From: Eledone cirrhosa | Taxonomy: Eukaryota | DNA: 64,000 nucleotides | Direction of reading: 5' to 3' | NCBI GenBank assembly: GCA_964016885.1 | Contig: OZ024743.1 | Location: 297,290,001 to 297,354,000 of the forward strand | Shown: positions 1 through 64,000 of the stretch, one piece after another | Layout: each line of letters begins with the position of its first letter | How positions within the stretch are numbered: position 1 is the stretch's first letter | Translations under genes and position numbers: made by a program | Notes under the pieces: generated by a model | Told to the model about the DNA's origin: nothing | Seen by the model: the letters and a program-made list of their open reading frames with translations, nothing else | Databases searched by the model: none

Positions 1-49
1 TCCGATTCCACCCTGCCCGTCCCTTCAATCTATCTTATTTCTCATTCTT

Positions 50-85
50 TCTTCTGATGAAGGACTAGCGTCCGAAACGTTAAGA
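50..85 (+). ncRNA. Minimal type I hammerhead ribozyme motif within a Penelope-like terminal fragment (about 1-172)
   Basis: TCTT-CTGATGA-A-GGAC-tagc-GTCC-GAA-ACGT-T-AAGA. It has the catalytic core boxes, a 4-bp stem II, a palindromic ACGT in place of stem III, and stem I TCTT/AAGA. Confidence 0.7.
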
Positions 86-189
86 CCCTCTTTCTGTTAT
101 TTCAAGCATTAACCTAATATATTCCTTCCATATACTGTACCAACTGTGTTGGTATTTCTGTTTACCTTTTACATACATATATATATATA

Positions 190-494
190 ACTCTGGGAGG
201 GCTCTGTAGAAACAGTAGACAGCTTTTGCTACCTAGGTGACTGAATTAGCAGCGGAGGTGGGTGTTCGGAAAGTACAGTAGCCAGGGTAAGAATGGGATG
301 GAAGAAGTTCAGGGAGCTACTGCCACTGCTAGGTGCAAAAGGCTTTTCCCTCAAAATGAAAGGCAGACTGTATGATGCATGCATACAAACAGCAATGTTA
401 CATGGTAGTGAGACCTGGGCATTGTGTGTAGAAGGCTTGCGTAGATTAGAAAGAAATGAAGCTTGCATGCTCCGATGGATGTGTAATAGTAACA
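190..494 (+). mobile_element. RTE-clade LINE fragment (post-RT region)
   Basis: ORF 293.. reads GWKKFRELLPLL...KGRLYDACIQTAMLHGSETW...LERNEACMLRWMC and then runs into a TA/CA microsatellite. Confidence 0.8.
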
Positions 495-520
495 TACATA
501 TATATATACATATACACACA

Positions 521-554
<34 letters not shown>

Positions 555-555
555 G

Positions 556-594
<39 letters not shown>

Positions 595-614
595 CATAAA
601 TATGGGGAAGAATA

Positions 615-875
615 GAAGGCATTCCTGTCAGTATAACGTTGAATGTTCCATTTGATCCGATCAACGGAACAGCCTGCTCATGAAATTAACGTGCAAGTGC
701 CTAAGCATTCCACAAACATAGTTCTTGGGGAGATTCAGTGGAACACAGCTGAGTGAACTGGAACAACATGAAATAAAGTGTCTTGCTCAAGGACACAATG
801 CGCTGTCAGGAATTGAACTCATGACCTTACGATCATGAGTCAAATATGCTAACCACAAAGCCACTCACCTTCACA
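615..875 (-). mobile_element. tRNA-derived CORE-type SINE (decayed)
   Basis: Minus strand has a B-box-like GAGTTCAATTCC and CCTTGAGCAAGACACTTTAT. Colinear with the copy at 32580-32905. Confidence 0.75.
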
Positions 876-1194
876 CATAAATATACATACATACATATAC
901 ATACGTATATATACATACATATATATACATACATACGCATACATACATGTATATATATATATATAGTATAAAAGAGAAAACACAGGTAAGCATTAAGAAA
1001 AGTTTTATCCAGGTATTTACGACCGTTTCATTGGTAAGTGCAACCTTATATTGCTATACTGCAAATAGCAATATAAGGAACTGGATCACAATAAGCATTT
1101 TCCTGCTTCTCTAGCTATATATATATATCATCATCATCATCATCATCATTTTATATATATATATATATCATCTTCATCATCATCATTTTATATA

Positions 1195-1243
<49 letters not shown>

Positions 1244-1512
1244 CACAAAAACAAGATTGTGTAGGACAGAACAAAGGAGAGACACAAAATAAAAACCCAG
1301 TCACTGAGGAGGTCACAGAATGTGTGATGAAAGAGCATTGACAATATATAAACAACCATCCGGTTATCGAACCAACCCACCCAACTGGAAATTTATAATA
1401 AATTGATATGAAAACTAACAGGTGCATGTGTTTTTATTGGCAGCATGACCCTCCCAACGTATAACAATATATATAGAGAGTCTATTATAATAACCCATTA
1501 TTATTAACTATC

Positions 1513-1700
1513 AAGGGCGATGGATTGGCAGTATCGGTAGAGGGTCGGACGCCATGCTTTCCAGCATAGTTACGTCCCTTTATGATCTGAGTTCAAATCC
1601 CGCCGAGGTTGACTTTGCCTTTCATCCTTACAGGGTCGATAAAATAAAGTACCAGTAATGCACTGGGTAATTGCTGGCCTTGTGCCTAAAGTAGAAACAA
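1513..1700 (+). mobile_element. tRNA-derived SINE, family S1
   Basis: A-box TGGCAGTATCGGT, B-box GAGTTCAAATCC, conserved GCCTTTCATCCTTACAGGGTCGATAAAAT body. TSD TTATTAACT(A/G)TCAA at 1501 and 1701. Confidence 0.9.
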
Positions 1701-2099
1701 TTATTAACTGTCAATAGATCAACTAATCACTGAATCAACATCATAACCTCCTCACCTTTCTTTCCCTAAAACTATTTCACCTCTTCCATTATATCCTATC
1801 ATGTTCTCTTCACCTCTCACATAACTTTCAATTTAGTAATTTATCCTTTATTTATCACTGTATTATTTCTTCATAATATAACCCTCTGTAATTTAACCAA
1901 TACATATGTGTATATATTTAATATTTTCATATTTATACCATCACATCTTTATACGTACACACCACTATAATTTTAACCACCACCACCACCACAACTATTT
2001 TCAACGATCATATTATGTTCACTTTTTTTCACACATATATATTTTTTTACTTATTTTTTATCATCTTCATTCTAACTTATTTATAATTATTTATTTATT

Positions 2100-2245
2100 T
2101 ATTATTTATTTTTTTTCTTTTTTTTCTTTCTTTTTTTTTTCTTTTTTTTCTTTTTTTTCTTTTTTTTTCTTTTTTTTTTCTTTTTCTTTTTTTTTCTTTT
2201 TTTTTCTTTTTTCTTTTTCTCTCTCTCTTTTTCTTTTTCTTTCAT
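2100..2245. repeat. T-rich low-complexity tract
   Basis: Runs of T interrupted by single C. Confidence 0.9.
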
Positions 2246-2504
2246 TATTACTGATCTTGTAATTTGAATTTTCCTAGTATATTACAAATGCGGTGTATAA
2301 TATTAATCACTTATTCTGATGATTTGATTAGGCATAAATTGTATTTAAAATTGAATGACACTTCAAGTGATTAGCAATTTTTAGACACCCTAATCAATGA
2401 AACAATTGTTAATACTGTAAATAAAACCCTTTTTGTACTGCTGACATGTTATTCTTCACTCTTTTCACTATATATATATACATAAAATGTAAGTGTTGAT
2501 GTAT

Positions 2505-2716
2505 ATATGTAAAAGGTAAACAGAAATAACAAAAATAACAAAACAAATGATACATGGAAGAAATATATTAGTTTAATGCTTGAAATAGCAGAAAGAGAGA
2601 ACAAGTGTCCAAAACGTTAAGACTTTCTTCCTGCTATTTCAAGTTTTAAACTAATATATTTTTTCTATGTACTGTGTTGTTATTTTTTTAATTTCTATTC
2701 ACTTTTTACATATACA
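2505..2716. mobile_element. Inverted pair of Penelope-like terminal fragments
   Basis: 2505-2600 is the reverse complement of about 88-175. 2607-2716 is a direct degenerate copy of about 70-175. Confidence 0.65.
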
Positions 2717-2857
2717 AGGTCTCCCAACCAATCTTGCCTCAAGTGGAACAAAACCGTCCAACCCATGCTAGCATGGAAAGATGGATGTTAAATGATGATG
2801 ATAAGGATGATGATGATATATATATATACATATATATACATATTTATATACACACAC

Positions 2858-2995
2858 ATCATCATCATCATCGCATTTGCGTCTCCTTTTCCATGCTTAC
2901 ATGAGTTGAACGGGTCCTTCTCAACATAGCATCTCTCCACTTGTCACGTTCCTTCATCATCTCTGCTGCCAGTCTTAGTGATTTGAGGTTCGCTC
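2858..2995 (-). mobile_element. RTE 3' end fragment with (GAT)n tail
   Basis: Minus strand reads LKSLRLAAEMMKERDKWRDAMLRRT then a GAT tail. Homologous to 15320-15385. Confidence 0.65.
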
Positions 2996-3079
2996 TCATA
3001 TATATATAGCGTAGGTGGTTCAGTGAATTACTGGTGTTGGTACCATACCAAAGCAAGCAATCTATGCACAGGCAGAGTG

Positions 3080-3335
3080 TATATAATACAAAAAAATGAG
3101 GAAGTTTTATTTACATATAAAAATATTTTTTGTGTATCGACCTGTTATGCACATTTCGTAGAGGATTGTCTCAAGATCACCCATAGAACTTATGAACCCA
3201 ACTCTACTATCGATCTGCTCTCCAGACTCGCGATGTGACCTTGAGCCAATCCTCTGAAATGCGCGTAACAGGTTGATACACAATAAATATCTTTTATTTG
3301 TAAAGGAAACTTCCACATTTTTTCTATTATATATA
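3080..3335. repeat. About 100-bp-arm imperfect inverted repeat, TA-flanked
   Basis: AAAAAATGAGGAAGTTT...GAGGATTGTCTCAAGATCAC (3092-3180) pairs with GTGACCTTGAGCCAATCCTC...AAACTTCCACATTTTTT (3235-3323). Confidence 0.85.
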
Positions 3336-3833
3336 TATATATATATATATATATTCATTTCATTTTCATTTCATTTTACATCCGCTTTTTCCCTGCTTGC
3401 AAGGGTGGGACGGGAACTGATTCTGGCTTGATTTCTACAGCTGGATGCCCTTCCTAACACCAACCTCATTTACAGTGAATGCTGGGTGCTTTATATATGC
3501 ACACACATATATATATATATATGCACACACACTCACCATCAATACATATATACCAATACTTATAATACTACACATACATCAATGATACTATTATTATATA
3601 TACATTAAAATTGCATATACATTATTACTACTACTGTACATATACATATGCTACTGTTACTATATATATACTAATATTACACATGCATTACTCCTGTTAT
3701 TACTGTATACAGTGGGTACGGAATGTTTATAGGAAAACAAAAATCAAGTACATTCAGAGAAGAAAAAAAATTAATACTCAATATAATGTTCAAACAGAAA
3801 ATACGCTTGTAAATATTTGTTCTATGTATTTTT

Positions 3834-4008
3834 ATATGCAGTGTATACAAATATATATGCAGTGTATACAAATATATATGCAGTGTATACAAATATATAT
3901 GCAGTGTATACAAATATATATGCAGTGTATACAAATATATATGCACTGTATACAAATATATATGCAGTGTATACAAATATATATGCACTGTATACAAATA
4001 TATATGCT
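3834..4008. repeat. 21-bp minisatellite, about 8 copies
   Basis: Unit TATATATGCAGTGTATACAAA. Confidence 0.95.
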
Positions 4009-4189
4009 ATAAACACGAATATATGTACAGTAGGACACCATATCGGACAGCAATATAAGTAATGGGTTGGGAGTACATTCACTAAAATTAAGTGCTGCTA
4101 TTAACTGGTCAAACAGCCATATCAATATTTGTTAACTAGTTGGCTGATCCACCCACTCGTTCACCGAATAACTCTTTCATTCACTCACT

Positions 4190-5695
4190 CAATCATTTAT
4201 TCACCCAATCAAACAATCACTACCCCATTCCCTCATTGTCTTACCACCTCCCTCATTGCCTCACTGTTTCCCTTTCTCACTCATTCACTGTCTCACTACA
4301 TCATTCATTCACTGTCTCCCTTCCTGACTCATTCACTCACTGCCTCACCACCTCATTCATCCATTTACTGTCTCACTACCTCACTCATTCACTGTCTCCC
4401 TGCCTGACTCATTCACTCACTGTCTCACCACCTCATTCATCCATTTACTGTCTCACTACCTCACTCATTCACTGTCTCCCTTCCTGACTCATTCACTCAC
4501 TATCTCACTACCTAATTCATCCATTTACTGTCTCACTACCTCACTCATTCACTGTCTCCCTTCCTGACTCATTCACTCACTGTCTCGCCACCTCATTCAT
4601 CCATTTACTGTCTCACTACCTCACTCATTCACTGTCTCCCTTCCTGACTCATTCACTCACTATCTCACTACCTAATTCATCCATTTACTGTCTCACTACC
4701 TCACTCATTCACTGTCTCCCTTCCTGACTCATTCACTCACTGTCTCGCCACCTCATTCATCCATTTACTGTCTCACTACCTCATTCATTCACTGTCTCCC
4801 TTCCTGACTCATTCACTCACTATCTCACTACATCATTCATTCACTGTCTTCCTTCCTGACTCATTCACTCACTGTCCCACTACCTCAGTCATCCATTTAT
4901 TGTCTCACTACCTCATTCATTCACTGTCTCCCTTCCTGACTCATTCACTCACTGTCCCACTACCTCAGTCATCCATTTATTGTCTCACTACCTCATTCAT
5001 TCGCTGTCTCCCTTCCTGACTCATTCACTCACTGTCCCACTACCTCAGTCATCCATTTACTGTCTCACTACCTCATTCATTCACTGTCTCCCTTCCTGAC
5101 TCATTCACTCACTGTCTCACTACTTCATTCATTCACTGTCTCCCTTCCTGACTCATTCACTCACTGTCCCACCACCTCACTCATTCACTCACTATCTCAC
5201 TACCTCACTCATTTGGTCACTGTCCCACCAACTCATTCATTCACTCACTGTCCCACCACCTCACTCATTCACTCACTGTCCCACCACCTCACCCATTTGG
5301 TCACTGTCTCACTACATCATTCATTCACTCACTGTCTCACTACATCATTCATTCATTCACTGTCTCCCTTTCTAACTCATTCACTCACTGTCCCACCACC
5401 TCACTCATTTGATCACTGTCTCACTACCTCACTCATTCACTCACTGTCTCACTACATCATTCATTATTCACTGTCTCCCTTTCTAACTCATTCACTCACT
5501 GTCCCACCACCTCACTCATTTGATCACTGTCTCACTACCTCACTCATTCACTCACTTACTGTCTCATTCCTTCACTGTTTCACTACCTCATGCCCCCACT
5601 CATTGTCACTCACTGTCTCACTACTTCATTCACTGTTTCCCTTACTCATTCATTCACTATCTCACTACCTCATTCATTCCTTCACTATCTCACTC
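4190..5695. repeat. TCAC/TCAT-derived minisatellite with 80-bp unit
   Basis: CCATTTACTG recurs at 4361, 4441, 4521, 4601, 4681 and 4761. The unit is built from three related subunits of 24-28 bp. Confidence 0.95.
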
Positions 5696-6144
5696 CAGTA
5701 ATGGGTTGTATGGTTGAAGCTGAGAAGAAATATGTATGATAGATGTTTTGAGCAGCCCCACCTCCTGGAGAATAAATTGGGAACACTGTCCTCTGAATTC
5801 CTTCACTGATAACTTACCCAATATCTTATTGAGTTCTTCATTCATTTACTCATTCACTCACTTGCTCATTTAAACACCCTCTGATCACTCACTGACTCAT
5901 GTACACAAACACACACTCACACACCCTTTCATACACACTCTTTCACTCACACACAGACACACATACACACTCATACACTCACTCACATACACACACACAC
6001 ACACACACCAACACACACACATTTACTGACACTCTCATTCCTCTGCTTACACACATGCACACTCTTTTATGCAAACTCACAAACACTTTCACTCACTCAC
6101 ACGCGCAGTCATTCACTATCATTCTCATTCTTTCACTCACACAG

Positions 6145-6547
6145 TCACTCAATGTCTAACTCACTCCCACCTTCTCATCAAGTGTTACTCCCAGAAAATG
6201 TTGTAGTGATTATATGGATTCAATGACCTTGTAGCAATATAAATATAGAAAGAACTATTGGTAAACATTTCCCCAAATTTCTTTCTGTTTAATAACAGTG
6301 TCTATTTCCTACTGCGTCATATCATTCATTCAATATTTCATTCATTTAGTCACTCACACACACACTCACTTAATGTCTAACTCACTCCAAGCTTGGCATC
6401 AGGTATTACTCCTAGAATATGTTGTGGTGAAGACATGGATTACAATGGGCCAGCAGTGATATAAATATACAAGCAGCTATTGGTGAAAATTCCCCCTGAA
6501 ATTTCTCCCTGGCCAATAATGGAATCTGTTCTCAACTGCGTCATATC
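6145..6547. repeat. Diverged tandem duplication of about 180 bp
   Basis: AATGTCTAACTCACTCC ... ACTGCGTCATATC occurs at about 6151-6324 and 6372-6547. Confidence 0.85.
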
Positions 6548-6679
6548 CGTTTCAATGGACGTCAGTTAACTACGTATTGATACTGCTGTATCTGTATTTT
6601 GGTTTAAAAATGGTAAAATTATATTGATGATGGGGATAAAGACAGTGGTGATGATGGTAGTGGTGGCTGTAAAGATAGG

Positions 6680-6791
<112 letters not shown>

Positions 6792-6945
6792 AAATAGAAC
6801 TGTTCATTATAAACAAAATAGCAATACATTTTATTGATTTGAATATATGTACCCATACGCACACACACATATATACATATGTATGTATATATATACAGAT
6901 ATATATATACACACATACACACATTATATATGTGTGGGTGGGTGA

Positions 6946-6988
<43 letters not shown>

Positions 6989-7439
6989 TGTATAAATATG
7001 TATACATACACACACACACATTATATATATGCATACAAATATGCATGTGCACGTGTTTGTGGTGTGTGTATAGCATTTCTGTTCACATTTGTTTCCATTT
7101 CCAGGGGTATTTTACCCAATTTTCTCAATTATTATTTATATTCATCGACTAATAATGTAATAATTTGGCTTGGGATGTACACACTTCAAATATAATATAA
7201 TGTATGTGCATATACATGTATATATATACATGGTGGAAGTCAATTTGTATCCGAGTATGACTACCTCAAAAGTATGACTTGACAAAACATGTTACTCATG
7301 TTGGCTTAGATGGTTCATCAAACCAAGAAGTGATTTACATGTCATATTATTCCTTGTGAAGGTAAATTTACTACATACTTGAATTTGGTTGGCATGACAT
7401 GCTTTGTAGTGCCATGTTATCCCACCTACAGAATGAATA

Positions 7440-8495
7440 ACTTATTTTGTTATTGTCTCTGATTGATCTGTTCGATTCTGTGCTGGATGTTTGTGTTAAG
7501 AGAGGTGACTGAACTGTCAACTGATTACCATCGAGTTATCTGCAGCCTGAGACATCCTAAAGCCAAAGAAGCCCACAAAACATGCAGATCTAGGTTGACC
7601 TAAAGGATAAAGTGGAAAGTAGTGGGGAATAAGGAAGTCAAGACCAGGTATGTGGATACTATTACATCCAAATTCAGAGAAGTCACTGAGCAAATTGAGG
7701 ATGTTGAAATGGATTGGAGACTGTTCAACTTGGCAGTTTCTGCTTCAGCTGTTAAATTTTGGGAGTGATAATGGATTGGTGTGGCTGGAGAATGCTTTGG
7801 TTCAATCAAGTGGACAGAAATGTTATTAGATAAAAAAAAAAGGAATCTTACAGAGCTTTGCTTAGAAATAAGTCTTCCTTTTTGCTCTTGTAGTACAAGC
7901 AGTTGCAAAAGGTTGCAGCAGAGACAGTAAAGGAGTCCAAAGTTAAGACATGGGAGGACTTTGGTGTTAAGCTGGAATCCGACTTCAAATCAGCAAAAAA
8001 AGTATTCTGATAGACTTCGTCATAAGTCTTCATTTATTCCTGCTATCAGGAACACATCTGGAGTTCTCCTTTCTTCAGAGAGGTGCATCCTTGTGAGGTG
8101 AAGAAAATAATTTGCTGATCTCTCAAACCTAGTCACAACAGCATCTTCTGATGTACAGGAGGTGCATCTAGAAGCGATGACTAACCTCTCGGAGGCTGAT
8201 ATCACAAGGGCAATTAAAGAGCTCAAATGTGGAAAGCCAGATGGGGATGATGAAATTTGGCCTGAGGTGTTAAAAACCTTAAATAGAGAAGGTATTCTCT
8301 GGCTGATTCATGTGTCCTGGATTGCTTGAATCTTTGGAAATGCTCCTAAGCAATGGCAATGAGGAGTGATAATCTTAATTTTCAAAAAGAGAGACAAGAA
8401 AGATTGCTCCTGTTATAGAGGGATCTCCTTGCTAAGCCTCCCTGGTAAAATCTATAACAAGTGTCTGGCAAATAAATGGAGGGATATCGTTGAGT
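7440..8495 (+). mobile_element. Decayed RTE-clade LINE (end of APE domain to start of RT)
   Basis: Reads ELSTDYHRVIC, then GKPDGDDEI.PEVLK, then IFKKRDKKDCSCYRGISLLSLPGKIY, with many stops. Homologous to 36500-37450 (-). Confidence 0.85.
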
Positions 8496-9869
8496 CTTTT
8501 ACACCTACCTCCTTATTCCCTGCAGCCCATCCTCAAGGTGGTTTCTCTGGAAATTTACTCAGTGAGGTTGTGTGTCAATGTGGTATCACTGGCTTGTTGT
8601 GTACTTTAAATTGAGTGTCTACATGTAAATATTTGGTAACCTCTGAGAGGACAACTCTGCTTCTTATAAAAAAACAATGCCCCCATGGATGAACGGAATA
8701 AGGTCATGTTGAAGGAATACATGAGATGATTAATAAAAGCCAGACTATTTAGATTGTCACAGTAACAGTGATTGATAGAATTATTATTTTCTATTTTTCT
8801 TTTGTTTTTCTTTTATTCTTTTTGGAATTTAGAAACTCCATAAGCACCCAAACCTTCTCCTTGGGACACAGATTTCGAAAATCAAATCCATTTTTCTCTA
8901 GGATGAAGAATGCATATATATGCAAAAATTTAGAGTATAAAATATATATATATATATAAAACAGTAAAATGTTGAGATGTCCTTAATTACCGCATTTTGG
9001 CGTACGTCACCTAGATATTGTTGAGTGTATATTTGTCTTATTAAGATACAATGTTCAGTTGTAATTTAGGAAAGTTTCATATAGTTTATGTTTACAAGCT
9101 GAAATTGTCTCAGATTTTTTGTTTGGTGTAAAGGATTTACAAGGTTTCAGCACCACAAAGATCATAACCGCAGCACAAATATCATAACAGCAGCACAAAG
9201 TTCACAAGAACATCTTTTATTAAATAATTAGCCACAATACACATTTCTGTCGTGAAATATTTATGTCATGATACTATGATGCAATTCATAACACAGAGTC
9301 TTCAGATGGCCCATTTGTAAGGTACTGTAATGTATTAATATGGAGAGGGACTTGTCTTTGATGTTGTTATTTCAAAGGCCTGTCTCCATATGAGTTTATA
9401 ATTCACATTAATTTTGCAGTGTGTGTTGGTAAATGTAGTTTAGAGGAGTCCGAATTTTGATCACTCATTATTGCCATGTCTGCTTGCCCCTGATTTTGAA
9501 GTCGATTGATGTTACTGAAAAGTGTTTCCTTTACCATAAAACTTTGTTCTTAATACCCCCAATTTCTGCTTTGATGTGGCTGTAGCAGGTGAAAAATGTG
9601 TTGTGTCCATCCACATTCTTATTTTTTGAGGGGTGTCAGACTGAACGCTGTATGTGTTTCAGTTTTCTAGCATCAGGCAGCCAAGCATAACATTAAGTTT
9701 ATTAATACCAAGTGTAGCTGCTTTGCCATAGTTTTATGAGACTTTCTTCCAAATGAATATCTATTCTGCAGGGGCCTTTTTTGATTGCAGCTTCTTTCTT
9801 ATTCTTCTACCCCCACATATTCCTGAGAGGGTCAAGGGGGAAGAGTCCCCAAACACTCCTTCCAGCAGG

Positions 9870-10555
9870 TACTGTCAGAAGTAACTGTTTCCAACTGATC
9901 TGGTTGGATCCCCAAGAGAGACTAGCTTAGCTCATGGATGATATCCAACCATGTTGCTCAGGGTCTACTCCTGGGCCTCCTGTTCGTTGGTTTTGCCCTT
10001 AAAATCTGTCCAGCGATTCTTCCCTGAGACATTCTAATTACATGCTCATAGTATCGGAGCTGTGATCTCTCAATTCAGAGAAGTAGTGGCTCTGTCTCGA
10101 GTGACTCCATGATCTCCTAGCTATGCATTCTATCGAGTAACATTACTCCAAAGACCCTTCAGAGGAACCCCATTTCGGCCACATGTATTCATGGTTGTAT
10201 TCTTTCGATCATTACCCAAGATCCATGACCATAGGTAAGAGTTGTCATGAAAACTGAATTGAAGATAGAGAGTTTGGCTTTTCGACCTACCTCCCTTCTT
10301 CTGATTACTGAATGCTGAAGATGGTGCATTACTGCACCAGCCCCTTCAATTCTTGCAATTAATTCAGCCTCCTGCCTTCCATCATTAATAAACATGGCCC
10401 CAAGATACATGAACTTCTCCACCTACTTCAGTGGAAATCCATACACACGTAGAGAGTACAGGCTTCCTTGAGAGGACAAATGTTTCTATTTTTACAGCAC
10501 TGATTTTCATTCCTCCAGCCATGCAACACTTGGCATCAAACCTATCCAGTGCAAG
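9870..10555 (-). mobile_element. Decayed RTE-clade LINE (RT C-terminal half)
   Basis: EKFMYLGAMFINDGRQEAELIARI...KAKLSIFNSVFMTTLTYGHGSWVM. Confidence 0.85.
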
Positions 10556-11469
10556 TCACTATTATTTATGAAAAAATTTTAAATTTTTCTGTTAATGAAG
10601 AATCTAAGTAGAGTCAAATTTCGTTAAATGAAGACTCATTGCATTAACTTTCAGTTATTTTTCGGAAACAATAACCAAAATCTAATGGAAATGAATATGC
10701 AAAAAAATATTTCGCCAAACAGAGGGTTGGCAGGTCCCTTCAGTTGTGTCAAGGATATGACAACCTCTCTAGTGTCGGTAATTCACACGATAAATGCACC
10801 CAGTACACACTGTAAAGTGGTTGGTGATAGGAAGGGGATCCAGCCAAAGAAATCTTACCAAATAAAGGGTTGGGAGTACCCTCAGTTGTGTCAAAGGCAT
10901 GACACCCTTTCCTGAGCACTCCATGGAATCTGAGACCATACATAAATGAGACACAGATCCCTGGCCTGCCTGGGAAATCAGTAGTTCCACTTCAGTAGCT
11001 AGTCCAACTTATAGAGTGGACTAGGTAATTTTGTCGTGTCACCAGCACTACTACCTTACTGGTTAGATTAGGTGCTTTTTGTCATGTCACCAGTATGAAT
11101 ACCTCACGGGGTGGATTGAGTGCTTTTTTCATCTCGTCGGCATGACCATCTTACAGGGTGGACTGGGTGATTTTTCTCATGTCACGTGACTATTAAATTA
11201 AACTTCAGAACTGACAGTCCACCTTCACCAATATCTAACTATTATCAGAAGTGTGAGGTATATGTGTGTGTATGTATGTGTGGTGTATACATGTGTGTGT
11301 GCATATTTCTGTGGGCATGTATGTGTGTGTGTATGTTTGTATGTGTGTGTGTATGTGTATGTTGTGTGTATGTGCATCTATCTTTGTATGTGTGAGTGCA
11401 TGTGTTATGGGTACTTTAGTTAAAGGGAGAAAGTTAATGGTGCTGTGAATTCTACTGGCTGTGTAATCA

Positions 11470-11764
11470 CTACTGCTGTAGTTGTTACTGCTGTAATTGT
11501 TGCTGCTGTAGTTGTTACTGCTGTAGTTGTTACTGCTGTAGTTGTTACTACAGTAGTTGCTACTGATGTAGTAGAGTTGTTACCACTATAGTTGTTTGGA
11601 TATTATTGCTGCAGTTGTAGTGGCTGTTCTTTTATTTTTTTGTTTGTACCTATTGTTGCAGTAGTACTTGTAATAGCTGTTGTAACTGTGGCTTTTATTT
11701 ACAGTTCTTCTTTACTACCACTGCTGCTACTACTACCACTACTGCCACCACCACCACCACCACC

Positions 11765-11818
<54 letters not shown>

Positions 11819-11827
11819 GTTACCCCC

Positions 11828-11878
<51 letters not shown>

Positions 11879-11998
11879 TTACTACTACTACTACTACTGT
11901 TACCACCACCACCACCACCACCACCACCACCACCACCACCACCACCACCACCACCACCACCACCACCACCACCACCACCACCACCACCACCACTACTG

Positions 11999-12057
<59 letters not shown>

Positions 12058-12120
12058 GTTACCACCACCACCTCCACCACCACCACCACCACCACCACCA
12101 CCACCACCACCACCACCACC

Positions 12121-12192
<72 letters not shown>

Positions 12193-12590
12193 GTTACCAC
12201 CACCAACACCACCACCACTACTACTACTACTGTTGCTACCACCACCACCACCACCACCACCACTACTGGTGATAGTAGCGGTATTAGCCGTAGTAGTGAT
12301 TGTGGTGATGGTGATAATGGCAGTGTTGTTGCTATTGCTGTTATTGATGATGATGATGATGTTGGAGGTGGTGATGATGGTTGTGGTGCCGGTGATAATG
12401 ATGGTGGTGATGATGAAGGTGATGGTGATGATGGTGGTGATGATGAAGGTGATGGTGATGATGGTGATGATGATGAAGGTGATGGTGATGATGGTGATGA
12501 TGATGAAGGTGATGGGGATGATAATGGTAGTGGTGGTGGTGATAATGATAGTGGTGATGATGATAGTAGTGATAGTGATGGTGGTGCTAT
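11470..12590. repeat. Compound trinucleotide microsatellite: (CTA)n/(CAC)n then (GAT/GGT)n
   Basis: Alternating TAC and CAC blocks to about 12266, then GAT/GGT repeats. Confidence 0.95.
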
Positions 12591-13624
12591 AACTGCTGCT
12601 ATTACAATGCTATACAGTGATGTTGACAGGAGCTGAAGCAACCACCATTGCCAGACATAGCCAGCTATATGTGTCTGCTACTAACTAAAGAAGCCACATG
12701 CAATGATAACAATTCTCAAGAAAGAGCTTCTATGTGGTCATTTTTACCAGCTAGCAATAACAACAAAATCTGCTTTGAATCACACCTTACTGTCTTAAAT
12801 AAAGAGTGATACATTGGATAGTAGTGAAGGTATGTGTCTTTGAGAAAGACATTTCATTTCACATAGCTCCAGTATACTGAAGAGAAAATGAATGCCACCA
12901 GTAGTAGCAGCAGCAACACAACTGGGTGTTGACTGTGTGATGGACTGTTGTCCTGCCCAGTGGGGAATCGAGGAATCTTGTTGCTTAAAACCCAATGAAA
13001 CTAGGATAAGCTTTGGGTTGATGAGCCACTAGGCTTGAGAGAAACTATACATTGGACTGTGTAGTCCCTAATTTACAAAAAAACAAGATGAACACAACTG
13101 GAATGCTTTATGTCATAATCTGCCCAAACAAGTTTGACCTGGGAATTCTCTCACAACTTTGTGTTCAAACCGGCTGGAACAAGCCACTTATACTGATGTT
13201 AAGGTATTGTTCTCAAAATAAATAATATAAACATCTCATAGATTTGATATATGTGAGATAAAGCCTTTACCATGAAAATATGATAGTATATATAGAGTAA
13301 TGTAAATACTAAAAGGTTAATCAATGGAATGGTATATTTGGTAAAATAGAATATATGGTGGCTGAGTATTCCACGCACACATGTACCCTTAAGGTAATCC
13401 TCAAGGAGATTCCTCATGGCACAGTGTGTGACATGGCTGACCTTTTATTATTAAATAAAATAAAGTAGCAGAATTAGGAGAATGTTGGACAAGATGCTTT
13501 GTAGTATTTCATCTGGCTTGTGTTTTGATATCACTGTGGTTTATATAGCTGGAACTATTAATCTGTTGCTAAGTTTAATACTACCAATTGTCCAATAGGT
13601 GCCTTTCTAAGGCCTAAAGTCTGG

Positions 13625-13870
13625 TGTTTATCCTGGTTTCCATGGCATTAAGCGACTGAAACTACAAGACTCCTTCCTGGACAGGAGGCCACTTCATCGC
13701 AGAGTTAAAACCCCAACAACTTCTGGTACTCATTTTCAGCTGAGTATACTGGAACAACATGAAATAAACTGTTTTGCTCAAGAACACAACACACAATCCA
13801 GTCCAGGAATAAAACCCACAACATTATGATCGTAAGTCCAACACCCCAAGCACTAGGCCATGAACCTCCA
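13625..13870 (-). mobile_element. tRNA-derived CORE-type SINE with a different 3' tail
   Basis: TTGAGCAAAACAG...CAGCTGAAAATGAGTACC core. Related decayed copies at about 14205-14372 and 41115-41300. Confidence 0.65.
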
Positions 13871-14994
13871 CTAGTATATACCTTTAGCATAGTCAAATCT
13901 GTTGCAAGCACTTGGACCATGTCTCTGGTTTGAGGATACATTGTTCCCCCTTCCACATCTCTTGAAAACTCTGAAAAGGTTCATACACACTGCCTGTCTC
14001 TCTATGAAGAAACAATGAAAAACAACAAAAAATGGTAATTGTATAGACATGTTCTAGTGGAGGACATTGTATATTATTCCATTCTTAGTGGGTTGATATT
14101 TCAGCCTCTTTATAGTGGCTTAGTATGATTACAGATTAAATGATAAATTGGACACACACAATATACACACCCTTTTTTCTGTTTAAAGCCTATCACTCAG
14201 GAGCTTATTTCAGTTTCATATGGTGTTAGGCAACTGAGAGTACAAAATGGGGTGCCAGTCTGTTGCAGGGTTGAGACCTAGCTATTGCTGGTGTTTATAT
14301 TTTTGTTTGTTTTTGACTTTCAACTGAGTGAGCTGGAATAAAGTGAAATGAAGCATCTTACTTAAAGACTCAACAGTGTTTGAAGGCCATTTTCCCTCCT
14401 AAAGCATGAGGCTTTCAGGCCTCATGACAAGTTTCTCCATTTTGCCTTATCCTCTGTAGCCTCCCTTACCCACACCCCTTGCTTTCATTAAATCCCCCAT
14501 CATCTTTGACTATGACTTTCTTTATGGGTGTGAGGGAGGCAGGTATTCGTGAAGGCATTGTTTGACCTGTTAGAAATAGCAGCCAAATCTCTCTCAAACT
14601 AAACCTTATCATCTTAAAAAAATTACGCACTGGATAATATAGATATGGAAGGACATGGTTGAAATTCCTTTGATCATATGTCTACTTGCTGAGTAATTAC
14701 TTGGTGCTAAACAAAAACCAATATTTCATTTCATAATGTAGAGTTGAATACATCAAATTACAAGGATGATCAATATTTAAACATAAATTCTAGCTAATGA
14801 ATAAATGGTAGCTGTCTGATATTTCTGACAATACAGAAGCAGCATCACCCCCCAACAGTCAGAATATGTTGCTACAGTTTACGTTTGTTGGAGAACTGAT
14901 TGAGAGTTATGATGATATGAAGATAATCCAAGCTAGAACTAATTGAAGCCATCTTGGGTGGATGTTGGAATTATCAAAGGAAAACCTGATAATC

Positions 14995-15385
14995 AAAGCC
15001 TTCTCTCTCAGAGTGAAAGGTAGACTGTATGATGCCAGTGTGCGAACCGCAATACTACATGGCAGTGAAACATGGGCCTTGACTACAGAAGACCTGTGAA
15101 GGCTGGAAAGAAATGAAGTGAGCATACTTTGATGCATGTGTAATGTTAGTGTGCATGAATGATGTAGCATAAGACTTTACATATGACGAATTGGATGTAG
15201 TGTGGACATGGAATGCATATGGAAGAGAGCAGCTACATAAAGAAATAATGAAAAATCCTAATGTGTGGGAGCCCTGAAAGAGGAGGACCCAGGAAAAGTT
15301 GGGATGAGGTAGTGAAGACCGACCATAAGAAACTAATTCTCACAACAGAGATGATGAAGGACCACAAAGGTTGGCGCTATGCTGT
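14995..15385 (+). mobile_element. Decayed RTE-clade LINE 3' fragment
   Basis: KGRLYDASVRTAILHGSETWAL ... RGGPRKSWDEVVKTD. Same family as 190-494. Confidence 0.8.
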
Positions 15386-15799
15386 ACTGATGAACCAAAC
15401 CACAAGCATACAATGTAACCTGATCCACCCCTACCCCTCTTCCTTCCACTAACACACCCCAGCAGCTATTCTCACCACCACTGCACCCCACTATCCATGC
15501 CCCCTCAAGTGCTACTCCTTAGCTACCCCCCTCTAAAGCCTTTAGATACTCTCACTATAGCACCTTAGGAGCTACTCTCTCTACTCTTGTACCCCCTCCA
15601 CCACCACCCCTTAGCTCTTTCTCAATCACAACCCTCTACTGCATGTTATTGACTACACCATCAACACAACCTCTCTGCCTTTATATGATCAGTCACCTCT
15701 TTCCCTTACTCATCACCCTGTCAAATCAACACACTTGCCATACACCCATAACTTCATAACTATCTCCCTTCTCCTCTCACCTCTCCCAAATTTACACAG

Positions 15800-16300
15800 A
15801 GTAGGGAGGGCTCTTCAGTTGGGATTATGACCAACAACCTTTCTAGTGTTAGTGCCATAAAAATGCACCTAGTATACCCTGTAAGGTGGTTGATGATAGG
15901 AAGGGCACCCCACTGTATAATCTAAAAGAGTTGAGAAGATCCCCCCCCCAAGTTATGTCAATAGCACAACAACCATTCTAGAATTGGTGATCTACATGAT
16001 AAATGCACCCAGTATATGCTGTAAAGTAGGGGGTGATAGGAAGGGCATCCAGCCCTAGAAAGCTTGTCAAACAAAGGGTTGGAAGGACACTTCAGTTGTA
16101 TCAAGGACATGACAACCTCCCTAGCATTGGTGATCTACTTGATAAAAGCACCCAGTACAAACTGTAAAGAGGTTGGTGATATGAAGGGCATCCAGTCATA
16201 GAAAGCTTGCCAAACAAAAGGCTGGAAGGACCATTCAATTGTGTTAAAGACATGATAATCTCTCTAGTGATGGTGCCACACAATAAAATGTACTTAGTAG
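15800..16300 (+). repeat. Degenerate tandem repeat of about 140 bp, about 3.5 copies
   Basis: AAGGGCA(T/C)CC at 15901, 16041 and about 16184. A related unit lies at 10720-10910. Confidence 0.8.
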
Positions 16301-17324
16301 AACGTGGAACTGTAAGCATGCAAGATGTAAATTCCTGACCTGTCTAGAAGTTCAGTAGCTCCACTTCAGTACTGTAGACCTGGTCAACCCTTGCTAGCAG
16401 GGAAAGTAGTCATTAAAGGATGAGGATGTCTTGACTGTCACAGGTGTCCTGGATCAGTGAAAAAGCAAGGTCAGTACATCTGGGAGAGACAACCAGGTGC
16501 AGTGGCTGTCAAGAGAATTAGTAATGCTTATTTTCATTTGTAAGTTTGATTGGTTGTCATTGACTCCTTATTAAGAACATACACCTTTGTAGATAGGTAT
16601 TGCTTTTTGTCCATCTATCCTTCACTAACCAGAGTGAGACCCCGGATTGATGTTGTTGACTTGGAGTGTGTAAAAGAAAATAAAGAGCTGGTGGGATTGA
16701 ACTTGATTCTTTATGGCTACATTTTCTTTAACCCCAGTTTGGTTCATAGGGAATATGTTCTTACTGGGGTATTTCTTTTTATCATCATTAAAATAGGTAT
16801 TTGGGCTCTTTGTATTTCCCATAAGGCCTTAGATTATACACCTGCAAAGACCCTCTCCAAAGTACAGGCCTGGACAAGGCTTTTTATGGAAAACACGAAG
16901 TCCCTTATGCATACATATCTCCACTCTCTATTTGGTCCTTTACACTTTGAGGTAAACTCAGTATGTAAAGGACCAAAAGAGATGTCATAAGGAATCCCTT
17001 TCAATGCTTTAACAATCCTCCCAATCTACATTGAACCTGTATTTTATTTATCAGCCTCAAATGGATGAAAAGCAATACTGACTTTAATAATATTTGAATT
17101 CAAAGTGATGAGAGCTTGAACAAATATTGTGTAGCATTTAAACCAATTTGTCACTTTACCTTAGGATATATAAATACAATAATAACTCTGCATGTAATAA
17201 AAAAAATTATGAGTTCAAATTCCAACACATGTACTTATATAACATGTAAGGTACATGACAAGTTTTTTTTATCAAATCATAAATTACACACACACATGCA
17301 AACAAGCACACATACACACACACA

Positions 17325-17451
<127 letters not shown>

Positions 17452-18202
17452 ATACACACACACATGCATGCGTGCAGACACGTAATGAACCTAAAATGTA
17501 TAGATTTGGTAATAAGGTATCGATAATTTCTCAAAGTGAGTCTTTTATTAAAATATGTTTTCTGTATAGTGTATGATTAAATAATGACGAACATCAGGCA
17601 CCCTGGTAAATACCATGGTTGGCACCATTTCAGACCGGTCTAAGACTTCAGTGTCAGTCAAATAAATCAACAGCATATTTTACAAATACCACACTAACCT
17701 TATAGCAACACACTAGTACTGCTTCAAGCGAAAAGGGTGTGAACGACTAACATACAAATGGAGGTAACTCTCGCATCCATATTACATGTAATTGATGAGA
17801 GTTATTTTCCTTCTTTCAACTTTAATTTGAAGGACAACCTGATTAATTTCTGTGATTTTATTGTAAAAAAATGTGTCTTTTGTAGTTATGAAAAGGGAAA
17901 AGGAAGGGAAAAGCAAGGGTCACAGAAGAATGGGAAGGAGATGAGTGAGGGTGATGGGCTCTAAGCCTAGGGCGCGGGGATTATGGTTGCGTCCCGTGGA
18001 CAATGACGAAAATAAAAAAATAATATTCTAAAATAAAAAAAAAAATATTTATACAAGATTCCAACGTGTGATGAATTTGCTGATTTTGGATTTGTGCATA
18101 TATTTTTTTACGTTTTAATAAAAATGTAATCTGATGTAAAGATGAAAATTCGAAGTAGGTCGATGTTAATTATTCAATACTAATTATGTTTCTTTCTACC
18201 GT

Positions 18203-18750
18203 TATACCATTTCAACGACCTCAGTTTGCTCAGGAAGTTCTCTGAATTTGGATACAATATTGTCTGCATACCTGGTTCTGACTTGCTTATCCACATACAC
18301 TTCCCACTTTATCCTGTAGATCACCCTGGACCTGCCAGTTTTGTGGGCTTCTTTAGCTCCAAACAAGAAATCCGAATACAGATCCTTCCTTGAAGTCACT
18401 GCAGCGTTAGATGTAGTTAAGGCTGAGTCATATATCTTGATGGGAGACTTCAATGCACATGTTGTCACTGGCCACCTGACATGGAAAGGGGTGATTCGAA
18501 GGAATCGCAAACCCGATCTAAATACGAATGGAGAGACCTTGCTAGACTTCTGTTCTAGCAATGGACTCTCTTTTATGAACACCTTCTTCCAGCACAGAGA
18601 CATCCATAAATATACATGGTTTAGGTAGACAGAGATCAATAATTGATTTTGTTATTGTCTTTGATCTCTTCGATTTTGTGCTGGATGTTCGTGTTAAGAG
18701 AGGGGCTGAGCCGTCAACTGATCACCATCTGGTTATCTGCAACTTGAGAC
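18203..18750. mobile_element. RTE APE-domain fragment with internal inversion
   Basis: Plus strand 18358-18750 reads APNKK..LMGDFNAHV..NGETLLDFC..STDHHLVICNLR. Minus strand 18357-18203 reads AKEAHKTGRSRVIYRIKWE, the direct continuation. Confidence 0.85.
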
Positions 18751-19312
18751 CCCAACCCATGCTATTTATTTTGTAGTATATGGGATTTCTTGTAAAGTTC
18801 TTTTTTTTTGTTGTCATGTATAATGTTTTTTTTATATTTAAAGAAAATTAATTATTGCAGGAATGCTTCGACTTAAAATAAAATTTCGCCAGAGATAGAT
18901 TAGCAAAATGTAATAAGCGGGGTGGTTGGAAAAAGATCGAAAAATTTATAAGCGGAAGGGGGGGGGGGGGGGGGGGGGGTATTATTCGAAGCTTTTTTAA
19001 GTGAGCAAAGGCTTAGCACGGGGACAATCCCACGCTCTGAACATCGAATGTATTTCCCCAAAAGTAGAACTGGATGCACACGAAGTGCAAGGTTTTATAT
19101 CAGAGTTACGTTCTAGAGAGATCTATTAATGAAGATTAGGCGTCTCCCGCTCAACAAAAATAAAAGAAAAAACTTTATTGGATGGTCGGGTTGTCGGCGA
19201 CTAAACCGGCAACCAGACTAGGCTTGCTTGGTGGGGTTGGTGATTTAGGACACCCTGCGGGATGAAAAACAAAACCCGTCAAAGGGTGGAGGAACTCAGG
19301 AGAGTCACCATA

Positions 19313-19835
19313 CATACATGATGGCTGCCCCCTCGTTATCGAGTATGGCCATTGCATGATATACCATTATTAATAATTATTAATTAATTCAAGGGCGGTG
19401 AATTGGCAGTATCGGTAGAGGGTCGGACGCTATGCTTTGCAGCATAGAGTTACGTCCCTTTATGAACTGAGTTCAAATCCCGCCGAGGTTAACTTTGCTT
19501 TCATCCTTACAGGGTCGATAAAATAAAGTACCAGTAATGTACTGGGTAATTGCTGGCCTTGTGCCTAAAGTAGAAACAATTAATTAATTCTATCGTGCAA
19601 TGCCTGTGCGTGAAGATATTTTTTTAAGTGATGAAAGACTGTGCACTGAGCCAATCCCACTCTCTGAGCAACAGTAGCTATAACCCGAAAAGAAAAATAG
19701 ATCAACATCATCGGTAACTACTGAGCCGCAGGTTTTATATCGGAGTTATCCTAGTTTCATGAGTTGTCTTCTCCTAGAAGAATGCCCTGACAAAGGCTAG
19801 GGGTCCTTCACTCCCAGTGGTTTAACCGCGCGGTA
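19313..19835 (-). mobile_element. Non-autonomous bipartite RTE-derived element (family Ra), interrupted by a SINE
   Basis: Minus strand has RTE 5'UTR-like GGGCATTCTTCTAGGAGAAGACAACTC...CACTTAAAA joined to the 3' end CTCGATAACGAGGGGGCAGCCATC(ATGT)n. An uninterrupted copy lies at 33455-33712. Confidence 0.7.
19391..19578 (+). mobile_element. SINE family S1
   Basis: Same sequence as 1513-1700. 12-bp TSD ATTAATTAATTC at 19379 and 19579. Confidence 0.92.
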
Positions 19836-20351
19836 CATATGTATATACATATTTACACAGTTTTGGATGGTCGTTGACTCTTCCGCCCTTTGTTAGGTTT
19901 TGTTTTTTGTCTTGCAGGGTGTCCAAAATCACCCTCCTCACCAAGTACGACAGGTTGTACTGGATTACATGTTACCAGTAGCACTCAAGAGTGACCCGAC
20001 ATACATACTTACATGCATATGTACATCATACATGATGTTGTCTACTCGATTTCGATTTTAATAACGAGTCAGCTCCCGTCGCCACTGTCCCGTCGCCATA
20101 AGACCTAAGACACAAGGTTTGTAAGCAAGAAAATATTACCAGCACTTCATTGGATTTAAGTGTCATGTGCTTGTGCAACACACATACATCCCTCTGAGTA
20201 TTTGCTATAGTAATTCAATGACAATATATAAATAAAGATGACTGGCGATAATTGCAACTGTATGTTTTATTATCTCGGTATTTGACCTTTCCGACACAGA
20301 TGCATGGATGGATAATAAAAAAAAAAGTGACATACATTCAGATATGGTAAT

Positions 20352-20545
20352 AATAATTGTTTCTACTTTTGGCACAAAGCCAGCAATTATCCAATACATT
20401 ACTGGTACTTTATTTTATCGACCCCGTAAGGATGAAAGGCAAAGTTAACTTCGGCGGGATTTGAACTCAGACCATAAAGGGCCGTAACTCTCTGCTGCAA
20501 AGCATGGCGTCAGACCCTCTACCGATACTGCCAATCCACCGCCCC
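20352..20545 (-). mobile_element. SINE family S1
   Basis: Reverse-complement copy in an AAT-rich site. Confidence 0.9.
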
Positions 20546-20554
20546 TATGAAAAT

Positions 20555-21519
20555 AATAATATCGTTAGGATAGCAATTGATCCTGAAGACGGACGGGAAG
20601 TATAAGACATTGGCAGGCTTTTCTTAACACTCGAAAAAAACAAAATGGAAATGGACTAGTTCACTGAGAAGGTTATACATAGATACTTAAAACGAAAAAT
20701 GCAGATCATAGAGAGGACAAACCATACTATAAATCTAGTACTGAGTTCATAACATCCTACTTTGAAAGATATATTCATGTAGTCCGGGAACAAGAAATCC
20801 CCAACTGTACTTACTACACGAAAGAGAAAAGTCATTAGTTAACAATAAATGTAGGCTGCGCAAAACGAATATCGAAAATGTTAGCCACATTATTGCCAAC
20901 TGTAAAAGAATGTCCTCTCGTTACTGCTTCACCATGAGGCGTGATATGGTAACCAGAGAAATTTGAAGACGAACATTAAAACAAATAGGGAGGAATATGT
21001 TGAGACTGATGGCTTAAAGGAATACTGGTGGAACCTAGAAACATAAACTGTTACCAAATTAAAACACAACTGGCTTGATATTGTTTTTGGGACCACACAT
21101 TAAAATCATGCTCTGTTGTAAGAGTCAGCCGCCCACTCGATATCAATGTAATAAGAAAAATGGAAGAGAATGAAGATCCCTACGTACTACTGATGAGGAG
21201 CCTGTAGATCAAGTTCTCAAGATACATGTTCAGCTTCATACCTATACCAAATTCAGTCATACTTTGGTTCAGGTGGGAACAACCCACCTGAACCAAAGTA
21301 TGACTGAATTTGGATTTGTGAAGAAAGAACGTAACTCTTTAATTCATAAGCTACAAATGGTCTTGATTTCTGGAACCTTCAAATTCTGTGAAACATTCTA
21401 ACGATTCAGAAGATGAATGCTTACACAAGGGTCCACGAGCATTTCCTTTTTTTTTTACAACCTTGCCACTGGGAAGTTGGCCGATTAAAAATAAACTCAA
21501 CATTAAGAGAAAGAGAAAA
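20555..21519 (+). mobile_element. Old decayed Dong/R4 family A 3' fragment
   Basis: Colinear with 23790-24752 (NKCRLRKTNIENVSHII, EYWWNL, KLKHN). 3' end ...TTAAGAGAAAGAGAAAA. Confidence 0.85.
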
Positions 21520-21910
21520 CATGATGGCTGCAAACCCGTGTTCGAGCATTGCCATCGTCTGATAAAATGCTAAAGAATGTGAGGCACGAATGTGACTCTT
21601 TAAACCAGCCAAAGACTTGCACCCTCTGGCACATATATGGCAACTGTAGGCCCCTCCGAGACTTTCCATTGTTTTGTTCTGGCTGTGTGTTCTCATGTGT
21701 CTTTTGAGACCTCCCACGCTAACACATTCCTTGCCACATTCCTTACACCTTTTCAGATCATAATCTACATGAGGTCTACTGATATGACTCTGTTCGTGTC
21801 TAGCCAAACCAGCTTTACTCAGGCAGACTCGACTACAGTGCTCGCAAACCAGATGATGTTCAACAGCAGTCAGTTCAGAACAGTCTCTTTTCCTTACCTT
21901 CCTTTTCAAC
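21520..21910 (-). mobile_element. RTE-clade 3' end encoding three C2H2 zinc fingers
   Basis: CEHCSRVCLSKAGLARHEQSH, CKECGKECVSVGGLKRHMRTH and CHICARGCKSLAGLKSHIRASH, followed by a 3' hairpin and GCAGCCATCATG. Confidence 0.7.
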
Positions 21911-22000
21911 TGGAAAGCTGGCCAGTTAAAAATAAACTCAACATTAAGAGAAAGAGAAAACATATATACATGCATGCATGCATGCATACATACATACATA

Positions 22001-22376
22001 CATGGTGGCTGCCAACTCGTTTTCGAGTACGGCCACTACTTTATATCCATGTAGGAGAACTCCTACCGATGGGCTGAACGAGTGTGACTTTTTAGTCCGG
22101 CCAGCGACTTGAAAACTCTGGTACAAACACTACACTTGTGACAATTATTGACACATAGTGCTGGGCCCATGGTACCATGTGACGACAAGTGCAGAGAGAT
22201 CTCCAGATATAAAGCAATGCCTGTACCGTGAAGCTTTTATAGTGAGCAAAGACACTGCACAAAGTCAGTCCCACTCTCTTAACCAAGATGATATTTACCA
22301 AAAAGAAGAACAAGTCAACATCATTGGATACCATCAGAGTTGCAGGTGTTATATCAGAGTTTTCATTCTCCTAGAA
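22001..22376 (-). mobile_element. Non-autonomous bipartite RTE-derived element (family Rb)
   Basis: Minus strand TTCTAGGAGAATGAAAACTCTGATATAACACC ... CTCGAAAACGAGTTGGCAGCCACC(ATGT)n. A second copy lies at 24908-25197. Confidence 0.7.
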
Positions 22377-22445
22377 TACATACATACATACATACATACA
22401 TACATACATACATACATACATACATACATACATACATACATACAT

Positions 22446-24752
22446 GTCAGAAAATGTCGAATAGGAAATCGCCAGGCCCAGACCTCATTACAGGATACTG
22501 GTTGAAGAATTTCACTTTCTATCGGCAAGATCTCATACGGCTGTTTACAGAAACCATTAAAGGCACACAAGAACTGCCCAGATGGTTATCAACTGCCACT
22601 ACTCTCCTCATTCCACAAAATAGCCAAACCACCCTTGCTAAAAATTACCGCCCAATAGCCTGCCAAAACATCATGTATAAATTATATACTGGGTGCCTTA
22701 ACCTGTTCTTACAGGATCACTGTGCTATCAAAAACATCATAACACCTGAGAAAGCTGGTGGAAAGAGGGAGGTGTGGGGTTGCATAGATCACCTACTAAC
22801 TAACAAAATGATTCAGAATCGCAGAAACATGACTGTGGTGTGGCTGGACTATCAAAAAGCATTTGATAGTGTACCTCATGGGTGGATTATTAAGGCTTTA
22901 CAGTTAGCCAAAGTCCCACAACCATTGGTAGCTGCTGTTGAACGTCTGACCAAGAACTGGTACACCAATTTGATCCTTAGAGGTGAGAAGGAACAAGTTA
23001 AGACTGATAAGATACATTACCAGAAGGGCATCTTTCAGGGTGATAGCTTGTCAGTGCTACTCTTCGTTCTCTCACTGAATCCACTATCTTACCTTCTCAG
23101 GAAACAAGGTGGACAAAGAAGTGGGTCCAGAAGTATCTGCCATCTTTTCTTTGTTGATGACCTGAAGTTGTATGGGCCAAATATTAATGACATCAAGAAA
23201 CAATTGGACCTCATTACACAATTTTCAACCGACATCAAAATGAAATTTGGTGAGTCCAAGTGTGCATATTTGGCAGTAAAACGTGGAAGAGCTGTGCCCT
23301 CCTCTAGAAATCTAGAGATGAATGGCCTGACAATACAACCTCTACAGTCAGGTGACAACTACAGATATCTTGGACAGGATGAGAATCTCAGATATGATGG
23401 ACCCATAAATAAGGAGAGAACCAGAACTGAATACCTCAGAAGAGTAAAGAAAATATGGTCATCAGAACTGTCAGCGTACAACAAATACATTGCCCACAAT
23501 ACTTATGCTGTGCCAATTCTAACGCCAACATTTGGCCTACTGAACTGGTCATTGCAAGAACTAAGTGAGATGGATGTTAGAACTCGAAAACTTCTCAGTG
23601 TTACTGGGAACTTTAACATCAATGGTGATGTGGATAGGCTATACTTCTCACGCAAGGAAGGTGGCCGGGGTCTAAAATCAATATTAACAACATATGAGAC
23701 CCGGATAGTGACACTGAAGCAACACCTTCAACAGAGGAAAAAGGTTGGCAACCATCTTGCCCAGGTTTATGACCATGAAAAAAGAAATATCATTAGAATA
23801 GCGACTGATCTGGAGGAGAGATATGGAATAAAGCCTGATATAAATCTCTCACCCAGAGAAATCGGAAGATCCTATTCAATGTTCAAACAAGATAAAAAAA
23901 TTGACCAATTTACAGAAAAAGTTGTGCATGGATACTTGAGGCGTAAAACACAGACCATAGAGGGGATAAACCACTCAAAAAGCCTGGCATGGAGTTCCGA
24001 CAAGTTTATGACATCACACCTTGAGGGATATCTCTATGCAATACAGGAACAAGAACTCCCTACCAAATATCTGCTGCACAAAAGAGGAGGGCCAGCAGCT
24101 GACAATAAATGTAGGCTATGTAAAACAAAGATCGAGGATGTAAGCCACATTGTTGCCAGCTGCGAAAGAATGTCATCTCGCTACTACCTCCCCATGAGAC
24201 ACGATGGGATAGCTAGAACCATCTGGAACGCACTTCGGAAAACAAAATTAACAGCAAACGAGGAAGAATATATTGAGACAGATGGCACTAAGGAATACTG
24301 GTGGAACCTGAAAATAAAAACTGCCACCAAATTAAAGCACAACCGGCCTGATATTGTAGTTTGGGACCACACATTCTGTTGTGGAGATCAGCTGCCCACT
24401 TGATGTAAACGTTGTCAGAAAAATACAGGAGAAGGAGGACATCTGCGGACCATTGATGAGGAGTTTACAAATCCAGTATCCAAGATACACCTTTAGCTTC
24501 ATACCTATCATTATTGGTGCTACGGGTTATATACCAACCCGCTTGGACCAAAGTATGACTGAACTTGGATTTGCGGACAAAAAGCGCAGCTCCCTAATTC
24601 ATAGTCTACAAATGGCTGTGATAGCTGGCACCTTCAAAATTTGCAAAACATTCTTGCGATTCAAGGGATGACAATTTCTTTTCTTTTACAACCTTGCCAC
24701 CAGGAAGGTGGCCGGTCAAAAAAATATACTCGAAATTAAGAGAAAGAGATAA
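22446..24752 (+). mobile_element. R4/Dong-clade RLE non-LTR retrotransposon, family A, 5'-truncated
   Basis: KSPGPD, NYRPIAC, WLDYQKAFDSVPH, GIFQGDSLS, FFVDDLKLY (RT); CRLCKTKIEDVSHIVASC knuckle; RHD; HNRPDIVVWD..EISCP (RLE). Flanked by (CATA)n on both sides. Confidence 0.93.
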
Positions 24753-24786
24753 CATACATACATACATACATACATACATACATACA

Positions 24787-24816
<30 letters not shown>

Positions 24817-24817
<1 letters not shown>

Positions 24818-24880
24818 TACAACCTTGCCACCAGGAAGGTGGCCGGTCAAAAATATACTCGAAATTAAGAGAAAGAGATA
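24817..24880 (+). mobile_element. Dong family A extreme 3'UTR fragment
   Basis: Repeat of 24686-24750 between CATA tracts. A similar stub lies at 21908-21960. Confidence 0.85.
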
Positions 24881-24907
24881 TACATACATACATACATACA
24901 TACATAC

Positions 24908-25197
24908 ATGGTGGCTGCCAACTCGTTTTCGAGTACGGCCACTACTTTATATCCATGTAGGAGAACCCCTACCGATGCGCTGAACGAGTGTGACTTTTTA
25001 GTCCAGCCAGCGACTTGAAAACTCTGGTACAAACACTACACTTGTGACAATTATTGACACATAGTGCTGGGCTCATGGTACCATGTGACGACAAGTGCAG
25101 AGAGATCTCCAGATATAAAGCAATGCCTGTGCCGTGAAGCTTTTATAGTGAGCAAAGGCACTGCACAAAGCCAGTCCCACTCTCTTAACCAAGATGA
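24908..25197 (-). mobile_element. RTE-derived element, family Rb, 5'-truncated
   Basis: Near-identical to 22001-22291. CATA tracts on both sides. Confidence 0.75.
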
Positions 25198-25249
25198 TAC
25201 ATACATACATACATACATACATACATACATACATACATACATACATACA

Positions 25250-25279
<30 letters not shown>

Positions 25280-25282
<3 letters not shown>

Positions 25283-25558
25283 GATGGCTGCAACATGACT
25301 TCGAGGAACCTGCCTATGGCCAGCAATACCACGCATCGCAAAAAATGTCATATGTCAAGCGATTCCTGTGCTGAAACTTTTTTAAGTGAGGAAAGGCTTT
25401 GCATGAGGCTATCCCACTCTCTGAACATCGAATGCATTTACCCCAAACGAAGAACAGGTCTACATCATTGGATGCAAACGAAGTCACAGGTTTTATATTA
25501 GAGCGATCTTCTAGAGATATATCTTAATGAAGACTAGGAGTGTCTTGCTCCACAAAAA
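25280..25558 (-). mobile_element. RTE-derived element, family Rc
   Basis: Ends GCAGCCATCAT and shares CCCACTCTCT and TTTTAAGTGAG motifs. A related copy lies at about 18990-19160. Confidence 0.65.
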
Positions 25559-25847
25559 TACATACATACATATATACATGAATGCATATATGTATACATG
25601 AATACATACATACATACATGATACATACATTCCATCAGTCAACGCGATCAGTCGCATATTTTGGCGTGGAAGTCTATTTATTAAATTTAAGATGAATACT
25701 ATCTCCGACAGTAATGCCACAACTACAGCCAGGTTGAATAACTGGTTATTCTTCTAACTATCCCTTCTGAAGACACCTTTTATTCGAATTCGTAGAGATA
25801 TCCGACTAAATACATAATTCATTTTACAAGGATTTGCTACAAACAGC

Positions 25848-28800
25848 ATGGCTGAACACAACATCAACAAGAAAATTAAGGAAGTATCGAAGACAAATAA
25901 CAAAGAAGGTAATCAAACTTTATTCAGTTGTAGCTACAGAAGAAACCGAAATTATAAATCGCATTTCTCTTGGAGTTGCGAACTTAATAATGATTTATTT
26001 AATTGTTATAAAATGGCAAAAAACAATCCCTCCATTGGCTATATGAATAGAATGAAGCTACACTGGGACGAAATGCACCCACAGCTAAATTATTTCACAG
26101 CGAAACAATTACGCCAACAAGCGACGTTTGTTGAACGTAAAAATAAGATAAATATTATTAATTGTAAGTCCCCCACAACAAACATGGAATCAACAACACG
26201 TGCTACAGATCGCCATGCTACTAGACTTCCGAGCAGCCACGTCGAACAGCGCCTTGAAACAACTATGCCTGTACCATCTAAGTCTACCTCGAATGCTGGG
26301 GAAAACACTATCGATAATAATAATAATAATAATAATCGAATAAATGTGACACCACGTATACCATCCGAGTCTACCTCGACTGTTGTGGAAAATACTATCG
26401 ATAATTGTTTCTACTTTAGGCACAAGGCCAGCAATTACTAAGTGCATTACTGGTACTTTATTTTATCGACCCCGTAAGGATGAAAGGCAAAGTCAACCTC
26501 GGCGGGATTTGAACTCAGATCGTAAAGAGACGTAACTATGCTGGAAAACATGGCATCCGACCCTCTACCGATACTCCCAAACCACTCGATAATGATAATC
26601 AAAAGTATAAACAATTGAAAATTTCCCTCAACGAAATCTTCCAGAGAGAAATTAACTCATGTATAAATATCTCTCTGGCTGAACGTGTTAAAATGACAAT
26701 GGTGAATAAAAAACCAAATAATGAAATACTACGTGTTATTGACGAAATAGGGGATGAATATTTACGACGGATAAAAACCCCAACATTTTGGCAAATCAAC
26801 GCCTGTTTATATGCCTTAGCAATGACAGTGAAGCATTATCTTGGTGATAGCAGAGATATTAACAAGAACGAAACACCACCAAAAATACCATCATATATAA
26901 CTAAAATAGAAAAAAAGAGTGCTGACCTACGAAAAAACATAGGATATGTGACAATGCTCCTTACATGCAAACAAACACAAAAAAACCTCACTCCTCACCA
27001 ACAAAGAGTGAAAAATAAAATAGAGACGATGTTTGGTAACAGTAGAAACAGAACTCTCCAATATAAGCTGATCACACTCAAACAAGAATTGAGAGCTGTT
27101 AGCGAAACACGCCGATACCTGAAGAAGGTAGATGAGAGAAAAATGCTTAATAAAAGATTCAGACGAAACCAAACATCAGTCTATAGAGATATGAAGGGCA
27201 AAATAATAAGTGTCACTGAGGCCCCATCCCAGAAAGACATAGATTCCTTTTGGAGAAAAATATGGGGTGAAAAGAAGAATTTCAACCAAGATGCAGTGTG
27301 GCTAAGAGAAATCCGAAACAACTATTGTTCCTACACTACAACAAAAACATACGAAATAAGTGAGGGTACCCTTGAGACTGTGATAGGAAAACTCCAAGAT
27401 AAGAAAACACCAGGAAGAGACATGATTGTCGGCTACTGGTACAAAAAACTAATATTCTATCGGAGGTATCTTACTGACCTCTACCAACAAGTTCTTAAGG
27501 GAGATACACTTATACCAGAATGGTTGACATTAGCACAAACGTTACTGGTCCCCAAGAACAAAGACACCCACTTGGCAAAAAACTACCGACCCATTGCATG
27601 CCAGAACCTGATGTATAAGATGTATACAACCTGCCACAACCTATTCCTCCAAGATCACTGTGAAAATAATAACATCATCACAGATGAACAAGCAGCTGGA
27701 AAGAAAAGGGTTTGGGGATGTGCTGAACAACTCCTAATCAACAAAACTGCGATGTCGGAGGTGCAACAACTTAGGAGGAATATGACTTCAGTCTGGCTGG
27801 ACTACAAGAAAGCTTTCGATTCTGTTCCCCACTCTTGTATGATAGAGGCCCTCGAACTTGCTAAAGTCCCAGACATTATTGTCAGAGCCATAGAGAGGCT
27901 GTCTTCTTCTTGGGCTACTATCCTAAGGTTAAAGACAGAGAGGGAGGACTCTATTTTCACTGATAAAATAAAATATTGCAGGGGTATATTTCAGGGGACA
28001 GTCTCTCTGTGATATTGTTCATCTTGTCATTAAACCCCTTGTCCTTTCTGCTCAAGAAATGTGAGGGATACATCATTGGCTCACAGGAGGACAGAAATAC
28101 GAACCTAACTCATAACTTCTTTGTGGACGATCTGAAACTCTATGCCAAGAACATAGATGGGATGAAGAAAAATCTTGACCTGGTTACAACGTTCTCAAAG
28201 GATATAGGAATGGAGTTTGGCCAAGATAAATGCTCATACATGACTGTAAAGCGGGGGAAAACAACAACCCAATCTAGCAACATTGTCATCAATGGTCTAA
28301 CTGTTTCACCGATATCTGATGAGGACTGCTACAGATACCGGGGGATAGATGAGAACATATCCTATAATGGTATCTGTAATAAAGAACGCGTAACCAGGGA
28401 ATACTACACCCGATTAAGAAAGATCTGGTCATCGGAACTCTCTGCGCAAAACAAAACAGTGGCTCACAATGTGTTTGCTGTGCCTGTCCTAACACCAACG
28501 TTTGGAATACTCAATTGAACGATAGACGAAATCCGAGAAGTTGATGTTGGAACTAGAAAAATACTGAACAACACCGGAAACTTCCATATCAACAGTGACA
28601 TAGACCGCCTTTACTTGAAACGTAAGCAGGGAGGCAGAGGCCTAACATCAGTCCAGACAACATTTGAATGTCGCATCATATCTCTCCGACAACATCTACG
28701 AACCTCGAAGCGTAGGAGCCCGCTTCTCGAGCAAGTCTATCTGCATGAAACAGATAAGATCATGAGAGTTGGGAAGGAACTCCGTGAGAGATATTCCCTG

Positions 28801-29688
28801 TGTGATAATCAAAAACTCACACCCAGGGATGTCGCTCAGCAGTATCGCAGTGAATCCATTGTTGAAAAACTGCATGTCTATCAGCAAAAAATCATGCAAG
28901 GATATGTTGACATGAAGCTCCAGAATGATAGTAATATAGCTAAGGAAAGTAGACTATCTTGGACCAACAACCGCTATATTGGCTGCCACTTTGAAAGATA
29001 TGCTTTTGCAATCCAAGAACAGGAGATTAGCACGAAATACCTGATTCACAAAAGAGATAAGGATGCAGGAAAAACACCTAGATGTGATAACAAGTGCAGA
29101 CTCTGCAGAACTAACATCGAGGATATCACCCATGTCATCAGCAGCTGTCCAAAGATGTCATCGCGGTACTATCTACCTATGAGGCATGATGTAGTGGCCA
29201 AAACACTGTACAATGCAGTTCGTAAAAAAGATAGCCCCGATAATAAACACATTAAAAGCTACAACAATGTGGAAGACATCCATGTACATAATATGAAAGA
29301 GTACTGGTGGAATGTTCCAGTAAAAACCCCAATAAAATGCAGGCATAACAGACCAGATATTATGATATGGGACAGGGAGAAGAAAACATGCACAGTAGTG
29401 GAAATTAGCTGCCCAGCAGATGCCAATATAATATCAAAGATTAGTGAAAAGGAGAATATTTATGCAGAACTGATGAGAAATCTGCAGATACTCCACCCTG
29501 ATTACACCTTCAGATTTATGCCTGTGATTATTGGGGCACTGGGATATGTTAGTAACTGCCTCAATACAAATCTTGAGAAGCTAGGCTTCACAGGAACAGA
29601 AAGAACACAACTAGTTAGGAAATTACAAGTACAATCCATTAATGGAACAGTAAAAATATGTAAAACATTCCAAAAATGTTGCATCTAA
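25848..29688 (+). pseudogene. Dong-B RT/RLE polyprotein, about 1217 aa reconstructed
   Basis: Three lesions: SINE insertion 26406-26593, a 1-nt deletion near 27997 in QGDSLS, and TGG>TGA at 28516. The paralog near 34053 has TGG. Confidence 0.88.
26406..26585 (-). mobile_element. SINE family S1 inserted in the Dong-B ORF
   Basis: TSD TCGATAAT at 26398-26405 and 26586-26593. Confidence 0.92.
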
Positions 29689-29991
29689 TAACTGCATATA
29701 CACATGTACAGATACTAAGCATATACACATGCACACATACAACTCAAAACATACACATCCGCACATACAATAACATCCATATCTACACATGCATGCATGC
29801 ATACATAATCTACCTACTTGATGTTGTGTAAATTCCAATGAGAGAGTCTTGTGTCTATGTTAGAAACCGACTCTCTCTCAATTGGTAAAACTTTGTGAAA
29901 TTATAAAACCAGAAGAACATACATACATGCATACATACATACATACATACATACATACATACATACATACATACATACATACATACATACA

Positions 29992-31381
29992 GACAGGATG
30001 AGAATGTCAGATATGATGGACCCATAAATAAGGAGAGAACCAGAACTGAATACCTCAGAAGAGTAAAGAAAATATGGTCATCAGAACTGTCAGCATACAA
30101 CAAATACATTGCCCACAATACTTATGCTGTGCTAATTCTAACGCCAACATTTGGCCTACTGAACTGGTCATTGCAAGAACTAAGTGAGATGGATGTTAGA
30201 ACTCGAAAACTTCTCAGTGTTACTGGGAACTTTAACATCAATGGTGATGTGGATAGGCTATACTTCTCACGCAAGGAAGGTGGCCGGGGTCTAAAATCAA
30301 TATTAACAACATATGAGACTCGGATAGTAACACTGAAGCAACACCTTCAACAGAGGAAAAAGGTTGGCAACCATCTTGCCCAGGTTTATGAGCATGAAAA
30401 AAAAATATCATTAGAATAGCGACTGATCTGGAGGAGAGATATGGAATAAAGCCTGATATAAATCTCTCACCCAGAGAAATCGGAAGATCCTATTCAATGT
30501 TCAAACAAGATAAAAAAATTGACCAATTTACAGAAAAAGTTGTGCATGGATACTTGAAACGCAAAACACAGACCATAGAGGGGATAAACCACTCAAAAAG
30601 CCTGGCATGGAGTTCCGACAAGTTTATGACATCACACCTTGAGGGATATCTCTATGCAATACAGGGACAAGAACTCCCTGCCAAATATCTGCTGCACAAA
30701 AGAGGAGGGCTAGCAGCTGACAATAAATGTAGGCTATGTAAAACAAAGATCGAGGATGTAAGCCACATTGTTGCCAGCTGCGAAAGAATGTCATCTCGCT
30801 ACTACCTCCCCATGAGACACGATGGGATAGCTAGAACCATCTGGAGCGCACTTCGGAAAACGCACTTCGGAAAACAAAATTAACAACAAACGAGGAAGAA
30901 TATATTGAGACAGATGGCACTAAGGAATACTGGTGGAACCTGAAAATAAAAATTGACACCAAATTAAAGCACAACCGGCCTGATATTGTAGTTTGGGACC
31001 ACACATTCTGTTGTGGAGATCAGCTGCCCACTTGATGTAAACGTTGTCAGAAAAATACAGGAGGAGGACATCTACGGACCATTGATGAGGAGTTTACAAA
31101 TCCAGTATCCAAGATACACCTTTAGCTTCATACCCATCATTATTGGTGCTACGGGTTATATACCAACCCGCTTGGACCAAAGTATGACTGAACTTGGATT
31201 TGCGGACAAAAAGCGCAGCTCCCTAATTCATAGTCTGCAAATGGCTACGATAGCTGGCACCTTCAAAATTTGCAAAACATTCTTGCGATTCAAGGGATGA
31301 CAATTTCTTTTCTCTTACAACCTTGCCACCAGGAAGGTGGCCGGTCAAAAAAATATACTCGAAATTAAGAGAAAGAGAAAA
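29992..31381 (+). mobile_element. Dong family A, second 5'-truncated copy
   Basis: Near-identical to 23373-24752. CATA tracts on both sides. Confidence 0.93.
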
Positions 31382-31444
31382 CATACATACATACATACAT
31401 ACATACATACATACATACATACATACATACATACATACATACAT

Positions 31445-32555
31445 TGTCCTTTATGCTTAGGAAATATGAAGGATATGTAATTAATTAACAGGAGGCTGGA
31501 AACATTAATCTAACACATAGCTTCTTTGTGGATGACTTGAAACATTATGCCAAGAATATGAGTGGTATGAAGAAAAACCTTGACCTGGTTACGACGTTCT
31601 CGAAAGATATAGGAATGGAGTTTGGTCAGGATAAAGGTCATATATTATTGTAAAGTGAGGAAAAACTACAAGCCAATCTAGCAACATCTCTATCAATGGC
31701 CTGACTGTTTCGCCAGTATGTAACGAAGATTGCCACAGATACTTGGGGATAGTTGAAATAAAATCTAATGATGGAACGAATAACCAGGAAATATAACAAT
31801 AATAATGGTTTCTTATATAGGCACCACAAGGCCAGCAATTTGGGAGGAGGGGAAAGTCGATTAAATCGACACCAGTGTATGACTGGTAATTTATTTTACC
31901 GACCCCGTAAGGATGAAAGGCAAAGTTAACCTCGGCGGGATTTCAACTTAAATCATAAAGGGCCGTAACTCTATGCTGCAAAGCATGGTGTCTGATCCTC
32001 TACCGATACTGCCAATAATAATAAGAAAATATATGATCTTCTGAAGTCTCTATGCACAATAAATCAGTAGCCCACAATGTGTTTGCTGTATTTGTGCTAA
32101 CACCAACATTTGGACTACTTAACTGGACGCTAGTTGTGATCTGAACCATTGATATTAAAACCAGAAAAGTTCTAACTGGCAACGGAAATTTCCACATCAA
32201 CAGTGACATTAACCGCATCTACCTGAAAGGTAAATAGGGAGGTAGTGGTTTAACAAACAGCATTCGAGCGTCACATTATATCCCTCCGACATCTACGAAC
32301 CACCAAGCGTTGAAGGACATCTATAGAACATCTTTGTCTACATGAGGCAGACAACACCATAATAATTGGGAAGGAGCTCCATGAGAAATACCTTTTGTAT
32401 GATAACCAAAAACTCACACCCAGGGAAATTACCGCAATGAATCCACGGAGGAAAGCTGCATGCTTATCAGCAAAAAAGAAAAAAAGAAAAATGGCTTTGT
32501 TGCCAAAGTGAAAGTGAGGTAGAGAAGCAAAATGGTTTATCTTGGACCAACAATC
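31445..32555 (+). mobile_element. Decayed Dong family B-like fragment, interrupted by a SINE (about 31805-32015, -)
   Basis: FFVDDLKHYAKNMSGMKKNLDLVTTFSKDIGMEFG and GNFHINSDINRIY. Confidence 0.85.
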
Positions 32556-32579
32556 ACATACGGACATACATACATACCT

Positions 32580-32905
32580 AACTGGCACTCCGTCGGTTAC
32601 AACGACGAGTGTTCCAATTGATCCGATCAACAGAACAGCCTGCTCGTGAAATTAACGTGCAAATGGCTGAACATTCCACAGGCACGCGTATCTTTAACGT
32701 AGTTCTCTGGTGGATTCAATGTGACACAGAACGTGACAAGGCTGGCCCTTCGAATTAAAGGTACAACTCATTTTTGCCGGCTGAGTGGACTGGAGCAACA
32801 TAGAATAAAGTGTCTTGCTCAAAGACAGAACGCGCCGCCGGGACTCGAACTCACGACCTTACAGTTGTGAGCCGAATACCTTAACCACAACGTGACGCGC
32901 CTTCA
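32580..32905 (-). mobile_element. tRNA-derived CORE-type SINE
   Basis: Minus strand has A-box GTGGTTAAGG, B-box GAGTTCGAGTCC, GAGCAAGACACTTTAT core, and a tail ending GACGGAGTGCCA. Confidence 0.85.
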
Positions 32906-33102
32906 CACACACATACATACATACATACATACATGCATACATACATACATACATACATGATGGCTGCCCCCTCGTTATCGAGTATGGCCATTGCACGAAG
33001 AGAAAGAAAAAAAAAATAATAATAATAAATAAATAAATAAAAATAAAAAATAAAAAATAAAAAGAAATATATATATATATATATATATACATATACATAC
33101 AC

Positions 33103-33147
<45 letters not shown>

Positions 33148-33248
33148 TACATTAATAACAATAATAATAATAATAATAATAATAACAATAACAACAATAA
33201 TAATATACATATACATATATATATACACACACACGCACACACATAAGC

Positions 33249-33280
<32 letters not shown>

Positions 33281-33454
33281 GATAGCAACTAACAGCGCTG
33301 CGATCGAATGTGGCTTTTTAGCCCAGCCAATGATCTAAAATGTCTTGCACAGAGTCAGCAACCAAAACATTCACTGGGAATAGTCGGCTGTGGTTGGAGT
33401 TCGTGTACTTTTGCATACATACATACATACATACATATATATATACATTCATTA

Positions 33455-33712
33455 TAATGGCTGCCCCCTCGTTATCGAGTATGACCATTGCACGATATAA
33501 TATTATTAATAATTATCAATTAATGCTATCGTGCAATGCCTGTGCGTGAAGATTCTTTTTAAAGTGAGGAAAGACTGTGAACTGAGCCAATCACACTCTC
33601 TGAGCGACAGTAGCTATAACCCGAAAAGAAGAAAAAGATCAACATCATCGGTAACTACTGAGCCGCAGGTTTTATGTCGGAGTTATCCCAGTTTCCCGAG
33701 TTGCCTTCTCCT
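33455..33712 (-). mobile_element. RTE-derived element family Ra (no SINE); 3' stub also at 32957-32998
   Basis: Colinear with 19321-19775 minus the SINE. Confidence 0.75.
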
Positions 33713-33726
33713 ACATACATACATAC

Positions 33727-35452
33727 GTGGTTACAACATTCTTAAAAGATATAGGAATGGAGTTTGGCCAAGATAAATGCTCATATATGACTGTAAAGCG
33801 GGGAAAAACAACAACCCAATCTAGCAACATTGTCATCAATGGCCTAACTGTTTCTCCGATATCTGATGAGGACTGCTACAGATACCGGGGGATAGATGAG
33901 AATATATCCTATAATGGTATCTGTAATGAACGCGTAATCAGGGAATACTACACCCGATTAAGAAAGATTTGGTCATCGGAACTCTCAGCGCAAAACAAAA
34001 CAGTGGCTCACAATGTGTTTGCTGTGCCTGTCCAACGTTTGGAATACTCAATTGGACGATAGACGAAATCCGAGCAGTTGATGTTAGAACTCGAAAAATA
34101 CTAAACAACACCGGAAACTTCCACATCAACAGTGACATAGACCGCCTTTTCATAAAACGTAAGCAGGGAGGGAGAGGCCTAACATCAGTCCAGGCAACAT
34201 TTGAATGTCGCATCTTATCCCTCCGACAACATCTACGAACCTCGAAGCGTAGGACCCCGTCTCTCGAGCAAGTCTATCTGCGTGAAACGGATAAGATCAC
34301 GAGAGTTGGGAAGGAACTCCTTGAAAGATATTCCCTGTGTGATAATCAAAAACTCACACCCAGGGATGTCGCTCAACAGTATCGCAGTGAATCCATGGTT
34401 GAAAAACTGCATGCTTATCAGCAAAAAATCATGCATGGATATATTGCCAGGAAGCTCCAGAGTGAGAGTAATATAGCTAAGGAAAGTAGTCTATCTTGGA
34501 CCAACAACCGCTATATATTTCTCCCACTTTGAAGGATACGCTTTTGCAATCCAAGAACAGGAAAATAACACGAAATACCTGATTCACAAAAGAGATAGGG
34601 ATGCAGGAAAAACACCTAGATGTGATAACAAGTGCAGACTCTGCAGAATTAACATCGAAGATGTCACCCATGTCATCAGCAGCTGTCCAAAGATGTCATC
34701 GTGGTACTATCTACCCATGAGGCATGATGTAGTGGCCAAAACACTGTACAATGCAATCCGTAGAAAAGATAACCTCGATAATAAACACATTAAAAGCTAC
34801 AGCAATGTGGAAGACATACGCATACATAATATGAAAGAGTACTGGTGGAATGTTCCAGTAAAAACCCCAATGAAATGTAGGCATAACAGACCAGATATTA
34901 TATGGGACAGGGAGAAGAAAGCATGCACAGTAGTGGAAATTAGCTGCCCAGCAGATGCCAATATAATATCAAAGATTAGTGAAAAGGAGAATATTTATGC
35001 AGAACGGATGAGAAATTTGTAGATACTGCACCCTGATTACACTTTCAGATTTATGCCTGTGATTATTGGGGCACTGGGATATGTTAGTAACTGCCTCAAT
35101 ACAAATCTTGAGAAGCTAGGCTTCACAGGAACAGAAAGAACACAACTAGTTAGGAAATTACAAGTACAATCCATTAATGGAACAGTAAAAATATGTAAAA
35201 CATTCCAAAAATTTTGCATCTAATAACTGCATATACACATGTACAGATACAAAGCATATACACAGGCACACATACAACTCAAAACATACACATCCACACA
35301 TACAATAACATCCATATCTACACATGCATGCATGCATACATAATCTACCTAGTTGATGTTGTGTACATTCCAATGAGAGAGTCTTGTGTCTATGTTAGAA
35401 ACCGACTCTCCCTCTATTGGGAAAAATTTGTGAAAATATAAAACCAGAAGAA
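33727..35452 (+). mobile_element. Dong family B, 5'-truncated copy
   Basis: Colinear with 28181-29917, with several frameshifts. Preceded by TACATACATACATAC. Confidence 0.92.
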
Positions 35453-35861
35453 CTACGATTTAACGGATACATTTTAGGAAGCTGTTTAAAGTTGTGTTAA
35501 TAGACTGAAGGCAGAAATATGTAAACGGATGAGTAGTAGCAGCAAATATTTCATTAATAATCAAAGAACTGTTTAGATTTTAGCCCCCCCCCTCCCTCTT
35601 CTCTAGAATTTCGATAAAATAGGTCTTTGTAAAGCAAATGTAAAAATGTAACATCCTCGTTTACTCGCGTTTTCATCCGATGTCACTACAATCATACACT
35701 ACCAGCCTCCATTCACACATACATATACATACACACATGAATACAGAGACACACGCAACAGTAAAATATGTATGGTTAATAGCCATGAGCAATCACATGT
35801 GTCATTGAACGATATGCACGCACGCACACACTCACAAACACATTCACACACACATGTGTGC

Positions 35862-35967
<106 letters not shown>

Positions 35968-36123
35968 TGTAATCAGCATCCAAACGAGAAGGCCATTATG
36001 GCTCCCAAAGTCATACACTGAGAGCATTGAACTTTACGAATTAGCTGCACATGAAAGAGATGTTTGAAAGTTCATTCAGTACAAAGGGGCTACTAAGTGT
36101 GCAACTACAAGTAATACTACCAT

Positions 36124-38060
36124 TTCTTCTTCTTCTTCTTCTTCTTCTTCTTCTTCTTCTTCTTCTTCTTCTTCTTCTTCTTCTTCTTCTTCTTCTACGC
36201 CCACTTATACTTGAAAAAGTCATGGGGGTGAGTCCTCAACGACTCCTTCCAGCGTGTCCTGTCAGAAGCAACCATCTCTACATTGAATGGTTCATCGATT
36301 CCACACTCCTGCAGAACCTTCCACAACAGGTCCCTGGAACGCGGTTGTGTGCCTTTTCGAGGTCTATGAAAGAAGTATACAACTCTTGGCAATATTCACA
36401 CGATTTTTCGAAAATCCGCCGCAGTTTGAATATTTGGCCGGCTATGCTGCGCCCGGGGCTAACAACACACTATTAAACAACTAGCTTGGACTAATATCCC
36501 TCTAGCTCTTTTCCAGACTTTACTGAGGAGGCTTAACAAGGAGATCTCTCTATAATTGGAACAATATATCTTCTCTCTCGTCTCTATTTAAGGTTATTTA
36601 CATTTCGGGACGAATTTCATTCTCCCTGGCGGCCTTGCTACATTTCAGATCTTTAATTGTTCTTGTGACCTCAGCCTGCAAGAGGTTAGTCATCGCTCCC
36701 AGATGCACCTCATGTACAGCAGAAGATGCTGTTGTATCTGGGTTTAGGAGATCAGAAATGTATTCTTTCTACCTCGCATGGATGCAGCTCTCTGAACAGA
36801 AGAGAACCTCAGACGCGTTCCTGATAGCACATGTGGAGGACTTCTTATTACGATGTCGGTGGATGGTCAGCCAGAACACTGTATTTGTTGATCGCAACTT
36901 TGATTTCAGCTTAACGCCACAGTCCTTCCATGTTTTAAATTTGGGCACCTTTGCTATCTCTGCTGCGACTTTCGCGCCTGCCTGTACCACAAGTGCAAAG
37001 AGGAGGACTCATTTCCACGCCAAGCTTTGTAACACTCCTTCTTTGCTCAGAGGACATCTTTGACCACTTGATTGAACCAAGTGGTCCTCTTGCCACTCGT
37101 CACACATCAAGCCTCTTTCACCCGCAGTATTTAACAGCTAAGGCAGAAACTGCCGAGCTGAACACCCTCCACTCCGTTTAAACAACCTCAATTCGCTCAG
37201 GAAGTTCTCTGAATTTGGATGAAATAATATCAGCATACCTGGTTTTAACTTCTTTATCCGCCAGCGCTTCCCACTTTATCCTGTAGGTCGAGTTGGACCT
37301 GCCACTTTTCGGGGCTCTCTTGGCTTTAGGTTGTCTCAAGTTGCAGATAACTAGATGGTGATCAGTTGACAGTTCAGCTCTCTTAACACGAACACTTAGC
37401 ACAGAATCGAAGATATCAGATACAATAACAAAATCTATTATTGATCTCTGTCTCTGATTCCCCTTATGCCATGTGTATTTATGGACGTCTTTGTGCTGGA
37501 AGAAGATATTCATAATAGAGAGTCTATTATTAGAACAGAAGTCTGATAAGGACTCTCCATTCGTATTAAGATCGGGATCGCTGTTGCTTCCAATCTCTCC
37601 TTTCCGTATCAGGTCGTTAGTACCAATGTGAGCATTGCAGTCTCTCATTAGAATATATAGCTAAGTTATAACTACATCTAAGACTGCAGTGACTTCACCA
37701 AGAAAGGATCTATATTCGGACTCTCTTTTTGGCGCATAAACTTCTACCTTCCACAGTCACCTATCTTTCAGCCTATGCTTCAAAAAGTAAATCTTCCCTC
37801 AAAATAGGATCCAGTCCATAACACATTCTGACAGACGGGGATTGGGAGTATCCCCACTCCCGTCTATGCACCCATTTCTGTCTCCACACCTGAATAGTGG
37901 GGTTTCCATCTTTCATCCATGTCTACAGTACCTGAACTACGGAACTCTGTTGAGGAACCCCTGACTATATCTAGCTAGTAAAATGGGGCCTCTTCCACTA
38001 GTTCCTGCTCCTTAACTGTTGTGATGTTCTCCGTTCAAATAGTTACAATTTGCTCCCTAC
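36124..38060 (-). mobile_element. Internally deleted RTE-clade LINE with (GAA)n tail
   Basis: APE (RDCNAHIG, NGESLSDFC, SIIDFVIV, STDHHLVIC), then RT start (DLLWKVLQECGI) fused directly to the C-terminus (ASDRTRWKESL..YKWA*), then (AGA)n at 36124-36196. Confidence 0.85.
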
Positions 38061-38966
38061 CGAACCCCATTTGGGGTATCAGGATATGTAATCTTTGTGT
38101 ATCCATCCCACGCCTCCCAGGATAGGTCGCATGTCCATCGCTAGTTCTTGCAGCATGAGATGGAGACTGAAATATATTTTTCGAACAGGCCCCTCTACCA
38201 AAGGCCTGAAGGCGTCTTTTGTTAATCCGCGCAAAGGACGACGCAAAATGATTGCTGTTATTGCCTCTAGTTATATTGCAGTTTCGGTAGTCTCATTTGC
38301 ACCAGTCACCAATTCTGTACTTATCTCAGACCCGCGAAGACTAGGCATTCTTAGCGGCGGCATTTACTCGCATCTTCGTAGCTACATCACTTAGTTGTGA
38401 GAGGTTTCTTGGGAGCTATCAGTATCACCCATTGCTCCATCTCCCTAGTAGTTTATCATTGTTGGTCTGGGTTTGCTTATTCATCTGGCTGGAGCCCGCT
38501 TATACTGAAACTAACCATCACATCTAGTGGCCATACTCTACTGAGAATACAAGTAACGCGACCACTTCATTTTCCTGGAATAATAGCTGAGGGAGTGAAA
38601 AGGTATAAAGAAGTTCGTCATCTATCTAAATCAAAGCATACAAACCTGAATTTATCAATCCTACTCTAATCACAAGGTCATGCGCTCTCATGTTATAGGA
38701 AGTTAAGTTATTTGATGAACTTTATTTATCTGTCAGAATTAACTGAAACAAGAGGAAAAGCGTTTTAAAATGATTTTATTTTCCGTTTTATATGTTATCA
38801 ACGAATACGTTGTCTTCAACAATTTTAAAACAACATATCCTGATCCGTAAAGTTCGAAAAGTTATCAAAAGACGTTATATTTTAACCTTTCGTACTTGAC
38901 ATAAAACTGCTTTTCTTTGAAATCTTGATCCGTTTAGCTCTTTATCGAAACCGGGGTCGAAACTGA

Positions 38967-39128
<162 letters not shown>

Positions 39129-41804
39129 ATGTACGTACACACATACACATCTATTTATTTAGTAAAGTTGATTCATTCTTTGCAAGATAACATCCGAAGC
39201 CAAATTCCTTTTAAATTTAAACATCGTGTAATGATTTAAAAGAAAATATTTAAAAACAATTTTATGGTTCAAAACATTTATAGTATTTTACTAGTAGAAA
39301 AATCCTTGTGAAAATTTGCAGTATTAAAGTAACAGCTTAAATGTTTAATGTGATGTAATCATAGTGTTGTTAATGTGGTGTCTTTTGGTACAGGCTGTGA
39401 AGAATTAAATTACAACCTGGAAAAACATAGAATGATATATTGAGCAATGATGCCTATGTCTGAAAAATAGATGCCCTATGTCTGAAAAAAAGGTAAGAAG
39501 ATGGTCACAGCTGGAACATCTATAAACATAGGTATGTATGAATGGATCGGTAACTTCTGAAGGAGTTGTAGGGGCACCGTATTGACATATTTAGGATATT
39601 TTAAAACCTGGCGCATCTCCTCTCCAGGTCTGAATATAGCACATTTCTTCCAGAGAAGGATAGAGAGTGAGAGAATGGAAGTGAGAAAGAGATATAGAAG
39701 AAGAACCAACTCCAGTACTAGACTCGTGCTTTTTTTATCGACCTTGAATGGATGATAGGGAAAATTGACCTCGGCGGGATCTGAACTCAGATAGTAAAGC
39801 CGAAACGAACACCTTAAATGGACCTCCGTCGGCTTCGATGGAAACTGTTCGAGTTGTTCAATCAATTGATGTCTAAGTGTCTGAACATACCACGGATCTG
39901 AGCACACTGAACATAATTCTCAGAGAGATACAATGGGACATTGTGTGACATGACTGGCTCTATGAATTACAGTCCATCCACTAGGATTCCAAACAGTTTC
40001 CGTCACCTTAACTATTCGGCTATGCTATGTTCACACACGGTACACTCGAAAGTAATGAGTTGGTAAAATAATAAAGCACTGAAATAAATGCTTTACACGC
40101 GTTAATCGCCATCCTCTATTGCTACATGGTTGAGACGCAATAATATAAATAATATGCAATTTCAACGAAGATGCTATTGTTTAACCCCAGATCAACCCTA
40201 ACGTAGCTGACCATTGACCAAAGGTATTCCAGCCCTGACCATCACGTCGTTTTCCCATGCATAATGTACATAAGCAAAACCATACTTTATTGAAGTGGTT
40301 TGAAGTAAATTTGGCTGCTATCTCTAGCTGTTCATGAGACCATGTACAGGATCCCTGTTTGGTTCCTTGTCAACCAAAATGTAGTCAAGGATGGCCTCTA
40401 ACTCTTCACTTTTATGTTTCCCTTTTTACTTAATAGTTAAGGAAGAAATGGCAATGCCCATAGCACGTTTCAGGGCATCCGAGATTGATGGGAGGAAGTG
40501 CAGGATATATTCTCAAACCAAAGACCAAACCTGCTAATGGTATCCAAGGACCAGGTGGGGGTGTTAAACTGGGTAATTGATTAAGTCTACCGTCCAAATA
40601 AGTCACAGCTTAATTTGAACTCAAAACATAAAGAATCCAAACAAATAGCGTAAAATATCTCGTCCAATGCTCTGACAATTCCGCCGAACCACCGTCTTGG
40701 ACTCGTACTTAATTTTCTTAATTCCGAGAGGGTTAAGACAAAATCGGCCTCGGCGGGATTTGAACTCGGAGCACAGAGAATCGGATCGAAAACTGACACA
40801 GCCAATTCGCAGCCTATTTTTTGATCTTGACAGAATTTGAACTCAGATTATTTTGTCCGATTATATAATTCACTACTCTTTACATTCTTGTAAATTAAAA
40901 CTAGAAAGTAAAAATAATAGTAAGACAAGTAAATTAAAAATATCTTGGGGAACTAATTTTCTTTCGTGATTGAAACTAGAAACAGTTATCATTTTACGTC
41001 AGACGAAGAACGCATCTTATAAGAGTACAAAATAGAGTACAAAATAGCCCCTCCCCTCAACCTTGGTACTCTTCTAGCTGAGAAAATTGTCTAAAAGTCT
41101 AAAGTCCGGTCGGTACTTATCCTGGTTACTGTGGCGTTAAGCGATTGGGAGTTCAAGACTTCTGGACAAAACGGCAGTCAATCGCATGGTTTAACTTCCA
41201 TCTCTTGCTGGTCCTCGTTTACAGCTGAGTATGAAATGAAGTGTTTTACTCAAGAACACAACATAGTCTAAGAATCGAACCCACGACGTTATGATCGCAC
41301 TTACCACCATTACCACCATTACCACCGAGCAAGAAAACTGGAACAACATGAAATGAAATGCTTTGTGCAAGGCTACATCGCATCACTCGGTCTGAAAACT
41401 GAACTCGTGGCCTTTTGATGGTGAGCCAAACACCTTAACCACTAGGCAACGTGCATCCAGCCAGAAACAAGTATGTTAAAATCTTCACTATATTGGTTCC
41501 AAGTAGTGAAATTACATACGTTGTTTACGAGAAAGTGACTGGAAACTATATAATTTATCTAGAGAGATGAAGACAACCAGCTAGTCAAGAATATGTACAA
41601 TATTAGGCTGTTTCACACAATTAGTAGTGTGTTAGAATAATAATCACACTGTCAGTGGTTGAACAACTGCGGGCGTACAAATACTAGACTAGATAGTGGA
41701 GAGAATGAAATATATCCAGACTGTCACATAGAGGCGGACTGGCCATACGGGCATTTCAGTAATGACCTGTGGGCCGAGAGTTTGGGGGAAAAAAGAAACA
41801 AAAA

Positions 41805-41839
<35 letters not shown>

Positions 41840-42336
41840 GACAGCTAAAAAAAATGTTACAGAAAATTGAAGTCATAGCCGCAGCACAAAGATTGAAAAT
41901 AAAATGAAATGTGCCTTAGTCGAGCAATGAAAACACACCTCTGATCCTCGGTAGGCAGCAATCTATGTCACGTTGACCAGATGTCCAGGCTGTTTTGAAA
42001 ACCAGTCCGCTTCTATTGGCACACTGCACCACATACTGCATGTCGGAGTGAGCAACATAGTCGGCGGCTTCGGAAGGCTCGGGGCCTGGAGAGCCATGGA
42101 GATTGCTCGTGAATATCTGACTGCTCAGCCACCCTACAACATTTTGCATTTTGAGCGCTTTCGCCCCATCCACTAAGGAGAGAAAACAAGTTTGTTCCGC
42201 CTTGCAAACATTTTCTCGGAGGCCATGCCTACCTTCCATATACCAGCTCAAGCAGCGCTAACCTGAGGCTTTACAACAACTACTGATCTACGAGCTGTCA
42301 ACAAACAACCTCCGCTGGTCATTTCATCTCTTATTT

Positions 42337-42524
42337 AATAATTGTTTCTACTTTTGGCACAAGGCCAGCAATTATCCCAGTGCATTACTGGTACTTTATT
42401 TTATCGACCCCGTAAAGATGAAAGGCAAAGTTAACCTCGGGGGGATTGGAACTCAGAACGAAAAAGGGCCATAACTCTATACTGCAAAGTATGGCGACCG
42501 ACCCTCTACCGATACTGCCAATCC
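42337..42524 (-). mobile_element. SINE family S1, slightly 5'-truncated
   Basis: Reverse-complement copy with TTAATAAT on both sides. More decayed copies lie at about 39710-39790 and 40640-40790. Confidence 0.88.
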
Positions 42525-43119
42525 TTAATAATAAGTTTAAATTACCACGCAGTATTCCAGTAACAGTTATTAAAGAGGTTAATATTTTCATCTAACATCG
42601 TTTGTAACCTGAAATTTGAAAGCATGTTAGGTCTAGGTCAGTAGCATAAGTATAGAGCAAGAGTGTGGTACTTCTGGTCAATTTTGATGTGCATTATGTT
42701 AATCATGGATCACCCTGGATAGCACAAACTCTAGCTATGCCACTTCTCCAGGTATATATATATAAACAACCTTTATATCTATTGCAAAGTGGTCGGTAAC
42801 ATACTTGAGGCAATGAGCTAAGACATTTTAATTAATTAAAATTACACACATAATGACGGAAACAATATAATCATTATGTTAACGACTGATTCGTATCAAA
42901 ACAAGCAACGGAGACAACTTCAGATTTTAAATTAATTAAAATTAATTTATTATAGGATGCAGCGACAATTCCGGATTGTGAAATTTTATCGATATGATTA
43001 TCTGTTCAATGGTCTCAATGATATTATGGTATTTTGCATTGTTAGAGAAATATTGCACAAACAAGATGAAAGGTTACTAATTAAGCACGATCGTAACCTT
43101 GTTTTTATTTCATAGTCCA

Positions 43120-43445
43120 AGGAATAGCTAAATGGTTAAGAAGTTTACCTCGAAATCACTAGGTTCTGTGTTCGATCCCACTATATGGAATCTAGAGCCC
43201 TTAACGTAATTTTCAAGGATATTTAGCTTAACACAGTGTGTCACAAGACTTGCTCTTTAGATTACGGGTACCACGTTTTCGTAAACCCATTTCACTCACA
43301 AGACTTGAATCGGCTCGAAGTTATGATAAATGACACTTGGCCAAGATTCAATATAGTGTCTGTGAAATACGTTCGTTTCACGAGCAGTTTGTTTATTCTA
43401 TTGATCAAATAACTAGAACATTCATCGTCTAAATCGGTGAAGGTC
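43120..43445 (+). mobile_element. Decayed CORE-type SINE
   Basis: TAGCTAAATGGTTAAG ... GTTCGATCCC head. Tail TTTCACGAGCAG..TTGATC resembles the reverse complement of 32580-32660. Confidence 0.55.
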
Positions 43446-43606
43446 CATTCCCAAGGAATAAGGAGCTGTGCCCGTAGTCATTTCATTCCTTCCTAAATTA
43501 GTTGTCGACGCAAATCTACTGTGACGGGAACCTCTTTAGAATCGTTTCAGAATTAGCGAGCTGAGAGAGTTCATTGAAGTTGAATATCTGAATACAGAGT
43601 TTGATA

Positions 43607-46600
43607 AGTGCCGCGTGTAAGAGTTGGGAGAGGAGATACCAGTGACGTATGTAAGAGTTAGGAGAGGAGATACCAGTGACGTATGTAAGAGTTAGGAGAG
43701 GAGATACCAGTGACGTATGTAAGAGTTAGGAGAGGAGATATCAGTGACGTATGTCAGAGTTAGGAAGGAGATACCAGTGCCGAATGTAAGTGTTACGAGA
43801 GGAGATACCAGTGACGTATGTAAGAGCTAGGGGAGGAGATACCAGTGACGTATGTAAGAGTTAGGAGAGGAGATACGAGTGCCGTATGTAAGAGTTAGGG
43901 GAGGAGATACCAGTGACGTATGTAAGAGCTAGGGGAGGAGATACCAGTGACGTATGTAAGAGTTAGGAGAGGAGATACCAGTGACGTATGTAAGAGTCAG
44001 GAGAGGAGATACCAGTGACGTATGTAAGAGTTAGGAGAGGAGATACCAGTGACGTATGTAAGAGTTACGAGAGGAGATACCAGTGACGTATGTAAGTGTT
44101 ATGAGAGGAGATATCAGTGACGTATGTAAGAGTTAGGAGAGGAGATACCAGTGAAGTATGTAAGAGTTAGGAGGGGAGATACCAGTGACGTATGTAAGAG
44201 TTAGGAGAGGAGATACCAGTGACGTATGTAAGAGTTAGGAGAGGAGATACCAGTGACGTATGTAAGAGTTAGGAGAGGAGATACCAGAGACGTATGGAAG
44301 AGTTAGGAAGGAGATATCAGTGACGTATGTAAGAGTTAGGAGAGGAGATACCAGTGACGTATGTAAGTGTTACGAGAGGAGATACCAGTGACGTATGTAA
44401 GAGTTAGGGGAGGAGATACCAGTGACGTATGTAAGAGTTAGGAGAGGAGATACCAGTGACGTATGTAAGAATTAGGAGAGGAGATACCAGTGACGTATGG
44501 AAGAGTTAGGAAGGAGATGTCAGTGACGTATGTAAGAGTTAGGAGAGGAGATACCAGTGACGTATGTAAGTGTTACGAGAGGAGATACCAGTGACGTATG
44601 TAAGAGTTACGAGAGGAGATACCAGTGACGTATGTAAGTGTTATGAGAGGAGATATCAGTGACGTATGTAAGAGTTAGGAGAGGAGATACCAGTGACATA
44701 TGTAAGAGTTAGGAGAGGAGATACCAGTGACGTATGTAAGAGTTAGGAGAGGAGATACCAGTGACGTATGTAAGAGTTAGGAGAGGAGATACCAGTGACG
44801 TATGGAAGAGTTAGGAAGGAAAAATCAGTGACGTATGTAAGAGTTAGCAAGGAGATACCAGTGAGGTATGTAAGAGTTAGGGGAGGAGATACCAGTGACG
44901 TATGTAAGAGTTAGGAGAGGAGATACCAGTGACGTATGTAAGAGTTAGGAGAGGAGATACCAGTGACGTATGGAAGAGTTAGGAAGGAGATATCAGTGAC
45001 GTATGTAAGAGTTAGGAGAGGAGATACCAGTGACGTATGTAAGAGTTGGGAGAGGAGATACCAGTGACGTATGTAAGAGTTAGGAGAGGAGATACCAGTG
45101 ACGTTTGTAAGAGTTAGGAGAGAAGATACCAGTGACGTATGTAAGAGTTAGGAGAGGAGATACCAGTGACGTATGTAAGAGTTAGGAAGGAGATATCAGT
45201 GACGTATGTAAGAGTTAGGAGAGGAGATACCAGTGACGTATGTAAGAGTTCGGAGAGGAGATACCAGTGACGTATGTAAGTGTTAGGGGAGGAGATATCA
45301 GTGACGTATGTAAGAGTTAGGAGAGGAGATACCAGTGAAGTATGTAAGAGTTAGGAGGGGAGATACCAGTGACGTATGTAAGAGTTAGGGGAGGAGATAC
45401 CAGTGACGTATGTAAGAGTTAGGAGAGGAGATACCAGTGACGTATGTAAGAGTTAGGAGAGGAGATATCAGTGACGTATGTCAGAGTTAGGAAGGAGATA
45501 CCAGTGCCGAATGTAAGTGTTACGAGAGGAGATACCAGTGACGTATGTAAGAGCTAGGAGAGGAGATACCAGTGACGTATGTAAGAGTTAGGAGAGGAGA
45601 TACGAGTGCCGTATGTAAGAGTTAGGGGAGGAGATACCAGTGACGTATGTAAGAGTTAGGAGAGGAGATACCAGTGACGTATGTAAGAGCTAGGGGAGGA
45701 GATACCAGTGACATATGTAAGAGTTAGGAGAGGAGATACCAGTGACGTATGTAAGAGTCAGGAGAGGAGATACCAGTGACGTATGTAAGAGTTAGGAGAG
45801 GAGATACCAGTGACGTATGTAAGAGTTACGAGAGGAGATACCAGTGACGTATGTAAGTGTTATGAGAGGAGATATCAGTGACGTATGTAAGAGTTAGGAG
45901 AGGAGATACCAGTGAAGTATGTAAGAGTTAGGAGGGGAGATACCAGTGACGTATGTAAGAGTTAGGAGAGGAGATACCAGTGACGTATGTAAGAGGTAGG
46001 AGAGGAGATACCAGTGACGTATGTAAGAGTTAGCAGAGGAGATACCAGTGACGTATGGAAGAGTTAGGAAGGAGATATCAGTGACGTATGTAAGAGTTAG
46101 CAAGGAGATACCAGTGACGTGTGTAAGAGTTAGGGGAGGAGATACCAGTGACGTATGTAAGAGTTAGGAGAGGAGATACCAGTGACGTATGTAAGAATTA
46201 GGAGAGGAGATACCAGTGACGTATGGAAGAGTTAGGAAGGAGATGTCAGTGACGTATGTAAGAGTTAGGAGAGGAGATACCAGTGACGTATGTAAGAGCT
46301 AGGGGAGGAGATACCAGTGACGTATGTAAGAGTTAGGAGAGGAGATATCAGTGACGTATGTAAGTGTTACGAGAGGAGATACCAGTGACGTATGTAAGAG
46401 TTACGAGAGGAGATACCAGTGACGTATGTAAGAGTTAGGAGAGGAGATATCAATGACGTATGTAAGAGTTAGGAGAGGAGATACCAGTGACGTATGTAAG
46501 TGTTACGAGAGGAGATATCAGTGACGTATGTAAGTGTTAGGGGAGGAGATACCAGTGACGTTTGTAAGAGTTAGGAGAGGAGATACCAGTGACGTATGTA

Positions 46601-49600
46601 AGAGTTAGGAAAGGAGATATCAATGACGTATGTAAGAGTTAGGAGAGGAGATACCAGTGACGTATGTAATAGTTAGGAGAGGAGATACCAGTGACGTATG
46701 TAAGTGTTACGAGAGGAGATACCAGTGACGTATGTAAGTGTTACGAGAGGAGATACCAGTGACGTAAGTAAGAGTTAGGGGAGGAGATACCAGTGACGTA
46801 TGTAAGAGTTAGGGGAGGAGATACCAGTGACGTATGTAAGAGTTAGGAGAGGAGATACCAGTGACGTATGTAAGAGTTAGGGGAGGAGATAACAGTGACG
46901 TATGTAAGAGTTAGGAGAGGAGATACCAGTGCCGTATGTAAGAGTTAGGGGAGGAGATACCAGTGACGTATGTAAGAGTTAAGGGAGGAGATACCAGTGC
47001 CGTATGTAAGAGTTAGGGGAGGAGATACCAGTGACGTATGTAAGAGTTAGGGGAGGAGATACCAGTGACGTATGTAAGAGTTAGGGGAGGAGATACCAGT
47101 GACGTATGTAAGAGTTAGGAGAGGAAATACCAGTGACGTATGTAAGAGTTAGGGGAGGAGATACCAGTGACGTATGTAAGAGTTAGGAGAGGAGATACCA
47201 GTGACGTATGTAAGAGTTAGGGGAGGAGATACCAGTGACGTATGTAAGAGTTAGGAGAGGAAATACCAGTGACGTATGTAAGAGTTAGGGGAGGAGATAC
47301 CAGTGACGTATGTAAGAGTTAGGAGAGGAGATACCAGTGCCGTATGTAAGAGTTAGGGGAGGAGATACCAGTGACGTATGTAAGAGTTAGGAAGGAGATA
47401 TCAGTGACGTATGTCAGAGTTAGGAGAGGAGATACCAGTGACGTATGTAAGTGTTAGGAGAGGAGATACCAGTGACGTATGTAAGTGTTACGAGAGGAGA
47501 TACCAGTGACGTATGTAAGTGTTATGGGAGGAGATACCAGTGACGTATGTAAGAGTTAGGAGAGGAGATACCAGTGACGTATGTAAGAGTTAGGAGAGGA
47601 GATACCAGTGACGTATGTAAGAGTTAGGGGAGGAGATACCAGTGACGTATGTAAGTGTTATGGGAGGAGATACCAGTGACGTATGTAAGAGTTACGAGAG
47701 GAGATACCAGTGACGTCTGTAAGAGTTAGGAGAGGAGATACCAGTGACGTATGTAAGAGTTAGGAGAGGAGATTCCAGTGACGTACGTAAGAGTTAGGAG
47801 AGGAGATACCAGTGACGTATGGAAGAGTTAGGAAGGAGATATCAGTGACGTATGTAAGAGTGAGGAATGGATATACCAGTGACGTATGGAAGAGTTAGGA
47901 AGGAGATATCAGTGACGTATGTAAGAGTTAGGAGAGGAGATACCAGTGACGTATGTAAGAGTTAAAAGAGGAGATACCAGTGACGTATGTAAGAGTTAGG
48001 AGAGGAGATACCAGTGACGTATGGAAGAGTTAGGAAGGAGATATCAGTGACGTATGTAAGAGTTAGCAAGGAGATACCAGTGACGTATGTAAGAGTTAGG
48101 GGAGGAGATACCAGTGACGTATGTAAGAGTTAGGAGAGGAGATACCAGTGACGTATGTAAGAATTAGGAGAGGAGATACCAGTGACGTATGGAAGAGTTA
48201 GGAAGGAGATGTCAGTGACGTATGTAAGAGTTAGGAGAGGAGATACCAGTGACGTATGTAAGAGCTAGGGGAGGAGATACCAGTGACGTATGTAAGAGTT
48301 AGGAGAGGAGATATCAGTGACGTATGTAAGTGTTACGAGAGGAGATACCAGTGACGTATGTAAGAGTTACGAGAGGAGATACCAGTGACGTATGTAAGAG
48401 TTAGGAGAGGAGATATCAATGACGTATGTAAGAGTTAGGAGAGGAGATACCAGTGACGTATGTAAGTGTTACGAGAGGAGATATCAGTGACGTATGTAAG
48501 TGTTAGGGGAGGAGATACCAGTGACGTTTGTAAGAGTTAGGAGAGGAGATACCAGTGACGTATGTAAGAGTTAGGAAAGGAGATATCAATGACGTATGTA
48601 AGAGTTAGGAGAGGAGATACCAGTGACGTATGTAATAGTTAGGAGAGGAGATACCAGTGACGTATGTAAGTGTTACGAGAGGAGATACCAGTGACGTATG
48701 TAAGTGTTACGAGAGGAGATACCAGTGACGTAAGTAAGAGTTAGGGGAGGAGATACCAGTGACGTATGTAAGAGTTAGGGGAGGAGATACCAGTGACGTA
48801 TGTAAGAGTTAGGAGAGGAGATACCAGTGACGTATGTAAGAGTTAGGGGAGGAGATACCAGTGACGTATGTAAGAGTTAGGAGAGGAGATACCAGTGCCG
48901 TATGTAAGAGTTAGGGGAGGAGATACCAGTGACGTATGTAAGAGTTAAGGGAGGAGATACCAGTGCCGTATGTAAGAGTTAGGGGAGGAGATACCAGTGA
49001 CGTATGTAAGAGTTAGGGGAGGAGATACCAGTGACGTATGTAAGAGTTAGGAGAGGAGATACCAGTGACGTATGTAAGAGTTAGGGGAGGAGATACCGGT
49101 GACGTATGTAAGAGTTAGGAGAGGAAATACCAGTGACGTATGTAAGAGTTAGGGGAGGAGATACCAGTGACGTATGTAAGAGTTAGGAGAGGAGATACCA
49201 GTGCCGTATGTAAGAGTTAGGGGAGGAGATACCAGTGACGTATGTAAGAGTTAGGAAGGAGATATCAGTGACGTATGTCAGAGTTAGGAGAGGAGATACC
49301 AGTGACGTATGTAAGTGTTAGGAGAGGAGATACCAGTGACGTATGTAAGTGTTACGAGAGGAGATACCAGTGACGTATGTAAGTGTTATGGGAGGAGATA
49401 CCAGTGACGTATGTAAGAGTTAGGAGAGGAGATACCAGTGACGTATGTAAGAGTTAGGAGAGGAGATACCAGTGACGTATGTAAGAGTTAGGGGAGGAGA
49501 TACCAGTGACGTATGTAAGTGTTATGGGAGGAGATACCAGTGACGTATGTAAGAGTTACGAGAGGAGATACCAGTGACGTCTGTAAGAGTTAGGAGAGGA

Positions 49601-52600
49601 GATACCAGTGACGTATGTAAGAGTTAGGAGAGGATATACCAGTGACGTATGGAAGAGTTAGGAAGGAGATATCAGTGACGTATGTAAGAGTTAGGAGAGG
49701 AGATACCAGTGACGTATGTAAGAGTTAAAAGAGGAGATACCAGTGACGTATGTAAGAGTTAGGAGAGGAGATACCAGTGACGTATGTAAGAGTTAGGAGA
49801 GGAGATTCCAGTGACGTACGTAAGAGTTAGGAGAGGAGATACCAGTGACGTATGGAAGAGTTAGGAAGGAGATATCAGTGACGTATGTAAGAGTTAGGAG
49901 AGGATATACCAGTGACGTATGGAAGAGTTAGGAAGGAGATATCAGTGACGTATGTAAGAGTTAGGAGAGGAGATACCAGTGACGTATGTAAGAGTTAAAA
50001 GAGGAGATACCAGTGACGTATGTAAGAGTTAGGAGAGGAGATACCAGTGACGTATGTAAGTGTTACGAGAGGAGATACCAGTGACGTATGTAAGAGTTAC
50101 GAGAGGAGATACCAGTGACGTATGTAAGTTTTATGAGAGGAGATATCAGTGACGTATGTAAGAGTTAGGAGAGGAGATACCAGTGACGTATGTAAGAGTT
50201 AGGAGAGGAGATACCATTGACGTATGTAAGAGTTAGGAGAGGAGATACCAGTGACGTATGGAAGAGTTAGGAAGGAGAAATCAGTGACGTATGTAAGAGT
50301 TAGCAAGGAGATACGAGTGACGTATGTAAGAGTTAGGGGAGGAGATACCAGTGACGTATGTAAGAGTTAGGAGAGGAGATACCAGTGACGTATGTAAGAG
50401 TTAGGAGAGGAGATACCAGTGACGTATGGAAGAGTTAGGAGAGGAAATACCAGTGACGTATGTAAGAGTTAGGGGAGGAGATACCAGTGACGTATGTAAG
50501 AGTTAGGAGAGGAGATACCAGTGACGTATGTAAGAGTTAGGGGAGGAGATACCAGTGACGTATGTAAGAGTTAGGAGAGGAAATACCAGTGACGTATGTA
50601 AGAGTTAGGGGAGGAGATACCAGTGACGTATGTAAGAGTTAGGAGAGGAGATACCAGTGCCGTATGTAAGAGTTAGGGGAGGAGATACCAGTGACGTATG
50701 TAAGAGTTAGGAAGGAGATATCAGTGACGTATGTCAGAGTTAGGAGAGGAGATACCAGTGACGTATGTAAGTGTTAGGAGAGGAGATACCAGTGACGTAT
50801 GTAAGTGTTACGAGAGGAGATACCAGTGACGTATGTAAGTGTTATGGGAGGAGATACCAGTGACGTATGTAAGAGTTAGGAGAGGAGATACCAGTGACGT
50901 ATGTAAGAGTTAGGAGAGGAGATACCAGTGACGTATGTAAGAGTTAGGGGAGGAGATACCAGTGACGTATGTAAGTGTTATGGGAGGAGATACCAGTGAC
51001 GTATGTAAGAGTTACGAGAGGAGATACCAGTGACGTCTGTAAGAGTTAGGAGAGGAGATACCAGTGACGTATGTAAGAGTTAGGAGAGGAGATTCCAGTG
51101 ACGTACGTAAGAGTTAGGAGAGGAGATACCAGTGACGTATGGAAGAGTTAGGAAGGAGATATCAGTGACGTATGTAAGAGTGAGGAATGGATATACCAGT
51201 GACGTATGGAAGAGTTAGGAAGGAGATATCAGTGACGTATGTAAGAGTTAGGAGAGGAGATACCAGTGACGTATGTAAGAGTTAAAAGAGGAGATACCAG
51301 TGACGTATGTAAGAGTTAGGAGAGGAGATACCAGTGACGTATGGAAGAGTTAGGAAGGAGATATCAGTGACGTATGTAAGAGTTAGCAAGGAGATACCAG
51401 TGACGTATGTAAGAGTTAGGGGAGGAGATACCAGTGACGTATGTAAGAGTTAGGAGAGGAGATACCAGTGACGTATGTAAGAATTAGGAGAGGAGATACC
51501 AGTGACGTATGGAAGAGTTAGGAAGGAGATGTCAGTGACGTATGTAAGAGTTAGGAGAGGAGATACCAGTGACGTATGTAAGAGCTAGGGGAGGAGATAC
51601 CAGTGACGTATGTAAGAGTTAGGAGAGGAGATATCAGTGACGTATGTAAGTGTTACGAGAGGAGATACCAGTGACGTATGTAAGAGTTACGAGAGGAGAT
51701 ACCAGTGACGTATGTAAGAGTTAGGAGAGGAGATATCAATGACGTATGTAAGAGTTAGGAGAGGAGATACCAGTGACGTATGTAAGTGTTACGAGAGGAG
51801 ATATCAGTGACGTATGTAAGTGTTAGGGGAGGAGATACCAGTGACGTTTGTAAGAGTTAGGAGAGGAGATACCAGTGACGTATGTAAGAGTTAGGAAAGG
51901 AGATATCAATGACGTATGTAAGAGTTAGGAGAGGAGATACCAGTGACGTATGTAATAGTTAGGAGAGGAGATACCAGTGACGTATGTAAGTGTTACGAGA
52001 GGAGATACCAGTGACGTATGTAAGTGTTACGAGAGGAGATACCAGTGACGTAAGTAAGAGTTAGGGGAGGAGATACCAGTGACGTATGTAAGAGTTAGGG
52101 GAGGAGATACCAGTGACGTATGTAAGAGTTAGGAGAGGAGATACCAGTGACGTATGTAAGAGTTAGGGGAGGAGATACCAGTGACGTATGTAAGAGTTAG
52201 GAGAGGAGATACCAGTGCCGTATGTAAGAGTTAGGGGAGGAGATACCAGTGACGTATGTAAGAGTTAAGGGAGGAGATACCAGTGCCGTATGTAAGAGTT
52301 AGGGGAGGAGATACCAGTGACGTATGTAAGAGTTAGGGGAGGAGATACCAGTGACGTATGTAAGAGTTAGGAGAGGAGATACCAGTGACGTATGTAAGAG
52401 TTAGGGGAGGAGATACCGGTGACGTATGTAAGAGTTAGGAGAGGAAATACCAGTGACGTATGTAAGAGTTAGGGGAGGAGATACCAGTGACGTATGTAAG
52501 AGTTAGGAGAGGAGATACCAGTGCCGTATGTAAGAGTTAGGGGAGGAGATACCAGTGACGTATGTAAGAGTTAGGAAGGAGATATCAGTGACGTATGTCA

Positions 52601-55600
52601 GAGTTAGGAGAGGAGATACCAGTGACGTATGTAAGTGTTAGGAGAGGAGATACCAGTGACGTATGTAAGTGTTACGAGAGGAGATACCAGTGACGTATGT
52701 AAGTGTTATGGGAGGAGATACCAGTGACGTATGTAAGAGTTAGGAGAGGAGATACCAGTGACGTATGTAAGAGTTAGGAGAGGAGATACCAGTGACGTAT
52801 GTAAGAGTTAGGGGAGGAGATACCAGTGACGTATGTAAGTGTTATGGGAGGAGATACCAGTGACGTATGTAAGAGTTACGAGAGGAGATACCAGTGACGT
52901 CTGTAAGAGTTAGGAGAGGAGATACCAGTGACGTATGTAAGAGTTAGGAGAGGATATACCAGTGACGTATGGAAGAGTTAGGAAGGAGATATCAGTGACG
53001 TATGTAAGAGTTAGGAGAGGAGATACCAGTGACGTATGTAAGAGTTAAAAGAGGAGATACCAGTGACGTATGTAAGAGTTAGGAGAGGAGATACCAGTGA
53101 CGTATGTAAGAGTTAGGAGAGGAGATTCCAGTGACGTACGTAAGAGTTAGGAGAGGAGATACCAGTGACGTATGGAAGAGTTAGGAAGGAGATATCAGTG
53201 ACGTATGTAAGAGTTAGGAGAGGATATACCAGTGACGTATGGAAGAGTTAGGAAGGAGATATCAGTGACGTATGTAAGAGTTAGGAGAGGAGATACCAGT
53301 GACGTATGTAAGAGTTAAAAGAGGAGATACCAGTGACGTATGTAAGAGTTAGGAGAGGAGATACCAGTGACGTATGTAAGTGTTACGAGAGGAGATACCA
53401 GTGACGTATGTAAGAGTTACGAGAGGAGATACCAGTGACGTATGTAAGTTTTATGAGAGGAGATATCAGTGACGTATGTAAGAGTTAGGAGAGGAGATAC
53501 CAGTGACGTATGTAAGAGTTAGGAGAGGAGATACCATTGACGTATGTAAGAGTTAGGAGAGGAGATACCAGTGACGTATGGAAGAGTTAGGAAGGAGAAA
53601 TCAGTGACGTATGTAAGAGTTAGCAAGGAGATACGAGTGACGTATGTAAGAGTTAGGGGAGGAGATACCAGTGACGTATGTAAGAGTTAGGAGAGGAGAT
53701 ACCAGTGACGTATGTAAGAGTTAGGAGAGGAGATACCAGTGACGTATGGAAGAGTTAGGAAGGAGATATCAGTGACGTATGTAAGAGTTAGGAGAGGAGA
53801 TACCAGTGACGTATGTAAGAGTTAGGAGAGGAGATACCAGTGACGTATGTAAGAGTTAGGAGAGGAGATACCAGTGACGTTTGTAAGAGTTAGGAGAGGA
53901 GATACCAGTGACGTATGTAAGAGTTAGGAGAGGAGATACCAGTGACGTATGTAAGAGTTAGGAAGGAGATATCAGTGACGTATGTAAGAGTTAGGAGAGG
54001 AGATACCAGTGACGTATGTAAGAGTTAGGAGAGGAGATACCAGTGACGTATGTAAGAGTTAGGAGAGGAGATACCAGTGACGTATGTAAGAGTTAGGAGA
54101 GGAGATACCAGTGACGTATGTAAGAGTTAGGAGAGGAGATACCAGTGACGTATGTAAGTGTTAGGGGAAGAGATACCAGTGACGTATGTAAGAGTTAGCA
54201 AGGAGATACCAGTGACGTATGTAAGAGTTAGGGGAGGAGATACCAGTGACGTATGTAAGAGTTAGGAGAGGAGATACCAGTGACGTATGTAAGAATTAGG
54301 AGAGGAGATACCAGTGACGTATGGAAGAGTTAGGAAGGAGATGTCAGTGACGTATGTAAGAGTTAGGAGAGGAGATACCAGTGACGTATGTAAGAGCTAG
54401 GGGAGGAGATACCAGTGACGTATGTAAGAGTTAGGAGAGGAGATATCAGTGACGTATGTAAGTGTTACGAGAGGAGATACCAGTGACGTATGTAAGAGTT
54501 ACGAGAAGAGATACCAGTGACGTATGTAAGAGTTAGGAGAGGAGATATCAATGACGTATGTAAGAGTTAGGAGAGGAGATACCAGTGACGTATGTAAGTG
54601 TTACGAGAGGAGATATCAGTGACGTATGTAAGTGTTAGGGGAGGAGATACCAGTGACGTTTGTAAGAGTTAGGAGAGGAGATACCAGTGACGTATGTAAG
54701 AGTTAGGAAAGGAGATATCAATGACGTATGTAAGAGTTAGGAGAGGAGATACCAGTGACGTATGTAATAGTTAGGAGAGGAGATACCAGTGACGTATGTA
54801 AGTGTTACGAGAGGAGATACCAGTGACGTATGTAAGTGTTACGAGAGGAGATACCAGTGACGTAAGTAAGAGTTAGGGGAGGAGATACCAGTGACGTATG
54901 TAAGAGTTAGGGGAGGAGATACCAGTGACGTATGTAAGAGTTAGGAGAGGAGATACCAGTGACGTATGTAAGAGTTAGGGGAGGAGATACCAGTGACGTA
55001 TGTAAGAGTTAGGAGAGGAGATACCAGTGCCGTATGTAAGAGTTAGGGGAGGAGATACCAGTGACGTATGTAAGAGTTAAGGGAGGAGATACCAGTGCCG
55101 TATGTAAGAGTTAGGGGAGGAGATACCAGTGACGTATGTAAGAGTTAGGGGAGGAGATACCAGTGACGTATGTAAGAGTTAGGAGAGGAGATACCAGTGA
55201 CGTATGTAAGAGTTAGGGGAGGAGATACCAGTGACGTATGTAAGAGTTAGGAGAGGAAATACCAGTGACGTATGTAAGAGTTAGGGGAGGAGATACCAGT
55301 GACGTATGTAAGAGTTAGGAGAGGAGATACCAGTGCCGTATGTAAGAGTTAGGGTAGGAGATACCAGTGACGTATGTAAGAGTTAGGAAGGAGATATCAG
55401 TGACGTATGTCAGAGTTAGGAGAGGAGATACCAGTGACGTATGTAAGTGTTAGGAGAGGAGATACCAGTGACGTATGTAAGTGTTACGAGAGGAGATACC
55501 AGTGACGTATGTAAGTGTGATGGGAGGAGATACCAGTGACGTATGTAAGAGTTAGGAGAGGAGATACCAGTGACGTATGTAAGAGTTAGGAGAGGAGATA

Positions 55601-58600
55601 CCAGTGACGTATGTAAGAGTTAGGGGAGGAGATATCAGTGACGTATGTAAGAGTTAGCAAGGAGATACCAGTGACGTATGTAAGAGTTAGGGGAGGAGAT
55701 ACCAGTGACGTATGTAAGAGTTAGGAGAGGAGATACCAGTGACGTATGTAAGAATTAGGAGAGGAGATACCAGTGACGTATGGCAGAGTTAGGAAGGAGA
55801 TGTCAGTGACGTATGTAAGAGTTAGGAGAGGAGATATCAGTGACGTATGTAAGTGTTACGAGAGGAGATACCAGTGACGTATGTAAGAGTTACGAGAGGA
55901 GATACCAGTGACGTATGTAAGAGTTAGGAGAGGAGATATCAATGACGTATGTAAGAGTTAGGAGAGGAGATACCAGTGACGTATGTAAGTGTTACGAGAG
56001 GAGATATCAGTGACGTATGTAAGTGTTAGGGGAGGAGATACCAGTGACGTTTGTAAGAGTTAGGAGAGGAGATACCAGTGACGTATGTAAGAGTTAGGAA
56101 AGGAGATATCAATGACGTATGTAAGAGTTAGGAGAGGAGATACCAGTGACGTATGTAATAGTTAGGAGAGGAGATACCAGTGACGTATGTAAGTGTTACG
56201 AGAGGAGATACCAGTGACGTATGTAAGTGTTACGAGAGGAGATACCAGTGACGTAAGTAAGAGTTAGGGGAGGAGATACCAGTGACGTATGTAAGAGTTA
56301 GGGGAGGAGATACCAGTGACGTATGTAAGAGTTAGGAGAGGAGATACCAGTGACGTATGTAAGAGTTAGGGGAGGAGATACCAGTGACGTATGTAAGAGT
56401 TAGGAGAGGAGATACCAGTGCCGTATGTAAGAGTTAGGGGAGGAGATACCAGTGACGTATGTAAGAGTTAAGGGAGGAGATACCAGTGCCGTATGTAAGA
56501 GTTAGGGGAGGAGATACCAGTGACGTATGTAAGAGTTAGGGGAGGAGATACCAGTGACGTATGTAAGAGTTAGGAGAGGAGATACCAGTGACGTATGTAA
56601 GAGTTAGGGGAGGAGATACCAGTGACGTATGTAAGAGTTAGGAGAGGAAATACCAGTGACGTATGTAAGAGTTAGGGGAGGGGATACCAGTGACGTATGT
56701 AAGAGTTAGGAGAGGAGATACCAGTGTCGTATGTAAGAGTTAGGGGAGGAGATACCAGTGACGTATGTAAGAGTTAGGAAGGAGATATCAGTGACGTATG
56801 TCAGAGTTAGGAGAGGAGATACCAGTGACGTATGTAAGTGTTAGGAGAGGAGATACCAGTGACGTATGTAAGTGTTACGAGAGGAGATACCAGTGACGTA
56901 TGTAAGTGTTATGGGAGGAGATACCAGTGACGTATGTAAGAGTTAGGAGAGGAGATACCAGTGACGTATGTAAGAGTTAGGAGAGGAGATACCAGTGACG
57001 TATGTAAGAGTTAGGGGAGGAGATACCAGTGACGTATGTAAGTGTTATGGGAGGAGATACCAGTGACGTATGTAAGAGTTACGAGAGGAGATACCAGTGA
57101 CGTCTGTAAGAGTTAGGACAGGAGATACCAGTGACGTATGTAAGAGTTAGGAGAGGAGATTCCAGTGACGTACGTAAGAGTTAGGAGAGGAGATACCAGT
57201 GACGTATGGAAGAGTTAGGAAGGAGATATCAGTGACGTATGTAAGAGTTAGGAGAGGATATACCAGTGACGTATGGAAGAGTTAGGAAGGAGATATCAGT
57301 GACGTATGTAAGAGTTAGGAGAGGAGATACCAGTGACGTATGTAAGAGTTAAAAGAGGTGATACCAGTGACGTATGTAAGAGTTAGGAGAGGAGATACCA
57401 GTGACGTATGTAAGAGTTAGGAGAGGAGATTCCAGTGACGTACGTAAGAGTTAGGAGAGGAGATACCAGTGACGTATGGAAGAGTTAGGAAGGAGATATC
57501 AGTGACGTATGTAAGAGTTAGGAGAGGATATACCAGTGACGTATGGAAGAGTTAGGAAGGAGATATCAGTGACGTATGTAAGAGTTAGGAGAGGAGATAC
57601 CAGTGACGTATGTAAGAGTTAAAAGAGGAGATACCAGTGACGTATGTAAGAGTTAGGAGAGGAGATACCAGTGACGTATGTAAGTGTTACGAGAGGAGAT
57701 ACCAGTGACGTATGTAAGAGTTACGAGAGGAGATACCAGTGACGTATGTAAGTTTTATGAGAGGAGATATCAGTGACGTATGTAAGAGTTAGGAGAGGAG
57801 ATACCAGTGACGTATGTAAGAGTTAGGAGAGGAGATACCAGTGACGTATGTAAGAGTTAGGAGAGGAGATACCAGTGACGTATGGAAGAGTTAGGAAGGA
57901 GAAATCAGTGACGTATGTAAGAGTTAGCAAGGAGATACCAGTGACGTATGTAAGAGTTAGGGGAGGAGATACCAGTGACGTATGTAAGAGTTAGGAGAGG
58001 AGATACCAGTGACGTATGTAAGAATTAGGAGAGGAGATACCAGTGACGTATGGAAGAGTTAGGAAGGAGATGTCAGTGACGTATGTAAGAGTTAGGAGAG
58101 GAGATACCAGTGACGTATGTAAGAGCTAGGGGAGGAGATACCAGTGACGTATGTAAGAGTTAGGAGAGGAGATATCAGTGACGTATGTAAGTGTTACGAG
58201 AGGAGATACCAGTGACGTATGTAAGAGTTACGAGAGGAGATATCAATGACGTATGTAAGAGTTAGGAGAGGAGATACCAGTGACGTATGTAAGTGTTACG
58301 AGAGGAGATATCAGTGACGTATGTAAGTGTTAGGGGAGGAGATACCAGTGACGTTTGTAAGAGTTAGGAGAGGAGATACCAGTGACGTATGTAAGAGTTA
58401 GGAAAGGAGATATCAATGACGTATGTAAGAGTTAGGAGAGGAGATACCAGTGACGTATGTAATAGTTAGGAGAGGAGATACCAGTGACGTATGTAAGTGT
58501 TACGAGAGGAGATACCAGTGACGTATGTAAGTGTTACGAGAGGAGATACCAGTGACGTAAGTAAGAGTTAGGGGAGGAGATACCAGTGACGTATGTAAGA

Positions 58601-61600
58601 GTTAGGGGAGGAGATACCAGTGACGTATGTAAGAGTTAGGAGAGGAGATACCAGTGACGTATGTAAGAGTTAGGGGAGGAGATACCAGTGACGTATGTAA
58701 GAGTTAGGAGAGGAGATACCAGTGCCGTATGTAAGAGTTAGGGGAGGAGATACCAGTGACGTATGTAAGAGTTAAGGGAGGAGATACCAGTGCCGTATGT
58801 AAGAGTTAGGGGAGGAGATACCAGTGACGTATGTAAGAGTTAGGGGAGGAGATACCAGTGACGTATGTAAGAGTTAGGAGAGGAGATACCAGTGACGTAT
58901 GTAAGAGTTAGGGGAGGAGATACCAGTGACGTATGTAAGAGTTAGGAGAGGAAATAACAGTGACGTATGTAAGAGTTAGGGGAGGAGATACCAGTGACGT
59001 ATGTAAGAGTTAGGAGAGGAGATACCAGTGCCGTATGTAAGAGTTAGGGTAGGAGATACCAGTGACGTATGTAAGAGTTAGGAAGGAGATATCAGTGACG
59101 TATGTCAGAGTTAGGAGAGGAGATACCAGTGACGTATGTAAGTGTTAGGAGAGGAGATACCAGTGACGTATGTAAGTGTTACGAGAGGAGATACCAGTGA
59201 CGTATGTAAGTGTTATGGGAGGAGATACCAGTGACGTATGTAAGAGTTACGAGAGGAGATACCAGTGACGTATGTAAGAGATAGGAGAGGAGATTCCAGT
59301 GACGTACGTAAGAGTTAGGAGAGGAGATACCAGTGACGTATGGAAGAGTTAGGAAGGAGATATCAGTGACGTATGTAAGAGTTAGGAGAGGATATACCAG
59401 TGACGTATGGAAGAGTTAGGAAGGAGATATCAGTGACGTATGTAAGGGTTAGGAGAGGAGATACCAGTGACGTATGTAAGAGTTAAAAGAGGAGATACCA
59501 GTGACGTATGTAAGAGTTAGGAGAGGAGATACCAGGGACGTATGTAAGAGTTAGGAGAGGAGATTCCAGTGACGTACGTAAGAGTTAGGAGAGGAGATAC
59601 CAGTGACGTATGGAAGAGTTAGGAAGGAGATATCAGTGACGTATGTAAGAGTTAGGAGAGGAGATACCAGTGACGTATGTAAGAGTTAAAAGAGGTGATA
59701 CCAGTGACGTATGTAAGAGTTAGTAGAGGAGATACCAGTGACGTATGTAAGAGTTAGGAGAGGAGATTCCAGTGACGTACGTAAGAGTTAGGAGAGGAGA
59801 TACCAGTGACGTATGTAAGAGTTAGGAGAGGAGATACCAGTGACGTATGTAAGTGTTACGAGAGGAGATACCAGTGACGTATGTAAGTGTTACGAGAGGA
59901 GATACCAGTGACGTATGTAAGAGTTACGAGAGGAGATACCAGTGACGTATGTAAGTGTTATGAGAGGAGATATCAGTGACGTATGTAAGAGTTAGGAGAG
60001 GAGATACCAGTGACGTATGTAAGAGTTAGGAGAAGAGATACCAGTGACGTATGTAAGAGTTAGGAGAGGAGATACCAGTGACGTATGTAAGAGTTAGGAG
60101 AGGAGATACCAGTGACGTATGGAAGAGTTAGGAAGGAGAAATCAGTGACGTATGTAAGAGTTAGCAAGGAGATACCAGTGACGTATGTAAGAGTTAGGGG
60201 AGGAGATACCAGTGACGTATGTAAGAGTTAGGAGAGGAGATACCAGTGACGTATGTAAGAGTTAGGAGAGGAGATACCAGTGACGTATGGAAGAGTTAGG
60301 AAGGAGATATCAGTGACGTATGTAAGAGTTAGGAGAGGAGATACCAGTGACGTATGTAAGAGTTAGGAGAGGAGATACCAGTGACGTATGTAAGAGTTAG
60401 GAGAGGAGATACCAGTGACGTTTGTAAGAGTTAGGAGAGGACATACCAGTGACGTATGCAAGAGTTAGGAGAGGAGATACCAGTGAGCGTATGTAAGAGT
60501 TAGGAAGGAGATATCAGTGACGTATGTAAGAGTTAGGAGAGGAGATACCAGTGACGTATGTAAGAGTTCGGAGAGGAGATACCAGTGACGTATGTAAGAG
60601 TTAGGAGAGGAGATACCAGTGACGTATGTAAGAGTTAGGAGAGGAGATACCAGTGACGTATGTAAGTGTTAGGGGAAGAGATACCAGTGACGTATGTAAG
60701 AGTTACGAGAGGAGATACCGGTGACGTATGTAAGTGTTAGGGGAGGAGATACCAGTGACGTATGTAAGAGTTAGGAGAGGAGATACCAGTGACGTATGTA
60801 AGAGTTAGGAGAGGAGATATCAGTGACGTATGTCAGAGTTAGGAAGGAGATACCAGTGCCGAATGTAAGTGTTACGAGAGGAGATACCAGTGACGTATGT
60901 AAGAGCTAGGGGAGGAGATACCAGTGACGTATGTAAGAGTTAGGAGAGGAGATACGAGTGCCGTATGTAAGAGTTAGGGGAGGAGATACCAGTGACGTAT
61001 GTAAGAGTTAGGAGAGGAGATACCAGTGACGTATGTAAGAGCTAGGGGAGGAAATACCAGTGACGTATGTAAGAGTTAGGAGAGGAGATACCAGTGACGT
61101 ATGTAAGAGTCAGGAGAGGAGATACCAGTGACGTATGTAAGAGTTAGGAGAGGAGATACCAGTGACGTATGTAAGAGTTACGAGAGGAGATACCAGTGAC
61201 GTATGTAAGTGTTATGAGAGGAGATATCAGTGACGTATGTAAGAGTTAGGAGAGGAGATACCAGTGAAGTATGTAAGAGTTAGGAGGGGAGATACCAGTG
61301 ACGTATGTAAGAGTTAGGAGAGGAGATACCAGTGACGTATGTAAGAGTTAGGAGAGGAGATACCAGTGACGTATGTAAGAGTTAGGAGAGGAGATACCAG
61401 TGACGTATGGAAGAGTTAGGAAGGAGATATCAGTGACGTATGTAAGAGTTAGCAAGGAGATACCAGTGACGTATGTAAGAGTTAGGGGAGGAGATACCAG
61501 TGACGTATGTAAGAGATAGGAGAGGAGATACCAGTGACGTATGGAAGAGTTAGGAAGGAGATGTCAGTGACGTATGTAAGAGTTAGGAGAGGAGATACCA

Positions 61601-64000
61601 GTGACGTATGTAAGAGTTAGGAGAGGAGATACCAGTGACGTATGTAAGAGTTAGGAGAGGAGATACCAGTGACGTATGTAAGAGTTAGGAAGGAGATATC
61701 AGTGTCGTATGTAAAGGTTAGGAGAGGAGATACCAGTGACGTATGTAAGAGTTAGGAGAGCAGATACCAGTAACGTATGTAAGAGTTAGGAGAGGAGATA
61801 CAAGTGATGTATGTAAGAGTTAAGAGAGGAGATAGCGGTGACGTATTTAAGTGTTAGGAGAGGACATATCAGTGCCGTATGTAAGAGCTAGGGGAGGAGA
61901 TACCAGTGACGTATGTAAGAGCTAGGGGAGGAGATACCAGTGACGTATGTAAGAGTTAGGAGAGGAGATACCCGTGACGTATGTAAGAGTTAGGGGAGGA
62001 GATACCAGTGACGTATGTAAGAGTTACGAGAGGAGATACCAGTGACGTCTGTAAGAGTTAGGAGAGGAGATACCAGTGACGTATGTAAGAGTTAGGAGAG
62101 GAGATTCCAGTGACGTACGTAAGAGTTAGGAGAGGAGATACCAGTGACGTATGGAAGAGTTAGGAAGGAGATATCAGTGACGTATGTAAGAGTTAGGAGA
62201 GGATATACCAGTGACGTATGGAAGAGTTAGGAAGGAGATATCAGTGACGTATGTAAGAGTTAGGAGAGGAGATACCAGTGACGTATGTAAGAGTTAGGAG
62301 AGGAGATACCAGTGACGTATGTAAGAGTTAGGAGAGGAGATTCCAGTGACGTACGTAAGAGTTAGGAGAGGAGATACCAGTGACGTATGTAAGAGTTAGG
62401 AGAGGAGATACCAGTGACGTATGTAAGTGTTACGAGAGGAGATACCAGTGACGTATGTAAGTGTTACGAGAGGAGATACCAGTGACGTATGTAAGAGTTA
62501 CGAGAGGAGATACCAGTGACGTATGTAAGTGTTATGAGAGGAGATATCAGTGACGTATGTAAGAGTTAGGAGAGGAGATACCAGTGACGTATGTAAGAGT
62601 TAGGAGAAGAGATACCAGTGACGTATGTAAGAGTTAGGAGAGGAGATACCAGTGCCGTATGTAAGAGTTAGGAGAGGAGATACCAGTGACGTATGGAAGA
62701 GTTAGGAAGGAGAAATCAGTGACGTATGTAAGAGTTAGCAAGGAGATACCAGTGACGTATGTAAGAGTTAGGGGAGGAGATACCAGTGACGTATGTAAGA
62801 GTTAGGAGAGGAGATACCAGTGACGTATGTAAGAGTTAGGAGAGGAGATACCAGTGACGTATGGAAGAGTTAGGAAGGAGATATCAGTGACGTATGTAAG
62901 AGTTAGGAGAGGAGATACCAGTGACGTATGTAAGAGTTAGGAGAGGAGATACCAGTGACGTATGTAAGAGTTAGGAGAGGAGATACCAGTGACGTTTGTA
63001 AGAGTTAGGAGAGGAGATACCAGTGACGTATGCAAGAGTTAGGAGAGGAGATACCAGTGACGTATGTAAGAGTTAGGAAGGAGATATCAGTGACGTATGT
63101 AAGAGTTAGGAGAGGAGATACCAGTGACGTATGTAAGAGTTCGGAGAGGAGATACCAGTGACGTATGTAAGAGTTAGGAGAGGAGATACCAGTGACGTAT
63201 GTAAGAGTTAGGAGAGGAGATACCAGTGACGTATGTAAGTGTTAGGGGAAGAGATACCAGTGACGTATGTAAGAGTTACGAGAGGAGATACCGGTGACGT
63301 ATGTAAGTGTTAGGGGAGGAGATACCAGTGACGTATGTAAGAGTTAGGAGAGGAGATACCAGTGACGTATGTAAGAGTTAGGAGAGGAGATATCAGTGAC
63401 GTATGTCAGAGTTAGGAAGGAGATACCAGTGCCGAATGTAAGTGTTACGAGAGGAGATACCAGTGACGTATGTAAGAGCTAGGGGAGGAGATACCAGTGA
63501 CGTATGTAAGAGTTAGGAGAGGAGATACGAGTGCCGTATGTAAGAGTTAGGGGAGGAGATACTAGTGACGTATGTAAGAGTTAGGAGAGGAGATACCAGT
63601 GACGTATGTAAGACCTAGGGGAGGAGATACCAGTGACGTATGTAAGAGTTAGGAGAGGAGATACCAGTGACGTATGTAAGAGTCAGGAGAGGAGATACCA
63701 GTGACGTATGTAAGAGTTAGGAGAGGAGATACCAGTGACGTATGTAAGAGTTACGAGAGGAGATACCAGTGACGTATGTAAGTGTTATGAGAGGAGATAT
63801 CAGTGACGTATGTAAGAGTTAGGAGAGGAGATACCAGTGAAGTATGTAAGAGTTAGGAGGGGAGATACCAGTGACGTATGTAAGAGTTAGGAGAGGAGAT
63901 ACCAGTGACGTATGTAAGAGTTAGGAGAGGAGATACCAGTGACGTATGTAAGAGTTAGGAGAGGAGATACCAGTGACGTATGGAAGAGTTAGGAAGGAGA
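43607..64000 (+). repeat. 34-bp tandem satellite array, about 600 units, runs off the window end
   Basis: Consensus GTAAGAGTTAGGAGAGGAGATACCAGTGACGTAT, with recurrent 33-bp (TTAGGAAGGAG) and SNP variants. No inserted elements seen. Confidence 0.99.

Follow-up and report, generated by a model that had tools for sequence, protein, structure and literature searches.

The window, the whole 64,000-nucleotide stretch of Eledone cirrhosa DNA analysed here, contains a nest of six independent R4/Dong-type insertions, every one on the strand that reads CATA, with a reverse transcriptase (RT), a CCHC knuckle, a restriction-like endonuclease (RLE) motif and a predicted Myb-like N-terminus. The Dong-like copies and fragments (D1 to D8), their RTE-type partner elements (X1 to X6) and the CATA tracts are arranged as follows, carets here and below marking junctions.

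20339 to 21519, plus strand: D1, decayed, 5′-truncated Dong-like copy of family C, 70% to family A, with a SINE at 20351-20545
21521 to 21912, minus strand: X1, 3′-terminal part of an RTE-type LINE with three C2H2 fingers and terminal GCAGCCATCATG
21909 to 21963, plus strand: D2, 55-bp piece that repeats the 3′ end of D1 plus CAT, 51/55 identical
21961 to 22001, plus strand: degenerate CATA/CATG tract forming the 3′ flank of D1/D2 and the X2 tail
22002 to 22375, minus strand: X2, non-autonomous RTE-derived piece with the last zinc finger, 3′ UTR and a common upstream block
22376 to 22445, plus strand: (CATA)17.5 tract, 5′ flank of D3
22446 to 24752, plus strand: D3, 5′-truncated family A copy with RVT_1, zf-RVT, RLE region and one frameshift
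24753 to 24816, plus strand: (CATA)16 tract
24817 to 24879, plus strand: D4, 63-bp piece that repeats the 3′ end of D3, with an off-register junction
24880 to 24907, plus strand: (ATAC)7 tract, X3 tail
24908 to 25196, minus strand: X3, shorter X2 copy, 92% identical
25197 to 25280, plus strand: (ATAC)20.8 tract, X4 tail
25281 to 25557, minus strand: X4, RTE-tailed non-autonomous element
25558 to 25630, plus strand: degenerate CATA tract flanking D5 on its 5′ side
25631 to 29917, plus strand: D5, near full-length family B copy with RT, CCHC and RLE, frameshifts and one stop; predicted Myb-like N-terminus at 25914-26168, and a later inserted SINE at 26401-26585
29918 to 29991, plus strand: CATA tract between D5 and D6
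29992 to 31381, plus strand: D6, 5′-truncated family A copy, 97% to D3, with 5′ phase CATACA^
31382 to 31444, plus strand: (CATA)16 tract between D6 and D7
31445 to 32555, plus strand: D7, older copy resembling family B, 70-78% to D5, 3′ end lost, with a SINE at about 31872-32016
32957 to 32998, minus strand: X5, 42-bp RTE-type 3′ end with a (TGTA)n tail at 32907-32956
33454 to 33712, minus strand: X6, RTE-tailed non-autonomous element with an internal hairpin
33727 to 35452, plus strand: D8, 5′-truncated family B copy, 94% to D5, in a 15-nt CATA tract, with 3′ flank C-TAC

The repeat is strikingly one-stranded: CATACATACATA has 93 matches, all on the plus strand, against 0.06 expected, and tracts of at least three units number 17 in the first 43.6 kb of the window and none on the minus strand. 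Many of these tracts are the (TGTA)n 3′ tails of minus-strand RTE-type elements, a source that the initial annotation had overlooked. X1, whose terminus with (TGTA)n is common to the other partner pieces, is 46% identical over 96 amino acid residues to the C-terminus of the RT protein P0220 (RVT_1, with C-terminal fingers), which we take from its motifs to be RTE-BovB-type; no APE domain was seen for the partner elements. X1 meets D1 through a 3-4 nt overlap of CAT/ACAT. The microsatellite tails of the partners, which end on the minus strand, and their overlap of a few bases with the target resemble those described for RTE-clade LINEs and bipartite RTE derivatives (PMC6007223, PMC5786205); unlike in RTE-clade LINEs, the (TGTA)n tail would here offer an RLE element of unrelated origin a place to land.

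The Dong-like copies themselves were called RLE-type, R4/Dong-like and flanked by CATA, unlike TAA-flanked Dong, and this is borne out by their domains, by a profile match and by CATA on both flanks. Specifically, i) D3 matches RVT_1 (E 9e-23) and zf-RVT in Pfam, a search in which no endonuclease/phosphatase (APE) domain was found in the elements; ii) D5 aligns to residues 6 to 1148 of P0003, and full-length relatives of 1142-1220 residues are 40-60% identical; iii) the CCHC knuckle reads C-X2-C-X8-H-X4-C and the RLE motif RPD...VEISCP...K...K..Y; iv) among PDB sequences, R2 proteins match best, over profile positions 384-1154 (E 2.5e-54); and v) the profile matches a Pediculus-type Dong-like group end to end, over 1115 columns and including the N-terminus, the nearest named proteins being insect Dong-like ORFs (Pediculus P0041, 35%). 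The N-terminal domain is predicted to form three helices (pLDDT 85), and many Myb/SANT chains are among the top VIA matches of the model (Z 4.6-6.8), the best of which (Z 6.8, rmsd 2.4, 68 residues aligned) lies below the threshold of 8; Foldseek gave no match to the model at E 0.001. This predicted three-helix Myb-like domain and the RLE motif are preserved across 23-26 proteins of the subclade described below. No HDV-like ribozyme was among the 40 Rfam matches in 19000-36000, although the Rfam models may miss it, and the relatives L001 and L003 gave 0 Rfam matches; the matches in 19000-36000 were all microsatellite-driven miRNA models under the gathering score. Nor were relatives of the elements found in scans of viral contigs and prokaryote genomes. 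Reads placed on D5 from 4 of the 13 listed runs include SINE-free forms with the joint 26397-26586 in 3 of the 4, and summed read depth in these four climbs toward the 3′ end of D5; among the 24 loose-end read rows listed on D5 there is no Dong junction, 23 falling within the SINE or at its border.

The letters originally given for five 3′ junctions are all correct (GAGAAAA^CATG after 21519, GAGAAAA^CATA after 21960 and 31381, GAGATAA^CATA after 24752, and AGAAGAA^CATA after 29917), but the five do not represent independent events. Because 21909-21963 repeats 21468-21522 beyond the RTE 3′ fragment, 21519 and 21960 likely mark a single insertion, and counting them as two was rejected on parsimony. 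D2 is likely to be a target-site duplication produced by X1, to judge from the repeated sequence; CATA is absent on the 5′ side of the D2 piece. Two observations count against this reading: the implied 55-bp duplication far exceeds the 7-15 bp described as typical of RTE (PMC6007223), and mismatches between D1 and D2 are concentrated in the first 20 nt. D4, absent from the initial annotation, has the off-register junction GAGATA^TACAT and is likely a local duplication, since it carries the T of the 24752 copy and not the A of the 31381 copy. Neither D2 nor D4 has a regular junction, and both require the duplication reading. The copy ending at 35452 had been set aside as an exception without CATA downstream; its junction, AGAAGAA^CTAC, is instead CATAC minus one base, its 5′ side ends in TACATAC, and if one base was lost, the D8 duplication is 3-5 nt. 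Copies of a family share their 3′ phase, which is the same in D1/D2, D3, and D6 and in D5 and D8, with p about 0.016 when the 35452 copy is included and 0.06 without it, every window junction deriving from the one nest. The junctions in the window are without variable poly(A), and none lies in TAA. AATAAA-like words occur 16-36 nt upstream of the junctions, the exact word in D1 only; we do not count them as evidence.

At the 5′ side, TACAT directly precedes 22446 (D3) and 31445 (D7), and TACATAC directly precedes 33727 (D8), where 2 nt of microhomology are possible; 29992 (D6) is preceded by TACATACA, and the D1 5′ end, after GTGACATACAT, is tentative. The proposal that each 5′ truncation point follows TACAT or TACATAC therefore holds for 22446, 31445, and 33727, but is off by one at 25632, where TACAT ends at 25630, and 25632 is in any case likely to be the true 5′ end of the near full-length D5 rather than a truncation. 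Each of the five well-defined 5′ ends lies at a CATA tract; since tracts occupy only 523 of the 4183 nt (12.5%) of non-Dong DNA in 19300-35600, p is about 3e-5, for events that may be dependent at this one locus. The repeat is present on both flanks of D3, D5, D6, D8 (with one base lost), and tentatively D1, as well as at the outside locus L001. A shared 5′ phase finds no support: 4/5 ends fit CAT^, for which p=0.27 if phases are uniform. What survives of the fixed insertion register is thus the constant 3′ phase within families, while the 5′ phases vary.

The families of the nest fall in a long-branch subclade separate from TAA-flanked Dong-like elements (support 1.0 in FastTree, SH-aLRT 100 in a quick tree), on a branch of 0.6-0.65 substitutions per site that sets them apart from every TAA-flanked locus sampled; the subclade is separate from the insect Dong-like ORFs too, in trees with no named R4, Dong, Rex6, NeSL, HERO, or R2 among the tips, and the RTE outgroup in FastTree, at branch 3.9, is too distant for reliable rooting. 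Among metagenome relatives in the subclade, L001 has an intact ORF of 1148 residues (326-3772) flanked at either end by (CTTA)n (junction ATACC^CTTA), L003 ends in (CTTA)n (AAAAG^CTTA), and L002 ends AAA^CATACATA, with two units only, so that 2/3 relatives having a 3′ end finish in (CTTA)n. A census of 80 loci, from which 40 without a C-terminus and 3 with <60 nt beyond the C-terminus were excluded, found at least four units of C(A/T)TA at 2/3 subclade loci and 1/34 outside (p=0.013, for a motif picked after viewing these loci), and TAA at the 3′ end of 0/3 subclade loci and 19/34 outside (p=0.11, not significant alone). L001, L002, L003, and L006 are similarly named records and may be non-independent hosts. 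With two relatives ending in CTTA runs, the branch has likely switched to four-letter targets.

The association of these elements with CATA is real, and our preferred account, which we hold to be somewhat better than an even choice, is that they form a distinct R4/Dong-type branch inserting into one-strand (CATA)n, in which the protein recognises C(A/T)TA and annealing of a CAUA tail on the RNA sets the 3′ junction. RTE-type LINEs and their derivatives would seed CATA tracts through their tails; copies likely sit in (CATA)n because the Myb-like domain and RLE recognise C(A/T)TA repeats; the Dong-like protein would nick the (TATG)n strand and prime reverse transcription there; CAUA units at the RNA end would anneal to the nicked strand and so give a constant 3′ junction, rather than one fixed cut doing so; a second nick a few bases away could leave the 3-5 nt duplications seen at the two copies where they are readable; and the tract would remain on both sides of every insertion, so that the nest grows.

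The initial annotation had proposed cleavage at TA^CATA; on this reading the endonuclease nicks one fixed bond of the repeat (given here in top-strand terms), and that cut by itself determines the 3′ junction, as R2 does. The identical 3′ phase within families agrees with this, as do L001 and L003, which likewise start at C, but an annealed RNA tail yields the same junction, which consequently cannot locate the nick, and the variable 5′ phases argue against fixed cutting; moreover, because the elements end in A, A^CATA and ^ACATA are indistinguishable. Pairing between the RNA 3′ end and target DNA is described for the I factor, R1Bm, and R2Ol, and in the same part of that source R2Bm is said to prime without such pairing (PMC6007223), which speaks for a fixed nick; we nevertheless regard it as unlikely. 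Less probable still is that no sequence-specific nuclease is involved and that a (CAUA)n tail pairs at breaks in the (TATG)n strand, much as tail-guided site choice has been proposed for RTE microsatellite tails (PMC6007223): the RTE-type pieces here are similar, 4/7 having a CATA tract on the 5′ side, but the Myb-like domain and RLE motif are maintained in the subclade proteins, R4-clade members are described as mostly target-specific (PMC4640811), and the D8 tract is just 15 nt. Very improbable is that CATA is an element-encoded tail only, with passive pile-up and local duplication in a repeat-rich nest beside a satellite array producing the 5′ association, as the single locus, the likely duplications D2 and D4, and the position of D6 and D7 after the preceding copy's tract might suggest, since the 5′ tracts of D3, D5, and D8 adjoin 5′ ends of RTE pieces and so did not originate as tails of Dong copies, both flanks of L001 carry the repeat although that record is unrelated, and the D8 3′ tract is nearly absent.

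Like Dong of Bombyx mori, DongAg, DongBg, and Darwinula Dong1/2 of the R4 clade, the elements combine a single ORF, a predicted N-terminal Myb-like region, RT, CCHC, and RLE with a microsatellite target and 5′-truncated copies; for the clade, a SANT/Myb-like domain that lacks zinc fingers is described at the N-terminus (PMC7998251). The differences are the target, which for the Dong elements of insects, mollusks, and cnidarians is given as (TAA)n (PMC7998251, PMC3812793), against (CATA)n here and (CTTA)n in relatives, and the HDV-like ribozyme of Dong and R4 (PMC3774820), for which Rfam found no counterpart here. WaldoAg1, WaldoAg2, and WaldoFs1 of the R1 clade are described as targeting ACAY microsatellites, (ACAT)n included (PMC3812793), with an APE-type nuclease where the nest elements have a C-terminal RLE motif, so that the same target is reached by a different enzyme class. 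RLE elements described as targeting microsatellites also include Togen, which is NeSL-related and uses TG repeats, and certain HERO families (PMC4640811); these belong to other clades and use other repeats, and neither is among the tree sequences. In Octopus vulgaris, Dong-R4 and RTE are reported to be abundant and recently active, with 5 Dong-R4 families and 1129 insertions (PMC13282606), and a Dong consensus is reported from O. bimaculoides (PMC9115989); the main text of the former contains no instance of the word "target", and the latter none of "target site". Our literature search, whose coverage stopped short of Repbase entries and Kojima and Fujiwara 2004, found no CATA- or CTTA-targeting R4/Dong element.

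We wish to emphasize that microsatellite targeting is well known, and that Waldo elements insert into this repeat as well; the elements are therefore a variant and not a new type of system. A broader scenario, which we put forward tentatively and rate as somewhat short of probable, is that a widespread and deeply diverging sister lineage of Dong moved from TAA to C(A/T)TA with a conserved 3′ register, using in this genome landing pads provided by unrelated RTE (TGTA)n tails; TAA, CTTA, and CATA would then form a natural series, with target switching explained by one compact Myb-like domain. Members of one branch that use CATA here and CTTA in a different host are matched natural variants for how RLE retrotransposons change target, and bear on whether protein or RNA tail determines the site, with L001 offering an intact ORF and a known flank; as R2-type proteins are under development for gene insertion, new specificities would be practically useful. 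In the nest itself, one class of retroelement probably builds the target of another.

When the first 44 kb of the window are aligned with themselves and translated, eight Dong-like (R4/Dong-type) pieces emerge, all on the plus strand, in a nest spanning 20339-35452:

20339-21519, plus strand: D1, decayed copy of Dong-like family C
21909-21963, plus strand: D2, short piece (D2 and D4, 52-63 bp)
22446-24752, plus strand: D3, family A, 97% identical to D6
24817-24879, plus strand: D4, short piece
25631-29917, plus strand: D5, family B, 94% identical to D8
29992-31381, plus strand: D6, family A
31445-32555, plus strand: D7, older B-like copy
33727-35452, plus strand: D8, family B

D5 is near full length, covering residues 6-1148 of a 1151-aa relative, and contains a later SINE; joints that lack the SINE occur in 3 of 4 read runs. 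Of the differences listed for these runs, G>A and C>T are the most frequent, a pattern that CpG decay across many copies would produce. Pfam finds RVT_1 and zf-RVT domains in the Dong-like copies, a CCHC knuckle and an RLE motif were read in the sequence, and R2 proteins are the best solved-structure relatives. The N-terminal 85 residues of D5 are predicted to form three helices (pLDDT 85), and many Myb/SANT chains are among the best structure matches of this model, though at Z 6.8 or less. The interior of D1 holds a near-perfect 67-bp hairpin, an inverted duplication (21247-21313). An abundant SINE family of ~190 bp (1497-1707, 19373-19587, 20351-20545, 26401-26585, 31872-32016, and 42335-42524) has three copies inside Dong-like copies, at AAT-rich spots, and in reads its tail end is flanked by ATA repeats.

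A search with D3 returned 26 proteins at about 550-916 bits; the next matches begin at 407 bits, with Dong-like ORFs of insects (for example Pediculus P0041). Families A and B join 24 of the 26 proteins on a long branch (SH-aLRT 100 in a quick tree; support 1.0 and branch 0.6 in a second analysis), and this subclade can be aligned with the insect Dong-like group end to end, N-terminus included. The remaining two of the 26, P0021 and P0025, scored high through length only and fall outside the subclade. Placement of the window elements in the R4 clade is likely, in trees that hold no named reference elements.

Many CATA tracts of the nest are the tails of minus-strand RTE-type pieces, seven of which have the common terminus GCAGCCA(C/T)(C/T)AT:

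19318, minus strand: shared-terminus piece
21521, minus strand: shared-terminus piece (X1)
22002, minus strand: shared-terminus piece
24908, minus strand: shared-terminus piece
25281, minus strand: shared-terminus piece
32957, minus strand: shared-terminus piece (X5)
33454, minus strand: shared-terminus piece

In all but X1 the terminus leads into (TGTA)n, intact or degraded; 3 of the 7 contain RTE-type zinc-finger coding sequence, 4 have a tract at the 5′ side too, and most have a non-coding block in common further upstream, which would suit bipartite RTE derivatives (PMC5786205). Since these tails, read on the plus strand, are the CATA tracts, nest polarity is strict: CATA in the Dong-like sense, TATG in the RTE sense. 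Several other elements lie nearby: a second RTE-type zinc-finger 3′ end (33281-33417, minus strand) with a CA/TG rather than TGTA tail; a minus-strand SINE (32577-32907 and 618-874) flanked by CATA-rich tracts, tRNA-like in origin by our reading, which may have the TATG tail as well; pieces of an RTE-like LINE family in which an endonuclease-like frame can be read (36124-38100, 7428-8453, and 18207-18750), one copy of the family ending near 36197 in (GAA)24; and, directly after X5, AAGAGAAAGAAAAAA (32999-33060), similar to the family A/C 3′ terminus, which may be a Dong-like remnant or chance. A minisatellite of 1.5 kb, its periods 28 and 80 bp, occupies 4169-5694. From 43607 to the window's end at 64000, 8 kb from the nest, a 34-bp unit that includes TTAGG is repeated about 600 times in tandem (93% matches).

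Three observations bear on whether CATA is target or tail: i) all five well-defined 5′ ends (D3, D5, D6, D7, and D8) adjoin CATA tracts, which account for 523 of the nest's 4183 non-element bases (p about 3e-5, if events are independent), and the D1 5′ end, preceded by GTGACATACAT, is tentatively compatible; ii) the tracts ahead of D3, D5, and D8 come after the 5′ ends of RTE-type pieces, and therefore are not Dong tails; and iii) 17/17 tracts and 93/93 motif matches lie on the plus strand. The association beyond 3′ ends proposed in the initial annotation therefore holds on both flanks in the window, at this single locus.

The five 3′ junctions quoted there read as given, but do not represent five events: those at 21519 and 21960 probably derive from one insertion, D2 being a duplicate of the D1 end made when X1 inserted. 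X1, which lies between them, is the 3′ terminal part of an element on the minus strand; Pfam finds three C2H2 fingers in it, and over 96 aa it shows 46% identity with the C-terminal end of RT protein P0220. Homology extends as far as 21912, and on the far side D2 matches 21468-21522 at 51 of its 55 positions. A single RTE insertion with a 55-bp duplication would explain together why D1 has no tract after it, X1 no tail, and D2 no CATA before it. Nematode RTE-1 makes duplications much longer than 7-15 bp. Most RTE duplications fall within that range, which counts against the 55-bp reading (PMC6007223). D4, absent from the earlier list, has an off-register junction and carries T as in D3 where D6 has A, and is therefore likely a local duplication. 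The supposed exception at 35452 proves to be AGAAGAA|CTAC, a CATAC flank minus one base, and its 5′ side ends in TACATAC; if one base was lost from the 3′ flank, the D8 duplication is 3-5 nt.

A fixed insertion register at both ends is not supported: the 3′ junction is constant within families (p about 0.016 with D8, 0.06 without), and no variable poly(A) was seen at the window's Dong-like 3′ junctions, but the 5′ phase is CAT| in D3 and D5, CA| in D6, and ambiguous through microhomology in D7 and D8 (4 of 5 in common phase, p=0.27). A constant 3′ junction fits a fixed nick and annealing of CAUA-ended RNA to the nicked strand equally well, so that TA|CATA cleavage stays a hypothesis. The cleavage model exactly as first proposed, with a fixed nick alone setting the junction, is rather unlikely. 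Pairing of RNA with target is known for I factor, R1Bm, and R2Ol, while R2Bm does without it (PMC6007223); tail pairing with no specific nuclease, to be set beside the RLE motif of these elements, seems less probable still.

Among 80 metagenome loci with Dong-like relatives, four belong to the subclade (L001, L002, L003, and L006). L001, grouped with D3 and D5 (support 1.0), has an intact 1148-aa ORF, (CTTA)n on either side, and the 3′ junction ATACC|CTTA; in L003 the junction is AAAAG|CTTA, leading into a long tract, in L002 it is AAA|CATACATA, and L006 lacks an end. Excluding 43 loci of both groups without a usable end, C(A/T)TA tracts of at least 4 units occur in 2 of 3 subclade and 1 of 34 outside loci (p=0.013, for a motif defined post hoc and small n), whereas at least 4 AAT units within 1.2 kb occur in 0 of 3 and 19 of 34 (p=0.11). 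The distance from stop codon to tract is about 1.05 kb in CTTA-flanked L001 (3772-4822) and L003 (3594-4651), versus 80-230 bp in the window's families. At some outside loci the terminal repeat is not TAA but (ACA)n, (AT)n, poly(A), or (CT)n (L031, 3284-3468; L015, 2590; L020; L022, 3189), and target variation beyond TAA, CTTA, and CATA is possible among them.

We observe directly which domains the elements encode, what flanks them, their polarity, and their branch. The most likely scheme, taken as a whole somewhat more probable than not, is that i) the Myb-like and RLE domains would recognize C(A/T)TA repeats; ii) the protein would nick the (TATG)n strand; iii) terminal CAUA units of the RNA would pair with the freed end, setting the 3′ junction; iv) a second nick a few bases off would leave the 3-5 nt duplication; and v) RTE tails would continually supply fresh tracts. 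Passive pile-up is highly improbable; targeting of some kind is, on present evidence, very probable.

Microsatellite targets are known in other RLE clades (PMC4640811), and Waldo, of the R1 clade, targets ACAY repeats (PMC3812793). Octopus Dong-R4 families are recorded in main texts that carry no target data (PMC13282606, PMC9115989). Literature searches brought up no R4/Dong element that targets CATA or CTTA; earlier annotation in Repbase or Kojima and Fujiwara 2004 is possible, and the Octopus repeat libraries and Utopia supplement S6 may be relevant here too. Dong and R4 carry an HDV-like ribozyme (PMC3774820). The reported target of Dong is (TAA)n, with hosts among insects, mollusks, and cnidarians (PMC7998251, PMC3812793), whereas the window elements are flanked by CATA. 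We conclude that they work like Dong but differ from it in not sitting in TAA.
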